Source: a virus (lineage: Duplodnaviria; Caudoviricetes). From it: a stretch of 64,000 nucleotides of DNA. Each line of letters begins with the position of its first letter. Position 1 is the stretch's first letter. Location: the IMG/VR virus record IMGVR_UViG_2899924645_000001, positions 16,355 to 80,354 of that record, one strand, 5' to 3'. Below are positions 1 to 64,000 of the stretch, piece after piece. Both the position numbers and the translations under genes were made by a program. Under the pieces are notes generated by a model. It searched no databases, was not told the origin of the DNA, and was given only the letters and a program-made list of their open reading frames with translations.

Positions 1-102
1 GCTCGCGGCCGTGGCTTTGCTCTGCGCGTCGAGCGGCTTGAGTTCGTTGACCGCCTTGGCCGCGCCGGCCAGGATCAGCTTGAGGGTTAGCGCGGTGGCC
101 AT
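1..102 (-). CDS. T: Tail tape measure protein, 5' end (runs off window)
   Basis: ATG at 102 reads MATALTLKLILAGAAKAVNELKPL...; position immediately downstream of E' in P2 order. Confidence 0.7.
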   Translation of the reverse strand, partial: MATALTLKLILAGAAKAVNELKPLDAQSKATAAS

Positions 103-123
103 GGTGGTTCGAAGGGGTTGCGG

Positions 124-252
124 TCAGTCGTCGTCGTGCTTGCTCGGGGCGTAGCGCTTGCGGGCGGCCTCGCGCCAATCCATCAGTTCGGCCAGGGGGA
201 GGCCGTCCATGTCCTGGGGGCGCCAGTGGAAGACGAGCGCCAGATCCGCCAT
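124..252 (-). CDS. E': Tail assembly GpE' segment (C-terminus of the E+E' frameshift product)
   Basis: MADLALVFHWRPQDMDGLPLAELMDWREAARKR matches the GpE' pattern; lies in the -1 frame of E. Confidence 0.85.
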   Translation of the reverse strand: MADLALVFHWRPQDMDGLPLAELMDWREAARKRYAPSKHDDD

Positions 253-260
253 GGCGTCCT

Positions 261-596
261 CTACGCGCTCTGCAAGACCGCGTCCCGAACCGCTTTCTTC
301 AACAAAAAACTGATAACGACGCCTCCCGCTTCGGACAGGTCCGCGGGGTCGAGCTGCGCGCACTCGGGCGGCGTGAGGCTGGGCGAGGTGATCCGCGGCA
401 GCAGCTTGAGCAGTTCGTCGGCGTCGGCGGCGTGCAGCCGCTGCAGCGAGAGGCCGCGCAGCTCGCCGGCGTTGGGCTTGCGCAGGACGATCTCGGCGAT
501 GGTGGTGGCGCCGCGCTGGATGGGCGTGTCGAGGGTGATGGTGTTGGGCACGCTGGGCGCAATGGTGGCGGTGGGCTGTTGGGCGTCGTCGTTCAT
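261..596 (-). CDS. E: Tail assembly chaperone GpE
   Basis: ITLDTPIQRG...LRKPNAGELRGLSL...LLPRITSPSLT...LDPADL pattern; position after FII. Confidence 0.9.
   Translation of the reverse strand: MNDDAQQPTATIAPSVPNTITLDTPIQRGATTIAEIVLRKPNAGELRGLSLQRLHAADADELLKLLPRITSPSLTPPECAQLDPADLSEAGGVVISFLLKKAVRDAVLQSA
303..309 (-). other. Programmed -1 ribosomal frameshift site TTTTTTG
   Basis: Minus strand reads AGT TTT TTG; a -1 slip gives SFFVEESGSGRGLAERVEDAMADL..., joining E to E'; same heptamer as P2 E/E'. Confidence 0.88.
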
Positions 597-649
597 GGTG
601 GTGGCTCGGTTCGAATGGGAAGGGCAGGGGGCGAGGTTGCGGCCTGGCG

Positions 650-1174
650 TCAGTTGACGCCAAAGGCCATGCCGATGGCCGCGCGGATGGCGTCGTACTG
701 GTCGGTGCCGCCGACGCGGAACACCATGCCGGGCACGTCGATCTCCAGCAGCTCCTGGGCATTGACGGTGAGCTTGTAGTAGCTCGCGGCGATGGTGAAC
801 TCATGGTCGTTGTCTTCGCCGGCCTTGGCCTCGTTCGGGTTCCACTCGCGCAGGCGGCCGCGAATGACGACTTCGGCGGCGGTCACCTGGCCGGTGGCTT
901 CGTCCTGATAGGCGCCGGCGAAACGGAAGATGTTGGCGCCGACGGTTTGCGAGCCCAGCATCGCGATGAGCTGGGTCTTCAGGCCGCCGGCCTTGATGCC
1001 CAGCTCGAGCTTTTCGTGGCCGAGGTCGATCTCGACCGGGCCGTGCATGCCGCCGGCGCGGTATTCCTCGGTCTTCTTCGTGATCTTGGGAAGGGTGACG
1101 CTGGGGATCTCGCCGACCCAGCTTTCGCCGTCGCCGAACATGGCGAAGTTCTTGAGTTTCTTGGGCAGTGCCAT
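650..1174 (-). CDS. FII: Major tail tube protein
   Basis: MALPKKLKNF...EEYRAGGMHGPVEIDLG...YYKLTVN. Confidence 0.95.
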   Translation of the reverse strand: MALPKKLKNFAMFGDGESWVGEIPSVTLPKITKKTEEYRAGGMHGPVEIDLGHEKLELGIKAGGLKTQLIAMLGSQTVGANIFRFAGAYQDEATGQVTAAEVVIRGRLREWNPNEAKAGEDNDHEFTIAASYYKLTVNAQELLEIDVPGMVFRVGGTDQYDAIRAAIGMAFGVN

Positions 1175-1210
1175 GGTGGTGCGCTCCTATGCGTGATGGG
1201 TTGACGCCGG

Positions 1211-2407
1211 TCAGGCGGCCTGCACGGCCGCGGCGAAGTTGGCGAGAAAGTCGTCGGTGATGGTCTGGCGGAAGCCCAGGTCTTCGAGCGGCGGCACCGG
1301 TGTGTAGCGGTAGCTGATGCGCAGGCGGCCGACGAAGAGCTCTTCTTTCGGGTTGAGGTCGGGATTGATGAAGGCCTCGAAGCCGATCAGGTAGCCGCCC
1401 GTCACGAGGTCTTTGCCCTTGGCGTTGATGTTTTCGAGCATGTCCTTCACGAGCGTGGGATGCATGGGCTTGTCCACGAACGTGAAATGCGCCTCGGCCA
1501 TCGTGTCTGCCAGCACCTGGGCGGTGCGGGTGTAGTTCTCGAAGAAGAACTTTCCGCCCTGGGCTTCGGTGGTGCGGTTGCCCCAGAAGCGGTAGCCGCT
1601 GCGGTTGATGATGGTCGTGACTTCGAGCGCGTTGAGGTAGGTCGTGTCGCTGCTCGGGCTCTGCAGGTCGAAGAACACGTCCGCGCTGATGCCCTGGGGA
1701 CCGTTGACCACGATGTTCGACAGGGTCTTGTGCCAGCCGATCTGCTGGTCGAGCTTGGCGCGCAGGCCGAGGGCATAGCCGATGGCCGGCACCGTCTCGA
1801 CGTCGTTGGCGACGGTGTCCCACGCGAGGAAGCTGGGCCAGATGACCATCAGCTCGCGCTTTCCGAACTTGGCGCGATACGTGGTGGCCTCCTCTTTCGT
1901 GGTGGCGTAGGCCATACCGTCGGCCTTGCGCGCCGCGATGTAGCCGAAGCCACGCAGCGCCTCGGCGACGACGCCGATCTCGACCGCGACGGCCTCGGTG
2001 TCCAGGCCAGGCGCGCCGATGATGCGCGGTTTGTAGCCGAGCTGGCCCTGGGCGGCCAGCAGCGCCTGCAGGCCGGTCTTCTGGCCGGTCGCCGTGGTGG
2101 TGCCGATGACGTTGCTGGTGGTGGCGGCGGCGTCGGCGCCGGGCTCGACGCGAACCACGATGGTGACGGCCTGCGCCTGCTGGCTGATTGCCTTCAGCGC
2201 CTTCGCCAGCGTGCCGGTCGCGCCCGCCTTGCCGACGCTGCCGCCGGGGTTGGTGAGCAACACCGGGGTGTTGAGCGGGAAGGCCGTTGCGTCGGCCTGC
2301 GGCGCGGTGGCCACGATGCCGATGATGGCCGTGCTGACGACGCGGATGGTCGCGCCGCCTTCCTCGACTTCGAAGACGCGTACGCCGTGGTGGTATTCGG
2401 TGGACAT
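1211..2407 (-). CDS. FI: Major tail sheath protein
   Basis: MSTEYHHGVRV...FPLNTPVL...KPRIIGAPGLD...GWHKTLSN...GYRFWGNRT. Confidence 0.96.
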   Translation of the reverse strand: MSTEYHHGVRVFEVEEGGATIRVVSTAIIGIVATAPQADATAFPLNTPVLLTNPGGSVGKAGATGTLAKALKAISQQAQAVTIVVRVEPGADAAATTSNVIGTTTATGQKTGLQALLAAQGQLGYKPRIIGAPGLDTEAVAVEIGVVAEALRGFGYIAARKADGMAYATTKEEATTYRAKFGKRELMVIWPSFLAWDTVANDVETVPAIGYALGLRAKLDQQIGWHKTLSNIVVNGPQGISADVFFDLQSPSSDTTYLNALEVTTIINRSGYRFWGNRTTEAQGGKFFFENYTRTAQVLADTMAEAHFTFVDKPMHPTLVKDMLENINAKGKDLVTGGYLIGFEAFINPDLNPKEELFVGRLRISYRYTPVPPLEDLGFRQTITDDFLANFAAAVQAA

Positions 2408-2444
2408 GGTGGAGTGCTCCTGTGGTGATTCGGGTTGCCTGCGG

Positions 2445-3080
2445 CTACTCGGCCGCGGGCGATTCAGTGGTCGAGGCGGCTTGCGCTTCGGCGGGCTCTT
2501 GCGCAGACCCCGCGGGCGGCGTTTCGAGCGGAGGGACGGAAAGGCTCGGCAGCAAGCCGGTCAGGGTTCGCTCCGACGGCTCGGCCATGGCGCCGGACTT
2601 CACGCGGTCGAGCAGTTCGTAGCAGGCGGCCCAAACCGCGGAGCGCCAGGCGCGCAGAGCGCGGCCTTCGTTTTGGAACTTGGGCACAGCGGGTTCCTCG
2701 GCGTAGGTCACCGCGGTCCTGATGTCGTCGTATCCGAGTGAGCGCGCCATCGCGTCCATGTATTCCTGCACATGGGCTCGTAGAGACGCAATGCGGTCAT
2801 CGATGGTGGTCGGCGCAGGAGGGGGTGGCGGTGGAGGCACGACTGACGGTTCAGGCTCGGGCATTGGCGGCAGCTGTTCCAAGGCCCACTTGCCGCGCAC
2901 CATGCGAGCCCGCATGCCGCTGGGGATATGCGGCGGCGTGGTTTCGGTCGCCAAGGCGGGGTTGAGCAGCGCATAGACCGGCTTGCCAGTGCGCTCCGTC
3001 GCAACGGGATCGAGCGGGTGCACGGACTCGCCCACGAGGAATCCGCTTTCGGGATCGATCAGATAGATGGTCTTGGTCAT
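2445..3080 (-). CDS. Tail fibre assembly/chaperone-like protein (Tfa-like N-terminus, Pro-rich linker, conserved phage C-terminal domain)
   Basis: Start MTKTIYLIDPESGFLVGES; directly after fibre gene; C-terminal LGYDDIRTAVTYAEEPAVPKFQNEGRALRAWRSAVW. Confidence 0.65.
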   Translation of the reverse strand: MTKTIYLIDPESGFLVGESVHPLDPVATERTGKPVYALLNPALATETTPPHIPSGMRARMVRGKWALEQLPPMPEPEPSVVPPPPPPPAPTTIDDRIASLRAHVQEYMDAMARSLGYDDIRTAVTYAEEPAVPKFQNEGRALRAWRSAVWAACYELLDRVKSGAMAEPSERTLTGLLPSLSVPPLETPPAGSAQEPAEAQAASTTESPAAE

Positions 3081-3096
3081 GGGGTGGGTGTCCAGG

Positions 3097-4227
3097 TCAG
3101 TAGCTGATCCACGCCGGGAAGGCCACGTTGCGGGGGCGCGCCTCCGAGCCATCCGAGTTGATCGAAATGCCCGTGCCGCTGTTGTTGAGCCAGATGCCGG
3201 TCTTCCGTGAATCGATGCCGACGTTGTGCGCATGGGCGCCGTCGTAGTTGATGGGCCTCGGCGAGTCGATGCTGAAGTCGGAGTACTGCCCCGTTCCACG
3301 GTCCGAGTCCGCCACGTTCTGCGGGACTTGCATGCCGTGGTTGTGCGCCCCTTGTGAGTCGGTCCAGCCGCCGTGCACGTGGCCGGGATCGTTCACGAAG
3401 TGGCCGTGGCCGGGGTCCGTAACGCCGTGGGTGTGGGCGGCGTTGCTGCCGGCCTCGGCTGAGCGCAGCACGCGCGAGGCATTGACGCCTCGTCCGTTGT
3501 CCAGGCATCGGATGAACTCGCCGCGAAGATCCACGAGAGAGAACGTGCCGGAGCCGGAGAGTCCCAGCCGCGCGACCAAGTCGGGGTAGTTGGCCTGCTC
3601 ATAGCTCACGTCGGCGCGCACGGGCAGATAGCCGGGAATGCTCGACGGGTTGTCGTAGCTGTACAGCAGCATGCCGGGCTGATGCCAGGGCGCGCGCACG
3701 TAGGCGGTGCCGTTCCAGACCATTTGCCGGATATGCGGGGTCTGCACCGTGATGACGGGGCCGATGTTCACGGCGGGGACGGCGACGATGGGACCGCGGA
3801 ACGCATACATCGGATGCGGGTCCGGGTCCGCGAAGTGAGCGGCGAGATCCGCGTCGGTGGCGTACTGAGGATGCGGATTGACCTTGGCCTCGTGCGCGGC
3901 CGTCGAGTCGCTGAGTGCCGCATTCAGCTCGGCCGCGGTGTGGCCCCAGCGCGTCCATTTCGTCGCGTCGCTGCCGGGCGGGACGTTGAGGCTGTCGCCA
4001 ACGCTGCGCCACGTGGTGCCGGCGTAGCTGACATAGGCCACATTGGCGGGGTAGCTCAAGGCCGGGTCCCACGGCGTGACGTTGCGCACACGCAGGTAGC
4101 GGGTGCGGTTCGCCAGCTCGCGCGGCGGGCGGTTGTCGATGCCCGAGGGGCCACCGAGGACCGGGTCATCTTCCTCGATCTGGTAGATGCCGGTTTCCCA
4201 CTGGTCGGTTTCGTTGAGATTGGCCAT
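3097..4227 (-). CDS. H: Tail fibre protein with collar domain
   Basis: N-terminal WETGIYQIEEDDPVLGGPSGIDN; collar-like YPDL...GTFSLVDLRGEFIRCLDNGRGV; HxH repeats; C-terminal EARPRNVAF. Confidence 0.88.
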   Translation of the reverse strand: MANLNETDQWETGIYQIEEDDPVLGGPSGIDNRPPRELANRTRYLRVRNVTPWDPALSYPANVAYVSYAGTTWRSVGDSLNVPPGSDATKWTRWGHTAAELNAALSDSTAAHEAKVNPHPQYATDADLAAHFADPDPHPMYAFRGPIVAVPAVNIGPVITVQTPHIRQMVWNGTAYVRAPWHQPGMLLYSYDNPSSIPGYLPVRADVSYEQANYPDLVARLGLSGSGTFSLVDLRGEFIRCLDNGRGVNASRVLRSAEAGSNAAHTHGVTDPGHGHFVNDPGHVHGGWTDSQGAHNHGMQVPQNVADSDRGTGQYSDFSIDSPRPINYDGAHAHNVGIDSRKTGIWLNNSGTGISINSDGSEARPRNVAFPAWISY

Positions 4228-4805
4228 CAGGCGCTTCCGTGGTTGTAGGCGCCGTCACGTCGGGTGGCGCCGTTGTGGCTGTTGGCGACCGATGCGTAGC
4301 GCAGCGCGACCAGATGGCAGCGCGCCGGCGCGACGGACGGCAGGAGCTTGCGCAGGCGCTCGGCCTGGGCATTGGTGATGGGGCGCTGCAGCGCGACCAT
4401 GTAGGTCGCCCAGGAGCTGGCGAGCGAGGCGTGGGGATAGACGCCGTTGCGGCGGAACGTGCCGTCGTGGGTGCGACCGCCAATGCGCTCGATGATGTCC
4501 ACCTCGCCGAAGCCCAGCGAGCGGATCAGCAGGCGGATCGCCCAGGGCGTGCCTTTGTGCCGATGGATCTCGATCGAGTTCAGGATCAGCGCACGTTTGG
4601 CGTCGTCGGAGCGGGCGTCCTGCCATGCCTCCACGGAGAGCGTCCACGAGAGCCATGGCAGCAGCGGCGCGAGGCAAAGCATGGCCGTCCACAGGTGCCG
4701 CAGGCCATCGGTGTCCAGATCCAGCGGTGACGCGCCCGCGAGCGCCAGCTCCAGCGGCGTGCGGTTGGGCGGCAGCAAGCGCTGCGAAGGGGCGAGGCTA
4801 GACAC
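4227..4805 (-). CDS. I: Phage tail protein I
   Basis: RLLPPNRTPLE...LLPWLSWTLSVEAW...HRHKGTPWAIR. Confidence 0.92.
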   Translation of the reverse strand: MSSLAPSQRLLPPNRTPLELALAGASPLDLDTDGLRHLWTAMLCLAPLLPWLSWTLSVEAWQDARSDDAKRALILNSIEIHRHKGTPWAIRLLIRSLGFGEVDIIERIGGRTHDGTFRRNGVYPHASLASSWATYMVALQRPITNAQAERLRKLLPSVAPARCHLVALRYASVANSHNGATRRDGAYNHGSA

Positions 4806-5694
4806 GGACTACCTCTTCGAGGATGTTGATGGCCGTCACGCGAACCCACTGGGTTTTCGTGCACAGGATGTCCGTCGGCGGCTGCGTGATCTCGACACGG
4901 TCGACACCCGGCTGATGGAGCGCGGCGTCGATGCCGGAGTGAGGCAAGCCCTTGCCGAGCTTGCGGATCTGCTTGAGCCACTTCGCCAGCGCCGCCTCGC
5001 CGTTCTCGACGGCCACCTCGCCCGCAGGCCCTTCGTAGCGATACACCTTCGCTGTGATGGCGGTCTCGAAGATCTCCGCACCCTGCACAGGCACGCTGTC
5101 GCAAAGCGGGCGGATCTTCTCGGCGTTGAGCGCAGCGCTCACGGTGTTGAGCAGCGCTTCGGAGGCAACGCCGCTCGCGGACGTAGAAAGCACCGTGACG
5201 CGCACGGTTCCGGGGAGTGGGCTGTCGACCTGCGCGTCGGCCACCTCGGCACTGGCCGTGAGGGCGTGATAGCGATAGCTTTCCGTCGGGCCTGCCGTTG
5301 TGATGCCTTCGGGCGCGAGTTGGATGCGCTCGCGGAAGCGTTCGTCGTCTTCGTAGACGGCCTCGACCGGCGGCACCGCGTCAGGGTCGGCCGGCGTGAC
5401 CAGCAGGCGGGAAACCCGATAGTTCGCGCCGAGGTTGTCGAGGTCCGTCTTCGTCGCGTAGGCGAGCATGCAGGCCTTGGCCGCATCGTTGATGCGCTGG
5501 CGCATTTCCAGCTCTTGGTAGGCCTGCACCTGCAGCAGCTTCATCGCCGGATCGGATTCGAGCAACAGCGTGTAGTCGAAGCCGACCTTTCTGCATTCGT
5601 CCTTAAAGAGCGCAACCCGCTTGGCGAGGATGGCCTCGTAGTCCAGCGTTTCGATGACGGCCGGCGCGGGCAGCAGCGACATGTCCAGGCTCAT
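4798..5694 (-). CDS. J: Baseplate assembly protein J
   Basis: LPAPAVIETLDYEAIL...ESDPAMKLL...TAGPTESYRYHALTA. Confidence 0.95.
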   Translation of the reverse strand: MSLDMSLLPAPAVIETLDYEAILAKRVALFKDECRKVGFDYTLLLESDPAMKLLQVQAYQELEMRQRINDAAKACMLAYATKTDLDNLGANYRVSRLLVTPADPDAVPPVEAVYEDDERFRERIQLAPEGITTAGPTESYRYHALTASAEVADAQVDSPLPGTVRVTVLSTSASGVASEALLNTVSAALNAEKIRPLCDSVPVQGAEIFETAITAKVYRYEGPAGEVAVENGEAALAKWLKQIRKLGKGLPHSGIDAALHQPGVDRVEITQPPTDILCTKTQWVRVTAINILEEVVRV

Positions 5695-6035
5695 GCGCCT
5701 CCCGCAACAGTGACGGTGAAGGTGGTGCTGTCGACGCTATTGGTGTCGCGACGCACGATGTGCAGCTGGCACTTGCCCTGTGCGGTGAAGGCGACGCGCA
5801 CGCTCAGCAGGCGGGTGCGTGGCTCCCACTTCATGATGGCCTGGGCGGTCGCCGCGATGAGGCGCAGGCGATTCGCCGCGGTGGCCGGGTGGTCGACCAT
5901 CTGCGGCAGGTAGCTGCCGTAGTTGCGGCGCATCAGGCGCGTGCGGATGGGCGTCGTCAGGATGTCATTGATGGACTGCGCGATGTGCTCTCGGCGCGTG
6001 AGCACCTTGCCTGTGGCCCTTGAGATCCCGCTCAT
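5691..6035 (-). CDS. W: Baseplate wedge protein W (GPW/gp25 family)
   Basis: MSGISRATG...HIAQSINDILTTPIRTRLMRRNYGS...KWEPR. Confidence 0.92.
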   Translation of the reverse strand: MSGISRATGKVLTRREHIAQSINDILTTPIRTRLMRRNYGSYLPQMVDHPATAANRLRLIAATAQAIMKWEPRTRLLSVRVAFTAQGKCQLHIVRRDTNSVDSTTFTVTVAGGA

Positions 6036-6787
6036 GCCACTGCACCGCCTGCAGTACGCCCGCCTGCGTCCTGCTCGATGTGGCCATGGCCTTGCACGCT
6101 GATATCGCCGGCGACGATGTCGCCGCCATCGGTCGTGATGCCATGGCCGTTGATGAAGGTCATGTCGCCGTCGATCTCGGCAGTCTTGCCGCCTGGGCCG
6201 GCGCCAGACCCAGCCATGCCCGCGGTAAAGGTGAACAGACCTTGCACCAGCAGCTGGCCGGTGGCGATGGTCTTCGGGGCGTCGAGCGTGATCTGCTGCG
6301 AGTGCACCTTCGCGCTCTCGCTGGCCGTCACGTCGGCCGTCTTGCATTTCACGGTGATCGCGTCGGGAACCTCGATGTCCGCGGTGCCGGCGGCGGGCAG
6401 CGTGACCTTGAGCTTGTGGGCGGCGTGGTCGTACTCCACGACGGCGCCGTCGGGGTACTTCGTGACGGTCTTGTTGGGGTCGGAGCTGGGCGCGGGGTGG
6501 CTCTCGGTGGGCAGGCCCGGCAGCGCGTAGCCGCCCTCGGTCATTCCATTGGGGGAGAGGAACAGCACGCACTCTCCAACGGTCGGCGGGTTCCATGTGC
6601 CGGTTTTGCCTGCTCGCAGTTCGACGTAGGGCCGCCAGTCGGTGCTGCCCTTCTCTGTGAGCTGCACGCGCACGAGCGGCGGAGTGGCGCTGTGGTCCAC
6701 GTCGGTGATGGTGCCCATGCGAACGACGTTCGCCATCTGGCGTTGCAGGTCGGCAAAAAGTTGCGGCGATTCGGTTGGTCCGGGCAT
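6032..6787 (-). CDS. V: Baseplate spike protein V
   Basis: VVRMGTITDVD...RAGKTGTWNPPTVGECVLFLSPNG...YPDGAVVEYD; C-terminal HGH. Confidence 0.93.
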   Translation of the reverse strand: MPGPTESPQLFADLQRQMANVVRMGTITDVDHSATPPLVRVQLTEKGSTDWRPYVELRAGKTGTWNPPTVGECVLFLSPNGMTEGGYALPGLPTESHPAPSSDPNKTVTKYPDGAVVEYDHAAHKLKVTLPAAGTADIEVPDAITVKCKTADVTASESAKVHSQQITLDAPKTIATGQLLVQGLFTFTAGMAGSGAGPGGKTAEIDGDMTFINGHGITTDGGDIVAGDISVQGHGHIEQDAGGRTAGGAVA

Positions 6788-6791
6788 GCGC

Positions 6792-6853
6792 CCAATGTGC
6801 CGAAACGCTCTCGCGTGCGCGAGCGAAGGCAACGGTGCATGCCGCGGGCACTG
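6792..6853 (-). promoter_or_regulatory. Putative late promoter upstream of V
   Basis: CCAATG (6792) and GCGGGCACTG (6844), 52 bp apart; same pair occurs upstream of O. Confidence 0.45.
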
Positions 6854-6881
6854 AAGGGGCGTTGCGCGGCGCCCTCGAATG

Positions 6882-7385
6882 TCAGCCGTTGGCGGTGACG
6901 TGGTGCAGCAGGATGTCGGTGACGGCGTCTTCGTCCGCTGGTGTGAAGCCCAGCAGCTCGCGCTTCGGATACTGCACGGTCGGGCTGTTCGGCTTGCGCC
7001 AATCGACCTTGTCGCGCAGGCCGCGCTGGTGCACGCGGGCGATGCGGGCGGACTTTTCGCCGATGTAGATCGTGGCGCTACCGGCCGTTGCCGCCTTGCG
7101 CAGATACTGCGCGGTCCTCAGTTTTTCGAACATCTTGCGGCGGATCTCACCTTTCTTGTTTCGCAGCTGCTTGCGCGGCTTCCTGGGCTCGTAGGGCGTA
7201 CCGTCCGGGTTGAGCTGCGCTCCGATGCGTTCCGCCTGGCTCCGCCGAAGGTAGGTCGAGATCTGCACCATGGCCGCGCGCCGGCGCTCGGGCGAAAGGC
7301 CGGCCATCAGTGGCGCGGCCCAGTTCGCGAGGCGGTTGAGCGCATCGGCCACGGTCAGCTTTCGTCCAGCGGGTGGATGCGCCAC
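6882..7385 (-). CDS. S: Tail completion/virion morphogenesis protein S (true start probably GTG near 7352)
   Basis: LRRSQAERIGAQLNPDGTPYEPRK...KMFEKLRTAQYL...ARIARVHQRGLRD...YPKRELLGF. Confidence 0.92.
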   Translation of the reverse strand: MAHPPAGRKLTVADALNRLANWAAPLMAGLSPERRRAAMVQISTYLRRSQAERIGAQLNPDGTPYEPRKPRKQLRNKKGEIRRKMFEKLRTAQYLRKAATAGSATIYIGEKSARIARVHQRGLRDKVDWRKPNSPTVQYPKRELLGFTPADEDAVTDILLHHVTANG

Positions 7386-7840
7386 TCCGCTTCAAGGTCG
7401 AGAATCGATTCGACTGGCTCGGCACCAGCGAGCACGGGCTCGCCGATGTGCCGGGTCGTGAGCCGGTTGACGCCGTCGACGGTGCCGCCTTGAACGGCGA
7501 CGGTCTCGGTGAGGTCGATCTCGAAGCCGATGTCGGACGTGGCGTGATCGATGATCTCCACCTCGAAGCGAAAGGCCTTCGCGCGTCGCTCGGGGTTCTC
7601 GAAGATGTCGGGCTGATTGCACTTGAGCCAAGCCACGACGGGCACGACGATCACGTCGGTGCTGCCGCTCCAGTCCGTCACGACGATATTCAGCGTATAC
7701 CGGTACTCGAAGGACAGCGCCGGCGTGCCCGTGTGGACGATGTTGCCGCGCTCGATGAAGACCGTGAGCTTTTCCGGGTTGGTGGCCAGCTCCGGACAGG
7801 CGCGGGTGATGTGGTCGCGCAGCAGCTGCGGCTTCTTCAT
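7355..7840 (-). CDS. R: Tail completion protein R
   Basis: MKKPQLLRDHI...NPEKLTVFIERG...SFEYRYTL...WLKCNQPD. Confidence 0.93.
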   Translation of the reverse strand: MKKPQLLRDHITRACPELATNPEKLTVFIERGNIVHTGTPALSFEYRYTLNIVVTDWSGSTDVIVVPVVAWLKCNQPDIFENPERRAKAFRFEVEIIDHATSDIGFEIDLTETVAVQGGTVDGVNRLTTRHIGEPVLAGAEPVESILDLEAEWRIHPLDES

Positions 7841-7843
7841 GGT

Positions 7844-8377
7844 TCAGTGCTCGTTCGCCTCGGCGGCTAGGGCGTCGCCGAAGAGGGCGCGGTCGGCGCG
7901 GATGATGTCGGCAAGGAGCTGGATTCGCTGATCGCGGTCGACAAGATCCGCGCGGAGCTGTTCAGCCACGCGTCGACCCTCTGCAAGGCTGGCGTCGAGT
8001 CGGGCTGCATGGCTTGCAAGACGGTCGCGCTCAGCTGCGCCGGCCTTGGACATAGCGAGGTACTGAGCGGCCCGCCCTTCGGCGGCGCGCTGCAGGCGCT
8101 CAGCATCAGCGATGCGAGCAGCGCCATCGACAGCAGCAGGCGCTTGTACGGCGTGGAAGTCGTCGACGGCGCGGGTGACGCTGTTGGCATGGCCTTGTTC
8201 CTTGGTTCGGGAGGTGTTGGTCTCTTCGAGAGCAGCAGTGGCTCGGCTCTTCGTGTCGCTGTCCCACGCCTGCTGTACCCGTGCGGCGCCGTGCTCATCG
8301 CCGACCCAGTACGAGGGCAAGGCCGAGGCAGCGGCGATCAACACCGCGGCCGCTAGGGCGATCAGCGCGGATTTCAT
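7844..8377 (-). CDS. Inner-membrane spanin (Rz/LysB-like)
   Basis: N-terminal TM segment MKSALIALAAAVLIAAASAL followed by Ala-rich coiled coil; follows endolysin. Confidence 0.8.
   Translation of the reverse strand: MKSALIALAAAVLIAAASALPSYWVGDEHGAARVQQAWDSDTKSRATAALEETNTSRTKEQGHANSVTRAVDDFHAVQAPAAVDGAARIADAERLQRAAEGRAAQYLAMSKAGAAERDRLASHAARLDASLAEGRRVAEQLRADLVDRDQRIQLLADIIRADRALFGDALAAEANEH
7867..8190 (-). CDS. Outer-membrane lipoprotein spanin (Rz1/LysC-like), embedded out of frame in Rz
   Basis: Lipobox LASLMLSA|C followed by Pro-rich SAPPKGGP...CPRPAQL; start uncertain. Confidence 0.7.
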   Translation of the reverse strand: MPTASPAPSTTSTPYKRLLLSMALLASLMLSACSAPPKGGPLSTSLCPRPAQLSATVLQAMQPDSTPALQRVDAWLNSSARILSTAISESSSLPTSSAPTAPSSATP

Positions 8378-8994
8378 GAGGTGGACAGCAGGGCTTCGAG
8401 CGCCCGATTGCACCGCTCGACACGGTCGCTGCGGCCGGCCATTGCTGCGCCGTTGATGCTGCGCGTGATGGCATCGAGCTGCCATCGGTCGGCGAGGGCG
8501 TTGAGGCCATTGGCCTTCCAGTACCACGCGCCGACCAGCACAGCGGCTTCCGGGTCCGCGACACGGTCCGGGTTCTGTTCAAGCGGAATGCCCAGGGCAG
8601 AGGCTGCCGTTCGATAGTTGCCGCGACCGGTGAGGTGCGGGAGGCCTCGGCCGCGGTAGTTCCAACCATCGCCGCTGGCTTCGCTGCCGTTGCCGTTCCG
8701 GTTGGCATAGACCCTGTTCGCGAGCGCCTTGGGCTGGCGCGTGAAGGCTCGCGCTTTCTCCACCTCGCGCAACGCGGAGAACATCTGCGCGATGCGTGCG
8801 GGGTCGGTGTAGTAGAGGTTTTCTTCCAGGCGAGTGAACCCGCTGGTTTCGTGGCTGTACTGGCCGATGAAGGCGGCCATCCGCCGGGGCGTGTCGATCT
8901 CGAACCGATCGAACGCGGCGATCAGGTGTGGCAGCAAGACACGTGCGACGGTCGGCGTGATGCCGGCGGCAATGAGCTGGGGCAGGTTGAGCAT
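8374..8994 (-). CDS. Endolysin, glycoside hydrolase family 19
   Basis: AAFIGQYSHETSGFTRLEENL...YRGRGLPHLTGRGNY...ITRSING. Confidence 0.92.
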   Translation of the reverse strand: MLNLPQLIAAGITPTVARVLLPHLIAAFDRFEIDTPRRMAAFIGQYSHETSGFTRLEENLYYTDPARIAQMFSALREVEKARAFTRQPKALANRVYANRNGNGSEASGDGWNYRGRGLPHLTGRGNYRTAASALGIPLEQNPDRVADPEAAVLVGAWYWKANGLNALADRWQLDAITRSINGAAMAGRSDRVERCNRALEALLSTS

Positions 8995-9001
8995 GGCGGC
9001 T

Positions 9002-9511
9002 TCAGGTCTTGGCGATGGTGTCGGCGCTGGCCGTTTGTTCGGGCGCGGTGGCCACGGGTGCCGGCACGCGCGGGACGCCGATGCCGGCGCGGATCTCGGC
9101 GGCGAGTTCGCCGATATCGCGATCCTTGCGGCGCTCCAGCCACAGAAAGACCGCGGCCACGATCCACGGCCCGGGAATGCTGCAGAGCACGAACACGCAG
9201 CCGGTGATCACGAAGAAGCCGGCCTCGGGCGGGAAGGTGGCAAGCCGGGCGAGTGCGGCGCCAGCGGTGAAGACGTCGGGCTTGTGCTGCATGAGCAGCA
9301 CGAGGGCGATGGTGCCCAGGATGAACGAGCTGGCCAGGCAACCCATGACGCGATTGATGAGGTCGTTCCACGCCTGCCCGGGACGCAGTGGCACGAAACG
9401 GATGCCGAGCCAGAAGGCGATCAGGCTCGCAATGACGGGCAGCGAGAGCAGGGCCAGCTTGTAGCCTGCAGCGGTGCCGGCGGCTGCGGCGGTGGTGGTG
9501 GGCTCGGTCAT
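9002..9511 (-). CDS. Holin-like multi-pass membrane protein
   Basis: Three hydrophobic segments; located between X and endolysin (P2 Y position). Confidence 0.65.
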   Translation of the reverse strand: MTEPTTTAAAAGTAAGYKLALLSLPVIASLIAFWLGIRFVPLRPGQAWNDLINRVMGCLASSFILGTIALVLLMQHKPDVFTAGAALARLATFPPEAGFFVITGCVFVLCSIPGPWIVAAVFLWLERRKDRDIGELAAEIRAGIGVPRVPAPVATAPEQTASADTIAKT

Positions 9512-9552
9512 GGTGTGGTGTCGTAGGGTTGAAGTGGGCATGGCGATGTCTC

Positions 9553-9765
9553 CTAGTCCCAGAGCTGCACGGTGTCGATGCGGGCAGCATTGGCGGGGAG
9601 GTCTGGCAGCACGATGGCGAGGCCAATCGGAAGGATCGGTCCCAGGTCTGCGAGGCCGGGATTCATTCGGTACGTTGCCTCGGTGACGCCCGCCGTTGCG
9701 CCGAGGTGACGCAGGCACAGCAGATCCACCGTGTCGTGCTGCTGGGTGACAACGGTCCGCGGCAT
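9553..9765 (-). CDS. X: Tail protein X
   Basis: VVTQQHDTVDLLCLRHLG...NPGLADLGPILPIG...TVQLWD. Confidence 0.93.
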   Translation of the reverse strand: MPRTVVTQQHDTVDLLCLRHLGATAGVTEATYRMNPGLADLGPILPIGLAIVLPDLPANAARIDTVQLWD

Positions 9766-9767
9766 GG

Positions 9768-10265
9768 CTAGATCAGCTCGACGGTCAGGCGCGAGGCGCC
9801 CAGGATGTCGCGCACTGCCCAGGTGGCATCGCGGCGGTGGTGCTCGGCCTGGTCCTCGCGGGCTTCGTCCTGATCCTTGCGGCGCTCGCGCCCGGTGGTG
9901 TCGTAGTCGCTGTAACGCTCGATCAGGTTGGCCTTGGCATAGCAGTGCACAGCGCGGCGAAAGCGCTGCACGTTGATCGACTCGCCGTCGACCTTCAGGG
10001 CGGGTACCGCGGCCAGCGAGGCGTGGCCTTCGTCCTCGCGGCTCTTCGCCCAGGTGGCGAGCTGGCCGACGGTGGCCGCGACCGCCTCCTGCACTGCCGG
10101 TAGCAGTCGCTGGGGCGTGATGGTGCCGTCGAGCCGCATGGCGTCGCGCAGGGCCGCGAGGTCGATCTCGGGCCACCATGCGCCAGCGGACACCTTGCCC
10201 AGCGGCGCCGGGTCGCTGGGCGGTGTGGTGCGCACGAGGGGCGGGGCTGCAGCGATGAGGGACAT
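9768..10265 (-). CDS. L: Head completion protein L
   Basis: WWPEIDLAALRDAMRLDGTITPQRL...YAKANLIERYSDYDTT...LTVELI. Confidence 0.92.
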   Translation of the reverse strand: MSLIAAAPPLVRTTPPSDPAPLGKVSAGAWWPEIDLAALRDAMRLDGTITPQRLLPAVQEAVAATVGQLATWAKSREDEGHASLAAVPALKVDGESINVQRFRRAVHCYAKANLIERYSDYDTTGRERRKDQDEAREDQAEHHRRDATWAVRDILGASRLTVELI

Positions 10266-10391
10266 GGTCGGTCTCGGGCTTGAGGTCTCTGGCTCGGTAT
10301 AGGTGGGCGGTGGCCGTGGCGCGTTGTGGTGATGGCTCAGCCTTTCACGCAGCGCCACGGGCCGCCCGGCACGCGGGGGTGCTCGGTTGCG

Positions 10392-11312
10392 CTACTTCGC
10401 GGCGGCGCGCTTGCGCGCGGGGGCCGTGGATTTCCTCGCCGGTGCCGCGTTCTTGTGGCTGCTGGCCGGCGAGGCCGTAGCGGGTTGTTCGGGTGGGGCG
10501 GCGGTCGACGCCTCGGCTGTCGGCTCGACGCTCGCGCCGGCCTTGTTGAGCGCGCGCTCGACGCGCTCGATGTCCTTTTTCACGCCGGCATTGCTGTCCA
10601 GCTCCAGGGCACGCTGCAGGCGCGCAAGGGCCAGCGACAGCGCCCCCGGCTCGATTGCGGAAAGGTCAGGCTCTTCGGCCGTCTGCACCTTGCCGAGCGC
10701 CGCGTAGGCAATGGCCTTGTGCAGCTTGGCGCGTGCTTGGTCGGGCGCATCCTGCTCGGCCGTCAAGGTGTCGGCCTCGATGAGCAGCGTGGCCGCTTGC
10801 GCCCGTGTGCGGGCGGGATCATCGTCGAGCGTTATGGGCGCCAGATGCCGCACGTTCTCGGCGTCGAGCTGCACGAACAGGGGCGACCATTGGCCCTTCA
10901 GGTAGGCATTGGCCAGTTCATCAATCACGATGGCGGCCGGGCTGCGCTTGTAGTCGTCGGCCATGGCCATGCGATGGCGGATGACATAGGCCGCGATGTC
11001 CAGGCCCAGGCGGTAGGCGCCGGCGTCGAACGCCCACACCATCACCGTGGTGAGCACCTGATCCACGGCGCCCCGGCCCGTGTCGAGCGAGGTGTAGATC
11101 CAGTCGAAGTATTCCGGCAGCAGCCGGGCCTTCATTTCGGCGCGGCGCTCGTGCGACTGGATCTGCGACAGGCGGTTCTTGTCCTGCGAGAGCTTGACGC
11201 GCATGAGGCCGTAGGCATCGCCCTGCAGCTCGACGCCGTAGGGGCTGGCGGCCTGGGCCTGTTCTTGCAGAACGCGCGCGCGGTGGCGCTGTGCGGGGCT
11301 GAGTGGGCGCAT
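10392..11312 (-). CDS. M: Terminase small (endonuclease) subunit M
   Basis: LSPAQRHRARV...DQVLTTVMVWAFDAG...RAKLHKA...LELDSNAGVKKDIER. Confidence 0.92.
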   Translation of the reverse strand: MRPLSPAQRHRARVLQEQAQAASPYGVELQGDAYGLMRVKLSQDKNRLSQIQSHERRAEMKARLLPEYFDWIYTSLDTGRGAVDQVLTTVMVWAFDAGAYRLGLDIAAYVIRHRMAMADDYKRSPAAIVIDELANAYLKGQWSPLFVQLDAENVRHLAPITLDDDPARTRAQAATLLIEADTLTAEQDAPDQARAKLHKAIAYAALGKVQTAEEPDLSAIEPGALSLALARLQRALELDSNAGVKKDIERVERALNKAGASVEPTAEASTAAPPEQPATASPASSHKNAAPARKSTAPARKRAAAK

Positions 11313-11393
11313 GGTGGTGTTCCGGGCTGGTGAGGAGGGCGCGGGGCCGAGTGCGGCCCGCGCGCGGTCTTTCGTCAGACTTTTGGCGCGGGC

Positions 11394-12413
11394 CTAGTTG
11401 GCGAGTTCGATGTTTTCCACGAGGGCCGCGCGGCCGTAGTCCTCGACGACATAGGCGTCGTTCGAAGATTCGTAGTTCTCGATCTGGTCGCGCTCGGGCA
11501 CGTCCTTGATGTTTCGGCGGCGTGCATCGCGCTGCCAGTACAGCGACAGGTTGGACAGGGTCGTCACCATCACCTTGCCAGCCGGGAAGAACGGCACGGT
11601 GACGGCCTGCAGGCCGCCTACGCGCTTCTGGCTGATGATGATGTCGGCGGCCAGAGACTCGGTCGGCGGCTGGTCCTTGTTGACCAGTGGAAAGTACTTG
11701 TCGTGCATCAGCCCACGGCCGACGACGGCGACGAGGTCCGGGTCTTCCTGATACCAGGGGTCCAGCAGCGTGATGGCGTCGTAGACGACGGCATCGAGGT
11801 TGGCGTAGTCGCTGGTCGCCTTGTCCGCGCCGACGATGACCTTGCCGGCCTGCTTGCTGCCCTGGGCGAGCACGTTCTCCGGCGCGTGCTCGCGCATGTG
11901 CTGCAGCCAGCCCTTGTTCACGTCCTGCAGCAGCGGGTTCGCGGCGAGATCGGTGGTGGCGGCGATGCTGGTGCCGTTGAAGCCGACGCAGATGCGGTCG
12001 AGCGTCTGGCGCCGGATGATGGCGTCTCGCAGCAGGGTCTGGAAGTTGGGGAAACCGGCCCAGGCGTCGAGCTGCGCATAGCGGATGGCAGTGTCGAAGT
12101 TGGTCTGCACGCAGCGGTACTGGTTGTCGTCGAGCGCTGCGAGGTTGCGCGGCTTGCGCGTACCGTTGCCGCTGGTGTCGGTGCGGCTCGCCACCGGACC
12201 GCTCACACCGACGCCGACCTTGGCGGCAATCTGCTCGGTAACGCCGATGACGTTGATGCGCTGCAGGAACGCACTCGATTCCTGCATCTTCGATTCGAGG
12301 GTCTGCTGTACGCGCGGCTCGACATTGAATTTCTGAACGACGCTCGCGACTCCGTTGAGGGTGGCCAGCTGAGTGAAGTAGGCGTCAATGGCCTGGCGAG
12401 TTTCTTTGCGCAT
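11394..12413 (-). CDS. N: Major capsid protein N (P2 family)
   Basis: KFNVEPRVQQTLE...ESSAFLQRIN...NPLLQDVNKGWLQ...NYESSNDAYVVEDY. Confidence 0.97.
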   Translation of the reverse strand: MRKETRQAIDAYFTQLATLNGVASVVQKFNVEPRVQQTLESKMQESSAFLQRINVIGVTEQIAAKVGVGVSGPVASRTDTSGNGTRKPRNLAALDDNQYRCVQTNFDTAIRYAQLDAWAGFPNFQTLLRDAIIRRQTLDRICVGFNGTSIAATTDLAANPLLQDVNKGWLQHMREHAPENVLAQGSKQAGKVIVGADKATSDYANLDAVVYDAITLLDPWYQEDPDLVAVVGRGLMHDKYFPLVNKDQPPTESLAADIIISQKRVGGLQAVTVPFFPAGKVMVTTLSNLSLYWQRDARRRNIKDVPERDQIENYESSNDAYVVEDYGRAALVENIELAN

Positions 12414-12470
12414 GGTGTGTGCTGCCTGTGTGGTGTTGCGGATGAGGTGCTTGCGGTTGGTCGACTTGGC

Positions 12471-13313
12471 TCAGCAGTCGGTCTTCGTGGTGCCGTTGCC
12501 GCCTGTGGCCAGCGGGCGAGTGGTGCCGGTCGGCGTGGTGTCGAGGACGGAGTACTTGGCCTTCAAGTCGGCTACGGTGGTCTGCAGGTCGCCGATGGTT
12601 TTGTCGCGAGCGGACAGCTTCTGTTCGGTGGCGGTGACGTGGGCCGCGAAGGCGTCGCCGATCTGCTCGAAGCCTTCCGCGATGGCGGCGAAGCGCGCAT
12701 CGTCGGTGGCGGTCTTCGCGCCGAACTTCGCCAGGGCACCCGCGACGGCCGCGCGGAACTTGGCTAGGGCGCCTTCGTCGGGCGCGTCCTCGAATTCGAG
12801 GGTGAACTCTTCGGCGGCGGTGAAGAGGTCGTCGGGCTTGTCCTTGCGCGCGGCGAAGGGGTTGGCGCTTGGGTTCTTGGCAGCGAACTCCAGCATTTCG
12901 GTGCCGAGGCTCGCTGGGTTGTCGGTGACGGCCAGGCCGACGAGATAGGCCTTCTCGCTGTCGGCGAAGCGCGGCCGGACTTCCATCGACGAGTAGATCT
13001 TCTGGCGCTTCTTGTTGAGGTCGATCAGCTCATCGGTGGGGGAGATCTGCGCGAAGAGGGCGAGCTTCTTCACGCCGCCGATCTCGACTTCGCCCGTCTT
13101 TACAGCGGTGACATCGCCATAGGCGCGGAAGTCGCTGTTCGGGCTGTAGCCGCGCATGTGCTCGATGTTGACGCGGGCGCCGTAGACGTTCGGGTCGTAG
13201 CTGGCGGCGATCTGTTCCAGCATCGCACGGTCGATGACGCGGCCGTCGCTGGTCGCGCCTTCGACGGCGACGCGGAAGAACTTGGAGACCGGCTTCTTTG
13301 CGGGTGTGGACAT
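12471..13313 (-). CDS. O: Capsid scaffolding protein O
   Basis: SKFFRVAVEGATSDGR...YLVGLAVTDNPASLGTEML; ends TDC. Confidence 0.95.
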   Translation of the reverse strand: MSTPAKKPVSKFFRVAVEGATSDGRVIDRAMLEQIAASYDPNVYGARVNIEHMRGYSPNSDFRAYGDVTAVKTGEVEIGGVKKLALFAQISPTDELIDLNKKRQKIYSSMEVRPRFADSEKAYLVGLAVTDNPASLGTEMLEFAAKNPSANPFAARKDKPDDLFTAAEEFTLEFEDAPDEGALAKFRAAVAGALAKFGAKTATDDARFAAIAEGFEQIGDAFAAHVTATEQKLSARDKTIGDLQTTVADLKAKYSVLDTTPTGTTRPLATGGNGTTKTDC

Positions 13314-13369
13314 TGGTTGGCTCGCTGCTTGTTGAACGGGGTATCGCGTGGTGTTCGCGATGCGGTGAG

Positions 13370-13432
13370 CCAATGGTGTCGGTGCGTCCGTCCGCTCTCA
13401 AGCCGCCGCGCGTGTGGCTGTGGCGGGCACTG
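13370..13432 (-). promoter_or_regulatory. Putative late promoter upstream of O (divergent O/P region)
   Basis: CCAATG (13370) and GCGGGCACTG (13423), 53 bp apart; matches the V upstream region. Confidence 0.45.
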
Positions 13433-13478
13433 TTGGACGTGGTGGTGATGCTTCGCGCGCGCGGGCAACCTCGGCGGC

Positions 13479-15389
13479 ATGCCCCTGAAATCCGCTGCGT
13501 CCGGCCGCACTCGCCGGACTGTTTCTGTCGCTGCGAAGAAGTCCGCGTCGCACCAGCGTGGACGGGCTTCGAACGTCGCCAAAGCGGCGGCGCCTGCTGC
13601 CGATGTGGCCGGCGTCGCGAGCACTGCGGCGGGCCAGATTGCCACGTTGACGCCGCAGGCGCAACCCCGCACCGCGGCGCGGTTCCTCGCGTGGACGGGC
13701 TGGAAGGTCAAGCAGATCGCGGAGCACCTGGGCGTGCCGGCGTCGACGGTCTACGGCTGGAAGGAGGCCGACAAGTGGGATGACGCGCAGCCGCTCGACC
13801 GAGTGAACGGCGCGCTCGAAGTGCGGCTCATCCAGCTGATTCTGAAGACCGAGAAGACGGGCGGCGACTACAAGGAGATCGACCTGCTGGGCCGGCAGCT
13901 GGAGCGCACGGCCCGCGTCGAGAAGTACCAGCAGACGGGGCGCGAGGGCGACCTGAATCCGAACATCGCGGCACGCAATGCAGCGCCGAAGCGAAAGCCC
14001 AAGCGCAACGAGTTCAGCGAAGACCAGATCGCGCTGCTCGAATCGAAGCTGCGCGAATCGAACTTCCCGTTTCATCAGACGTGGTTCGATCAGCAGTACC
14101 AGCGGCTGCGCGCGATCCTCAAGTCGCGGCAGATCGGCGCGACGTTCTATTTCTCGCGCGAGGCGCTGCTGTCGGCCGCGAAGGAGGGGCGCAACAAGCT
14201 CTTTCTGTCGGCCTCGAAGGCGCAGGCCCACCAGTTCCGAAGCTACATCGTGGATTTCGCGAAAGAGGTCGATGTCGACCTCAAGGGCGAGAACATCAAG
14301 CTTTGGAACGGCGCCGAGCTGATCTTCCTGGGCACGAACGCGATGACGGCCCAGTCGTATCACGGCGACTTCTACTTCGATGAGTTCTTTTGGGTTCCGC
14401 GCTTTCGGACCATCAACAAGCTGGCCAGCGCGATGGCTTCGCACAAGCACTGGCGCAAGACCTACTTCTCGACGCCGTCGGCGATGTCGCACGAGGCCTA
14501 TGGCTTCTGGACCGGCGACGACAGGAACAAGGGCCGCGCGAAGAAAGACCACGTCCGTATTGACACGACGCACAGGACGTTGCGCGGCGGGGCGTTGGGT
14601 CTCGACCGGAAGTGGCGCGACATCGTCACAGTGGAAGACGCTGTGGCGCTGGGCTTCGATCTCTTCGACATCGCCGAGCTGCGCGAGGAATACAGCGTCG
14701 ACGAGTTCGCGAACCTGTTCATGTGCCAGTTCATCGACGACAGCCTTTCGCTGTTCACGCTGGCGCAGATGCAAGCCTGCATGGTCGACAGCTGGGAGAC
14801 GTGGAGCGATGTCAAGCCGTTATGGCTTCGGCCCTATGCGCATCACCCTGTGTGGATCGGCTATGACCCTTCGGATAAGGGCGATGCGGCGGCGTTGGTT
14901 GTCGTGGCGCCGCCGCGGGTGCCCGGCGGCAAGTTCCGCATCCTGCACAGAGAGCAGTTCAAGGGCTCCGACTTCGAGGCCCAGGCCGAGGCGATCCGGC
15001 GCGTCACGCAGCAATACAACGTCGTGCACATCGGCATCGACAAGACGGGCCTTGGCGCCGGCGTTTTCCAGATCGTGGAGAAGTTCTTCCCCCAGGTGAA
15101 GGGCTACCAGTACAGCATCGAGGTGAAGCAACGCCTCGTGCTGAAGGCGCAGCAGGTGATTCACAAGGGCAGGCTCGAGTTCGATGCCGGGTGGACCGAC
15201 ATCGCAGCCTCCTTCATGGCCATCAAACGCGTTCTCACGGCCAGCGGCCGGAATGTGACCTACGACTCGGGCCGCTCGGAAGAGACAGGGCACGCGGATC
15301 TTGCGTGGGCAACGATGCACGCGCTCGACAACGAAACACTCGCCGGCGACGTGGTCGGCGGCAGCTCTCGCATGGAGATTTTTGGATGA
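13479..15389 (+). CDS. P: Terminase large ATPase subunit P
   Basis: N-terminal HTH; ILKSRQIGATFYF; YFDEFFW; FSTPS; GYDP; HADLAWA. Confidence 0.96.
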   Translation: MPLKSAASGRTRRTVSVAAKKSASHQRGRASNVAKAAAPAADVAGVASTAAGQIATLTPQAQPRTAARFLAWTGWKVKQIAEHLGVPASTVYGWKEADKWDDAQPLDRVNGALEVRLIQLILKTEKTGGDYKEIDLLGRQLERTARVEKYQQTGREGDLNPNIAARNAAPKRKPKRNEFSEDQIALLESKLRESNFPFHQTWFDQQYQRLRAILKSRQIGATFYFSREALLSAAKEGRNKLFLSASKAQAHQFRSYIVDFAKEVDVDLKGENIKLWNGAELIFLGTNAMTAQSYHGDFYFDEFFWVPRFRTINKLASAMASHKHWRKTYFSTPSAMSHEAYGFWTGDDRNKGRAKKDHVRIDTTHRTLRGGALGLDRKWRDIVTVEDAVALGFDLFDIAELREEYSVDEFANLFMCQFIDDSLSLFTLAQMQACMVDSWETWSDVKPLWLRPYAHHPVWIGYDPSDKGDAAALVVVAPPRVPGGKFRILHREQFKGSDFEAQAEAIRRVTQQYNVVHIGIDKTGLGAGVFQIVEKFFPQVKGYQYSIEVKQRLVLKAQQVIHKGRLEFDAGWTDIAASFMAIKRVLTASGRNVTYDSGRSEETGHADLAWATMHALDNETLAGDVVGGSSRMEIFG

Positions 15390-16453
15390 GCAAACGCAAG
15401 GGCACGCACGCCCACAGATCGACGCACGCCGCGCCGTTGGCTAATGCTGACGCCGCGGGTGCGAACCTGATGGCACAGCCGGGCGGTGGCGCTGTCGCGG
15501 CCTTCAGTTTCGGCGACCCCGAGCCGGTGAGCCGCATTCAGCTGCTCGACTACGTCGAGAGCATGTTCAACGGCCGCTGGTACGAGCCGCCGCTTCCATG
15601 GGAAGGGCTGGCGAGCGCGTTCCGGGCTTCGCCGCACCATGGCTCTGCGATCTTCCTGAAGCGCAATCTGCTTAAGACGATGTTCATCCCGCACCCACGG
15701 CTGTCGAGCGCGACATTCGGCGCGATGGCGCTGGATTTCTTGGTCTTCGGCAATGCCTACGTCGAGCAGCCGCGCGCCGCAACGGGCCGGCCGCTGGCGC
15801 TGCAGCACGCGCTGGCCAAATTCACGCGGCGCGGGGAAGAGGAGGGCCGCTACTTCTTCGTGCGTGGCTGGCATCAGGAGCACGAGTTCCCCGCTGGCTC
15901 GGTTTTCCATCTGCGTGAAGACGATGTCAATCAGGAGGTCTATGGCCTGCCCGAGTACATCAGCGCGCTGCAGTCGGCCTGGCTCAACGAGTCGGCCACG
16001 ATGTTCCGGCGCAAGTACTACGCGAACGGCTCGCATGCGGGCTTCATCCTGTACCTGTCGGATGCGCAGGTCAGCACCACCGACGCGGACGCGTTGCGCG
16101 AGGCGCTGAAGGGGGCGAAGGGGCCGGGCAATTTCCGGAATCTGTTCCTGCATGCGCCTGGTGGCAAGTCCGATGGCCTGAAGCTGATCCCCGTTAGCGA
16201 GGTGGCTGCGAAGGACGACTTCGCGGCGATCAAGAACGTGAGCAAGGACGACGTGCTCGCCGCCCACCGCGTGCCGCCGGGCCTGCTCGGCATCGTGCCG
16301 ACCAACGCCGGCGGGTTCGGCAATGCGCCGGACGCGCTGGGGGTGTTCATCGACAACGAGATCCGGCCGCTGATGCAGCGCTTTCGCGAGCTCAACGAGT
16401 GGGCAGGGGAGGAACTGGTGCGGTTCCTCGTGCCGGAGCGGAAGGCCGCGTAA
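15386..16453 (+). CDS. Q: Portal protein Q (PBSX family)
   Basis: AFSFGDPEPV...WYEPP...QEVYGLPEY...LNESATMFRRKYYANGSHAGFI...AHRVPP. Confidence 0.96.
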   Translation: MSKRKGTHAHRSTHAAPLANADAAGANLMAQPGGGAVAAFSFGDPEPVSRIQLLDYVESMFNGRWYEPPLPWEGLASAFRASPHHGSAIFLKRNLLKTMFIPHPRLSSATFGAMALDFLVFGNAYVEQPRAATGRPLALQHALAKFTRRGEEEGRYFFVRGWHQEHEFPAGSVFHLREDDVNQEVYGLPEYISALQSAWLNESATMFRRKYYANGSHAGFILYLSDAQVSTTDADALREALKGAKGPGNFRNLFLHAPGGKSDGLKLIPVSEVAAKDDFAAIKNVSKDDVLAAHRVPPGLLGIVPTNAGGFGNAPDALGVFIDNEIRPLMQRFRELNEWAGEELVRFLVPERKAA

Positions 16454-16561
16454 GGCCAGTGAACCTACGCGCTCAGAGACTCGGGGTGCCTTCCTACGAT
16501 TGCACGGTTGCGACTAGCGGCGTATGGGAGAGGCCCAATGTCTCCTGATCCAGAGTGCGCG

Positions 16562-18004
16562 CTACTTGGCGAGCGCGAAGAACTGCGGCCGGTTGGCTCC
16601 GGCCGCGTGCACGGTTTGCAGAGCGAGCGCGCCGGTGCTCCGGTCGATCGTAAAGACCGAGATCGTGTTGTCGCCCTGGTTCGCCGTATAGGCGAACCGG
16701 CCTGTGCGATCCACGGTGACGGAGTTGGGCGTGTTGGCGCCGACGGAGAACGGCTGGCCCGGTACGGCCGTCAGCGCGCCGGTTCGTGGGTTGATGGCGT
16801 AGGCCGAGACGTTGTGGGAATTCCTGTTCGCAACGTACACGAAGCGACCGGTCGGATCGATGGCCATGCCAAAGGGCGTGTTACCGGAGGGCACCGAGCC
16901 GATCGAAGTCAACGCGCCTGTGGTTTGGTCAATGGAATAAGCGCGCAGGGTGCCGGGGTTGTTGCCAGTGCTCACGTAGGCGAAACGGCCGCTGGGTTCA
17001 GCCGCGACGTCGACGATGCCGCTGACTGGCAGCGCAACCGACGCGGGTGGCGAGATCGGAACGCCGGTGCCCTGATCCAAGCGGAACACCTCGATGGACG
17101 CGCCGTTGGGCACGAACGCGAATCGCCCCTCGGGATCGAAACCTAACTTGCGACTGTTGCCGCCGGCCACGGCCACGGCCGTGCTGCCGTCGAGGTCGCC
17201 GGTGGTGGCGTCGATATTGAGCCGATGGATCTGCCCATCGCCGATCACGTAGGCAAAACGTCCCTTGGGTTCGACGCCGACAAAAACCGGGCTCGTGCCG
17301 ACGCCGGTGGTCAGATTGAGGTTCTGCGACAGCGTGCCGGCGGGGTCGATGGTGGATTGAGTGACGCCTTCGGTCCCGACGTAGACGCTGGTGTAGAGCT
17401 TTTTCCCCGAGGGATGCGCGGTCACGTGCTGGGGCGTGCCTGCCAAGGGGTACGCAGTGGCTGCTGACAAGCTGCCATCCGGAGAAACGGTGTATGCAGT
17501 CAGACTGTTCGATCCCTCATTGGCCGCAAAGCCGAAACGGTCGGCTCCGGCCTCCGAGCAATTGACCGTCACCGAGCTCACCGCCGCCCCCGCAACCGTT
17601 CCGAAGGCCTGTTTCGCAACACAGACCTGCAGCGCCGTGGGCTGCGTCTTCACGGTCACGCCGTACTCGGCACCGTCGTCCAGCGAAGAAGCGAAGCTGA
17701 AGCTCCCGTCGGCGGCTACGGCCAGGTCGTCACCTGCGTTGTTCTGCAGCACCAGCCCGCTGCCTGCCAGGCCGGTGACGGTGCCGCCGACAGTGAACTT
17801 CAGCGCGCCCGCTGGCGGCGCAGGGGGAGGCGGCGGCGGCGGTGGCGGGGGTGGCGGCGGCGCGTCGCCTACGCCGCTGTTGGCCGGAGGAAAGGGACCA
17901 AAGGAGAAGCCTCCGCCTCCACCGCCGCCGCACGATGTAAGCATCAAGGGCACGGCGATGGCCAGGGCGAGGCTCAGGCGGGTGCGACAGGGCAGTGGCG
18001 GCAT
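16562..18004 (-). CDS. Lipoprotein with Ig-like domain and lactonase-family beta-propeller (moron)
   Basis: Lipobox LMLTS|C, Gly and Pro runs, FTVGGTVTGL..GLVLQNN Ig-like repeat, repeated DP.GRFAYV blades; start MPPLPCRT at 18004. Confidence 0.82.
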   Translation of the reverse strand: MPPLPCRTRLSLALAIAVPLMLTSCGGGGGGGFSFGPFPPANSGVGDAPPPPPPPPPPPPPAPPAGALKFTVGGTVTGLAGSGLVLQNNAGDDLAVAADGSFSFASSLDDGAEYGVTVKTQPTALQVCVAKQAFGTVAGAAVSSVTVNCSEAGADRFGFAANEGSNSLTAYTVSPDGSLSAATAYPLAGTPQHVTAHPSGKKLYTSVYVGTEGVTQSTIDPAGTLSQNLNLTTGVGTSPVFVGVEPKGRFAYVIGDGQIHRLNIDATTGDLDGSTAVAVAGGNSRKLGFDPEGRFAFVPNGASIEVFRLDQGTGVPISPPASVALPVSGIVDVAAEPSGRFAYVSTGNNPGTLRAYSIDQTTGALTSIGSVPSGNTPFGMAIDPTGRFVYVANRNSHNVSAYAINPRTGALTAVPGQPFSVGANTPNSVTVDRTGRFAYTANQGDNTISVFTIDRSTGALALQTVHAAGANRPQFFALAK

Positions 18005-18316
18005 TTCTTTTACTTTAGGAAACAAATGTGGCGGCGATGTTATCGGGACGCGCTGCCATTTGCACGCCCCGCGGCTGGCCGCCACTTCGTGCCAGATGCT
18101 GTCGAATTCAGCCACTTCGTCCAGCGTCGCACCGCCGTGGTGGTTTGGATGACGCAGATTCGCGCAGATGGCCTCCAAACACGACTTGTTCGCTCAAAGG
18201 TCCCCTTGCCCTTGCCTTGGGCCGCTCGGCCTCTCCATGGGGCTGCCACGGGCCTCGTAGCGATCCCGCCGCCTCCACGACCGTCCCCCCGACGCGGGCC
18301 GCCCGTCCCCGCCGAC

Positions 18317-18370
18317 GCGCGGTCTAGCCCCCACCGAGCCCGCGGGCTTCGGGTAGTTGTTTTTACGACC
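18317..18370. other. P2-type cos region; candidate 19-nt cohesive end at 18322-18340
   Basis: GCGCGGTCTAGCCCCCACCGAGCCCGCGGGCTTCGGGTAGTTGTTTTTACG resembles the Q-distal cos motif of P2-like phages; reverse complement GGCTCGGTGGGGGCTAGAC shares 11/19 positions with P2 GGCGAGGCGGGGAAAGCAC (from memory). Confidence 0.6.
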
Positions 18371-18437
18371 CGGTCGGTGAGGTTTTAGGGGGGGCGGGTG
18401 TTGGAGCCGCGGTTGCTGTGCGAGGAGCGCCCCATGT

Positions 18438-18457
18438 ACCCGTTATTACGGGTTTTT
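18438..18457 (+). terminator. Possible intrinsic terminator
   Basis: ACCCGT-TATT-ACGGGT followed by a T run. Confidence 0.4.
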
Positions 18458-18688
18458 CTCTCGTTATGCGTCGCGAGCCGGAGCTGTCGCAGCTGCGGGC
18501 TGTCTTGGGTAGACCAACACGTACGGCTACAGCTGGCCTTAGCCGTCGTTCACTGGCGAGAAGCGACCGACCGCGATTGTTGCGGTCTCGTCCCGAAGCC
18601 GCCGGATGACTGCCGTCATCGAAAGCTGACGTAGCTAACGCTCGGCGTTCGAGTACGCGGCGCGTCGTGGGCGTGCGGAAGCGTTGAT

Positions 18689-19633
18689 TTGAGTCAAATA
18701 TGTTACAAATGTGTTATATATGTAGGGGGCCACGCGGTCTCCGGGAAACGCAGAGGAGAACAAGCGGTGCATCCCTTTAGCCTAGGACAGGAGTACGAGC
18801 GAGCTGCCTTGCTCTCCTTCGTCGGCAGCCGCCAAGCCCAGCCAGGGGTGATCTGGGGAAGTAGGGAGCCAGGCTGCGTCATCTGTACTTCAGGAGGCCG
18901 GCACGGCAAGCAGGCCGGGTACGTGGACGGGCAGCAGCCTGATGGTTCGTGGGTCTACGTGGGCCAGGGCACTAGCGGGGACCAGCGACTTGAGAACTCG
19001 GCGAACGCGAAGCTCGCATCGTTCGATCGATCTGTGTTGCTATTCACCACGCGCGAGCCCAACTCCAGGGAGATTGCGCTGCGCGGGTACGGCAAGCACT
19101 ACGTCTTCCGAGGTGCATTCAATGTCGCTGGCTTCGAGTTCTTCTCCCCCGACTCGGGATCGAGGAAGGGCGACCGCCTGCTGCGATTCTTCTTAATGCC
19201 GGCAGACGACAGCTACATTGAAAGCCAAGCGTTCGAGCCGAGCGTCACCGCTGAGCACGAGTTGTCACTCCGTGCCATGCAATTGAAGCTTCGCGAATTA
19301 GCAAGTCCAGCCAAGCAGAAGAGGCTGACGACGATCGAGTACCGAGCGCGCAGTGCGGCAGTGCATCGATACGCGTTGGCCAGGGCGAAGGGTAGTTGTG
19401 AGTGCTGCGGCTTGGGCGCACCCTTTGAAAGCGATCAGGGCATTCCATACCTGGAGGTGCATCATCTCTTGAGGTTGGCAGACGATGGTCCTGATGCGCC
19501 AAGCAACGTAGCTGCCGTTTGCCCGAACTGCCATCGTGCCCTGCATCATTCCAAGGGACGAGCTGCTCTCGCGGCGTCGTTGCGTTTGCGGGTTGCGAAG
19601 TTCGAAGATGAAATCGTCCATGCGCCTGGGTAA
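18689..19633 (+). CDS. SRA/PUA-like domain + McrA-type HNH endonuclease (putative type IV modification-dependent REase); start may be GTG near 18766
   Basis: N-terminal GY.DG.QPDGSWVYVGQG..GDQ....N; C-terminal CECCG..APF....G.PYLEVHH...LADDGPD.PSN.AAVCPNCHRALH. Confidence 0.8.
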   Translation: MSQICYKCVIYVGGHAVSGKRRGEQAVHPFSLGQEYERAALLSFVGSRQAQPGVIWGSREPGCVICTSGGRHGKQAGYVDGQQPDGSWVYVGQGTSGDQRLENSANAKLASFDRSVLLFTTREPNSREIALRGYGKHYVFRGAFNVAGFEFFSPDSGSRKGDRLLRFFLMPADDSYIESQAFEPSVTAEHELSLRAMQLKLRELASPAKQKRLTTIEYRARSAAVHRYALARAKGSCECCGLGAPFESDQGIPYLEVHHLLRLADDGPDAPSNVAAVCPNCHRALHHSKGRAALAASLRLRVAKFEDEIVHAPG

Positions 19634-19745
19634 GCGCGGCCCTTCAACGAGCCTGGGCTTGGGCGTTCGATCCCTCTTGAGCAGGCCAGCGCCAACGACG
19701 TACCGTCACCGACAATCCTGTCCGTCCAACTAGAACACGCACTCG

Positions 19746-22115
19746 ATGACATCGAAAGAACTCCACTTCGACGTAAGCACGGGCTTGAAGCGCGTCATCG
19801 GACGCGACTTAATCACGAACGACGAAGTCGCCATCTTCGAGCTCGTCAAGAACTCTTTCGATGCTAACGCGCGGAACGTGCAACTGTACTTCTCGTCGCA
19901 AGGCCTGATCATCGTCGACGATGGCAAGGGCATGACGTATGACGACCTGACCAAGAAATGGCTGTTCGTCGCGTATTCGTCCAAGAGCGGCGGGGCTGGC
20001 GCATCGGCCGCGCCCGGCCAGTTCCGAGAGCTGATCGCTGAGCGCAGGCACTACGCTGGCAGCAAGGGCATTGGGCGGTTCTCGTCTGACAGGCTCGGCA
20101 GCACGCTGCTGATGCAGACGCGTTCATCGGCGGAGAACGGGCCGGTCCACGAGGTCTTTGTCGACTGGGGCTTGTTCGAGGCCAACCTGCGAGAACAGTT
20201 CGGGAATATTCCAGTGCGCTACACGGAGCGCGAGGCATTCACTTTGCCCCCAGAGGTAGACGTTCCCGATCACGGCACGGCGATCTTCATTAAGGTCAAC
20301 CCCGAGGATCGATTGCCCTGGGACCGGCATCGAATATTGCAGCTTAAGGCGTCGCTCGCGAAGCTCATCAATCCGTTCGGTAGCGGTGTCGATGGATTCC
20401 AGATCAACATCATTGCGCCGGAGGAGGAGGAGGCCGACAAGGCGGAGGCCCAGTCTCCTCGGAGGACGGAGGAGCTCAGCCCGAACGACGTCGTCAATGG
20501 CCACGTCGGTAACTTCATCTTCTCGACCCTACGGGACAAGACGACCTTCATCGAGGTGTGGTTGTCCGACGACGGCGGTTTCATCAACAGCGCGCTGACC
20601 GATCGGGGCGAACTGGTGTATCGGATTCGGGAGCCGAATCCTTACGAGTGGCTCCAGCAATCCGGATTCAGGTGCGAGCTCTACTACCTAAACCAGTCGG
20701 CGAAGACGACATTCGCCCGTCGGATGGGCGTGTCGTCCGTCAAGTTCGGGTCGGCCTTCCTCTTCCGCAACGGGTTCCGGGTCTATCCGATAGGCGAGGA
20801 GGGCGATGATTCGTTCGGGATCGACCGACGGAAGCAGCAGGGCTACGCACGCTTCCTTGGAACCCGGGACATCATCGGGCGCCTGGACGTCTCCGGGCCA
20901 GAAGATCTGTTCAAGGAGGCCTCCAGCCGGAACCAGGGCTTGATCGACTCGGCTGCCGTTGACGAGTTGAAGGCATGCTTCTGGGAATATTGCCTCAAGC
21001 GGCTCGAGCGCTACGTCGTGCCAGTCACGTGGGCTGATCGAGCGGAAAAGGACACGGAGGATCTTTCTCGCTTGCTGACAGACTCGGGCAAGGCTCGCGT
21101 TGCTAGCGCCTTCGCGAAACTTATCGACGACGCCGATGTCGAGGTGCTGGAGTACAGCAAGAAGCTAATCGGCATCTTGAACGAGCGATCGAGCCAGTTC
21201 GAGGAGTCGATGGTCAGCCTCCGCGCCATCGCGCTCAAGAGCAGCGATGTGGCGATGCTTGAAAGCCTCGACCGGGCCGAGACGCGTTTCGCGGAACTCC
21301 GGCGGGCGGAATCCGAAGCTGTCAAGATCGCAGGCGAGGAGCGACGTGCGCGCGAGGCTGCTGAACGCATCGCGGAGCAAGCAAGGCAAGACGTCAATCG
21401 TCTCGAGGTCGATCTCGGCGAGGAGCAGAAGCGCACGCGCTTCCTCATGTCGATCAAGTCCCTCGACCACGACACGATCCTGAACCTGCACCACCAGATC
21501 ACCATCTACGCCGCCGACGCCAAGCAGCAGATCGAGAATTGCATCGCCGCGGCGAAAGTCAACGGACTCTCTCCCGAAGAGACCGTGGCCCGGCTGGAGA
21601 ATATCGCCTTCCTGAACCACAAGGTGCTATCGATCTCGAGGTTGGCGACCAAAGCGAACTTCAGGCTGGAGTCCGACTATATCGAGGGAGATCTGGCGGC
21701 CTACGTCGACGACTACCTTACCCAAGGAGCGGCACCGTTCCTCGGCTCGGGCATTGAGCTCAAGGTGGGCCGGCACGATGCGGTTCTAGTCAAAAGGTTT
21801 CGGCCGATCGAGGTCTCGATCGTGATCGACAACCTTATCAGCAACGCCGAGCGAGCTCGCGCGACCGAGGTCGTCTTTGATCTCTCGAATCCGGACAAGA
21901 AGACGTTGCTTATGACGGTCACGGACAACGGTCGGGGCATCTCCCATTCGATCGCGGACGTGGAGCAGATCTTCGAGCTCGGGTTCTCCAGGACTTCCGG
22001 CTCGGGGATCGGGATGTACCACGTCCGGCAGGTACTTGGGGAGATGGGCGGGAGCATCTCGGTGGATACCGCCGTCCGACGCGGTGCCAAGTTCGACGTT
22101 AAGGTGACCGCATGA
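19746..22115 (+). CDS. Prokaryotic MORC-type GHKL ATPase fused to a C-terminal histidine kinase module
   Basis: N-terminal ELVKNSFDA, DDGKGM, GSKGIGRFS; coiled coil; H-box-like LHHQI; DNLISNA, DNGRGI, IFELGFS, GSGIGM; no TM segment. Confidence 0.88.
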   Translation: MTSKELHFDVSTGLKRVIGRDLITNDEVAIFELVKNSFDANARNVQLYFSSQGLIIVDDGKGMTYDDLTKKWLFVAYSSKSGGAGASAAPGQFRELIAERRHYAGSKGIGRFSSDRLGSTLLMQTRSSAENGPVHEVFVDWGLFEANLREQFGNIPVRYTEREAFTLPPEVDVPDHGTAIFIKVNPEDRLPWDRHRILQLKASLAKLINPFGSGVDGFQINIIAPEEEEADKAEAQSPRRTEELSPNDVVNGHVGNFIFSTLRDKTTFIEVWLSDDGGFINSALTDRGELVYRIREPNPYEWLQQSGFRCELYYLNQSAKTTFARRMGVSSVKFGSAFLFRNGFRVYPIGEEGDDSFGIDRRKQQGYARFLGTRDIIGRLDVSGPEDLFKEASSRNQGLIDSAAVDELKACFWEYCLKRLERYVVPVTWADRAEKDTEDLSRLLTDSGKARVASAFAKLIDDADVEVLEYSKKLIGILNERSSQFEESMVSLRAIALKSSDVAMLESLDRAETRFAELRRAESEAVKIAGEERRAREAAERIAEQARQDVNRLEVDLGEEQKRTRFLMSIKSLDHDTILNLHHQITIYAADAKQQIENCIAAAKVNGLSPEETVARLENIAFLNHKVLSISRLATKANFRLESDYIEGDLAAYVDDYLTQGAAPFLGSGIELKVGRHDAVLVKRFRPIEVSIVIDNLISNAERARATEVVFDLSNPDKKTLLMTVTDNGRGISHSIADVEQIFELGFSRTSGSGIGMYHVRQVLGEMGGSISVDTAVRRGAKFDVKVTA

Positions 22116-23038
22116 GGCTCGACTTCACGATTCTGTGGATCGATGACCAGCCGCAACATATCCGGAGCTTCGAAGAAGGACTGAGAAATGCTTTGGACGC
22201 CCTGGGTTTCAAGCTAACCGTCATCCCCGTCGCTGGCTTGGACGCCGTCGATGCGACGGTGTCAGAGCATGTCCACGACGACGCAATTGATCTGGTGTTG
22301 GTGGACTACGACTTGAACGGGAAGGGCACCGGGGGCGAGGAGGCCCTCCTTCAGGTGCGAAAGAAGCTGCCCTTCAAAGACGTGATCTTTTACTCGGGCA
22401 CCGACGTGAAGAAGCTCCGGGAGATCGCGTACAACGCCGGCGTCGACGGCATCTATTTCTCGTCGAGGCCGGGGCTTGTCGGCAACGCGACGAAGGCGAT
22501 CCAGAAGCTCCTAAGCAAGGTCATGGACCTCGACCACATGCGAGGCGTGGTTATGTCAGCCTCAAGCGACATCGACTTCGTTGTGGAGCGCAGCCTGCTC
22601 AAAATGCATGATGCGCTGGATGAAGCGGAAAGGGCGGCCCTGCATGCCGAGATCGTCGCCGAGCTGCGAGAGAAGCTCAAGAAATGGAGCGACGAGCTGG
22701 AAAAGGTAGGCTCGAAGGGGGACTTCGCCAGCCTGATGAAGAAGAAGCACATCTTCACCGCTTCGGACAGACTAGGCAGCCTCTTGAAGCGGCTCGCATC
22801 CTGGGAAGCGGAGCACGACGGAACGCGTTCTAAGGTTGACAACTACATCAATGGCGTCGTTCAACGGCGTAACAAGCTCGCGCACGCGATGCTACGGCGC
22901 CAAGACGGCAAGCTGCGGATGGTCGGCATGGAGCAAAACTGGACGGCCGAGGAAATGACCGCCCTGCGGCGAGAGCTGATCGACCACCGCGACAACTTTA
23001 TGCTCATCGCGGTATTGCTGGACGTCAGCCTGGACTAG
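22112..23038 (+). CDS. Receiver (REC) domain protein with C-terminal helical HEPN-like domain
   Basis: ILWIDD, LVLVDYDL (phosphoacceptor Asp), FYSG; C-terminal RNKLAH = R-x4-H motif at 22868-22885; ATGA overlap with the kinase gene. Confidence 0.8.
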   Translation: MRLDFTILWIDDQPQHIRSFEEGLRNALDALGFKLTVIPVAGLDAVDATVSEHVHDDAIDLVLVDYDLNGKGTGGEEALLQVRKKLPFKDVIFYSGTDVKKLREIAYNAGVDGIYFSSRPGLVGNATKAIQKLLSKVMDLDHMRGVVMSASSDIDFVVERSLLKMHDALDEAERAALHAEIVAELREKLKKWSDELEKVGSKGDFASLMKKKHIFTASDRLGSLLKRLASWEAEHDGTRSKVDNYINGVVQRRNKLAHAMLRRQDGKLRMVGMEQNWTAEEMTALRRELIDHRDNFMLIAVLLDVSLD

Positions 23039-24320
23039 GCACCGAAGTCGCCAGCCACACGGCTACAGACTTCCCGATCGCTTCCGCCATCAGCGGGGGA
23101 ACCGCGTTCGCGACCTGCGTGAAACGAGGAACCTCCTGTTTTCGAAGCTGGCCACCCGTCGTGTACTTGCCCCGGAATTGGAACCAGTCTGGAAAGCTCT
23201 GCAGCCGCGCATTTTCTCGTACCGTCAGGGTGCGAGGCTCGCGGTAGTGCAGCAGGTCGTCCGGCATGCTCGTGATAGTGGGCGACGGACGATCGGGATC
23301 GAGCACCCGTAGCGCCATTTTCTTGAGGCCGAATGATTCCCGGAGTTCGCGACTGATCGACACGTTCAGTCGGCCATCCTTGTGCGATATGTCGATGATC
23401 TGTTCGAAGCGTTTGACGATCTCGGGCCTGTGGCGCGCCAGCCTGGAGCTATCAGGCGTCGTCTCGCTTCCTGCTCGCATGAGCTTCTGGAAATTCGTCC
23501 TCGCGGGCCCGTAGGCGATCGCGCTGAACCCCTTGCTGTCGGGGCAGTCGATGACGCTGCCGCGCGCGAGCTCGAGATCCGATATGGCAGCGGAAGCGCT
23601 TGTGGTCGTTAGGAGCCCCTTGGATTGCAGGAATTGGTTACGGCTGCCAGTCAAGGCCTCGAAGGGATCTTGAGATTCCTTGAGCTCCTTCCGCAGGCCC
23701 AGCAGAAAGAAACGCACCCTGGCCTGGGGTACGCCGTAGTCCGACACCTTGATCATCTTCCAGCGCACGCGGTAGTCCTTCGACAGCTCGCGCACCAACT
23801 TCTCGGCGTAGTTGATGCGGCCGTCGTTGCTGGATTCGTCCACGAAGTCCACGGTGATCCCGTTGACATTCTCGATCAGGACCGCTCGTGGGCGAACCTT
23901 CCGCACGAGCTTCAGGTAGCTGTCCATCAGGGCATTGCGCGGATCTGCGGCATTGCGACGTCCAGCGCTGGAGAATCCCTGACACGGCGGGCCGCCGGCC
24001 ATCAAGTCGACTTTACCGGACAGCGACGCCAGCTTCCCCGAATGCTTGGCAAGCAGTTCCATGGCGCAGATCGGCTGTTGCGGTAGCCATGCCGGCCATT
24101 GGTAGCAATGCTCGCCCTCGCGCGCCAACAGGTTCGTCTTCAGGGTTTCAAAGGCAAATTTATCCTTCTCAACCGCGAAGAGGCCATTCCAGCCAGCTTG
24201 CATCAGGCCAAGGCTAAGGCCGCCGCAGCCGGCGAAGACGTCGATGAACGTCAGGCGCTTCGTCTGGGCAGTGCTTGCCTCCTCGCCGCCGTCCTGGGGG
24301 GGACTTTTGACTTGTAGCAT
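23025..24320 (-). CDS. DNA (cytosine-5) methyltransferase, convergent with the HK/REC operon
   Basis: Motif I DVFAGCGG, IV GGPPCQGFS, VI ENV, VIII PQARVR, IX RENARLQSFPD, X VANAVPP. Confidence 0.95.
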   Translation of the reverse strand: MLQVKSPPQDGGEEASTAQTKRLTFIDVFAGCGGLSLGLMQAGWNGLFAVEKDKFAFETLKTNLLAREGEHCYQWPAWLPQQPICAMELLAKHSGKLASLSGKVDLMAGGPPCQGFSSAGRRNAADPRNALMDSYLKLVRKVRPRAVLIENVNGITVDFVDESSNDGRINYAEKLVRELSKDYRVRWKMIKVSDYGVPQARVRFFLLGLRKELKESQDPFEALTGSRNQFLQSKGLLTTTSASAAISDLELARGSVIDCPDSKGFSAIAYGPARTNFQKLMRAGSETTPDSSRLARHRPEIVKRFEQIIDISHKDGRLNVSISRELRESFGLKKMALRVLDPDRPSPTITSMPDDLLHYREPRTLTVRENARLQSFPDWFQFRGKYTTGGQLRKQEVPRFTQVANAVPPLMAEAIGKSVAVWLATSVPSPG

Positions 24321-24893
24321 ACCGGTCTAGTTGATACTGAGGGTCGAAGTATCGCGGAACCGCGCTGATTGCACCAGGTGCAATTGCCTGAAGATGCGCG
24401 TTGCGGTCTCGACTACGCTGCATGCTGTGGGACTAAGCTCGCCAAGCGAAGCTTCGGTCCATCGACCAGGGTTGGGGTACCAGACGTGCAGACGTCTGCA
24501 CATCCTCGCCGTGGTGAAGGTGATGGGCGACCGAGGCAGGCGATCGGCGGCTGGTCAAAGTTCTCCTGCATCGCTGCCCTTCCGGTGTTTAGAAGCGCTC
24601 GACGGGAGTTGTCGGATAACCAAACCATTAATCTCATACGTCCTCTCCGCCGAGAGGTCTCCTAAGCGTGAGCTGACCTTTGTGGCGTCGACTTGAACTA
24701 CCGCTGTCGCTGACCTGCCGAAATTGGGCCGACAAAACGCACCGCCGGACGGCGAACCGATCAGGAGCTGTCGGTGGGGGTGTGCGAGGCAAGGACATCA
24801 ACCGCTGCCAAGCACATGTGCGCAGCGGTCCCGACCCGTTGCCTTCGAGTTCTAAGCCGATCGGTCCTGGACCTCAAGTAGGTAGTCAAATTT

Positions 24894-24912
24894 TATGGCC
24901 TGTTGTATGGCC
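24894..24912 (+). repeat. Arm-type integrase site pair (left of core)
   Basis: TATGGCC at 24894 and 24906, 12-bp period. Confidence 0.5.
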
Positions 24913-24966
24913 GGTAGAAATGAATGATGAGTTCAAAGGGCCCATGAATACAGCATTCTTCGCGGT

Positions 24967-24980
24967 CACACTCTCCGCCA
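24967..24980 (+). repeat. att core: tRNA-Ser-like 3' end fragment CACACTCTCCGCCA
   Basis: Ends ...CTCTCCGCCA, typical of tRNA-Ser acceptor ends; no upstream cloverleaf; lies between arm repeats and 160 bp upstream of a tyrosine integrase. Confidence 0.6.
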
Positions 24981-25003
24981 GAATCAATCTCTGGCAGTTT
25001 TTG

Positions 25004-25037
25004 AAAGTCCCGCGCAGTCCCTGCGACGGGACTTTTT
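25004..25037 (+). terminator. Intrinsic terminator (possibly bidirectional)
   Basis: AAAGTCCCG-CGCAG-TCC-CTGCG-A-CGGGACTTTTT. Confidence 0.75.
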
Positions 25038-25104
25038 CATTGGAGGATTGGTCTTTGTGAGTCTCGAAGGGTCCGGCGCGAAATCTCCCCAGCCCGGCTC
25101 CCAA

Positions 25105-25144
25105 CATGGCATCAGTCATGGTATTTTCCTGCGGATACCATGAC
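25105..25144. repeat. Arm-type integrase sites overlapping the int start
   Basis: CATGGCA/CATGGTA direct pair (25105, 25117; 12-bp period) and perfect inverted GTCATGGTAT-N10-ATACCATGAC. Confidence 0.55.
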
Positions 25145-26303
25145 ACTCACCGTTAAAGCTGTTGACGCGGCCAAGCCGCGCGAGAAGGCGTACAAGTTGG
25201 CGGATGCCCACGGCCTCTACCTCTACGTTTCGCCCAAGGGCGCAAAGAGCTGGCGGGCCAACTACACGGAAGCCGGAAAGCAGAAGACGCGGACGTACGG
25301 CCTCTACCCTGGGGTGAGCCTGGCCGAGGCGCGAAAGGCCCATTCAGCGGGGCGAGAAGAGGCTCCAGCGCCAAAGCTGGCGCCGACATTCGAGGCGGTA
25401 GTGCGCGACTGGCTGAAGGCGAAGCTGCCGACGCTTTCCAACGGCAAGCATCAGATTCAGGTGGCGAACACCTTGGAGCGCTACGCGCTGCCGTTTCTCG
25501 GCAAGCTGCCTATCAACGCGATTCCGAGGTCAGAGCTGGTGAAGGTGGTGCGTGCTGCCCAAGCGGGCGGAAAGATCGAAACCGGACATCGCGTCGCGAG
25601 CCGGATTTCGGCGGTTTTCGATTTCGCCCAAGACACCGGGCTGATAGAGCAGCATGGCGCAGCCGGCCTCACGCGCGTGCTCATCGCGCGCAAGACAAAG
25701 AAGCCGATGGCAAGCATCCCTCCGGAAGAGGCCGGAGTGCTGATGCGCGCCATAGATGGATATGACGACTCAGTAACCCGGCTCGGGCTGCTGCTGCTCG
25801 CGCACACCTTCGTCCGGGTTGGTGAGTTGAGGGGGATGCTATGGGGGGAACTGAAGGAAGGCGGCGCGGTGTGGGTCGTTCCCGAGACCCGAATGAAGAT
25901 GCGCATGCCGCACGTCGTGCCTCTCTCGCGACAGGCTCAGTCAATCCTTGCAAAGCTGCGCGAGATGAGCGGCGACGGTGCGCTTGTGCTCGATTCGCCC
26001 ATTCATCCGGGGCACCCGCTGTCGGAGAACACCTTTCTGTTTGCCCTGTATCGGCTTGGCTACCGTGGGCGGATGACGGCCCACGGGTTCCGCGCCTTGG
26101 CTTCGACAGTGCTCAACGAGCGGTCGGGGTTTCCGCATGACGTGATCGAGCGGCAGCTCGCGCACAAGGAGACAGACGCTGTTCGCGCGGCGTACAACCG
26201 CGCTGAATACCTTACGCAGCGCCGTGAGCTGATGCAGTGGTGGTCGGATTGGCTGGAGGCGGCTCAACGAAGCGACGAAGGTCCGAGACCCGCCAGCGCG
26301 TGA
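25140..26303 (+). CDS. int: Tyrosine integrase, P4-like with arm-binding domain
   Basis: KLADAHGLYLYVSPKGAKSW; FVRVGELR; HGFRALAST; IERQLAH; AAYNRAEY. Confidence 0.96.
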   Translation: MTLTVKAVDAAKPREKAYKLADAHGLYLYVSPKGAKSWRANYTEAGKQKTRTYGLYPGVSLAEARKAHSAGREEAPAPKLAPTFEAVVRDWLKAKLPTLSNGKHQIQVANTLERYALPFLGKLPINAIPRSELVKVVRAAQAGGKIETGHRVASRISAVFDFAQDTGLIEQHGAAGLTRVLIARKTKKPMASIPPEEAGVLMRAIDGYDDSVTRLGLLLLAHTFVRVGELRGMLWGELKEGGAVWVVPETRMKMRMPHVVPLSRQAQSILAKLREMSGDGALVLDSPIHPGHPLSENTFLFALYRLGYRGRMTAHGFRALASTVLNERSGFPHDVIERQLAHKETDAVRAAYNRAEYLTQRRELMQWWSDWLEAAQRSDEGPRPASA

Positions 26304-26448
26304 GGCCGGCAATCTTGACCGGCTGCGGGAGTTTGTTCTCTCTGACTTTGTTCCAGAAGGTGGAGCGGCCCATCGAGAGCATTTGAGCGGCCTCGACCGC
26401 GGGGACAAGGAGCTTTTCGTTCATCGTTTGCGTGGTGCTTGTGTTCAT
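26212..26448 (-). CDS. AlpA-family excisionase/recombination directionality factor
   Basis: EAAQMLSMGRSTFWNKVRENKLPQPVKIAGLTRWRVSDL; convergent overlap with int 3' end. Confidence 0.85.
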   Translation of the reverse strand: MNTSTTQTMNEKLLVPAVEAAQMLSMGRSTFWNKVRENKLPQPVKIAGLTRWRVSDLRRFVEPPPANPTTTASAHGAA

Positions 26449-26894
26449 TGGCTGATTCCTTCCTCTGCCGCGGCCTGGCGGCGAATGCGCGCGAGCGATT
26501 CGATGAATGCATCGAACATCTGCCTTGGCGAGCTGTTGCGGGTTATTTCTTCGCAGACCTGGAGGCCGGCGGCCATCGCTTGCAGGCCGGGTCCGTCGAA
26601 GCCATAGCGGCCGTGTCGGCCGTGAATTGCGTCGCAGCGGCGAAGCGCGTCTGCTGCGGCGCGGAGGGGCGCGAGGCAAAGCTCGTCTATCTGCTCGGCG
26701 CGCACCATGACCGTATTCAGGTGCGTGCTGAGCCTGTCGAAAAGCTCGTCGTCGGTGCTGCCCGTCTTCAGGTCTGCGAAGGCGCTGTAGACCTTGGTCA
26801 TGATGTCGTCACCGGCCGGGATGTTGTGCACCTGACGTGCGGCGACAGCGACAGCGACCATCGCGGGGCGGACGCGGCGGCTGTTGCGCTTCAT
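26445..26894 (-). CDS. Conserved hypothetical phage early protein
   Basis: Coupled by 4-bp overlaps to neighbours; helical protein ...LRRCDAIHGRHGRYGFDGPG. Confidence 0.7.
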   Translation of the reverse strand: MKRNSRRVRPAMVAVAVAARQVHNIPAGDDIMTKVYSAFADLKTGSTDDELFDRLSTHLNTVMVRAEQIDELCLAPLRAAADALRRCDAIHGRHGRYGFDGPGLQAMAAGLQVCEEITRNSSPRQMFDAFIESLARIRRQAAAEEGISQ

Positions 26895-27808
26895 GCGGAC
26901 TCCCTGATTTGGACGATCAGGTCGCGTGCGACGGGCGGGCATACGGCGTTGCCCAGCATGTGCATCGCGGCCTTGTGCTGCGGCGGCAGCTTGTAGTCGG
27001 TCGGGAAGCCCATAGCGGCGCGCGCTTCATTGGCTCGCAGCATCCGCATACGGTTGCCGCGCACTAGCGCCCACCGGTCAACAGTGGTGATGGTCCCAAT
27101 GGGGCGATGGATGCTGCGGCCGGTGAGGCCCGAGCCGCTACCGTAGTAAGGGATCAGGAAGCGTCCGCATGCAAGGTCCCTGCGGCCCTGATGGATGCGC
27201 CGGAGCGTTGCCGGACTACGCTTTGCGGTCCGGATGGGCGACCATGTGCCCGCCTCGAAATCGACGATGGCGCTCGCGGGAACATGGTCGCGCTGCGGCA
27301 GCTTGAGCGTGATGGGATTCCTGCTGCGCGTGCCGACGACGAAGAGCCGGGCGCGGTGTTGAGGTACGCCGTGGTCTGCTGCATCGATCACCATGGGCGC
27401 CAGTGCGTACCCGAGCCCTTCCATGGCGAGAGCCCAGGCGGGATAGAGAGCCCAGTCGATGAAGGCCGGCACGTTCTCGACGATGAACACCGGCGGGCGG
27501 TGGCATTCGGCGGCCGACACGACAGCCCATGCCGTGCTTCGCAGCGCGTCGTGGTGAGGCTTCTCCTTGCCTCGGGCCGGGCTGTGCCCTTGGCAGGCGG
27601 GCGAGGCCAGCAGCAGATCGTGCGCCGGCACCTCGCGCCAGTCGGCCTGCTGCAAGTCCTGGCATGCGTGCACGGTGCCCGGGTGGTTGGCCGAGTGAAT
27701 TTCTACGGCGGCCTGCCAGTGGTTCGCCGCCCACACTACGCTGCAGCCCGCTTGCGTTGCTCCAGTCGAGAAGCCGCCAGCGCCGGCGAAAAGGTCGATG
27801 GCCTTCAT
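26891..27808 (-). CDS. Solitary phage DNA (cytosine-5) methyltransferase
   Basis: MKAIDLFAGAGG; ASPACQGHS; ENV; VPQHRARLF; LGNAVCPP. Confidence 0.93.
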   Translation of the reverse strand: MKAIDLFAGAGGFSTGATQAGCSVVWAANHWQAAVEIHSANHPGTVHACQDLQQADWREVPAHDLLLASPACQGHSPARGKEKPHHDALRSTAWAVVSAAECHRPPVFIVENVPAFIDWALYPAWALAMEGLGYALAPMVIDAADHGVPQHRARLFVVGTRSRNPITLKLPQRDHVPASAIVDFEAGTWSPIRTAKRSPATLRRIHQGRRDLACGRFLIPYYGSGSGLTGRSIHRPIGTITTVDRWALVRGNRMRMLRANEARAAMGFPTDYKLPPQHKAAMHMLGNAVCPPVARDLIVQIRESA

Positions 27809-28464
27809 CGCTTGGCCCCCAGTCCCGCGAGAGTTCGAGCCACCTGCAGCTCGGCGAAGCGCGTGAGAAAGCGCTCGCGCCAGTCCTTCCACGTCGCGGC
27901 CTCGCGCTCGGGCGTGTCGAGGCGAACCCAGTCGGCGGGCGCGACCGGCTGCAGCGTGTTGTCGTTGAGCGCGGGCCACGGCATGTGGCGCGAGGGGTTG
28001 TAGGGCGTCAGGTCGCGGCGAGCCGTGGCGAGCGCCTGCAGGTCGATGGAGCGCAGAAACTCGCGATGCCCGGCGAACACCGACAGAAGCTTGAAGTGCT
28101 CGCGCACGCCCTTGGCATGCTCGGCTTCGAAGGCGTGCCATGCGCCGACGCCGAAGGCCATGCTGTAGCTGTTGACGGCTTGCTTAGCGGGACTGATGAG
28201 GTCGTTGGTGTATGCCTCGTGCGCGTCGTGCAGCAACGCTGCCATCTGCACGAACACCGATGCGCCGGCGCGCTGGGCGATGTCGCAGCACAGGAGGCTG
28301 TGCTCGGCCACGCTGTAGGGGCGCGACGTGGCGCCGTTGAACTGGGCGACGATGGCGAGGTGGTGCGCCACGTCGTTGATGTCCACGGGGCGGCCGCATG
28401 CGCCGTAGGCGGTGGGGCCGGCGAGGTGGTACTCGGCGCCGCTTGCGGTCAGCATCCACGTCAT
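27805..28464 (-). CDS. HD-domain phosphohydrolase (YfdR/5'-deoxynucleotidase-like)
   Basis: DVAHHLA...QFNGAT..PYSVAEHS...ALLHDAHEAY.ND...P.K. Confidence 0.88.
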   Translation of the reverse strand: MTWMLTASGAEYHLAGPTAYGACGRPVDINDVAHHLAIVAQFNGATSRPYSVAEHSLLCCDIAQRAGASVFVQMAALLHDAHEAYTNDLISPAKQAVNSYSMAFGVGAWHAFEAEHAKGVREHFKLLSVFAGHREFLRSIDLQALATARRDLTPYNPSRHMPWPALNDNTLQPVAPADWVRLDTPEREAATWKDWRERFLTRFAELQVARTLAGLGAKR

Positions 28465-28658
28465 TGCACGCCCCCCGATTGCTGTTGCAGGCTGCGGGCG
28501 AGCAGGGCGGCGCGGTGGTCGTTGAACACCTTCTTGAAGTGCTGCCCCGAGCGTTCGTCGAAGGGATAGCTGCAAGCGAAGTTGAGCGAGTGGCCGGCCT
28601 CGGCCGCCTCCTTCGCTTCGCGCTCGATCTTGTCGAGCGACACGATGGGAAAGTCCAT
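28461..28658 (-). CDS. Hypothetical phage protein
   Basis: MDFPIVSLDKIEREAKEAA...; coupled to the HD gene. Confidence 0.6.
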   Translation of the reverse strand: MDFPIVSLDKIEREAKEAAEAGHSLNFACSYPFDERSGQHFKKVFNDHRAALLARSLQQQSGGVQ

Positions 28659-28680
28659 GGAGTCTCCGGTGACTGGGTAG

Positions 28681-29022
28681 TTAGGCCGCGTGGGCCGGGG
28701 CTGGGGCGCGTGCGGGCAGCAGCTCGCACGAGGTGATGGCGGCGTGGATTTCGGGCGCGTGCGCGCCTGGCATCGAGCGCGGGTTCGCGAGCACCAGGCG
28801 CAGCGCATCGCCGGCCTTCAGGCTGCGATGCTTCGCGCGCCATGCAGCGGCCTCGGGGCCGACCCAGCGCACCACGTAGACCTCGACCGCACGAGGGCCT
28901 TGGTTGTCTACGACGCGCATCTTCAGGACGAAGGCGCCGGAGTCGTTCGTGTGCTCGCTGACGGCGGGTCGCGTGGCGTGGTCCTTGCCCACGAAGAAGA
29001 GCCCTGTCGTGGTCGTCGTCAT
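28681..29022 (-). CDS. Hypothetical protein, possible OB-fold ssDNA-binding
   Basis: Beta-rich; ...VVRWVGPEAAAW....LKAGDALRLVL resembles SSB/PriB strand pattern. Confidence 0.45.
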   Translation of the reverse strand: MTTTTTGLFFVGKDHATRPAVSEHTNDSGAFVLKMRVVDNQGPRAVEVYVVRWVGPEAAAWRAKHRSLKAGDALRLVLANPRSMPGAHAPEIHAAITSCELLPARAPAPAHAA

Positions 29023-29189
29023 TGCTGCGCACCTCGCTGCATCTCGGCGCGGATGCGCTTGAAGGTCTTGCGGATGTCAGTGGCGACGGCCGGCGTGTAT
29101 TGGAAGCGGTCATCGGCGAGGCCGCCGACCGGGCCGGTGCGCTGCGGCTGCTTGGGCCGGCGCGGGCGAGGGGAGGTAATCACGATCAT
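29019..29189 (-). CDS. Small basic hypothetical protein
   Basis: MIVITSPRPRR...FQYTPAVATDIRKTFKRIR; ATGA coupling. Confidence 0.55.
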   Translation of the reverse strand: MIVITSPRPRRPKQPQRTGPVGGLADDRFQYTPAVATDIRKTFKRIRAEMQRGAQQ

Positions 29190-29347
29190 GGAGTGCTCCA
29201 GCCGTAGACGCACATCGCGGCGATCACGATGGGCAGGACGATGAAGACCGCCAGCGCAGCAGCGGTCGCGAGGACGCCCGCAACGGGCGCGACTGGCGAT
29301 GTCCTCATGAGGCCATTGCCGGTTTCGTGGAGAGAGGTCGAGCGCAT
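29186..29347 (-). CDS. Small single-TM protein (absent from the ORF track)
   Basis: MRSTSLHETGNGLMRTSPVAPVAGVLATAAALAVFIVLPIVIAAMCVYGWSTP; GAAAGG RBS upstream; alternative start 29308. Confidence 0.55.
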   Translation of the reverse strand: MRSTSLHETGNGLMRTSPVAPVAGVLATAAALAVFIVLPIVIAAMCVYGWSTP

Positions 29348-29357
29348 GGCCGGCCTT

Positions 29358-29630
29358 TCAGAAAGGGCAGGCCGCGAGTGCGCGGCCCGGGGTGGTGAGG
29401 GCGATTTCGAGCGCGATGTCGAACACCTCTTCGTCAGAGGCGCCGTGCCGGCTCGCGAGCAGGGCCGCGCTCATCGGATTGCGCTCGCAGTACGGCGAAC
29501 CCGGGCGGTGCTCGTAGTGGTATCCGCCGCACCGGCACAGGCGATGGCCGGTCGCGCGCAGGTGCTGCGTGAACAGCCCATGGTCGCGGCGGCGCGTGCG
29601 GCACTCGGGACAGCGGAAGAGGAAGGCCAT
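29358..29630 (-). CDS. Small Cys/His-rich (Zn-binding) protein
   Basis: CPEC...H...H.LCRCGGYHYEHRPGSPYC. Confidence 0.65.
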   Translation of the reverse strand: MAFLFRCPECRTRRRDHGLFTQHLRATGHRLCRCGGYHYEHRPGSPYCERNPMSAALLASRHGASDEEVFDIALEIALTTPGRALAACPF

Positions 29631-29797
29631 CAGCTACGGCCCTCGCGGTTAAGGGGCGCTTGGCTAAGCCAGCCGCGAGCCCATGCAGAGCGGGCCCACC
29701 GCGGCCAGTTAAGGCGCATTGCCCGGCCGTAGATGAGAGGCAGGCCGCGCGAGTGTGCAGAGCGGCCTTGTGCCTCGAACCAGATGCGCGCCTTCAC
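29630..29797 (-). CDS. Small hypothetical protein
   Basis: GTG start overlapping the upstream stop; Trp/Arg-rich. Confidence 0.45.
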   Translation of the reverse strand: MKARIWFEAQGRSAHSRGLPLIYGRAMRLNWPRWARSAWARGWLSQAPLNREGRS

Positions 29798-30078
29798 GAT
29801 GCGGCCTCCGCGAGTTCGACGTGCGCCGCCCACCACTTGCCGACTTTGGCGGACCTATCGTTGAGCACCGAGACGCGAGCGCCATCAGCATCCCAGCTCG
29901 TAACCTGGCCCATGAACGAGCCACGGTAGTGGGTCACCCTCACGCGCGCGTCCTTCGGATACGCCTTCTGAAGCGCTGCCAGAAGATCGGCCTTCGCTTG
30001 CCTGACGCGCTCGTTTGCTTCCTCAACGTCGCGGCTGTAGTTGGCCGCACCCTGCGAGCCCAAGTCCCAGTAGCTCAT
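29794..30078 (-). CDS. Hypothetical early protein (SH3-like C-terminus possible)
   Basis: Part of the coupled mini-gene array; ends ELAEAAS. Confidence 0.6.
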   Translation of the reverse strand: MSYWDLGSQGAANYSRDVEEANERVRQAKADLLAALQKAYPKDARVRVTHYRGSFMGQVTSWDADGARVSVLNDRSAKVGKWWAAHVELAEAAS

Positions 30079-30269
30079 GCTGCGCTCCCGGTGGCCTTGG
30101 CGATGGCGGCGAGTGCGGCTCGGACAGCGCGAGCTTCACGGCGGCCCTCGGAGTCCTCGCTTGCCTTGACATCAGCGTAGGCACTCATCTCCGCATTGAT
30201 GATGCTGAGTCCTTCGCGGACCAACTTCGAGGGCTTCGCCAGCGGCCCCGGCGTGTGCTGCGCGCTCAA
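30075..30269 (-). CDS. Mini-gene cassette MSAQHTPGP...AKATGSAA
   Basis: TTG start overlapping the upstream TGA; shares termini with neighbours. Confidence 0.65.
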   Translation of the reverse strand: MSAQHTPGPLAKPSKLVREGLSIINAEMSAYADVKASEDSEGRREARAVRAALAAIAKATGSAA

Positions 30270-30535
30270 GATGCAGCCTCCTGGGCCTTGGTGAGGGCGG
30301 CGTGCGCTTTACGCAGGGCCGACTCCAAAACGGGGTTGGTGCCAGTGGCGGGGAAGCTCGTCGCCGCGTACAGGCTCTGGAGCGCGTCGATCAGCTCTTT
30401 TCGCTCGGCCTTGCGGCGTGCCATGCCGCGCAGGATTGCGCTGTTTTCCACCGTGGCACGCCCGACCGTCATGCTGTGGCGGCCATCGACTTCAACGCCG
30501 ACCGGCCCCGGCGTGTGCTGAGCGGCGGCGGTCAT
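30266..30535 (-). CDS. Mini-gene cassette MTAAAQHTPGP...KAQEAAS
   Basis: ATGA coupling; GGAG RBS. Confidence 0.65.
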   Translation of the reverse strand: MTAAAQHTPGPVGVEVDGRHSMTVGRATVENSAILRGMARRKAERKELIDALQSLYAATSFPATGTNPVLESALRKAHAALTKAQEAAS

Positions 30536-30717
30536 GCTGCGCTCCCGGTGGCCTTGGCTGCTTCGATCAACTCCCTTGCATTGCGATGTGGGAGCCAGTC
30601 TGGAGCCCAGGCATGGGCGCCGGAACGCCACGCGCGTTCGTACTCTCGGCACATGGCCTCTAGCGCCTCGACCAATTCAGCCTTGGTGGGTGCCTGTGTG
30701 TGCTGCGCGGCGCTCAT
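30532..30717 (-). CDS. Mini-gene cassette MSAAQHTQAP...AKATGSAA
   Basis: ATGA coupling; GGAG RBS. Confidence 0.65.
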   Translation of the reverse strand: MSAAQHTQAPTKAELVEALEAMCREYERAWRSGAHAWAPDWLPHRNARELIEAAKATGSAA

Positions 30718-30914
30718 GCTGCGGCTCCTGCAGCGCGCAGGGCGTCGGTGCGCGCCCGCTCGAAGGCCTCGATTTCCTTCGACAGGGTGGGGTGTTCGGT
30801 TGCGATGAAGCCGACAACGTAGTGCCAGTTCGCATGCCCGGATTCCTTGGCGGACTGCATCGCGCGCACGAGGGCTTGCGCGGCGGATGTGCGGTGCGTG
30901 CGTGCTCGCGTCAT
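30714..30914 (-). CDS. Mini-gene MTRARTHRT...AAGAAA
   Basis: ATGA coupling with both neighbours. Confidence 0.55.
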   Translation of the reverse strand: MTRARTHRTSAAQALVRAMQSAKESGHANWHYVVGFIATEHPTLSKEIEAFERARTDALRAAGAAA

Positions 30915-31261
30915 GCCGCACCTCGCGCCGAAAGGTTCATCGCGTCGATGTCGCTGTTGAGTGCGCGAGCGCGCTCGGCGAAATCGGCAGCCATCGGATG
31001 CGCCGGCGCTGCCTCTTCCTCGTAGCTCTCGACGGCCGCATCTGCGAGGCCGGGGAGGTCGATGCTTCCGGCCTTGAGGGCCTTCAGTGCCAGCGGCACG
31101 CCCATGGCCTGCCACGTCGTGACGCCGGCGAGCTTGCAGCGATAGAACGCCTGGCGCCGGCGGCCGGTGGTGCGCATCCAGATTTCGACGCGCGCGGCGC
31201 GGGTGGCGACGAACGGCGACGGGCGGCCGGCGGTTGCGTGGTTGGTTTGTGCGCGGGCCAC
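30911..31261 (-). CDS. Hypothetical early protein
   Basis: Coupled ORF in the early-left operon. Confidence 0.55.
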   Translation of the reverse strand: MARAQTNHATAGRPSPFVATRAARVEIWMRTTGRRRQAFYRCKLAGVTTWQAMGVPLALKALKAGSIDLPGLADAAVESYEEEAAPAHPMAADFAERARALNSDIDAMNLSARGAA

Positions 31262-31265
31262 GGCG

Positions 31266-31449
31266 TCAGCCCTCGATGCGCACGGTATCGAGCACCGGGC
31301 ACCCGGTGATGCGGTGCGCGATGTCGGCGGCCTGCGTGGCGCTGGTGGCGTGGAATTGGACGAACGGCGCGGCGCCGGTGTCCGAGGGGTTCAGGTGCCC
31401 GTGGGCATCCCGAGGGGTGTAGTAGCAGCGATAGCGGCGAGTTGCCATG
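31266..31449 (-). CDS. First gene of the early-left operon (start approximate), hypothetical
   Basis: MATRRYRCYYTPRD...FVQFHATSATQA; directly downstream of the OL operators. Confidence 0.55.
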
Positions 31450-31478
31450 TCCGACTCCAAGTGGAAGACGGACAAATA

Positions 31479-31547
31479 GTAGCGATGCTGCTTTTAATGG
31501 TCAATAGCAATGCTGCTTCTGTTGCAAATTAAAGTAGCGTGGCTGCT
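31479..31547. promoter_or_regulatory. OL: three repressor operators at PL
   Basis: GTAGCGATGCTGCT (31479), ATAGCAATGCTGCT (31504), GTAGCGTGGCTGCT (31534) in an AT-rich gap. Confidence 0.8.
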
Positions 31548-31548
31548 A

Positions 31549-32070
31549 TCAGGTGCCTGGAGCGCGACATCCGAGCCTGTCGCACTCGCCTTGGAGGCGG
31601 TCTACGATGCGGTCGGCGCCGGTCACTCGGTTTTGGCAGGTAGTCGCGGCGGCTTGCATTTCGGCCGCAATTGCTTGGTCGCGCGTGGCGCCTGCGAGAT
31701 TGTTCTTGGAGGATGCCTGCCGGGCCTGGATCGTGCGCTGCTCTTGTTCGCAGCTGCTACGCATGCGGTCGGCGTCTAACTTGGCGTCGTTGAGCTTCAC
31801 CCATCGTTCGCGCTGCATGCGCTCTTCGGTGAGCGTGTCTGTGAACGACTTCTTTTCAGCGGTGCCGGTCGATGCGTTTCCGCCCGCGGTGCTTTGTGTT
31901 GGAGCTGGAGCATTGCCCGAGGCGGGGCGCACTTCGACTTTCGAGCCATTCGCGCCGGCGCAGGGCGTCTGCTGGAACTGAAGTTTGCCTGTGGCGTCCG
32001 GGCATTTGTAGACCTGCGCAGATGCTGAGGCCATTGCAACGACGAAAGGCAGGGTGGCGAGCAATTTCAA
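31549..32070 (-). CDS. Secreted DUF4124-like protein downstream of cI
   Basis: Signal peptide MKLLATLPFVVAMASASA, then QVYKCPDATGKLQFQQTPC. Confidence 0.8.
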   Translation of the reverse strand: MKLLATLPFVVAMASASAQVYKCPDATGKLQFQQTPCAGANGSKVEVRPASGNAPAPTQSTAGGNASTGTAEKKSFTDTLTEERMQRERWVKLNDAKLDADRMRSSCEQEQRTIQARQASSKNNLAGATRDQAIAAEMQAAATTCQNRVTGADRIVDRLQGECDRLGCRAPGT

Positions 32071-32134
32071 GGGTCCCTCCTGTAGTGCCCATTGTTGTAC
32101 TGCCGCTTTCTACCATGTGCCTCCGGTATGTGGA

Positions 32135-32896
32135 TTAGAGCTTTGCTCCCATCCAGACGGCTCGCCCGATGATCTCAACGTGCTGCGCATTGTTCATGGA
32201 GATGTCGGGATTTCCGTCGGGATTGTCCGAGCGGGCGACCCAGCCGTCCGGGGTTTGAATTAGCCGCTTGACGATGAGGTCGTCCCCGTAGGCCATCGCG
32301 AACACCGAACCATTTCGAGGCTCGCGGTTCCGCGTGTTGACCAATAGCACGGCCCCATTCACGATGGTTGGTTCCATGCTCGTCCCCGTGACATGGACGA
32401 TCCTTGCCGACTCCTGGGTAGCCCCGCAGGAGGAGAGAAAGTCCCGCCTGAATTGCAGCGAGCCTTCGACTTCCTCGACGACAGCGGCGGCGCCTGGCCC
32501 GGCAGAGAGCCGCACGGTGAGTCGCTGAACCGGAACGAACTCCGAGTCGTCGTGTGTCGAAGGATGACTTGCGATGGCCTGTGCCGCGCCTGCAATCTGT
32601 GCGGCAATCGTTGGACTGAACTCCCCAATAGGGACGTTGAGGCCTCGCGCGAAATTGGTTGCCTGCTCAATGTTCAACGGCCGACGACCGTGCAGGTAGT
32701 GGCCTAAGTTGGCCTGCGAGCGCAGGCCGTACTTGGCCGCGAAGTCATCCTGCTTTAGTCCGCCTGCCGCGCGGTACGCCTTGTAAAGCGCGAGCAGTCT
32801 CGCGGCGTCTTCACGCTGCCAGCCTTCGAGGGTGTTGGTGTCGTCTTTCGTCACCTCAAAAACTGTAGCGTCGCTATTAGTCTTGACAAACAGCAT
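32135..32896 (-). CDS. cI: CI repressor (HTH + S24 autopeptidase); likely start GTG at 32854
   Basis: HTH QDDFAAKYGLRSQANLGHYLHGRRPLN; cleavage-site-like LSAGPG; VTGTSMEP (Ser) and LIVKRL (Lys). Confidence 0.95.
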   Translation of the reverse strand: MLFVKTNSDATVFEVTKDDTNTLEGWQREDAARLLALYKAYRAAGGLKQDDFAAKYGLRSQANLGHYLHGRRPLNIEQATNFARGLNVPIGEFSPTIAAQIAGAAQAIASHPSTHDDSEFVPVQRLTVRLSAGPGAAAVVEEVEGSLQFRRDFLSSCGATQESARIVHVTGTSMEPTIVNGAVLLVNTRNREPRNGSVFAMAYGDDLIVKRLIQTPDGWVARSDNPDGNPDISMNNAQHVEIIGRAVWMGAKL

Positions 32897-32927
32897 TGCT
32901 ATTGAAGTAACATAGCAGCAAAGCTAC
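32865..32927. promoter_or_regulatory. OR: three operators and PR (-35 TTGACA at 32883)
   Basis: GTAGCGTCGCTATT (32865), AACAGCATTGCTAT (32889), AGCAGCAAAGCTAC (32914); same consensus as OL. Confidence 0.8.
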
Positions 32928-32936
32928 TAATTCGAC

Positions 32937-33179
32937 ATGCACAACCTGAAATCCATCCGTGAACGGCTCTGCGTGACGCAGCAGGTGCTTGCAGAGGGCA
33001 TTGGCTGCACGCAGGGGAACGTTGGTCACTATGAGCGCGGCCAAACCTTGTTGCCTGAGGTCGCCGCGAAGCTGATCGCGTTCGCGGCTTCTCGGGGGCT
33101 TCGGATCGGCTATGACCACATCTACGGGGATGCGCCGCTGCCGCAACTTGAGGCAGAGGTAGGAAGTGCCCATGCGTAG
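32937..33179 (+). CDS. cro: Cro-like repressor
   Basis: LKSIRERLCVTQQVLAEGIGCTQGNVGHYERG; divergent from cI. Confidence 0.9.
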   Translation: MHNLKSIRERLCVTQQVLAEGIGCTQGNVGHYERGQTLLPEVAAKLIAFAASRGLRIGYDHIYGDAPLPQLEAEVGSAHA

Positions 33180-33223
33180 GCGACGGCGGTTCGGCGTTGC
33201 CTCGATGCGTGCCGCTGTGCACG

Positions 33224-33520
33224 CTAGGAGAGCCATTCCGACGCTGATGGAGCCACATCGACCGCCGGCGAAAACACGCGCCCGCAAAGCCAGTCCATCG
33301 CCGCACGCTCGCGGGACGACTGCAGACCGTGGGCGGTGGCGCACTTGTTGGTTAGCTCGATCCACGCTGCGATGTTCTCGCGCGTCAGTTCTGGCTCGAC
33401 CTCCAGCAGCAATACGAGCTGCTGCAGGAAGTTTTCAACAGCTCCCATTCGCTCTTCGAGCGTGGGCGCATGGGTTGTTGCGCTGGCGGCGCGATGGCCT
33501 GTTTCATCTGAGGTTTGCAT
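33224..33520 (-). CDS. Antisense hypothetical protein between cro and cII (start uncertain)
   Basis: Amphipathic helices LEERMGAVENFLQQLVLLLEVEPEL...; fills an otherwise non-coding gap. Confidence 0.45.
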   Translation of the reverse strand: MQTSDETGHRAASATTHAPTLEERMGAVENFLQQLVLLLEVEPELTRENIAAWIELTNKCATAHGLQSSRERAAMDWLCGRVFSPAVDVAPSASEWLS

Positions 33521-34049
33521 GGGAGTGACTGTCTCAATTCCCGATGGCATTGCCTATGGCGCAGACGAAGCCTTGCCCGCCAGAGTGCAGGGGCAGAGCG
33601 TTGCCGAGGTTGCCTACAACACGGTGTACGGCTTCGAGCCGGGTATCGAAGTCCTTGCGAAGCGCATGAACATGAGCGCGAACACGCTCGCGCACAAGGT
33701 CAATCTGAAGAACAAGACGCATCACCTTTCGCTGCGCGAAGCCATTGAGCTGCAGCGCGCGACGGGCAACTTTGCGCTGCTGCATGCGATGGCGGACGAG
33801 CTGGGCCACACCGCCACGCTCGCCACGCCGCCGCAGGCCGAAGGCAATCCCGTCGAGACCATCATGCGCATGCACTGCGAGTTCGCCGACTTCACGCGCG
33901 CGGTTGCAGACGCCGTAGGCGACGGCACGCGGTTCGTGACGGGCAACGAGATGCGGCGTGCGGACTACCACGGGCAGGAAGCCGTCGCATCGGTGGGGCA
34001 CACCCTCTCCATGCTGCGCTCGCGTGTGCGGAAGGCGCCGACGACGTGA
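33519..34049 (+). CDS. cII: CII-family regulator
   Basis: LAKRMNMSANTLAHKVN....HHLSLREAIELQRATGN..LLHAMADELG. Confidence 0.85.
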   Translation: MGVTVSIPDGIAYGADEALPARVQGQSVAEVAYNTVYGFEPGIEVLAKRMNMSANTLAHKVNLKNKTHHLSLREAIELQRATGNFALLHAMADELGHTATLATPPQAEGNPVETIMRMHCEFADFTRAVADAVGDGTRFVTGNEMRRADYHGQEAVASVGHTLSMLRSRVRKAPTT

Positions 34050-34086
34050 GACATCGGTTTGCCAGACGGGGAGGGTGCGCGACCCC

Positions 34087-35031
34087 ATGAGCATCCGCCT
34101 GATGTCGATGATTTTCGAGCGCTACCCCGAGGGCGGTAGCGAAATGCTGCTCGCGCTCGCGATGGCCGACCATGCGAACGACGATGGCGCGCGCATCTGG
34201 CCCTCGCTCGATGAGTTGGCCCGCAAGACCCGGCAGAGCCGGCGCACCGTGCAGCGGCAGATCGCAAAGATGCTGGCCTCGGGCTGGCTGGAGCAGGTTC
34301 GTACGGCCACGGGCCGTCCTGGCGCGACGAACGAATACCGCGTTTGCCCCGCCTGGGTTGCTGGCGCAGAGCTTCCAAAGACGGGTGTCAAAGTGACACC
34401 CGTCGAGGATTCGCCTGAACCGGGGACGGATGACACATTGACACCCCTCGCGCCGCATGAGGTTGTCCACACGGGTGACAAAGTGACACCCGTTGGCGAA
34501 GGGGAGAGGGGTGTCACCCGTGACGCGAGGGGTGTCACCGGTGACGCGAGGGGTGACACAGCTATGTCACCCGAATCTTCAGGAACCATCAAGAACCATA
34601 CCCCCCTACCCCCCGATGGGGGGGCGGACGGGTTCGAAGCCCTTTGGGCGATCTACCCGAACCACGACAACCGGGCGAAGGCAGAGCGGCGATACCGCCG
34701 GCTCGCGCCGAGCACCGCGCTGCAGCAGGCCATGCGCTTGGCCATCGAGGCACAAAGGCTTGGCAAGAGGTGGACGAAGGACGGCGGCGAGTTCGTGCCC
34801 GAGTTCGCGACCTGGCTTCGCAATGAGCGTTGGCGCGATGAGCCGGCTACCGCTGGCGCGACGGGCCGAGGATGGGACGAGACACGCGCAGGCATCGATG
34901 CGAAGGCCCGCGAGCTAGGCATCCCCGCATGGGACGAGGCAGCGTTCTCGCTGGGCAGGGGGCCGAGCTACCCGGCATTCACGGAGCGCGTGCGACGCGC
35001 AGCAGAAGGAAGGGAGGCCGGATGCGCCTAA
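34087..35031 (+). CDS. Replication initiation protein (N-terminal winged HTH)
   Basis: MSIRLMS...LLALAMADHANDDG..IWPS...LARKT..SRRTVQR; internal iterons; FEALWAIYP and FATWLRNERW. Confidence 0.88.
   Translation: MSIRLMSMIFERYPEGGSEMLLALAMADHANDDGARIWPSLDELARKTRQSRRTVQRQIAKMLASGWLEQVRTATGRPGATNEYRVCPAWVAGAELPKTGVKVTPVEDSPEPGTDDTLTPLAPHEVVHTGDKVTPVGEGERGVTRDARGVTGDARGDTAMSPESSGTIKNHTPLPPDGGADGFEALWAIYPNHDNRAKAERRYRRLAPSTALQQAMRLAIEAQRLGKRWTKDGGEFVPEFATWLRNERWRDEPATAGATGRGWDETRAGIDAKARELGIPAWDEAAFSLGRGPSYPAFTERVRRAAEGREAGCA
34381..34573. repeat. Replication origin iterons within the initiator gene
   Basis: ACGGGTG(T/A)CAAAGTGACACCCGT at 34381 and 34471; tandem 21-bp GAGGGGTGTCACC(C/G)GTGACGC units from 34506; several TGACAC(CC) cores. 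Confidence 0.8.
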
Positions 35032-35804
35032 CGATGACATTCGATAGCGGCCTCGCCAGCGTGCAGCGTCAGCTCGCCAAGCTGTCCAGTCATCAGGCTA
35101 AGCAGGCATACGCCGAGGGCTTGAACGACGGCGGCTTTCGCGTGCGGCGCGAGTGGCAGCGCGAGATGAGCGACCAGTTCGACCGGCCCACCGCCTACAT
35201 CCTCAAGAGCGTGTACGTGCGCAAGGCCACACCCGACCGCTTGAGCGTGGACATCGAGCCGACATACTTCGGCGGCAAGGGCGTGGACCCGCAAAAGATT
35301 CTGCAGGCGCAGGAGTTCGGCGGACCACGGCGCGACAAGCGCAGCGAACTGGCCCTGCGCCGCATCGGCATCCTCCCGGCCGGGTATCAGACGGCCATGC
35401 CCGCCACGCCTTTCCCGGGCAGCGATGACGGGCGGGGCAATGTGCGCGGCAGCTTTCTCGTGCGGTTGCTGTCGTACTTCCAGGCGCTGGGCGAGCAGGG
35501 CTATCGGGCCAACATGACGGACAGGAGCAAGGCCCGTCTGCACAAGGGGACGAAAGGCCGAGAGGGCGTCCGCTTCTTCGTTGCGTACGGTCGCCTTCGG
35601 GGTGGTCCCACGCGGCATCTTGCGCCTGGCATCTGGGCTGCGACGGGTACGCAGGGCGTCATCGTGCGGCCGGTGCTCATGTTCGTACGCAACGCAACGT
35701 ACGAGGCGCGCATTAGCCGCGAGCGCGTAGCAGAGCGTGCCGACCTGCAGCCGTACATCGAGCGGCGCATCCGCTTCCGCATCCGGCAGATGGTGGGCGA
35801 ATGA
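35022..35804 (+). CDS. Conserved phage protein, gpZ-like/virion morphogenesis-like
   Basis: AYAEGLND...FDRPTAYILKSV...QEFGG.RRDK.SE.AL; basic; upstream of cos. Confidence 0.55.
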   Translation: MRLTMTFDSGLASVQRQLAKLSSHQAKQAYAEGLNDGGFRVRREWQREMSDQFDRPTAYILKSVYVRKATPDRLSVDIEPTYFGGKGVDPQKILQAQEFGGPRRDKRSELALRRIGILPAGYQTAMPATPFPGSDDGRGNVRGSFLVRLLSYFQALGEQGYRANMTDRSKARLHKGTKGREGVRFFVAYGRLRGGPTRHLAPGIWAATGTQGVIVRPVLMFVRNATYEARISRERVAERADLQPYIERRIRFRIRQMVGE

Positions 35805-35881
35805 GGGGAGGCCACGTCATGTCGCCCCGTCGCGCGCACCCTCGCCCCCGCACCATCGTGGGGCGCCTTGGGGCGCCGGCC

Positions 35882-35924
35882 GGGTCCTTCTGGGAGGTGC
35901 GCGATACGGGTAATTCGAACCGCG
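35882..35924 (+). other. Lambda-type cos: cosQ GGGTCCT and cosN TACG|GGTAATTCGAAC|CGCG
   Basis: cosQ heptamer at 35882; 12-nt candidate cohesive end 35909-35920 has the same TACG/CGCG flanks as lambda; just upstream of the small terminase. Confidence 0.75.
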
Positions 35925-35961
35925 TCCTCGGACTGTTCCGCGGCCTCGCTAAGGGGGTTAA

Positions 35962-36525
35962 GTGAAGGTAGTTGAAGCATTGGGAGGCCCGATCACGCAA
36001 GCGGAGTTCGCCGCGCTGATCGGCGTCAGCGAGGCGAAGGTTAGTCAGCTCGCCAGCGAGGGCGTCATCGTCCGTGGCGTACCGGGGCACACATGGTTGC
36101 TCGCCTACTGCGAGCGGCTGCGTGAAGTCGCGGCCGGCCGTGCGTCCTCGGATGGCGGCGGCCTTGACCTCGTGCAGGAGCGCGCGGCGCTTGCGCGCAG
36201 TCAGCGCGAGGCGCAGGACATCAAGAACGCAGTGGCCCGTCGTGAATTCGCGCCCATCGGCCTTCTCGCCGACGTGCTCGGCAAAGCGTCGAGCGCGGTA
36301 GTGGATCGCTTCGAGCAGTTGGAAGGGGCGATGCGCAAGACATGTCCGGACCTCCCCGATGAAGCCTTGGCGACGGTGCAAAAGATCATTGCCAGCGCAC
36401 GCAACGAATGGATTCGCTCAACGGCGAAGCTCGTCAGCGACGACCTCGATGCCTTGGAGCAGTCGCCCGACGATGGCGAAGACGACGACGCATCGACGTT
36501 CGGCGCCGAGGGTGCGGAGGTCTGA
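35962..36525 (+). CDS. Terminase small subunit (Nu1-like)
   Basis: wHTH ITQAEFAALIGVSEAKVSQL; coiled coil DLVQERAALARSQREAQDIKN. Confidence 0.9.
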   Translation: MKVVEALGGPITQAEFAALIGVSEAKVSQLASEGVIVRGVPGHTWLLAYCERLREVAAGRASSDGGGLDLVQERAALARSQREAQDIKNAVARREFAPIGLLADVLGKASSAVVDRFEQLEGAMRKTCPDLPDEALATVQKIIASARNEWIRSTAKLVSDDLDALEQSPDDGEDDDASTFGAEGAEV

Positions 36526-38597
36526 TGGGGGCATACGTTTCGCGTGAAACATTGCTCGCTGTTCGCCGCTCGGTCGAACTCGGCCTTAGCAGCCTTCGCG
36601 CCGAGCTGTTCCAGACCTTGAGCGAATGGGCGGTGGATCACTTCAAGCTCGCGGGGGAAAGCTCGCACCAGAAAGGCGGATGGATCGCTTGGTCCTTTCA
36701 GGTCGGCATGCTCGACTTCATGAGCGATGACCGAATCGAAGAGCTCGACGTAATGAAGTCGAAGCGCGTCGGCTACACCAAGATGATTACCGCCTTCGTC
36801 GCCTACAACATCGCGCACCGCCGCCGAAAGCAGGCCCTATGGCAACCGACAGACGACGACCGCGATAGCTACGTCAAGAGCGAAATCGATCCGTTGCTGG
36901 ATGCTCGCGACGGTGTGCCAGCCGTGCAGGCCGCTCGGCGCAAGGGCGGTGGCAACGACGACACAATCAAGATGAAGAAGTTTCGCGACAGCGTGCTTCA
37001 TCTGCTGGGCGGCAAGGCGAAGCGCGCCTATCGCCGAATCACCGTGGCCGTGGCCATCCTCGATGAGTGGTCTGCGTTCGATCAGACCATTGAGAAGTCG
37101 GGCGATCCTGGCGGCCTGGCGAAAGGGCGGACCGAAGGCGCCGCATACCCGAAGTTTGTCGGCGGCTCGACGCCCGGCTTCAAGGGGCTTTGTCACGTCG
37201 AGCGTGCGGCCGGCAACGCCGAAGGCTTCGTGCGCTTCCACATCGACTGCCCGCATTGCGGCTTGGAGCACCCGCTGATGTGGGGTGGCCGCGAGAAGCT
37301 CTTCGGCTTCAAGTGGGAGCGGGGCCAGCCTGCGACGGTGCGGCATGTCTGCCCGCACTGCCACGAATCCATCAGGCAGAGCGACTACCTGCAAGGCGGC
37401 TTGCCGACGCAGGGCGTATGGGTCTGTGAGAAGACCGGCAAGCGCTTCGGTCCGGATCGAGTCTGGCGCGACGCGGCAGGCATGCCCACTCGGCCGCCGA
37501 AGTCCCTCGGCGTGCATGTGTGGGCGGCCTACAGCCCGCAGCGCACATGGGAAAGCATCGTCAAGGAATTTGAGGAAGCGCTCGATGCCTTGCAGCGCGG
37601 CGACGCCGGACCGATGCAGCTCTTCGTCAACGAGACGTTGGGCGAAACATGGGAGGTCGTAGGCGAACGCACCGACGACCACGAGCTGCAGGCACGCGCC
37701 GAACCCTTTCCCCTGCGCACCGTGCCTGCTGGCGGCTTGGTGCTAACGGCCGGCGTAGACGTGCAGCGAGACCGTTGGGAAATCGATGTATGGGCATGGG
37801 CGCGCGGCCTCGAATCTTGGATCGTCGATACCCATGTCATAGAAGGCAATCCCGCTTCGGAAGCCGACTGGGCTCCGGTTACCGAGTATTTGAGCCGGCG
37901 CTACCTGCAAGCCTGGCACGGCGGCTCGATGGGACTGAGCGCCATCTCGATTGACTCCAGCGACCAGACCCAAGCCGTCTACAACTGGGTGCGCAAGGTT
38001 CAACACCAGCTGCCGAAGCTGCGCGCCATCAAGGGCCGAGGCGAGGAAAACATCCCGGTGCTCGGTCCGAGCAGTGCGCAAGAGGTGAAGTGGAACGGCA
38101 AGCGTTGGCCGAACGGCGTCAAGCTCTGGAGCGTTGGAGTCGACACCGCGAAAGACCTGCTGCTGGGGCAGCTATCGATTGTGGAGCCTGGCCCGGGCTA
38201 TGTGCACTTCAGCGCTGAGCTGCCGCGCGAGTGGTACGAACAGTTGACGGCAGAGCAGCGAATCCTCGTGAAGGTGGGCGGCCGAGAAACCTATCGGTGG
38301 GTGAAGCGCCGTCCACGAAACGAACGGCTCGATTGCCGCAACTACGCATTGCATGCCGCCTTCGGCCTGGGCTTGCACAACTACACCGACAAGCGTTGGA
38401 GTGAGCTGGAGGCTTCGGTGCAGCCGCCGCGTGACCTGTTCTCGGAGTCCCTACCTGCCCCCCTCCAAGCATTGCCACCGGAGAGCACTTCGGCAACTGC
38501 CGCAGAGCACGCGACCCCCGCACTCGAGTCCGCCTCCCGCCCTCACACTCCCGCGCCGGCAACGCGCGCTCGGACCTCGTTCGGACGAGATTGGTAA
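36525..38597 (+). CDS. Terminase large subunit (lambda gpA family)
   Basis: MKSKRVGYT; AILDEW; GSTP; Zn-finger CPHC; LTAGVDVQ; RNERLDCRNY. Confidence 0.96.
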   Translation: MGAYVSRETLLAVRRSVELGLSSLRAELFQTLSEWAVDHFKLAGESSHQKGGWIAWSFQVGMLDFMSDDRIEELDVMKSKRVGYTKMITAFVAYNIAHRRRKQALWQPTDDDRDSYVKSEIDPLLDARDGVPAVQAARRKGGGNDDTIKMKKFRDSVLHLLGGKAKRAYRRITVAVAILDEWSAFDQTIEKSGDPGGLAKGRTEGAAYPKFVGGSTPGFKGLCHVERAAGNAEGFVRFHIDCPHCGLEHPLMWGGREKLFGFKWERGQPATVRHVCPHCHESIRQSDYLQGGLPTQGVWVCEKTGKRFGPDRVWRDAAGMPTRPPKSLGVHVWAAYSPQRTWESIVKEFEEALDALQRGDAGPMQLFVNETLGETWEVVGERTDDHELQARAEPFPLRTVPAGGLVLTAGVDVQRDRWEIDVWAWARGLESWIVDTHVIEGNPASEADWAPVTEYLSRRYLQAWHGGSMGLSAISIDSSDQTQAVYNWVRKVQHQLPKLRAIKGRGEENIPVLGPSSAQEVKWNGKRWPNGVKLWSVGVDTAKDLLLGQLSIVEPGPGYVHFSAELPREWYEQLTAEQRILVKVGGRETYRWVKRRPRNERLDCRNYALHAAFGLGLHNYTDKRWSELEASVQPPRDLFSESLPAPLQALPPESTSATAAEHATPALESASRPHTPAPATRARTSFGRDW

Positions 38598-38602
38598 ATC
38601 AC

Positions 38603-38914
38603 ATGACACAAGCATCGCCCACCCCAGCGCTCGACTCGTTGTTGCAGTCTGAGCCGGACCTCGTTGATCGCATCTTTGACTACCTCATTGAAGTGCATCC
38701 GGAGATTGCCGGCCTGAAGCTCGACGACGCACGGCGCGCAGTCCGCAGCCACCTGGCAGGAAGCCGGTACTACGTCGCGAGCCGCAAGCGCGACGACCTT
38801 GCTAGCCGCGTGCTTTCCCTCTTCAACGGCCGCAACGCGACCGAGGTCGCGCGAAAGCTTGGCGTCAGCCGAGCCACGGTGTATCGCTGTCTCAAGCAGC
38901 CGCGACGCGAGTAA
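38603..38914 (+). CDS. Mor/C-family transcriptional activator
   Basis: AGSRYYV...RDDLASRVLSLFNGRNATEVARKLGVSRATVYRCL. Confidence 0.8.
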   Translation: MTQASPTPALDSLLQSEPDLVDRIFDYLIEVHPEIAGLKLDDARRAVRSHLAGSRYYVASRKRDDLASRVLSLFNGRNATEVARKLGVSRATVYRCLKQPRRE

Positions 38915-38917
38915 TCG

Positions 38918-38945
38918 CGTCTCAGTTTTTGGCTTGAATTGAGAC
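38918..38945 (+). promoter_or_regulatory. Late-promoter activator site, copy 1
   Basis: CGTCTCAGTTTTTGGCTTGAATTGAGAC (GTCTCA..TGAGAC dyad, T5 tract). Confidence 0.7.
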
Positions 38946-38991
38946 GGAGCGCGGAATAGCGTGAATGCCTCTATCGACACCCTTCGTACGA

Positions 38992-39213
38992 ATGTCCCAA
39001 TCCTCTTACACCTCCGAAGACCTCGCCGCTGTGCGACGAGCAATCGCCAGCGGCGAGCTCTCTGTCATGCACAACGGGCGCCGTGTCGAGTACCGCAGCA
39101 TGGATGACTTGCTGAAGGCCGAGACGCGCATCGAGGGCGAGCTGCGCGCTTCTGCCGGACGTCCGCGAGGCGGTGTGCGCCGCTTCACATTCACCACCTA
39201 CCGCGGCGAGTAA
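38992..39213 (+). CDS. Head-tail joining protein (gpW-like)
   Basis: YTSEDLAAVRRAIASGELSV.HNGRRVEYRSMDDL. Confidence 0.9.
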   Translation: MSQSSYTSEDLAAVRRAIASGELSVMHNGRRVEYRSMDDLLKAETRIEGELRASAGRPRGGVRRFTFTTYRGE

Positions 39214-39218
39214 AGCGA

Positions 39219-40667
39219 ATGGCCAATCTCTTGGATCGAATCATCGGCGTGATCAGTCCCGACCGGGGCCTGCGCCGGCATCGCAGCCGCGAGTTGCTGA
39301 AGCGAGCTTACGAAGGGGCGAGTACGCGCGACGGGTGGCGTCCAAAGCGGGCAGGTGCAAGCGCAAATGCGGATCACGCGGCCGACGCGCGGACGTTGCG
39401 CGTGCGCGCACGGTCCTTGGAGCAAAACGTGCCGTACATCGCACAAGGCTTGCGTGCACACAGTGCGAACATCATCGGGACAGGGATCATTCCGAGATGG
39501 AAAGACAGCAAAGAGCACGCGCTAGCCTGGCAGGAGTGGGCGCCATTCGCTGACGCTGATGGCCGCCTCGATGTCTACGGCCTGATGTTGCTGGCACATC
39601 AGACCGCACAACGTGATGGCGAGGTGTTGCTCCGCGTTCGGAATCGCCGGCCTACCGATGGGCTGCCCGTGCCCATTCAGTTTCAGGTCCTAGAAATCGA
39701 TTGGCTCGACGACAGTCGCATGGGGCGCATCGACGGGTACAACGTCATCGAAGGGATCGCCTACAGCGCCATCGGCAAGGTAGTCGGCTACTACCTCTTT
39801 GACCAGCATCCGGGCGAGCCGATCATCTTTGGCGGACGCAGGGCGACGAGCAAGTTTGTGCCTGCTGAGAGCGTGATTCACTACTTTGCGCCAAGTAGGC
39901 CCGGGCAGGGGCGCGGCTTTCCGCGCGTGGCGCCTGTGATTGCGCGCACACGCGACCTGATGCTGTACGAGGATGCAGAGCAGCATCGAAAGAACCTCGA
40001 AACGCGACTGGCTGTCATCGGCTCCGGCGACGTTGACGGCATGGCCGAGGGAGAAGGCGAGAACATCAACGAGACGCGCAGCATGGGCGAGCTTCCCAGC
40101 GGCGGGATGATGCAGGTTCCCTCCGGAACGAATCTCACGGTCGTGCAGCCAAATGCGGCGCCTGGGTATGTCGAGTACCTGAAGATGCAACTTCACCTAA
40201 TCGCTGCAGGTGCCGGGTGGACCTACGAGATGATGACGGGCGACGTGCGGGAGGTGAGTTTCACCAGCGCGCGAATTCGACGGCTCGACTACCGGCGTGA
40301 GGCTGAGCAGGAGCAGTGGCTACACGTCATTCCGCAGCTGATCGGGTCGATGGTGCGAGCCTTCTCGAATGCCTGTGAACTCGCAGGGCGCGTTAAGAAA
40401 GCGGACTACAACGTGCGCTATGCCACGCCCAAGTGGGAATACACGAACCCGAAAGACGATGTGGCTTCAGACTTGGACGAGATTGCTGGCGGACTAAGCA
40501 GCTACAGCGAAAAGCTGCGTAGTCGTGGCTATGAGCCGGACGAGGTGTTCGCAGAACTTGCCGAAGACATAGGCAAGCTGCGAGAGCTCGGGATCATGGA
40601 TGTCATCATGATGATGCGAAAGGGGAAGCAGATGGCTGAAGAGGGGGCAGCGACAAAAACGGGATAG
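39219..40667 (+). CDS. Portal protein, lambda family
   Basis: RAYEGA...LRVRARSLEQNVPY...QVLEIDWL...Q.RG.P...YEMMTGD..EVSFTSAR...NP.DDV. Confidence 0.95.
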   Translation: MANLLDRIIGVISPDRGLRRHRSRELLKRAYEGASTRDGWRPKRAGASANADHAADARTLRVRARSLEQNVPYIAQGLRAHSANIIGTGIIPRWKDSKEHALAWQEWAPFADADGRLDVYGLMLLAHQTAQRDGEVLLRVRNRRPTDGLPVPIQFQVLEIDWLDDSRMGRIDGYNVIEGIAYSAIGKVVGYYLFDQHPGEPIIFGGRRATSKFVPAESVIHYFAPSRPGQGRGFPRVAPVIARTRDLMLYEDAEQHRKNLETRLAVIGSGDVDGMAEGEGENINETRSMGELPSGGMMQVPSGTNLTVVQPNAAPGYVEYLKMQLHLIAAGAGWTYEMMTGDVREVSFTSARIRRLDYRREAEQEQWLHVIPQLIGSMVRAFSNACELAGRVKKADYNVRYATPKWEYTNPKDDVASDLDEIAGGLSSYSEKLRSRGYEPDEVFAELAEDIGKLRELGIMDVIMMMRKGKQMAEEGAATKTG

Positions 40668-40689
40668 AAACTTCTTCTAATCCCCCCGG

Positions 40690-41322
40690 CTATTCCTGTA
40701 GCTCTTCCTCGATAAACTCGTTCGAAAGTACTTCTATGGTGCAGCAATAGTGCGCGCGATCAAGATTCACCTCTTTCAGAAATGCGGTCGCCTTCAATAC
40801 TGAAATCACCTGATAGCTAGACGAAGTTCCCTCAATTGGGAAGATTCCACCACGTCGATATCCGCGCGGGGTTACGAATTGAGTTGGGAGATGCCTCTCG
40901 GAAACAACACAGAGAAATGCTCGAATTCTGGAGTTGTGTTCTGCGATTTCTGCAAGTCTAACAAGGTCCCGGTTGATCAACGAACTTGCAGATTTTGCGC
41001 GCTTGACCTCAATAGCGAATCTTGGGATTTTCCTCTTTCCCTCCGGCTCTTGAATCGTCTCCCATACCGAAAGGTCGACCCGAGCACCATCGCCAATTTG
41101 TGCATATTTATTTTGTTTGACAAACTTCTTGTAAGGCTCTTCACAGTGCAGAGAGTATTTGTCTCCCAAATGAGCGTGAATGAGGTTACAAAGCTCGGCG
41201 ACCAAAGCGCCCTCTGTTAGAGCCCAGTCAGAATAGATGGTGCATCGATGACCGACCCAGAAAGCCAGCCTCTGTAAAGCTGATTTCAACCATTTGGGAG
41301 AGTAACGTAGAATTTCTTGCAC
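40690..41322 (-). CDS. Putative PD-(D/E)xK nuclease
   Basis: EGALVAELCN...RVDLSV...FAIEVKR...INRDLVRL; GTG start; AT-richer DNA. Confidence 0.55.
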   Translation of the reverse strand: MQEILRYSPKWLKSALQRLAFWVGHRCTIYSDWALTEGALVAELCNLIHAHLGDKYSLHCEEPYKKFVKQNKYAQIGDGARVDLSVWETIQEPEGKRKIPRFAIEVKRAKSASSLINRDLVRLAEIAEHNSRIRAFLCVVSERHLPTQFVTPRGYRRGGIFPIEGTSSSYQVISVLKATAFLKEVNLDRAHYCCTIEVLSNEFIEEELQE

Positions 41323-41402
41323 GCGGGGGGGTACTAGACTTTTTAAATGATGCAGAGAGCACAGAGTGCAACATGGTATTGGTGGGTAAATGAGTGCAAT
41401 AT

Positions 41403-42287
41403 TTACCCTGAGATCGCGTAACGAAGTTGGTATTCAAATTTGAGTTCCGAGTTAACTGCATCGACACCTGTTCGCTGCTTCCGGACACGTAGAATTTTCA
41501 CGAGGGCATACCCGCAGTTATTTCGAAAGATCACAATCTGCCCTTCATCGACGGGCTTCGTGTAATAAGAGTCTTCAAACCATCGAGCAGGATCGTCGAT
41601 CTCATCGAATGAGGTGCAATGCTTAGCCACTGCAACATTGAAATCGTAGTCGAGCGCGTAGATACTCCCGTCATCTCGATTCGTCCATCGAGTGTTGAAC
41701 TCTCGTCCTGGCGACCCAAGCGTCCGTGAACCGACGCTGGCGTAATCAAAAGCCGCCTTTCCGCTGTCGCGAACGGAAAAGTGAAATTTGCGGAAGAAGA
41801 GGTCGTTGTCGCGCCTCGCTTCGTTGCGAAGCTCCGGCGGGAAGTCGCGGGTTACTACACCGTTCGCATGAAAGGTTCGCCAAGCGAGCCCGCCTACATC
41901 GGGATTTGGGTCGCAATTTGCGATAAAGACACTCTTGAATCCCGTTTGAACTAGAAGGTCGGCGCAGCACAAACCAGCCGCCTTCTTTTTCGTACATGGT
42001 TCCAAGGTCACGTAAGCAGTTGCATCAGAAAAGTCAAACCCGTGCATCTTCTCAATAAGAGCCTGCTCTGCATGAGCGTTGCTCTTAGCTACAAAGTCAA
42101 CCAGATGCTCACCGTCAAGAAACTGGCCGCCTACGCCTTTAGCGTACCAGCCGATAATTTTTGAGCCGCGTGCAAAAACTACAGCGACGCGTGGTGGAGG
42201 ATTCGAGGACGTGGGGCTAACTACGCAGAGCTTAGCCTTATCAACAGCAAGTCTACAAAAGACGTAATGTGGATCGTTGGGCGACAT
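41403..42287 (-). CDS. RibD-like Zn-dependent deaminase domain fused to an unknown beta-rich C-terminal domain
   Basis: HAE...YVTLEPC-x8-CCADLL...DPNPDV..; no RibD reductase domain; C-terminal FDY...F.TRW...GQIVIFRN..GYALVKIL. Confidence 0.8.
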   Translation of the reverse strand: MSPNDPHYVFCRLAVDKAKLCVVSPTSSNPPPRVAVVFARGSKIIGWYAKGVGGQFLDGEHLVDFVAKSNAHAEQALIEKMHGFDFSDATAYVTLEPCTKKKAAGLCCADLLVQTGFKSVFIANCDPNPDVGGLAWRTFHANGVVTRDFPPELRNEARRDNDLFFRKFHFSVRDSGKAAFDYASVGSRTLGSPGREFNTRWTNRDDGSIYALDYDFNVAVAKHCTSFDEIDDPARWFEDSYYTKPVDEGQIVIFRNNCGYALVKILRVRKQRTGVDAVNSELKFEYQLRYAISG

Positions 42288-42339
42288 AGAGAATATCTCT
42301 GTGTGTGTTTAGGCTCGGTCACAGTGGACCGTGAGGCAT

Positions 42340-43182
42340 TCAGCGGAACGACGTTGCAGAGTCAGGTTTGGGCCATTTCGCGTCTCGAATCGCTGTCAGG
42401 ATTGTCTGAAAAGCGCCCATCCGGTACTCGTACGCAAGCGCCTCTTGAGACACCATGACTTGAAATCTGAAGCGCTCGTCGAGGACATCTTTGGAAATCG
42501 GTCGATTCAGGATTGAAGATGCACGATCCTGAAATTCGTAAGCTTGGGACACGTACTCCCCCACGGGCTGCAGCACTGACGGGTCGGCAGCTCCCCTGCG
42601 AGGCAAACTTGCAATATTCTCAAGTGCCTCTCGGCGCTTATCGTCGAGAACCTTGCCGGTGTTAGCTAGGAGTTGTGCGAGAAAATCGTGATCTGACTTA
42701 GTCAAGACTGACGTTGCCTTGTTCAGTTCTGCAGCAGATGTCAAGCATGAAGATACTTCGAGTGAGAGATTAACGATGCGCTCATGACGAACCGCGCGCG
42801 ACTCCTTTATCCCAGGTTGACCGATTGACAGTCTCGTTTCGGCACAGCGATCGGCGGCTGATCTAGCAAGTTGCTGCGTGAAGTTCAAGCGCCGCTGCTC
42901 GTAAGCCTCGCGTTTTGCCAACGCAATGTCCTTCTGTGCATTCTTGAGGTCAACTTCTCTTTGAGCGATCAGTTCATCTAGTACGGCCTTCTGATAAAGC
43001 GGTATCACCGTAAAGTAGAAGCCAAAAACGGTTGCAACCAGAGCGCCGACCTGCGCGATATATCCGAAACGAACAAGCCACAGATCGGCTTTGGGTTGCT
43101 GTGGAACGGACGTTTGTGTGTCGGCAACGCGTTGCGATTCTGATCGGCGTCGCTGCACATAAGCGGGCGTCTTTGATTTCAT
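42340..43182 (-). CDS. Single-pass membrane protein with coiled coil
   Basis: TM IAQVGALVATVFGFYFTVIPLY, then QKAVLDELIAQREVDLK; start MKSKTPAY. Confidence 0.7.
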   Translation of the reverse strand: MKSKTPAYVQRRRSESQRVADTQTSVPQQPKADLWLVRFGYIAQVGALVATVFGFYFTVIPLYQKAVLDELIAQREVDLKNAQKDIALAKREAYEQRRLNFTQQLARSAADRCAETRLSIGQPGIKESRAVRHERIVNLSLEVSSCLTSAAELNKATSVLTKSDHDFLAQLLANTGKVLDDKRREALENIASLPRRGAADPSVLQPVGEYVSQAYEFQDRASSILNRPISKDVLDERFRFQVMVSQEALAYEYRMGAFQTILTAIRDAKWPKPDSATSFR

Positions 43183-43332
43183 TGTGGTCTGCCATCCCCC
43201 ATGCGTTGATCGAAACTTGCGCAATCGTAATCTGAAGCATCGATAGCGACGACTGTCTGCTGCTCCTCCACATGCAGAAGGTTGGCGAACAATTCTGATC
43301 TTGGCCCCAAGAAATCCTTCTCTCATCCAAAT

Positions 43333-43360
43333 CGTCTCAGTTTTTGCCTCGAAATGAGAC
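43333..43360 (+). promoter_or_regulatory. Late-promoter activator site, copy 2
   Basis: CGTCTCAGTTTTTGCCTCGAAATGAGAC, 25/28 identical to copy 1; 24 bp before the capsid ATG. Confidence 0.7.
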
Positions 43361-43384
43361 AGCGTGCCGGGCACAGTTCCCCGC

Positions 43385-45490
43385 ATGCCTCAAGCACAAG
43401 ACACCATCACTCGCCGCGACGATCTTCCGCTGGCAGGTCGCACGATGGAGCTTCGCGGCTTCACTCGTGCCGCAGAAGAGGGCGCAGCTCAAACCGACAT
43501 CCCTCTCGCAACCGCGCAGCTCGTCTTCACTGCCGGCGCGAGCGTTCGTCGCTACGACTGGTATCGCGAGCGCAGCTACCTCGAACAGCTCGTCGTTGAA
43601 GAAGGCGCCATTCGCCTCGACCGCCTGACGCGCGGAGCGCCGCTACTCAACACGCACAACGCATGGAGCCTGGAGGCTCAACTGGGCGTTGTCGAGAACC
43701 CGAGCATCGATGCCGGCGCAGGCCTGTGCGACGTGACGTTCTCGCGCCGCGAATCCGTCGCGGGCTACGTGCAGGACGTTGCAGACGGAATCATTCGAAA
43801 TGTCTCGGTGGGGTATGTGCGCCATCGCGTCGAGATGGTGCCGCCCGAGGCCGACGACGGCGAGTGGCTGTACCGCGTCATCGACTGGGAGCCCTACGAG
43901 GTTTCTCTCGTGCCGATTCCTGCCGACATGGATTGCCAAGTCCGCGGCACTGAAGCGCAACCGCCAGCCGGCGCAGATGCCGCGCAACGCATGTTTCCCT
44001 GCGAGTTCATCGAAGTTCGCAGTCGACCCGAATCGCCCACGGTGGGCGCCTCCGCCGCAATTTCAACCCTGAAGGAACCTTCCATGCCTCAAGCCACCGC
44101 CGGCGGCTCCGCCGCGACGACTGAACAACAACGCTCCGCGCCCTCGGGTGCACAAGACGCGCCGGCCGCAACAGTAAACGCCGCCGTCGATGCTGCTGCT
44201 GCGGCAGCGGCGCAGCGTGCCGCTGACATCAGCGAGGTGTGCGCACGTCACAACGTTGCGCATCTCGCGGCCGGCCTCATCCGTGGAGGTCAATCGGTCG
44301 AGCACGCTCGTGCTGCCGTGCTCGAAGAGCTGGCGTTGCGCGACGCGGCAAGCGGCGGCCATCGCAACGTGCGCATCGAAACCGTGCGCGACGAAATGGC
44401 TACCCGCCTGGCTGGCCTGGAGCAGGCCATCATGCATCGCGTTGCGGCCGGCACGCAGCTCGACGACAACGGCCGCCAGTACCGGGGCATGAGCCTGTTG
44501 GAGATGGGGCGCGACCTTCTCGAAGCTCACGGCGTCAAGACCCGTGGCATGGAGCGCATGCAATTGGCGACTGCCATTCTTACCTTCCGCTCCGGCGGCA
44601 TGCACACGACGAGCGACTTTTCTTCGGTGCTCGCCAATGTCGCGAACAAGCGGCTGCGCGGCGTCTACGACGAGAACCCGGGCACCTATGGCTTGTGGGC
44701 GCGCCGTGCGCCGAACGCGCCGGACTTCAAGAACATCAACGTCGTGCAGCTCTCGGGTGCGCCCGAGCTGCTGCGCACCAACGAGCACGGCGAGTTCAAG
44801 TACGGAACGATGAAGGACGGCGCGGAGACGTACGGCATCGTGACCCATGGCCGCATCGTCACCCTGTCGCGTCAGGCGATGGTCAATGACGACCTGCGGG
44901 CGTTCGACCGAATGATTTCCGGCTTCGGCGGTTCGGCCCGCCGCCTCGAGAACCGTCTGGTGTATGCGCAGCTCACGGGCAATCCGACGATGGGCGATGG
45001 CGAAGAGCTCTTCAGCGAGGAACACAAGAATGTGAGCACTGGTGCTCCGTCCGCGCTGCAGTTCTCCGCGCTCTCTGCGGGCCGTACCGCGATGCGGCTG
45101 CAGCGCGGTTTGCAAAACGAAGAGCTGAACCTGGCGCCGAGCTACCTCATCGTGCCTGCTGCGCTGGAGCAAACCGCCTACCAGCTCACCAGCTCCAACT
45201 ACACGCCGGCAAAGCAAGCCGACGTGAACGAGTTCCGCGCGGGCGGCCGCACTTCGCTGGAGCCCATCGTCGAGCCGATCCTCGATGCCGTGAGTGCTTC
45301 GGCGTGGTATCTGGCCGCCGCGAACTCGCAGGTCGATACGGTCGAGTACACGTTCCTCGATGGTGCCGAGGGTCCTGTGATCGAGTCCGAAATCGGCTTC
45401 GAGATCGACGGCGTTTCCTACAAGTGCCGCCACGACTTCGCCGCGAAGGTGGTCGATCACCGCGGCCTCCATCGCGCAGACGGCCGTTAA
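43385..45490 (+). CDS. Prohead protease-major capsid protein fusion
   Basis: Protease PLLNTH...NVSVGY...WEPYEVSLVPIPAD; capsid TTSDFSSVL...DFK...EHGEFK...FLDGAEGP...DF.AKVVDHRGL. Confidence 0.92.
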   Translation: MPQAQDTITRRDDLPLAGRTMELRGFTRAAEEGAAQTDIPLATAQLVFTAGASVRRYDWYRERSYLEQLVVEEGAIRLDRLTRGAPLLNTHNAWSLEAQLGVVENPSIDAGAGLCDVTFSRRESVAGYVQDVADGIIRNVSVGYVRHRVEMVPPEADDGEWLYRVIDWEPYEVSLVPIPADMDCQVRGTEAQPPAGADAAQRMFPCEFIEVRSRPESPTVGASAAISTLKEPSMPQATAGGSAATTEQQRSAPSGAQDAPAATVNAAVDAAAAAAAQRAADISEVCARHNVAHLAAGLIRGGQSVEHARAAVLEELALRDAASGGHRNVRIETVRDEMATRLAGLEQAIMHRVAAGTQLDDNGRQYRGMSLLEMGRDLLEAHGVKTRGMERMQLATAILTFRSGGMHTTSDFSSVLANVANKRLRGVYDENPGTYGLWARRAPNAPDFKNINVVQLSGAPELLRTNEHGEFKYGTMKDGAETYGIVTHGRIVTLSRQAMVNDDLRAFDRMISGFGGSARRLENRLVYAQLTGNPTMGDGEELFSEEHKNVSTGAPSALQFSALSAGRTAMRLQRGLQNEELNLAPSYLIVPAALEQTAYQLTSSNYTPAKQADVNEFRAGGRTSLEPIVEPILDAVSASAWYLAAANSQVDTVEYTFLDGAEGPVIESEIGFEIDGVSYKCRHDFAAKVVDHRGLHRADGR

Positions 45491-45555
45491 CGCTGCCCAT
45501 GCCGGCGGCTGGGTCTGGCCGCCGACGCCTCCCTTCACTCACCTAAGGAATCACC

Positions 45556-45900
45556 ATGAAGAACTACCGCCAAGCGGGCAGCGTGCTCACGCTGACCCCC
45601 TCCGTTGCTGTCGCCTCCGGCGTCGGCTACCTCTTCGGTGCCGCCCTGTTCGGCATCGCAACCTCGGACGTTCCGGCAAACACGCCGGGGGAGTTCAAGA
45701 CCGATGGCGTTTTCGACCTGGGCAAGACGGCCGGTGTCGCTGTCAGCGTGGGAGATCGCCTCTTCTGGGATGCGACGAACAAGGTCGTCAACAAGACCAG
45801 CGCGAGCCAGGAGTGCATCGGCGTTGCGGTCGAGTCCGCTGCCGGCGCCGCTGATGTCGTGGCCGTGAAGCTGGGCGCAAGCCTGCCTGCGGCCACCTGA
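45556..45900 (+). CDS. DUF2190-family capsid cement/decoration protein
   Basis: MKNYRQAG...VASG......LFGIA......G...EF.TDGVF.L.K......GD.LFWD. Confidence 0.88.
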   Translation: MKNYRQAGSVLTLTPSVAVASGVGYLFGAALFGIATSDVPANTPGEFKTDGVFDLGKTAGVAVSVGDRLFWDATNKVVNKTSASQECIGVAVESAAGAADVVAVKLGASLPAAT

Positions 45901-45920
45901 TACGCCGCCGCTGCCCCGCC

Positions 45921-46223
45921 ATGACCACTCCCTTCGCAGCACTTCAAGACCGAGTGAATCGCGCGCTTGACCGGCACCTGACGAATGCGCTCGCGCAAGT
46001 CGAGGGCGCCTCCGATCCGGTGCCGGTCGAGTTCGATGAGCCCTATGCACCGTCGTTCGACGATCAGGTGGACGCGCAGGCCCCTGAGTGCTGGGGGCCT
46101 GCAGCCGCCTTGGGCGGTCTGGAACGGGGCGACTCTCTTCTCATCGACGGCAGGCTCTTCGAGGTCTTGCGGTCGAAGCCGGACGGCACGGGCCGCGTGC
46201 ATCTGATTCTGCGGGGCGCGTGA
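45921..46223 (+). CDS. Head-tail adaptor (gpFII-like)
   Basis: Position; LERGDSLLIDGRLFEV...PDGTG..HL.L. Confidence 0.75.
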   Translation: MTTPFAALQDRVNRALDRHLTNALAQVEGASDPVPVEFDEPYAPSFDDQVDAQAPECWGPAAALGGLERGDSLLIDGRLFEVLRSKPDGTGRVHLILRGA

Positions 46224-46639
46224 TCGTGATCGCTCTGGAACCTGTGATCGTGGAGCGGCTTCGCGCCAGCCTGGCTGATGCGTGGGTCGTCAAAGGCATG
46301 TTCTTCGACGACGGGAGGCGGTCAGGCGACCTGTTCGCTTCCGTGACGTTCGCGGATGCGGACGTGCCGGCGAGCGAAGACACAGGGGCCATGGTGCGGC
46401 CATTGTGGCTCGTCACATTGGTTGCAAAGGGGACAGATGCCAACGTCGCCGCGCAACTCGATAGCGCCTTCGCGATTGCTGTCGAAGCCGTCCATGGGTG
46501 GGCGCCCGGGCCGGTGAGCGGCCGGCGCTGGGAGAGGTTCCGCCTAGCGCGCGTGAAGCCACCTCCCTATCTCGATACCGGCCTCGTCGGTATCGAACTC
46601 GGTTTTTCCACTTCTGCCCGCTTCGACGGGCAACCCTGA
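46220..46639 (+). CDS. Tail terminator/completion protein
   Basis: GTG start; WLVTLVAK...AVHGW.P...GFST; precedes the tube gene. Confidence 0.7.
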   Translation: MIVIALEPVIVERLRASLADAWVVKGMFFDDGRRSGDLFASVTFADADVPASEDTGAMVRPLWLVTLVAKGTDANVAAQLDSAFAIAVEAVHGWAPGPVSGRRWERFRLARVKPPPYLDTGLVGIELGFSTSARFDGQP

Positions 46640-46650
46640 AAGGATTTCCC

Positions 46651-47436
46651 ATGCCAATCGTTCACACCAAAACCGAACTGTCGGCCCCGCGTGGCCGCCT
46701 TCGCCTCGACATCATGAATGCCCTTGAAGAGCTGACGGGCGAGGAAGAAATGGGCAACTGCCCGAGCTTCGTGCTGTCCATCGACTCGGAGAAGGCCGAG
46801 GAATTCTCGTCCGAGACGGCGGCCAGCGAGCTCATCGGCACGCTCACCGGAAAGATCAAGCGCACCGCAAAGATCGTCTGCAACAACATGAGCATGGCGA
46901 CCTACCAGCGGTTTCTCGCCGCCACGAGCGAGACGGTCACGCAGTCGTCGGCACCGGTCACGGGCGAGTTGCGCAAGGTCGTGCCGGGCAAGATTTACCA
47001 GCTCGGCCAGACCACGGCCAACCCCATCGGCGTGCGCAACGTCACGGCCGTGACTGTGAAGAGCGAAGACGGAACCACGCCCTACGAGGCCGGCGAAGAC
47101 TTCAACGTAGACCCGGAAACCGGCGCGGTGCAGATCGTCGCCGGCGGCGGCATCACGGCGGGCAATGTGCAGTTCGGCTACACGCCCGTTGCCGGCACTT
47201 ACCAGCGTCTGAAGACCGGCGGCAACACGACATTCCTCGCGGCTATCCGTGTGGTCGCCGACAACGCCTCGGGCAATAACAAGGACTGGTACATGCCCCG
47301 CGTCAATGTGACGCCCTCGGGCGAGCTGCCCATCGTTTCGGCGGATGTGGAGTTTGTGAAGGTCGAGTTCGACATCGACGTACTCAAGCCGGCCAACGCT
47401 GAAGCCGTCTACGTGGGAGGCCGTCCGGTCGCCTGA
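46651..47436 (+). CDS. Major tail tube protein
   Basis: RGRL...MGNCPSF...YEAGEDF.VD.ETG.V...WYMPRV.VTPSGEL. Confidence 0.85.
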   Translation: MPIVHTKTELSAPRGRLRLDIMNALEELTGEEEMGNCPSFVLSIDSEKAEEFSSETAASELIGTLTGKIKRTAKIVCNNMSMATYQRFLAATSETVTQSSAPVTGELRKVVPGKIYQLGQTTANPIGVRNVTAVTVKSEDGTTPYEAGEDFNVDPETGAVQIVAGGGITAGNVQFGYTPVAGTYQRLKTGGNTTFLAAIRVVADNASGNNKDWYMPRVNVTPSGELPIVSADVEFVKVEFDIDVLKPANAEAVYVGGRPVA

Positions 47437-47439
47437 TAG

Positions 47440-47510
47440 CTCCGCGCCTGGCCTTGCGCTGCAGGGCTAGGCGTGGAGACGCATGCGGATTCCCGAAGAG
47501 GCTGCATGCG
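47440..47510 (+). other. Two adjacent RNA hairpins between tube and tape-measure genes
   Basis: 18-bp stem 47440-47478 whose only non-Watson-Crick pairs are three G-U; 9-bp stem 47480-47510. Confidence 0.6.
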
Positions 47511-47541
47511 CCTCCCATCTCTTCACCTCAATCCCGATCCC

Positions 47542-50412
47542 ATGGCCTTCAAGCCAATCCAAATCCTTATCAACGCCAAGGACGATGCGTCCAAGGTGTT
47601 CGACCGTCTGCAGGCGCGTCTCGCCGTCTTTGCTGCGGCCGTGCTGGGCTACTTCGGCATTCAGGCGTTCACAGGGTGGGTGAAGGGCGGGGCTGACCTC
47701 GAACAAGCGCTGAGTCGCGTGCAGGCCGCCACCGGCGCCACCGCAGCGGAGATGCGCCAACTGCGCAAGGCGGCGCAGGAAGCCGCCGCAGATGCCCGCT
47801 ACGGCTTCACCGAGCTTGAGGCGGCTGGCGCGCTGGAGAACCTGGCGAAAGCCGGCCTTAGCGTCAAAGATGCCATCGGCACGCTGCCAGCTGCCATGCA
47901 ACTCGCTCGCGCCGGCGATGTCGAACTGGCGACCTCGGCTGAGTACCTGACGAAGATCGTGAACGGCCTCGGCCTGTCCTTCGCCGACTCCGGCCGCGTG
48001 GCCGACGTGCTCGCGAAGGGTGCCAATGCCACGAACACCAGCGTGTCGGGCCTGGCGCAGGCGCTGAGCTACGCGGCGCCGCTGGCGAACACCCTCGGCC
48101 TGAGCCTCGAATCCACCGTGGCGATCATCGGCAAGTTCGCTGATGCCGGCATCGACGCGAGCCGCGCCGGTACAGCGTTGAACAGCATCCTCGCCCAGTT
48201 CTCCGACCCTGCCAGCAAGTTCCGCACAGAGCTGGCAGCGGCTGGCATCACGACGAACAACTTCGAGAAGATGCTGCACGAGCTGGCCGCCGCCGGTCCG
48301 GCCGGGCAGCGGGCTATCGCGGCGGTGGGGCAGGAGGCCGGCCCTGCGTTGCGCGCTCTGCTCAATCAGGGCGTGGACAAGCTCGATGAGCTCACCAAGT
48401 CGCTGCAGAACGCGAAGGGCAGCGCGGCGGAGACGGCCGGCGTGATGCAGGCTAATCTCAAGGGCGCGCTCAACGGCCTGCGCACTGCGTGGGATTCCAC
48501 GATCAACGCGCTGACCACGCCCATCCTGCCGGTGCTGAAGCAAGGCGTCGAGCAGCTGTCCGGCGCCCTGCGCGCGGCCGTGGCCGATGGCACCGTGGGC
48601 CGCTTTGGCAATGCTCTTGCGGCGGCCTTCCAGAACGGCATCAAGTGGGTACAGGCGTTCATCGCGAGCGTGGACTTCCCGGCGCTGGTGGCGAAGGCGC
48701 AGGCCATGGCCGACCGCGCCGGCGCGCTGCTCGACGACTTCGGTCGCAAGGCGCAGAACGCCGGCAACATCGTGCAGACGGTGTGGGGCGTCATGTCCAC
48801 CGGGGCCAATGTCGTCTTGGCGGCCGTCTACAAGATTGCCGAGGGCATGACGACCGTGGTCGTAGCGGTGCAGGAGGGCATCGCCACGATCATCACCGGC
48901 CTGGCGAAGGTGACGTTCGGCGACCTGTCGGCGGCGTTCAAGCAGGCCGCCGAAGAAGTGCGCGCCTCGGCCGAGGCCACCGGTGCGGTGGCGGATGCTT
49001 TCGGAGAGAAAGCGGGCGAAGCCTTTGACCGCGCGGCCGAGGGCGCGGAGCAGGCCCGTGCCGGCTGGGCAGGGCTGACCGGCGACGCGGAGAAGACCAC
49101 GGTCGCAGCGGCCAGCGGCGCGGCGGCTTTCACGAACATGGCCGCCGAGATGTCGGCGGCGGGCGCCAGCGCGCAGGAGGCTGGGCAGAAGGCGGCCGGG
49201 GCGGCTGCAACGCAGCAGGCAAAGATCGACGAAGCGCGCGCTGCGGTGGCGCGCTTGCGAGACGAGTACAACCAAGCGTTCGCCGCCGGCAATGTCGACT
49301 TAGCGAGCCAGAAGCTCGACCAGCTGCGCAAGGCGAGCGATTCGGTGGTGGCGGCTCTTGATGCGCAGAAAGACAAGGCCGAAGAGGTGCGCGCAACCGT
49401 CGAGCGCTTGCGTGCGGAGTATGCGCAGGCCATCGAGACGGGAAATCTTGAGTTGGCCGCGCAGAAGCTCGGTGAGCTGAAGAAAGCGAACATTGCCGCC
49501 GCCGACGCGGCCGGTGCGCTCAAGAAAGCACAAGCCGACGCGGCCGCCGAAATCGCGGCGGCCTTCCAGCGCGCCGGGGTGCAGACGAAGGCCGAGCTTG
49601 AAACCATGGCGAAGGTCGCGCTGCGCGACTACGAGCTGATCCGCGACAGCGGGCAGGCGACCGCCAGCGGTCTGGGCGATGCATGGAAACGTGCAGCCGA
49701 GGCCGCCATTGCGGCGGGCAATGGTGTGGCGCCCGGCTGGGTGCAGGCGCAGGCCGCCATGCGCGGCTTCGAGGTCGTGCTCGACAGCGCCGGGCGCACA
49801 ACGCTAAAGCTTAAAGACGCGCAAGCGGATGCCACGCAGTCCGCCTTCGGCCTGGCCGGCGCCCTGCGCGAGGTCACCAATGCGCGCGAGCGCGACATCG
49901 AGGCGCGGGAGAAGGCCATCCAGTTGCAAGAGCGCGAGGTCGCACTCGAGAACAAGCGGCTCGGCCGCGACGCAGCCGGGTTCTCGATCGACAAGACCGG
50001 CAAGACCGTGAACGCGGGTAGCGACCTGGGCACGTTGACCGGCATCGCCGCCTTCCTGAAAAACGCCGGCATCAAGGACGATGAAACCGCCCGCCGCATC
50101 GCCCGCGAGTTCGCCGACGAGAAGGGCAACGTTCAGTTCTTCAACAACCCGGGTCAGAAGAAGTACGGCGGTGACACGCTGAGCTATGCGCTGTTGAGGG
50201 CGGCCGAGAAAGTGACGTTCTTCGGCGACGGCCAGACTCCGACCAGCATCCCCAAGCCCGAATCGAATCGCACCGTCAACCTGCAGTTGCAGCTCAACGG
50301 CCGCGACTACGGCCGGGTGAACACCGACGCCGCCGGCGCCGACGCCATCGAGGGCCTGCTCGCGCAGCTCGGCGCCGCGCGCGGCACGTCTTCCCTGCGC
50401 CCGGGAGCCTGA
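47542..50412 (+). CDS. Tail tape measure protein (TP901-type core)
   Basis: MAFKPIQILINAKD; TNTSVSGLAQALSYAAP...GIDASRAGTAL; Ala-rich. Confidence 0.93.
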   Translation: MAFKPIQILINAKDDASKVFDRLQARLAVFAAAVLGYFGIQAFTGWVKGGADLEQALSRVQAATGATAAEMRQLRKAAQEAAADARYGFTELEAAGALENLAKAGLSVKDAIGTLPAAMQLARAGDVELATSAEYLTKIVNGLGLSFADSGRVADVLAKGANATNTSVSGLAQALSYAAPLANTLGLSLESTVAIIGKFADAGIDASRAGTALNSILAQFSDPASKFRTELAAAGITTNNFEKMLHELAAAGPAGQRAIAAVGQEAGPALRALLNQGVDKLDELTKSLQNAKGSAAETAGVMQANLKGALNGLRTAWDSTINALTTPILPVLKQGVEQLSGALRAAVADGTVGRFGNALAAAFQNGIKWVQAFIASVDFPALVAKAQAMADRAGALLDDFGRKAQNAGNIVQTVWGVMSTGANVVLAAVYKIAEGMTTVVVAVQEGIATIITGLAKVTFGDLSAAFKQAAEEVRASAEATGAVADAFGEKAGEAFDRAAEGAEQARAGWAGLTGDAEKTTVAAASGAAAFTNMAAEMSAAGASAQEAGQKAAGAAATQQAKIDEARAAVARLRDEYNQAFAAGNVDLASQKLDQLRKASDSVVAALDAQKDKAEEVRATVERLRAEYAQAIETGNLELAAQKLGELKKANIAAADAAGALKKAQADAAAEIAAAFQRAGVQTKAELETMAKVALRDYELIRDSGQATASGLGDAWKRAAEAAIAAGNGVAPGWVQAQAAMRGFEVVLDSAGRTTLKLKDAQADATQSAFGLAGALREVTNARERDIEAREKAIQLQEREVALENKRLGRDAAGFSIDKTGKTVNAGSDLGTLTGIAAFLKNAGIKDDETARRIAREFADEKGNVQFFNNPGQKKYGGDTLSYALLRAAEKVTFFGDGQTPTSIPKPESNRTVNLQLQLNGRDYGRVNTDAAGADAIEGLLAQLGAARGTSSLRPGA

Positions 50413-50413
50413 C

Positions 50414-50809
50414 ATGGCGGCACCGAAGTTTCACACCCTCGGCGCGCTGCAGATTCCGCGCGGCATGGTCTGGGTCGATGAGTTCGCATGGAACGCCGTC
50501 GAGAAGAGCCTCGGCTACTCCGTCACTGGCGCTGCGCTCATCGATGCCGCGGTGCGCCTTGCGGGCCAGCCGATCACCCTGCAGGGCGAGGTCGAGGCCG
50601 GATGGATCAAGCGCGGCGCGCTCAAGGCCCTGAAGGCGCTCAACGAGGCGAACGCGGTCGGCGAACACGCGCTCGTGCTGGCCGATGGCCGCGCCTTCAC
50701 CGTGCAGTTTGCGCCCGGCGTGGCCGTCGAGGGCAAGCCGCTGGCGCGCCCCGAACTGCCGGCCGAGGACTACCCCTACATCGCCACCGTGCGCCTCATC
50801 ACCGTTTGA
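50414..50809 (+). CDS. Distal tail protein-like
   Basis: Follows TMP; WVDEFAW...YSVTGA.LID...GQPITL. Confidence 0.75.
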   Translation: MAAPKFHTLGALQIPRGMVWVDEFAWNAVEKSLGYSVTGAALIDAAVRLAGQPITLQGEVEAGWIKRGALKALKALNEANAVGEHALVLADGRAFTVQFAPGVAVEGKPLARPELPAEDYPYIATVRLITV

Positions 50810-50812
50810 CCC

Positions 50813-53800
50813 ATGACCATTCTCGAATCAGACCTGAAACTCGTCGCCACGCAGGTGATGGATGACGTTCCCGAGGGCGGCGGCGCGCCGACCTCGAAAG
50901 TCATCGTCGATGGCGCCAGCAATGCCATCTTCAAAGACATCTCGGCGGTGGACCGCGCGCGGGGCGACGTGTCCATCATGAAGATCGCGGCCACGGTGCA
51001 GACCCTGAACACCGATACCGCCCTCGGCGGTCTGGTCATCATCTCGCGTCCGCCGCTCGACCCGAACGTGAGCCCGGCGCTCTTCTACACCGGCGACTTC
51101 TTCGACCGCCGCGCGAGCATCCAGAACCGCATCGAGGCGTACACCGCCCCGGGCGAAGAGTTCAACGGCTACATGCTGTCGAACCACGTTCAGGGGCAGC
51201 GCTCGCTTCAAATCTTCCAGCGCCCCGGCGCCACGCCGCCCGCCATCAACGGCACGCTGCAGATCAGTGGCGGCGGCAAGACGGAGTACGTGCGCGTGTC
51301 CGATGTCTCGGTGGAACAGCGCACCTACAGCTACAGCACCGGCGGCGCCTTCGTGGACTATGCCGCGCAGGTCTGCGTCTGCGAGCTGCTGGATGGCCTG
51401 AAGAACGATTACGCCGGCTCTCCCGCAAGTCGCCTCTTCGAGCGCTCCGCAGTAGGCGCGGCGATCAATCGGATGCTCGTGGCGAACGCCGCCAAGTTCT
51501 ACGGCATCGCGAAGCTCGCCGCGCCCGTGACCACCGGCGACCTGTCCGCCAAGGTCAACACCATCAGCACGCAACTCGTGCCGAGCGCGACGACCGAAAT
51601 CCCGCTCGTGGACATGTCGGCCGCCGGCTCTTCGACCTCGCTCGTTGCCTCGGGCTCGGGCACCGTGACCCTGAATACCGGCGTGGTGTTCGGCCCGAAT
51701 TCGATCATCACTTTCGGCAATCCCGCCTACCCGGGATCGCTGTCGGTGGCGACCTCGGCGGGCACGCTGACCGATGACGGCGGGCGCCTAAAGCTCGGCG
51801 CGCTGACGGTCGGCAGCGTGAACTACGCCGGCGGCGCGATGACGCTCGCCAGCGATGCGCCCACCATCACCGGAAACAAGACGATCACCTTCCGCCCGGC
51901 GGGCGCGCCTATCGAGCTGGCCGATTCGACCTCCATCGCGGTGACGCTGGAAAGCCGCCGCATCAACTACCCGTTGACCATCCTGCCGCCGCCGGCGCCT
52001 GGCTCGCTGCGCGTGGCCTACCGCGCCGGCGGCAACTGGTACGAGCTGGCCGACGACGGCGGCGGGCGTCTGTCGGGCACGGATTCGAGCATCGGCAGCG
52101 GCACGGTGGATTTCGTGACGGGCACGGCCTTGCCGACGCTGGGAAGCCTGCCGGACGTGGGAAGCGAAGTCATCTTCACCTGGGCGGCAAAGGCGAACTA
52201 CAAGGACCGTAGCGGCACCCTCACGGCCGCCGTGTCGATCATGCTCGCGCTCGACAACCAGGCGGCGCGGGCCGGCACCGTGTCGGTGGACTGGAACGAC
52301 GGCACCGCGCGGCATGCCAGCGACAACGGCAGCGGCGTGCTCACGGGCGACGCCAGCGGCCCGGTGTCCTATGCGTCGAGCACCATCGAGCTGCGGCCGA
52401 ACGTGCTGCCGGCCTCGGCGGTGGCCTTCACGGTCAACTACAGCCACGGCGACCCGGAGACGAAGACCTTCCCGGCGCCGGCGCGCGATGTCGATGGCGC
52501 CATCACGCTCAACCTCGGAAAGACCAACGTCGCGCCGTGGTCCGTCGCCCTCGACTGGAATCTCATCCTGCAATCGACCGCCGGCGTGCCGGCCGATCAG
52601 TGGGTGCCGCAGAACTTCGCGGCCACCAAGACGGTGACGGACAACGGCGCCGGCAAGCTAGTGGATGGCCTCGGCGTCGAGTTCGGCACCATCGTCTATT
52701 CGACCGGCATCGCCAAGCTCTACCCCGAGGCCGTCGTGAGCGTGCCCGTGCCGCAGTGGGCGGTCAGCCCGCAGGGCGTGCTCGGCACGGTCCTCTCGCC
52801 GAACCTGCCGGGCTTCTACCGCAACACCCTCACGGGCTACACCTATGCGGTGCTGAATGCCTCGCTGCCGACCGATTCGACGGCGCTCGTATCGGTGCGC
52901 TTCCGCGTGGCTGGCGCCGGCACCACGAAGAGCCAGACGTTCAACGCGCCCAAGCTCTTCATCAAGCTGCTGCCGAACGCCAGTGAGAAGGGCGTGCCCG
53001 GTGCGATCAACTTCACGTTCGGCGGCAAGACCTATTTCGACCGGGCCGGCTCGCTCTACACCGACCTCGACGCGGCCACCGGCGCCGCCTCGCTGGCGGG
53101 CACCTACGACTACGCGACCAACACCGCCGCGCTCACGACCTGGCCGGCCTCGGCCTCGTCCTCGGTCGTGGTGAACAGTCTGCTCACCTCGTTGGACAGC
53201 CAGCCGGTCGAATACGTCGTCTTCCGCACGCCGGTGGCGCCTGTCAGCCCGAACAGCCTTCAGCTCCTGGCGACGAAACTCAACGGCGGCACGATCAACG
53301 TCACGGCCGATGCCTCGGGCTTCATCAACGGCACGAACGTGCACGGCACCTTCGACGCATCGACGGGCGTCGGCAAGGTGCGTTTCGGCGACTGGGTGAC
53401 GGCCGCCGGCAACGAGGGCGCCATCTGGTACTCCGCCGATGCGGTCGGCAGCGACGGCAAGATTTGGAAGCCGGTCCCGGTCTTCGCGAGCACCATCCGA
53501 TACAACGCCGTGGCCTACACGACGTTGCCCGTCGATGCGACGCTGCTCGGCCTCGACCCGGTGCGCCTGCCCTCGGATGGCCGCGTGCCGATCTTCCGCA
53601 AGGGTGAGCTCGTCGTCATCCACAACACCAAGCGCATGCCGGCGGCCGTGGTGTCGAACGGCCAGACCCTCGATGTCGGGCGCGTGCGCCTATCGCGCGT
53701 GCGCATCGTGGGGGCCGATGGCGCCACCATCGAGACGGGCTACACGCGCAACCTCGACGCCGGCACGGTCACGTTCAATGACGTGTCGAGCTACGCGCAG

Positions 53801-54394
53801 CCGGTCGTGGTCGAGCACCGCATCGAAGACCTGCTGACCGTCTCGGATGTTGGCATCGATGGCCGCCTGGCATTCGCCGGCCGCGTCACGCACGACTACA
53901 GCTCGGGCGACAGCTACGTGAGCAGCGCGCTGCCCATGGGCGACGTGAAGGCGCGCGTATCGCTGCTGTTCGATCAGCAGGCGTGGACCGGTGTGTGGTC
54001 GGACGCGCTCATCGGCAACCCTGCCGATGCGACGTTCAACGACATCGATTTCCCGATCACCGTCACGAACAAGGGTGCAGTCACCGAGCGGTGGCGCATT
54101 CAGGTCAACAGCGGCGGCACGACCTACAACCTGATCGGCGAGCACCTTGGCCAGATCGTGACGGGGCAGGGCATGGGCGTGGACTGCTCGCCCATCGGTC
54201 CCTCAGGCGTGCCCTACATGACGATCCCGGCCGCCGGGTTCGGCGCAGGCTGGGCAGCGGGTCAGGTGATCCGCTTCAACACGGTGGCCGCGACCTTTCC
54301 ATTCGTGCCGATTCGCACCGTGCAGATGGGCGCCGAGACGGTGCTCGATGACAGCTTCGAAATTCTGGTCCTCATTGGCGTGGACCGTCCCTGA
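50813..54394 (+). CDS. Large tail tip/baseplate protein
   Basis: 1193 aa; MDDVPEGGG...IFKDISAVDRARGDVS; beta-rich; position. Confidence 0.75.
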   Translation: MTILESDLKLVATQVMDDVPEGGGAPTSKVIVDGASNAIFKDISAVDRARGDVSIMKIAATVQTLNTDTALGGLVIISRPPLDPNVSPALFYTGDFFDRRASIQNRIEAYTAPGEEFNGYMLSNHVQGQRSLQIFQRPGATPPAINGTLQISGGGKTEYVRVSDVSVEQRTYSYSTGGAFVDYAAQVCVCELLDGLKNDYAGSPASRLFERSAVGAAINRMLVANAAKFYGIAKLAAPVTTGDLSAKVNTISTQLVPSATTEIPLVDMSAAGSSTSLVASGSGTVTLNTGVVFGPNSIITFGNPAYPGSLSVATSAGTLTDDGGRLKLGALTVGSVNYAGGAMTLASDAPTITGNKTITFRPAGAPIELADSTSIAVTLESRRINYPLTILPPPAPGSLRVAYRAGGNWYELADDGGGRLSGTDSSIGSGTVDFVTGTALPTLGSLPDVGSEVIFTWAAKANYKDRSGTLTAAVSIMLALDNQAARAGTVSVDWNDGTARHASDNGSGVLTGDASGPVSYASSTIELRPNVLPASAVAFTVNYSHGDPETKTFPAPARDVDGAITLNLGKTNVAPWSVALDWNLILQSTAGVPADQWVPQNFAATKTVTDNGAGKLVDGLGVEFGTIVYSTGIAKLYPEAVVSVPVPQWAVSPQGVLGTVLSPNLPGFYRNTLTGYTYAVLNASLPTDSTALVSVRFRVAGAGTTKSQTFNAPKLFIKLLPNASEKGVPGAINFTFGGKTYFDRAGSLYTDLDAATGAASLAGTYDYATNTAALTTWPASASSSVVVNSLLTSLDSQPVEYVVFRTPVAPVSPNSLQLLATKLNGGTINVTADASGFINGTNVHGTFDASTGVGKVRFGDWVTAAGNEGAIWYSADAVGSDGKIWKPVPVFASTIRYNAVAYTTLPVDATLLGLDPVRLPSDGRVPIFRKGELVVIHNTKRMPAAVVSNGQTLDVGRVRLSRVRIVGADGATIETGYTRNLDAGTVTFNDVSSYAQPVVVEHRIEDLLTVSDVGIDGRLAFAGRVTHDYSSGDSYVSSALPMGDVKARVSLLFDQQAWTGVWSDALIGNPADATFNDIDFPITVTNKGAVTERWRIQVNSGGTTYNLIGEHLGQIVTGQGMGVDCSPIGPSGVPYMTIPAAGFGAGWAAGQVIRFNTVAATFPFVPIRTVQMGAETVLDDSFEILVLIGVDRP

Positions 54395-54414
54395 TCTGAA
54401 AGCGAAAACACCCG

Positions 54415-55644
54415 ATGACTTCTATCGTGAATACCGACGTGAAGCTGTACACCAGCGATATGGTCAATGCGCCTGCGCTGACCAACGCGAACGGCTCTTT
54501 CATCGCGCTGCTCAACGCAGTGCTGAAAGAGGGCTTCGACGTGAAGAGCATCACTTCCCTGAACGTCGCTGCGGGCATCGCGACGCTGACATGGACGGGC
54601 TCGCATTCCGCAATTCCCCACTCGGTCATCCTCGTGGCGGGCGTCACTGGCGGGCCGGCCGGCTTCGCTGGAATGAACGGCGAGCAGAAGGTGCAGACCA
54701 AGCCTTCGGCGAGTTCTTGCACTTTCCTCACCGCGCTGCCTGATGGCGTTTACACCGGGACGATCACCATCAAGATCGCTTCGCTTGGGTGGGAAAGTCC
54801 GTTCTCCTCCGGCACGGACAAGGCCGTCTACCGCAGTGCCGACCTCGCCGGCACCCGCATGTACCTGCGCGTCGATGACACCTACGGCAGCAGCGTGCGT
54901 CTCGTGGGCATGGAGACGATGTCGGACATCAACACCGGCACGGGGCGGTTCCCCACGTCGTCTCAAAGCGCAGGTCTTCCCGAAGGCGGTGGATGGTGGC
55001 CGAAGGCGGACGCCGGCGCGCAGCCGGCGCCGTGGGTGATCGTGGGCGACGGTCGCATTTTTTTCTATCACACGTCGTCGTTCGTCTCGAATGGCAGCGC
55101 TTACAACAACTACATCATCGGCAACCTGCGAGGCTTTGGAGACCTGATCGCGTTGCGTCCGGGTGGTGATCCGTATGCGTGCATGCTGGGCGTACAGCAG
55201 GGACCGGGCAGCTCATACCCCACCTACGGCACGCTCGATTCGCCCTCGTCGAACATGAACTATCTGCCCCGGGACTGGACCGGGGTCGGCTCTTCTCATC
55301 CCAACTACTGCATGGCCTACACCGGGGCCACCAACGCGGTGTCAGGCATGGATTCCACGCTGGGCGCGTTTCCCAGCCGTATCGATGGTTCTCTGCGTGT
55401 TTCGCGCAAGTTCATGTCTCAGTATCAAGGCGGCGACGCGCCGCGTGCGGACGTGCCGGGAGTGCTTTCGATCCCGCAAACCGGCTTGGGCGGTCTGCAG
55501 CACAAATCCTTGTTCGACGGCACTGGAGAGTTTGCGGGACGAAAGCTTCTCGGTCTGGTGGTGTCCAACGGCGGCCCCAATCAAGTGCCGTCGCCTGCCA
55601 ACTCGGGAATGATCTTGGTCGATGTCACGGGGCCATGGCGCTGA
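54415..55644 (+). CDS. Tail tip-associated protein
   Basis: VKLYTSDM.NAP.L....GS.IALL.AVL..GF...LGWESPF. Confidence 0.65.
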   Translation: MTSIVNTDVKLYTSDMVNAPALTNANGSFIALLNAVLKEGFDVKSITSLNVAAGIATLTWTGSHSAIPHSVILVAGVTGGPAGFAGMNGEQKVQTKPSASSCTFLTALPDGVYTGTITIKIASLGWESPFSSGTDKAVYRSADLAGTRMYLRVDDTYGSSVRLVGMETMSDINTGTGRFPTSSQSAGLPEGGGWWPKADAGAQPAPWVIVGDGRIFFYHTSSFVSNGSAYNNYIIGNLRGFGDLIALRPGGDPYACMLGVQQGPGSSYPTYGTLDSPSSNMNYLPRDWTGVGSSHPNYCMAYTGATNAVSGMDSTLGAFPSRIDGSLRVSRKFMSQYQGGDAPRADVPGVLSIPQTGLGGLQHKSLFDGTGEFAGRKLLGLVVSNGGPNQVPSPANSGMILVDVTGPWR

Positions 55645-56684
55645 TGGCTGCGACCTTTCCGCCAGTGGCGCTACTGCATCTCAACGGCAGCAACGGTTCG
55701 ACGGACATTGTCGACGTGATGCGCAACAAGTGGACCGCGAGCGGCGGCGCCAAACTCACGACAGCGGATTCGAAGTTCGGCGGCTCGTGCCTGGCCTTTG
55801 ACGGCGATGGGGATTTCGTCAGCATGGCGGGCTCCCTCGCTTTCTATTTCGACGCGAACGACTTCACCATCGAAGCCTGGGTCAAGCCGACCAATACCGG
55901 GCGCGAAATGGTGATGTTGGACTACTACCAGTCGGGAAACGCGACTTGGCAGGTGTTGGTGACCTCGGGAGGCAAGTTGTCCTTCTATGGCTGGAATGGG
56001 TCAACGACCAACTACATCGCCACCGGCACTTCCTCGATCTGGGGTGCATGGCATCACGTTGCGGTGTCAAAGCGCAGCGGCGTCCTCTATCTGTTCGTCG
56101 ATGGTGTGCTCGAAAGCAGTGTGGCGCACAGCGCCGCGTTCACCGCAAATCCCGGCTTCTTCGCCCTGGGTGCGCAGGTGTCGTCTCGCAATGCGGCCTA
56201 CGACTACGCAGGTCTGATGGATGAGGTCCGGGTGATACGTGGAGACGGGCTCTACGTGAGCACGTTCACGCCGCCGGCCACACCGTTCCCTGATGAGATT
56301 CGGCCCGTCGTGTTGCGGAGGGGCGGGTACGTGCCGGTCGGCCTCGCGGCGGCGTCGTTCTCGGGCGTGGTTCCGCTACGCCGAGGGCGGCTCTATCGCA
56401 ACTTCAACAACCTGGGCGCGGAGGGGCGACTGGTGGGCACCGTCAAGGAAAAGCACACACCGGAAAACACGCCGCTGCGCCGCAAGGTAAGACTGATCCG
56501 AGAGCGCGACGGTGCGACCGTGGGCGAGACCTGGAGCGACGCTGTCACGGGTGTCTATGCCTTCACGAACATCGACGGCGCCGAGGCTTACACCGTGATC
56601 TCGTATGACCACGAGCACAACTACCGTGCCGTGGTTGCGGACAACCTGACGGTCGCCGGCGGCGGCGTGGAGCTGGTGGCATGA
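55644..56684 (+). CDS. LamG/concanavalin-like domain tail protein (putative receptor-binding)
   Basis: LLHLNG.NGST...SKFGG...FTIEAWV...WHHVAV...LFVDG...MDEVRV. Confidence 0.8.
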   Translation: MAATFPPVALLHLNGSNGSTDIVDVMRNKWTASGGAKLTTADSKFGGSCLAFDGDGDFVSMAGSLAFYFDANDFTIEAWVKPTNTGREMVMLDYYQSGNATWQVLVTSGGKLSFYGWNGSTTNYIATGTSSIWGAWHHVAVSKRSGVLYLFVDGVLESSVAHSAAFTANPGFFALGAQVSSRNAAYDYAGLMDEVRVIRGDGLYVSTFTPPATPFPDEIRPVVLRRGGYVPVGLAAASFSGVVPLRRGRLYRNFNNLGAEGRLVGTVKEKHTPENTPLRRKVRLIRERDGATVGETWSDAVTGVYAFTNIDGAEAYTVISYDHEHNYRAVVADNLTVAGGGVELVA

Positions 56685-57085
56685 ACGTGCTCGCCATCAA
56701 CTTCATGCTGACCGCGCTCATGACCTACATGGGCACCGGTGCGAAGTTCAAGATTTACGCCGGCGTCAAGCCTGGTGCCGGCGGTGCTGAGACGACGTTG
56801 CTCGCATCAGCAATCCTCGCGGACCCGGAGGGAGTGGTGAGCGGCGGGATGCTCGTGCTTGCGCAGGCCGATTCGGCCGGTGATATTGCGGTGGGCACTG
56901 GCGTTGCCACGTGGGGGCGCCTCGAAACGGCGGATGGCGTGTGGGTCGAGGACTTCACGGTAAGCGGGCCGTCCGGCGGCGGGCAAGTCAAGATCACGAC
57001 CGTAGACCCTGCGCCCGGTGACCCCGAGGCCCAAATCTATGCGGGCGGCACGTTCTTGCTCGGGACGGTGATTCTGGGTGCCTAA
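56681..57085 (+). CDS. Tail protein
   Basis: IYAG.KP...LL....L..P.G.......G.G.A.WGR; coupled. Confidence 0.65.
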   Translation: MNVLAINFMLTALMTYMGTGAKFKIYAGVKPGAGGAETTLLASAILADPEGVVSGGMLVLAQADSAGDIAVGTGVATWGRLETADGVWVEDFTVSGPSGGGQVKITTVDPAPGDPEAQIYAGGTFLLGTVILGA

Positions 57086-58961
57086 CGAGCTCGTCTTCGA
57101 CAGGGCGCCGCTGACCGGCTCGCCAGTGGAGCTGGTCTTCGGGGATGACGCGGCCGCGCCGAGCGGTGCCGTCTATGCCTCAGGGTTTATCGCGCTGCCG
57201 TCGTTCCTGCTGCTCGGCGGGGCTGTCGCGAAGCGTCCGCCGAAGAATGTTGCTAGCGGCCGCATTCCCTTGCCCACGTTCGCGCTGTCTGGATCGTCGC
57301 GCTATGACAGTGCGGTGTTTCGGCCGCTGGTCGGCAGGGCGGCGACCGGTTGGCAAGTCGCGCGGCAGATCGAAGGCGGCGCCGCCGCGAGGCACCAGAG
57401 TGCGCAGCGGGCGCACGTTGGGCGCGTGTCCGCATGGCAGACCGCCGCGCCGGCATCGTCGAGCACCGCGACGGCCTGGCAGGACTCGAGTCGCGCGCGT
57501 GCTGCAGCGGCCGCGATGTATCAGGCAGCTCTCCAGCTCGAAGCCGGCACCGGCATACGCCATCAGGAGGCGGTACGTGCCCGCACGGCCGCTGCGGCGC
57601 GCTGGCAGGCGGCGCAGCGCCTGGCGCCGGTGCCGGTCAGCGTGCGTTATCAGGAGGCCGAGCGCCTGCGCCGCGAGGTACGCGCGAACTGGCAGGAGGC
57701 GCAGCGCCTGCAGGCCCGCCATGCCGACCGCTTCGGCGCGGCCCTGCAGCTCGATGTCGGCAGCGTGTCGCGCTGGCAAGCCGCCATGTACCCGCTGCCG
57801 GGCCGCTCGGTCATTGTTCCGCCCGTCGATGAGCCCTGCTACGAGCCCTCGACGCACCTCATCTTCCGCGAGCGCCCGCAGTACAGCGCCGCACTCGTTT
57901 TTTCATGCGAACGGCACGTCGTGCCGCCGGGCACGGTCGTCGTGCCTGTATTGGAGGTCTATACCGTGCAGAACAGCATCAGTCTCGTGCGCCTCGACAG
58001 CGGCGAGGCGTTGGAGGCTTTGGCCTTCTCGATGAGCCTCGACGCCGATTCGTGGACGTGGCGCTGGTCGGCCACGCTGCCGGGCGCGGCATGGCCCGTC
58101 ATCCGGCGCGGCATTCATGTGGCCCCGGTGGACATCCTCGCGACCGTCAACGGCGTGCCGTATCGCCTGACCGCGACCGACTGCAGCAGGGATCGCCGCT
58201 TTGCCGACAACAAGGTGCAAGTGCAGGGCAGGGGGCGTGCGGCCCTGCTCGACAGCCCCTACTCGCAAATCCTCAACCACGCGGTGGCGGACACGCGTAG
58301 CGTGGCGCAATTGCTCGACCTGGCGCTGACGTACAACGGCGTGGGCATCGGCTGGAGCGTCGATTTCGGCCTGATGGATTGGACCGTGCCCGGCGGGACC
58401 TGGGCGTTTCAGGGAAGCCACATCGGCGCCGTGCTCGACATCGCGAGCGCCGCCGGCGCCATCGTGCAGCCCCACGCCACGGACGCAACGCTGCGGGTGT
58501 TGCCGCGCTACCCGGCTGCGCCTTGGCAGTGGGCGACGCTGGCGCCCGACTTCGTGCTGCCGGCGGCGGCCGTGGCCGTCGAGGGCATCGCGCAGAAGAC
58601 GCGGCCCGACTACAACCGGGTGTTCGTCGCCGGCACCACGGGCGACGGCGTGCTGGGGCAGGTCACGCGCGCCGGCACCGCTGGCGACAGCGTGGCCGAC
58701 ATGGTGACGCATGCGCTCATGACGGATGTCGTCGGCGTGGCGCAGCGCGGCCTTCCCATCCTCTCGGACACCGGGGCGCAGGCCGACGTGACGCTGAGCC
58801 TTCAGGTGCGCCCGGATACCGGCGTCATCCAGCCCGGCGCGCTCGTGCAGTACGAGGAAGGCGCCGAGACATTCCTTGGCCTCGTGCGCAGCGTGGCGGT
58901 CAACTGGCAGCGGCCGGTGCTGCGCCAGTCGATCACCCTCGAAACCCACATGGAGGCATGA
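57078..58961 (+). CDS. Tail protein (hub-like C-terminus; WQ.A repeats)
   Basis: Repeated WQ.A motifs; LDADSWTW; P.YN.V.V.G. Confidence 0.7.
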   Translation: MPNELVFDRAPLTGSPVELVFGDDAAAPSGAVYASGFIALPSFLLLGGAVAKRPPKNVASGRIPLPTFALSGSSRYDSAVFRPLVGRAATGWQVARQIEGGAAARHQSAQRAHVGRVSAWQTAAPASSSTATAWQDSSRARAAAAAMYQAALQLEAGTGIRHQEAVRARTAAAARWQAAQRLAPVPVSVRYQEAERLRREVRANWQEAQRLQARHADRFGAALQLDVGSVSRWQAAMYPLPGRSVIVPPVDEPCYEPSTHLIFRERPQYSAALVFSCERHVVPPGTVVVPVLEVYTVQNSISLVRLDSGEALEALAFSMSLDADSWTWRWSATLPGAAWPVIRRGIHVAPVDILATVNGVPYRLTATDCSRDRRFADNKVQVQGRGRAALLDSPYSQILNHAVADTRSVAQLLDLALTYNGVGIGWSVDFGLMDWTVPGGTWAFQGSHIGAVLDIASAAGAIVQPHATDATLRVLPRYPAAPWQWATLAPDFVLPAAAVAVEGIAQKTRPDYNRVFVAGTTGDGVLGQVTRAGTAGDSVADMVTHALMTDVVGVAQRGLPILSDTGAQADVTLSLQVRPDTGVIQPGALVQYEEGAETFLGLVRSVAVNWQRPVLRQSITLETHMEA

Positions 58962-59191
58962 GCATGGCCTCGACGAATCCCTATACCGCGCTCCTGGCCT
59001 TGCTGCCGAGCTACCCGCTTCAGATCGCAACGATTACCGCGATGGAGGGTGATGTCGCCCGCCTCGTGCTGCCTGGCGGCGGCGTGCTCACGGCGCGCGG
59101 CGCCGGCGCGGTGGGCGATCAGGTCTTTGTGCGCGATGGCGTCATTGAAGGGCGAGCGCCCTCGATGCCCTTCGTTCAAGTCGAAATCTAA
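58958..59191 (+). CDS. Small tail protein
   Basis: NPYTALLALLP...GDQVFVRDGVIEG.AP. Confidence 0.7.
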   Translation: MSMASTNPYTALLALLPSYPLQIATITAMEGDVARLVLPGGGVLTARGAGAVGDQVFVRDGVIEGRAPSMPFVQVEI

Positions 59192-59211
59192 AGAGAGAAA
59201 GAGGGCACCTC

Positions 59212-59583
59212 ATGGACGTGGGCGACATCGCCGGCAATCCGATCGCGCAGCTTGCGTTTCTGATTCTGTCGGCCGCCGGTGGATACAAGGTCTGGCGCGC
59301 ACAGCAGCCGACCGAAGCGAAAGAGCGCGCCGACAGCGAGGGGCAGATTGCCGCGCTCGCGACGTGGCAGCAGCTCCTCGAAGGCGAGCGCGCCGCGCGC
59401 GTGAAGGCCGAAGAGCGCGCCGACAAGTTCGCAGCCGAGCGCAACGAGGCGCTGCAGCAGGTATGGGAGATGAAAGGGCAGCTCAAGGTCATGAGCGAAA
59501 CCCTCGCCGCGCAGACGACGGAGCTTGGACTGCTGCGCGATCAGGTTCGCCAGTTGAAGGAACAAATCCATGCACCTCAATAA
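59212..59583 (+). CDS. Holin-like TM + coiled-coil protein
   Basis: N-terminal TM IAQLAFLILSAAGGY; first gene of the lysis cassette. Confidence 0.55.
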   Translation: MDVGDIAGNPIAQLAFLILSAAGGYKVWRAQQPTEAKERADSEGQIAALATWQQLLEGERAARVKAEERADKFAAERNEALQQVWEMKGQLKVMSETLAAQTTELGLLRDQVRQLKEQIHAPQ

Positions 59584-59980
59584 GTCGCACCTCAACAACT
59601 CGCACATCGACTCGGATCGCGCGCCGCTCGACGAACAGCCGCGCGTGCGCGTGCCGCGCCAGTGGCGCCGGCTGCTGGAAACCGTGGGCGTCGTCGGAAG
59701 CCTGTTCCTCGGTGGCCTCGGCACGGGCTATTTCTGGTCGGCCCGCAATGCCGAGGCGCAGGCCCTGCGCCAGCGCGAGGACCACCTGGCCGAGATCGCG
59801 CGCCTGCGCGAAACCTTCGATACGAGCCTCAAGGCGCTTGCCGTCCGCGTGGACCAAGCAGCCGGCACCGCGGCGAATGCCGCCCTTACAGCAGGCGAGG
59901 CCGCGAGCACCGCGCAGACCGCCGCACAGACCGCCAACCAAGCCGCCAAGTCGGCAGCAAAGGAAATGAAGAAACCATGA
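59570..59980 (+). CDS. Lysis-cassette membrane protein (antiholin/holin-like)
   Basis: TM VGVVGSLFLGGLGTGYFW, Ala-rich tail; precedes endolysin. Confidence 0.5.
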   Translation: MHLNKSHLNNSHIDSDRAPLDEQPRVRVPRQWRRLLETVGVVGSLFLGGLGTGYFWSARNAEAQALRQREDHLAEIARLRETFDTSLKALAVRVDQAAGTAANAALTAGEAASTAQTAAQTANQAAKSAAKEMKKP

Positions 59981-60561
59981 TCGACACTCAAACCCTCATC
60001 GACTGCACCGGCGCCACGCGCGCCAACGCCGAACGATTCGTCGTGCACCTGGCGGACGGCATGAACCGCTTCCGCATTCACTCGGACAACGCGATGGCGT
60101 GCTTCCTCGGGCAGCTCTCCATCGAGTCGGAAAACCTCTCGAAGGTCGAAGAAGACCTGTACTACACGACGCCGGCGCGGCTGCGCGAGATCTTCCCGAG
60201 CCTCTTCGTGCAAGGTAGCTACCGCGCCGAGGATTACGTGCGCAACCCGCGTGCGTTGAGCATGCTGCGCTACAAGGGCTTCCACGGGCGCGGCCTCATC
60301 CAGCTGACCTGGGAGGATGCCTACATCGCCGCAGGGCGGGCGCTCGGTGCGGACTATCGCGGCAACCCGGGATTGCTGTTGCAGCCGGAGCATGCCGCGC
60401 TCTCGGCGTGCTGGTTCTTCGCGGTCTTCAAAGACTGCCTGCCGGCGGCCGAGCGTGGCGATGTCTACGACATCACCGGGCGCGTCAACGGGCCGAAGCG
60501 GCTGAAGCTGGCCGAGCGCAAGACGGCCACGGCCCGGGCCTACAAGGTGCTGAGCAAGTGA
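59977..60561 (+). CDS. Endolysin, glycoside hydrolase family 19
   Basis: ACFLGQLSIESENL..VEE; FHGRGLIQLTW..AY; ITGRVNG. Confidence 0.9.
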   Translation: MIDTQTLIDCTGATRANAERFVVHLADGMNRFRIHSDNAMACFLGQLSIESENLSKVEEDLYYTTPARLREIFPSLFVQGSYRAEDYVRNPRALSMLRYKGFHGRGLIQLTWEDAYIAAGRALGADYRGNPGLLLQPEHAALSACWFFAVFKDCLPAAERGDVYDITGRVNGPKRLKLAERKTATARAYKVLSK

Positions 60562-60911
60562 GCGCGGTGCAGGCCCTGTTGTTGGCGCTTGGGTTGAGCG
60601 TGGCGGGTAATGCTGTGCTCGGCTGGGCGTGGATTGTTGCGCGCGAGAAGGCGGCCACCTCGGTGCTGCAGCGCGACGATGCTCGGGCGGCGGCATCCGC
60701 CTGCAGCGATGCGACGGAAGACCTCCGCGAGCTGGCCGACAAGCGCGCGGCCGAGGCGAAGAAGGCGCAAGCTGCAGCGCGTTCATTGGCGCTCGGCCAT
60801 GAGGTCCGAGCGCAGACGATTCTCGCGACGCCGGCGGCCGTGCCCGGTGATGCCTGTGCGAGCGCACAGGCGCGAATTGACGAATGGTTGAAGGGGAGGG
60901 CAGGGCAATGA
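60558..60911 (+). CDS. Inner-membrane spanin (Rz-like)
   Basis: N-terminal TM, coiled coil; GTG start. Confidence 0.75.
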   Translation: MSAVQALLLALGLSVAGNAVLGWAWIVAREKAATSVLQRDDARAAASACSDATEDLRELADKRAAEAKKAQAAARSLALGHEVRAQTILATPAAVPGDACASAQARIDEWLKGRAGQ

Positions 60912-61195
60912 GGCTTTGGGCGCGTCTGTGGCCCGCTATGGGCCTTTGCGTGGTGCTTGCTGGGTGTGGGGTGGCGCCGCTGCAGCCGGTGAAGACGCCG
61001 ATTCCGGTCGAGTGCCGCGTGCAGCGGCCGACGCGGCCGGCGATGCCGACTCAGGCGCTTGCGCCTGGCGTCGATCTTGATCGGTTTGCGGCGGCGGCCA
61101 TGGCCGAGATTGAGCTGCGCGAGGGATACGAGTTGGAGCTGAACGCGGCGCTCGATGTGTGCACGGCCGCACTTGATGTGGTGCGTGGCCGGTAG
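60908..61195 (+). CDS. Outer-membrane lipoprotein spanin (Rz1-like)
   Basis: Lipobox VVLAG|C; PVEC...P.RP.MP. Confidence 0.8.
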   Translation: MRLWARLWPAMGLCVVLAGCGVAPLQPVKTPIPVECRVQRPTRPAMPTQALAPGVDLDRFAAAAMAEIELREGYELELNAALDVCTAALDVVRGR

Positions 61196-61202
61196 CGTCA
61201 AA

Positions 61203-61457
61203 TCATTGCAGTGCCACTTCGGTGCCGTCGGCGGCCACCATGACGCCCGGCGACGCCTCGTCGATCTCGATGGGCACGCCCATGTGCTTCTCGGGGATGG
61301 TGGTCGCTCTCACGCGCGCGTCGGTCACCCAGCTGAGGCACTTCAGATACTCGTCGCGCAGAGCTGGGCTCAGAACGAACTTCCGCGGGTAAGCGTTGTT
61401 GTGGGCTCTCCAGTGCCCGGAGAGCTTGTCGGTCATTTGTAAGTACAGGGTGGTCAT
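61203..61457 (-). CDS. Hypothetical moron protein
   Basis: ORF opposite to the lysis cassette with protein-like composition. Confidence 0.5.
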   Translation of the reverse strand: MTTLYLQMTDKLSGHWRAHNNAYPRKFVLSPALRDEYLKCLSWVTDARVRATTIPEKHMGVPIEIDEASPGVMVAADGTEVALQ

Positions 61458-61617
61458 CGTTAAATCTTTGGTTCACTCGTTGAGGGCGTGACAGTCGTCA
61501 AGAAACCCCGTGCGTGACATATTTCACAGATACCGCCGCAGATGCGTGTATGGTGAATGCGCTTGCTGCCTGCGCCAATCATCTATCTCGGTGCCACGCT
61601 TGTGCCGAGTATTGGAG

Positions 61618-61890
61618 ACGCGCATGGATGGCGTTATGCACATGCACACCGGCAAGACCGGCGTTTGGACTATTTCGATCCTTCAAGAGAAGGTCGATCA
61701 CGGTGGCTATTCAGCATCGGCAGAAATCAACCTCAAGGGGCAATGTCGATGCAAGCTGGTCCTGGCCGCTCCCGAGCTGTCAGCGCAAGCCGGTCAAGAG
61801 AAGCTAAAGCAAAAGTGCATCGATTGGATCAATAAAGAAGAGGCCAACGTTCGCGATCTGAGTCGTTCCTCCGAAGCCGAGGAAGCATAG
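61618..61890 (+). CDS. Hypothetical moron protein (start uncertain)
   Basis: ...TGVWTISI...YSASAEINL.GQCRCKLVL. Confidence 0.5.
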   Translation, partial: TRMDGVMHMHTGKTGVWTISILQEKVDHGGYSASAEINLKGQCRCKLVLAAPELSAQAGQEKLKQKCIDWINKEEANVRDLSRSSEAEEA

Positions 61891-61896
61891 GGCGAC

Positions 61897-62124
61897 TCAG
61901 CCCGCTGCGGGTGCGCGCCGGACCTCGACCGGACCGATGCCGCTGTAGACCGTGGTGTTGTCCTTCAGCGAAGTGACCGTCCAGCGCTCGGCGCCTTGGC
62001 CAGGTGTGACCTTGTAGTCGCCCGGCGCGAGCGGCAGGGCATGTTCTTCGCGCGCGGTGCTGCTGTACCAGGCCGGCGTGTAGAGGACGGTGGACTCGGA
62101 GGGGAAGATTTCAGCTTGGCTCAT
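61897..62124 (-). CDS. Small hypothetical protein
   Basis: MSQAEIFPSESTVLYTPAWY...; last gene of the minus-strand run. Confidence 0.5.
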   Translation of the reverse strand: MSQAEIFPSESTVLYTPAWYSSTAREEHALPLAPGDYKVTPGQGAERWTVTSLKDNTTVYSGIGPVEVRRAPAAG

Positions 62125-62143
62125 GGCAGGATTGTCTCTTTCG

Positions 62144-62473
62144 CTACGGGCCGACTTGCTCAACAGGAATTACGAGCCAGACCTGCCGATACTCTGCAGT
62201 GCCATCGTTTCCGGTATCGAGCTCGATGCCGGAGAGCAAGAAGCCATTGCCTTTGTACGGCAACAACGTGGGGTCAGTAATCCGGCCGGCTGAACGAGCT
62301 TGGGGCAGCCCCCAGTTCTCGAACAACATCACTTCTGTGAGATTGCGCCCCGAATTGTTCGTGTCGCGGTCGGACTCACGAATCTGCACAGACACACGCA
62401 TCGGCGCTTCTCTCTGGCTGGATCTCAGGCGCAAGCCGTGGCGCATGAGGAATGTCACGTCCGCTAAGAACAT
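62144..62473 (-). CDS. SRAP-associated small protein
   Basis: FLMRHGLRL...ITDPTLL...GNGFLLSGIE...YRQVWL resembles the small gene commonly divergent from prophage SRAP (recollection). Confidence 0.55.
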   Translation of the reverse strand: MFLADVTFLMRHGLRLRSSQREAPMRVSVQIRESDRDTNNSGRNLTEVMLFENWGLPQARSAGRITDPTLLPYKGNGFLLSGIELDTGNDGTAEYRQVWLVIPVEQVGP

Positions 62474-62713
62474 CTAGGGCACCAGCGGCTCATCTTGGTT
62501 CTGTGGCTTCGGTAGAAGACCCGGCAGCTCATGCATAACCGCGCGAATGTGGTCGCCGGCATTCCGGTCCCAGTCGCCGTACAGGTCGCCGATGCGCGCG
62601 CAGCGCCCCGCGACCTCGTCAGCGAAATCACGCAGGGTGGGGCGCATCGGATCGTTCGGGCCGAGTTCGCCGACCCTGCGCGCCATTTCCACCAGCTCAA
62701 CCTCTATTTCCAT
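62474..62713 (-). CDS. Hypothetical protein, paralog of the C-terminus of 62734-63141
   Basis: LRDFADEVAGRCARIGDLYG...NAGDHIRA. Confidence 0.6.
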   Translation of the reverse strand: MEIEVELVEMARRVGELGPNDPMRPTLRDFADEVAGRCARIGDLYGDWDRNAGDHIRAVMHELPGLLPKPQNQDEPLVP

Positions 62714-62733
62714 CAGGTGCTCACGGGGCAAGG

Positions 62734-63141
62734 CTAGAAGGGCAGGCGTCCATAGAGCGCCCTGATGCGGTCGCCTGCGTTGCCCTTTTTCGGGTGCCCA
62801 AACCCGTCGGCCGTCGAGGCGCACAGCTCGACGACATTGAAAGCGAATTCCTGCAGGGCAGGATCCAGCTTGTCGCCATTCATGATGATCTCGGCGCGCG
62901 TCGCCAGCTTCTCGAACTCTCCCGAAGGGTCGCGAACGAGGTCTTCGTGATCGGAGCTGCAACTCTTGAAGTGGACGGCGGCAATCTCTTGGGCAGGCTG
63001 GCCGCCGACGACCCGGTACAACGCGAGGCCTTGGGAGAACAGGTCTTCGTAGTCGCCATGGCCTTTAGCCAGAAGCAGCCACTCAGAGGCGAACAGGGAG
63101 GCCCAGGCGACGTAGTCCGGCTGCGGGGTGATTTCAGGCAT
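62734..63141 (-). CDS. Hypothetical protein, first gene of an SOS-regulated operon
   Basis: GGAG RBS; LQEFAFNVVELCASTADGFG...NAGDRIRA. Confidence 0.65.
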   Translation of the reverse strand: MPEITPQPDYVAWASLFASEWLLLAKGHGDYEDLFSQGLALYRVVGGQPAQEIAAVHFKSCSSDHEDLVRDPSGEFEKLATRAEIIMNGDKLDPALQEFAFNVVELCASTADGFGHPKKGNAGDRIRALYGRLPF

Positions 63142-63157
63142 TTCAAGCTCCTAAAAG

Positions 63158-63177
63158 TACTGTATGGATTTACAGTA
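63158..63177. promoter_or_regulatory. LexA (SOS) box
   Basis: TACTGTATGGATTTACAGTA = CTGT-N8-ACAG with palindromic TA flanks, between divergent genes. Confidence 0.9.
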
Positions 63178-63229
63178 TCTTCCCAGGGTTTATGACCGTC
63201 AACCGATTTCCCGACGCAGAATGTCAGTC

Positions 63230-64000
63230 ATGTGTACTCGTTACATATCGCCCGAGGATCGCGAGATAGAGGCCGCCTGGTACATCGGCGCCCGCAGCGC
63301 CGAGCGCTGGCTGCGCAGCATGCGGCCGATGTACACCGGGGCGTTCATGCGCCGCGCCGTTGACAAGACGGAGTACGAGCGCGAGATCGCGGTGGGTCAG
63401 TGGTCGCTCATTCCAGCGTGGTCGAGCAGCCATGTCCCGACGGCGCCCCCGCGCAAGGGCGAGACGAAGGGCAAGGAGCTGGCCACGCACAACGCCCGCT
63501 TCGCTGGCATCGAGAAGAAGCCGGCCTTCAAGGACGCATGGAAGCTCAGCAGGCGCTGCATCATTCCGGCCTGGAGCTTCGATGAGCCGAACTGGGAGTC
63601 GGGCAAGAACCAATGGTGGCGGTTCCGCCGCACGGACGGTCGCCCCTGGGGCCTGGCCGGCCTGTGGAGCACTTGGAAGGATCTGGAGACGGAGAAGGTG
63701 TGGGAGAGCTACACCATGCTCACGATCAATGCGAACCTGCATCCGATCATGTCTCGTATGCACAGGCCCGAGATCGACCGCACGACAAAGAAACCGCTTG
63801 AAGTGCAAGACAAGCGCTCCGTGGTGGCCATCGAAGAGCATGAGTTTGATCGATGGCTGACCTGCACACCGGAGGAAGCGCGAGAGATGGTGCAGCTAAT
63901 CCCGGTTGATCTGATCGACGCTGGGCCGGCAGCGGCGGAAGGAATTCGAGAGGCGAAGGCGGCGCCTTCTGACGCCGACGAAGAAGAATTGCCGTTTTGA
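63230..64000 (+). CDS. SOS response-associated peptidase (SRAP/YedK/HMCES family)
   Basis: MCTRY (Cys2); HNAR; WK..RRCIIPA.SFDEP; LAGLW; SYTMLT.NA..HP.M.RMH; DKR. Confidence 0.95.
   Translation: MCTRYISPEDREIEAAWYIGARSAERWLRSMRPMYTGAFMRRAVDKTEYEREIAVGQWSLIPAWSSSHVPTAPPRKGETKGKELATHNARFAGIEKKPAFKDAWKLSRRCIIPAWSFDEPNWESGKNQWWRFRRTDGRPWGLAGLWSTWKDLETEKVWESYTMLTINANLHPIMSRMHRPEIDRTTKKPLEVQDKRSVVAIEEHEFDRWLTCTPEEAREMVQLIPVDLIDAGPAAAEGIREAKAAPSDADEEELPF

Follow-up and report, generated by a model that had tools for sequence, protein, structure and literature searches.

Genomic context of the cargo region

The window, that is, the whole stretch of 64,000 nucleotides analysed, contains a P2-like prophage with a cargo slot that starts 3′ of its portal gene Q (Table 1). 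ORF1 encodes a restriction endonuclease; ORF2 encodes a sensor kinase; ORF3 encodes a response regulator; and ORF4, on the opposite strand, encodes a cytosine methylase. The coordinates and strands of these four ORFs in the initial annotation were all reproduced, as was its placement of them in a prophage cargo slot, with the portal gene on one side and an integrase on the other. Either the slot ends at the integrase or a neighbouring element starts there.

The nearest phages to the host prophage are P2-like phages of Burkholderia, Ralstonia and Stenotrophomonas. The G+C content drops from 0.65-0.70 in the flanks to 0.58-0.61 between 19 and 25 kb. In agreement with the slot assignment, a second, divergent P2-like provirus holds the same kinase-receiver pair in the same position. 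The small ORFs upstream, at 18026-18634, matched no Pfam family, and no XRE regulator is found there.

Table 1. Features of the cargo region and its surroundings in the window
Feature	Position	Strand	Evidence
P2-like prophage capsid N, scaffold O, terminase P, portal Q	11394..16453		Pfam, PHROGs
ORF1, SRA-HNH type IV restriction endonuclease (predicted)	18767..19633 (likely GTG start); mechanical ORF from TTG 18689	+	Pfam, PADLOC, family profile
Three-gene cassette as nucleotide homology block	19744..24381		blastn to L051-L053
ORF2, soluble sensor histidine kinase, 789 aa	19746..22115	+	Pfam, NCBIfam, alignment
ORF2, paraMORC/MutL-type GHKL ATPase	residues ~17-135		
ORF2, conserved middle domain, then coiled coil	residues ~200-460		
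ORF2, H582/H583 of the DHp helix	nt 21489-21494		
ORF2, HATPase_c catalytic domain	residues 690-787		
ORF3, response regulator, 308 aa, without DNA-binding domain	22112..23038	+	AlphaFold2, alignment
ORF4, C5 cytosine DNA methyltransferase	23025..24320	-	Pfam, PADLOC
Tyrosine integrase	25140..26303	+	Pfam Phage_integrase, Arm-DNA-bind_3, Phage_int_M; PHROG 1

Three linked genes and a mobile neighbour

A search with the receiver-protein profile found 50 species genomes, and about 60 loci from more than 10 phyla were inspected. The kinase gene lies directly upstream of the receiver gene in 49 of the 50 genomes, and a C5 methylase, mostly convergent, is also present in 49. Further loci beyond these 50 have the trio alone; in one set the C5 methylase gene is placed divergently beside the kinase and receiver genes. 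Of the 133 ORFs that flank the cassettes most closely, nine belong to Vsr, the sole recurrent extra family; no recurrent DNase and no other conserved effector were found there. The pairwise-identity matrices of the three proteins are correlated across 40 cassettes (Spearman 0.77-0.83). In blastn comparisons the cassette is 83-84% identical over 4.64 kb to its counterparts in loci L051-L053, and the homology block runs from the kinase start codon to about 60 bp beyond the methylase start. Kinase, REC/HEPN-like protein and C5 methylase form a strictly linked unit whose members co-diverge.

The contexts of the cassette include mobile elements and defence islands; many of the flanking genes are housekeeping genes, so an enrichment in defence islands is not established. 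Some relatives have an HTH gene upstream. Searches for the receiver protein in 50,697 phage records and 72,556 plasmids found none.

The product of ORF1 has homologues of about 288 aa, which points to the GTG codon as its likely true start. It matches Pfam HNH (E 4e-9) and the PADLOC model mREase_IV of type IV methyl-directed restriction enzymes (E 4.9e-20). Against PDB, the profile of its HNH family matched E. coli McrA (2.3e-26), ScoMcrA (4.9e-17, with part of the SRA domain also aligned), TagI (E 3.9e-4, over positions 51-260, spanning both domains) and the SRA of SUVH5 (E 0.0084). Invariant residues of the HNH core are C211, C214, C252 and C255, with H232, H233, N247 and H256. At the profile level, these matches support a type IV enzyme of the TagI/ScoMcrA/McrA type, with a predicted SRA (YDG) reader and a Cys4 HNH nuclease. 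ORF1 shares the HNH core of these enzymes and has an SRA-like N-terminal domain; it lacks the sulfur-binding domain of ScoMcrA.

The initial annotation had joined all four genes in one defence system. Three of the genes do form a unit, but the inclusion of the HNH gene is not supported, since the gene accompanies the cassette in only four of about 60 loci, the window included, and belongs to a separate nucleotide module. The four genes rarely co-occur, an outcome that the annotation itself had named as counting against its proposal. ORF1 shares 83% nucleotide identity with a stand-alone HNH gene in two loci without the cassette (L055 and L056), and most members of its family stand alone. The nearest relatives, with receiver proteins 91-94% identical to that of the window, have no HNH gene. 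Nucleotide homology to the nearest cassettes stops at the kinase start codon, which argues that the HNH gene was acquired separately. By sequence comparison, the SRA-HNH gene is separately mobile and lies outside the conserved cassette.

Still, a four-gene system can be conceived on the model of Ambrosia (AbrR-AbrA-AbrB-AbrC-AbrD), an anti-phage system validated in 2025 by van den Berg et al. (bioRxiv 10.1101/2025.09.30.679545). The kinase-receiver pair would respond to infection, which it senses, by unleashing both the methylase and the SRA-HNH, and the latter would be the real effector, cutting freshly marked DNA. Ambrosia is composed of a methylase, a double-GHKL kinase, a REC protein and a type IV HNH, all of which are needed, and its methylation does not protect phage; AbrB is a homologue of the window kinase. 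The HNH gene lies 113 bp upstream of the kinase gene in the same orientation, with no terminator-like site between. Three other loci, with two gene orders, combine an SRA-HNH with this kinase-receiver pair and are without the canonical convergent methylase; L001 and L003 have an HNH start that overlaps the receiver stop codon. Against this stand the HNH-free majority of cassettes, close relatives included, the two separately acquired nucleotide modules and the solitary habit of the HNH family. The Ambrosia parts also differ: AbrA is an N6 methylase, AbrD is PtuB-like and without SRA, and the window receiver, having no wHTH, cannot regulate transcription as proposed for AbrC. We consider this four-gene reading unlikely.

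Kinase, methylase and receiver proteins

In ORF2, Pfam identified HATPase_c_3 (residues 27-131) and HATPase_c. No membrane or classical sensor domain was found with Pfam, PADLOC or NCBIfam, and these domain searches agree with the earlier description of the kinase head as a GHKL ATPase of the MORC/MutL type. The best NCBIfam match of the head is the BbrUII/HgiDII restriction enzyme family (E 8e-17). In the family alignment, invariant residues of the N-terminal ATP site are E32, N36, D39, D58xGxG and G105SKGxG, and those of the transmitter are H582, H583, N696, N700, D727xGxG and G752SGxG. The two ATP sites and the phosphotransfer residues (H-box His, receiver Asp) are intact, and the motifs LHHQI, VDYD and RNKLAH, noticed previously, are present in the window and invariant in the family alignments.

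ORF4 matches Pfam DNA_methylase (PF00145, E 2.4e-51) and PADLOC MTase_II (E 8e-82), and has its catalytic Cys113 in GGPPCQ. The gene is convergent with the receiver gene, and the 14-bp overlap described before was recovered (receiver gene end at 23038, methylase stop codon from 23025). Orthologues are 52-60% identical and directly follow the receiver gene in most of the 50 loci; conservation of the variable region (residues 221-340) almost reaches that of the catalytic core.

ORF3 has a weak Response_reg match in Pfam and a sub-threshold HEPN_Apea match. The receiver domain includes residues 1-137, with the acceptor D65 at nt 22304-22306. The AlphaFold2 model (pLDDT 86.8) has a receiver fold that matches solved receiver structures. 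D12, D65 and the beta-4 S95 are invariant, including the acidic pocket, and the position of the beta-5 Lys is occupied by an invariant Arg (R119), so that the phosphorylation chemistry may be atypical. With this exception, the classical two-component features are present in kinase and receiver.

The rest of the protein is a helical, HEPN-like domain (residues 140-302, ~170 aa), with RNKLAH at nt 22868-22885. In the model, R253-N-K-L-A-H258 ends helix 233-257 (core helix 3) and is followed by a beta-hairpin and the last helix, which agrees with the helix topology of HEPN domains and with the place of their Rx4-6H motif, which closes core helix 3 (PMC3710099). As the initial annotation held, the output has no DNA-binding domain. 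The HEPN motif and topology are present in the model, at pLDDT 87-89. In family members about 25% identical, D65, R144, G145, R253, N254, H258 and R286 are invariant. Every Pfam HEPN match lies below the curated cut-offs: HEPN_Apea (E 0.0086), HEPN_RiboL-PSP (3/33 and 3/45 members, best E 2.6e-4) and HEPN_LA2681 (2/33 members). Comparison to the RiboL-PSP-HEPN alignment in hhalign gave a probability of 42% (E 2.6e-4, 42 columns). Nearly all occurrences of the domain are fusions to a receiver of about 120 aa (771 representatives of 50%-identity clusters).

A helical module for regulation or partner binding, controlling for example the methylase or an unlinked effector, would be another explanation of this domain, RNxxxH then being a binding motif or a convergence. 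Fold searches with the C-terminal domain found no significant structural match to any HEPN, and this, with the sub-threshold Pfam matches and the low hhalign probability, speaks for such a module. The invariance of R253, N254, H258, R144 and R286 at about 25% identity fits an active site better than an interface. Moreover, within the divergent set HEPN is the sole non-REC Pfam family with matches in more than two members, in the domain set no families are matched as often as those of HEPN, and no other effector is conserved in the neighbourhood. A non-nuclease module is, in our view, quite improbable. From the invariant RNxxxH, the HEPN topology of the model and the sub-threshold profile matches, the C-terminal domain is probably HEPN-like, and a putative RNase.

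Proposed mechanism

We propose that the cos-proximal cargo slot holds two defence modules side by side, the signalling trio and an independent SRA-HNH, and we regard this reading as somewhat probable on balance. It draws on the gene content, strict linkage and co-divergence of the trio, its intact catalytic residues, the homology of its kinase to that of Ambrosia, and the mobile-element context.

The first module would be a self-contained cassette of 4.6 kb, similar to restriction-modification (R-M) systems but with signalling in place of DNA cutting. The C5 methylase would mark host DNA at a fixed motif. The MORC/MutL-type GHKL head of the kinase, with the middle domain, is probably an ATP-driven DNA clamp, and the head probably detects unmarked or otherwise foreign DNA, the presumed target. 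Upon detection, the kinase would autophosphorylate at H582/H583 and pass the phosphate on to D65 of the receiver. Phosphorylation would pair receivers, so that two HEPN-like domains form an active RNase (R253/N254/H258), this activity being predicted. The RNase would cut RNA and arrest the infected cell, an abortive outcome that we infer together with the direction of the logic, and decay of the phospho-aspartate would reset the switch. The second module, the SRA-HNH, would cut cytosine-modified foreign DNA and so cover phages that escape the first by DNA modification.

A bolder version of this scheme is possible, and we offer it only tentatively. The trio would be an R-M system without DNA cleavage, in which the MORC-type clamp reads the 5-methylcytosine self-mark and unmarked DNA triggers the His-Asp relay to the HEPN RNase, with decay of the phospho-aspartate as timer; the window and a few relatives would have gained the SRA-HNH, a reader of methylated cytosine, as a second arm. 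If so, DNA would be checked in two ways, unmethylated DNA leading to the RNase and foreign-methylated DNA to the nuclease, and there would be a prokaryotic precedent for MORC proteins reading the methylation state of DNA.

Alternatively, the trio could be mainly a selfish addiction module, in which DNA goes unmarked upon loss of the cassette or inhibition of the methylase and a long-lived kinase-receiver pair then kills or arrests the cell, as in post-segregational killing, phage defence being secondary, as for PrrC guarding EcoprrI. The strict methylase linkage, the convergent, overlapping transcription and the compact cassettes beside housekeeping genes as well as in mobile elements would suit such a role, and R-M enzymes guarded by HEPN RNases are well known (PMC3710099); but we give it little credence, as Ambrosia, the validated relative, protects against phage with no toxicity to the host (bioRxiv 10.1101/2025.09.30.679545) and the cassette occupies the cargo slot of two divergent P2-like proviruses.

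If the two-module mechanism is true, it joins restriction-modification, two-component signalling and HEPN abortive-infection toxins, and provides a tractable bacterial model for the sensing of DNA methylation by MORC-type ATPases, a problem still open for the eukaryotic MORCs. With 771 cluster representatives at 50% identity and genomic loci in more than 10 phyla, the family is large, and the cassette, being compact, is easy to clone and test.

Comparison with known systems

The head of the window kinase is of the same N-terminal MutL/MORC type as that of the BbrUII/HgiDII-family enzymes, found beside cytosine methylases and Vsr in paraMORC R-M systems (Iyer, Abhiman and Aravind 2008; PMC2292703). 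There, a DNA nuclease or helicase accompanies the ATPase, either as a fusion or as a partner, whereas the window has a histidine-kinase transmitter at the nuclease position.

The HEF_HK/Response_reg_2 pairs are a sister family of the window's cassette. These two-component-like pairs, linked to C5 methylases and paraMORC ATPases, were described by Bellieny-Rabelo, Pretorius and Moleleki in 2021 in a purely computational work that does not mention HEPN (PMC8011034). That paper is the source of the kinase-receiver combinations which the initial annotation had credited to the comparative genomics of MORC ATPases; Iyer et al. 2008 mentions no receiver. The HEF_HK kinases follow the same theme as the window, with HATPase_c_3, DHp and HATPase_c in this order beside a C5 methylase, often with Vsr, and an example locus was verified (L062). 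The GHKL and middle domains of both kinases are homologous, as indicated by hhalign (probability 97.6%, E 4e-12, residues 16-417). They differ in length, about 990 aa for HEF_HK kinases against 789 aa in the window. The Response_reg_2 partners, of about 555-625 aa and with an uncharacterised C-terminal region, have no detectable relation to the 308-aa receiver. PF19191 and PF19192 gave no match in the window's record even at E<=10; PF19192 matched 0/45 members of the divergent receiver family and scored 18.9 bits, against a cut-off of 27, in one Aeromonas member.

Detocs (DtcA-DtcB-DtcC), validated by Rousset et al., also has a kinase that phosphorylates a receiver fused to a toxic effector, and its effector domains can be swapped (bioRxiv 10.1101/2023.01.24.525353). 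As in the window, the receiver does not carry a DNA-binding domain. In favour of the proposed mechanism, Detocs shows that a toxic effector can be gated by a His-Asp relay in defence. Detocs differs in its TPR sensor kinase, its stand-alone "buffer" receiver DtcB, its PNP ATP-nucleosidase effector and the lack of a methylase. The PADLOC Detocs models matched none of the window proteins, and no stand-alone receiver was found in the window cassette or its loci.

The closest validated parallel is the kinase of Ambrosia, which revises the earlier statement that no experimentally characterised system has this architecture. AbrB (from Table S1 of that paper) and the window kinase are both soluble, with N-terminal HATPase_c_3 and C-terminal HATPase_c; the window kinase is 42% identical to the AbrB N-terminus (E 5e-14, over the 75-aa AbrB fragment compared), and an AbrB middle-domain motif matched it weakly (E 0.015). 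Phage defence by Ambrosia needs the Asn of the kinase N-terminal GHKL and the receiver Asp, and its authors prefer transcriptional control or induction over a gated toxin (bioRxiv 10.1101/2025.09.30.679545). On the other hand, AbrA methylates N6-adenine and the window enzyme is a C5 methylase; AbrC is a 209-aa REC protein with a proposed wHTH, and the window receiver has 308 aa and a HEPN-like domain, hhalign detecting no similarity between the AbrC N-terminus and the receiver family profile. The PtuB-like HNH AbrD is obligatory, while the HNH of the window is McrA-type with SRA and about 56 of 60 cassettes of its family are without one; the XRE regulator AbrR is absent from the window. By sequence and analogy, the cassette would represent a new branch of the class of phosphorelay-wired anti-phage systems of which Ambrosia is the first member. 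To this the window adds that P2-like prophages carry the cassette in their cargo slot and that it can pair with an SRA-HNH, echoing the validated design of Ambrosia.

Gene organization and prophage setting

Genes for a P2-type capsid, scaffold, terminase and portal lie upstream of the island and an integrase gene lies downstream. The provirus record that contains the window spans 80 kb, and the nearest phages are the P2-like phages of Burkholderia, Ralstonia and Stenotrophomonas. The G+C content of the island is 0.58–0.61, against 0.65–0.70 outside it. The four ORFs proposed by the initial annotation were all recovered on the same positions and strands, and the sequence motifs it quoted are found in the predicted proteins; the ORF coordinates also bear out the 14-bp tail-to-tail overlap it described between the REC and methylase genes. 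Since homologues of the HNH protein have about 288 aa, its true start is probably the GTG at position 18767.

Coordinates of the genes and sites discussed in the window and in related loci
Feature	Source	Position	Strand	Evidence
Lactonase-domain protein, 538 aa	Window	16562–18178	-	Pfam Lactonase, E 7.7e-35; 7-bladed beta-propeller
HNH nuclease ORF	Window	18689–19633	+	PADLOC type IV methyl-directed model, E 4.9e-20
Block of nucleotide identity	Window	19744–24381		83–84% identical to the cassettes of three other contigs
Soluble kinase, 789 aa	Window	19746–22115	+	N-terminal HATPase_c_3, E 4.4e-22; C-terminal HATPase_c, E 8.7e-20
Receiver protein, 308 aa	Window	22112–23038	+	Response_reg match weak; HEPN_Apea match sub-threshold
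Receiver R119 codon	Window	22466–22468		Invariant in the family
Terminator-like hairpin of the methylase transcript	Window	22941–22964	-
C5 methylase	Window	23025–24320	-	Library scan, E 2.4e-51
Integrase	Window	25140–26303
Second C5 DNA methylase	Window	26891–28141	-	Pfam, E 3.1e-44; PHROG 116
Receiver, Vsr and DptH homologue	L054	6491–8608		DptH: PDB 7es4, E 2.3e-52
Variant neighbourhood	L001	9924–17842
Variant neighbourhood	L085	1–4477
PAAR, Tox-REase-5 and downstream gene	L065	4584–7376		Weak Imm52 match on the downstream gene
PAAR, Tox-REase-5 and downstream gene	L088	1–2202		DUF4123 called
Stand-alone receiver gene, 131 aa	L065	2034–2429
Gammaproteobacterial cassette copy	G335:C8	62034–62567		In-frame TAA stop

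The lactonase gene, between the portal and HNH genes, is additional cargo of the same prophage slot. The second C5 methylase gene, just past the integrase gene, is probably part of an adjacent integrated element, and the stretch therefore holds two C5 methylases and one SRA-HNH enzyme. The hairpin of the methylase transcript falls within the 3′ end of the receiver gene, so convergent transcription might couple the expression of both.

A conserved three-gene cassette

Searching genome contigs with a single protein gave no match; an alignment-based search succeeded, and the receiver profile recovered 50 loci in single-species genomes. These belong to Pseudomonadota, Acidobacteriota, Verrucomicrobiota, Chlorobiota, Fibrobacterota, Ignavibacteriales, Deinococcales and Eremiobacterota, among other phyla and orders. 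The kinase gene (49–66% identity) is directly upstream of the receiver gene in 49 of the 50 loci. A C5 methylase is likewise present in 49, usually with 52–60% identity, in convergent orientation and immediately after the receiver gene. A conserved DNase or fourth gene was sought in the flanks by clustering all flanking ORFs and by counting the Pfam families of the 133 nearest neighbours, and none was found; only Vsr recurred (13 loci by clustering, 9 of the neighbours). Apart from a small number of transposase, resolvase and Abi genes, the remaining neighbours are unrelated housekeeping genes. Ten more loci, obtained from contig look-ups and an IMG/VR scan, contain no extra recurrent gene: seven have the trio in its usual order, one combines kinase and receiver with a longer, divergently placed C5 methylase, one has no C5 methylase match, and one ends at the provirus edge.

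The kinase, receiver and methylase were compared by their pairwise-identity matrices over 40 complete cassettes, which gave Spearman correlations of 0.77–0.83; as these are inflated by the relatedness of the cassettes, we take them only to indicate that the three genes travel together. The variable region of the methylase (residues 221–340) is almost as conserved in these cassettes as the catalytic motifs, which suggests that they keep one common target sequence. In the window, the block of nucleotide identity shared with other contigs begins at the kinase start codon. Some copies look disrupted: in loci L044 and L049 the receiver gene is broken in two, with over 1 kb between the parts, and a gammaproteobacterial copy carries an in-frame stop.

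The SRA-HNH gene

The HNH family profile matches E. coli McrA (2.3e-26), ScoMcrA (4.9e-17), TagI over both domains (3.9e-4) and the SRA domain of SUVH5 (0.0084), and from these matches the earlier designation as an SRA-HNH type IV enzyme is fair. The proposal of a four-gene system was not supported, since the HNH gene lies outside the conserved unit and is missing from the closest cassettes, whose receivers are 91–94% identical to that of the window. The window copy has 83% nucleotide identity to a stand-alone Pseudorhodoferax gene with no cassette nearby, and most of the 206 retrieved family members are located elsewhere than on cassette contigs.

The association is nevertheless not negligible, because the HNH family is joined to the kinase-receiver pair in three other loci. 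L054 has the same HNH-kinase-receiver order as the window, and in L001 and L003 the HNH gene follows the receiver gene, its start overlapping the receiver stop codon. The canonical convergent methylase is absent from all three. The four HNH-bearing loci all fall in the sub-clade of the window (receivers at least 50% identical), where they make up about 4 of 14 loci, against 4 of about 60 overall. The main rival reading is that the four genes of the window act jointly, as in the Ambrosia system. The recurrence of the association and the Ambrosia precedent speak for this reading, but most cassettes consist of the trio only and the nucleotide history is modular, and we regard joint action as unlikely.

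Some of these loci present further genes. In L054, a 610-bp gap separates the receiver gene from Vsr, after which comes a homologue of the Dnd restriction protein DptH; this locus gave no C5 methylase match. A variant neighbourhood is shared by L001, L003 and L085, from Pusillimonas, Allopusillimonas and Pseudomonas sp. LF19. Its C5 methylase is longer and divergent, with 486–514 aa and, where measured (two loci), about 46% identity; two proteins come next, of about 710 and 515–520 aa, the larger one in L001 having weak AAA matches. L001 also has an AbiEi/AbiEii pair, placed between its kinase-receiver-HNH operon and the long C5 methylase.

Kinase and receiver proteins

The Bergerat motifs at both ATP sites and the H582–H583 pair of the DHp helix are invariant in 19 diverse kinases. 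Among named families, the N-terminal head best matches the BbrUII/HgiDII restriction enzymes (NF050001, E 8e-17), with MutL next. The middle region, about residues 200–460, is as conserved as the ATP sites. ESM Atlas searches with this middle domain and with the HEPN-like domain of the receiver yielded no hits beyond unnamed clusters and the proteins' own families.

The AlphaFold2 model of the receiver protein, built on a 31-sequence alignment, has a pLDDT of 86.8, and its residues 1–137 match solved receiver structures. D12, D65 and S95 are invariant in the family. At beta-5, where response regulators normally have an invariant Lys, the whole family has an invariant Arg, R119. In the model, the C-terminal domain starts with two helices and a short helical insert; the next helix ends in R253-N-K-L-A-H258 and leads through a beta-hairpin to a final helix. 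A survey of HEPN proteins places the Rx4-6H motif where helix 3 ends, describes insertions between helices 2 and 3 as typical, and records a hairpin after the motif in Csx1 (PMC3710099).

Residues D65, G75, R83, R144, G145, R253, N254, H258 and R286 are invariant among 45 members about 25% identical to the window protein. HEPN families are the most frequent matches in the set of C-terminal domains, namely HEPN_RiboL-PSP (best E 2.6e-4), LA2681 and Apea, every one below cut-off; HEPN_RiboL-PSP is the sole non-REC family with matches in at least three of the 45 divergent members. Comparison by hhalign with a RiboL-PSP alignment, built from genomes, matched the motif helix with a probability of 42% and an E value of 2.6e-4. 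An exhaustive profile search yielded 771 cluster representatives, nearly all of about 305 aa with the domain behind a receiver. We consider that the C-terminal domain is probably a HEPN domain, its order of elements and its family matches pointing in that direction; given that every match is below cut-off, a non-nuclease output is possible.

Distribution and carriage on mobile elements

The cassette is rare and patchy. In 400 sampled gammaproteobacterial species, one carrier was found besides the seed genome, against three in 400 for Response_reg_2. The receiver protein had no match in collections of sequenced phages and plasmids, and only one further IMG/VR provirus with it was found. A second, divergent P2-like provirus uses the same cargo slot, its portal, kinase and receiver being 53%, 61% and 52% identical to those of the window.

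In a Herbaspirillum genome and a P2-like provirus (L065 and L088), a PAAR gene, a Tox-REase-5 gene and a downstream gene stand directly upstream of the kinase gene; this set resembles a type VI secretion effector with its immunity gene. A stand-alone receiver gene is present in L065 as well.

Proposed function and comparison with known systems

Methylase, kinase and receiver form a strictly linked, co-diverging cassette without a DNase, which has all its catalytic residues intact and is carried on mobile elements, and whose kinase has an essential homologue in a validated defence system. We propose that the C5 methylase would mark self DNA and the MORC-like head would detect unmarked or foreign DNA; a phosphorelay would then bring two HEPN-like domains together as an RNase, arresting the cell. 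Cytosine-modified invaders would be covered independently by the SRA-HNH enzyme. It is also possible that the linked, mobile trio has an addiction role.

The validated system is Ambrosia, and the statement of the initial annotation that no characterised system has such an architecture is thereby outdated. Ambrosia comprises five genes, for an XRE regulator, an N6 methylase (AbrA), a HATPase kinase (AbrB), a REC protein (AbrC) and a type IV HNH protein; it guards P. aeruginosa PAO1 against two phage groups and requires every gene (bioRxiv 10.1101/2025.09.30.679545). Defence is abolished by N40A in the N-terminal GHKL domain of the kinase and likewise by D60A in the receiver, and methylation by AbrA gives phage no protection (bioRxiv 10.1101/2025.09.30.679545). 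A 75-aa fragment of AbrB, from Table S1 of that paper, is 42% identical to the window kinase (E 5e-14), and the match to the middle-domain hallmark motif is only weak. The AbrC N-terminus showed no similarity to the window receiver family by hhalign with a single-sequence template, a comparison of low sensitivity. Compared with Ambrosia, the window has another class of methylase, another receiver output and another HNH family, and lacks the regulator.

Kinase-like proteins with HATPase_c_3, HEF_HK and HATPase_c domains, partnered by Response_reg_2 proteins and located beside C5 methylases and Vsr, have been described computationally (Bellieny-Rabelo et al. 2021, PMC8011034). Neither the HEF_HK nor the Response_reg_2 Pfam model matches the window pair, and assignment to these families was rejected. 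In locus L062, a genuine example whose kinase has 993 aa and whose partner has 555 aa, the GHKL and middle domains of the kinase are homologous to those of the window kinase (probability 97.6%); hhalign, again with a single-sequence template and low sensitivity, found no relation between the window receiver and the Response_reg_2 partners. Because the kinases are homologous, their partners without detectable relation and the Pfam models unmatched, the cassette is, as judged by these comparisons, a sister family of the HEF_HK/Response_reg_2 pairs.

MORCs and paraMORCs were earlier placed together with cytosine methylases and Vsr, in some cases also with HNH genes, and no kinase fusion was described (Iyer et al. 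2008), and paraMORC defence is still termed "proposed" in a 2026 preprint. A HATPase+REC system, unvalidated, is listed by DefensePredictor. In Detocs, a His-Asp relay gates a toxic effector in phage defence. MADS, which is BREX/OLD-related, and WonAB, which combines an OLD-ABC ATPase with a PD-(D/E)xK nuclease, were rejected as relatives. The cassette itself is real and coherent, and its role in defence is putative. To these known systems, the window adds the location of the cassette in a P2 cargo slot and its pairing with an SRA-HNH gene.
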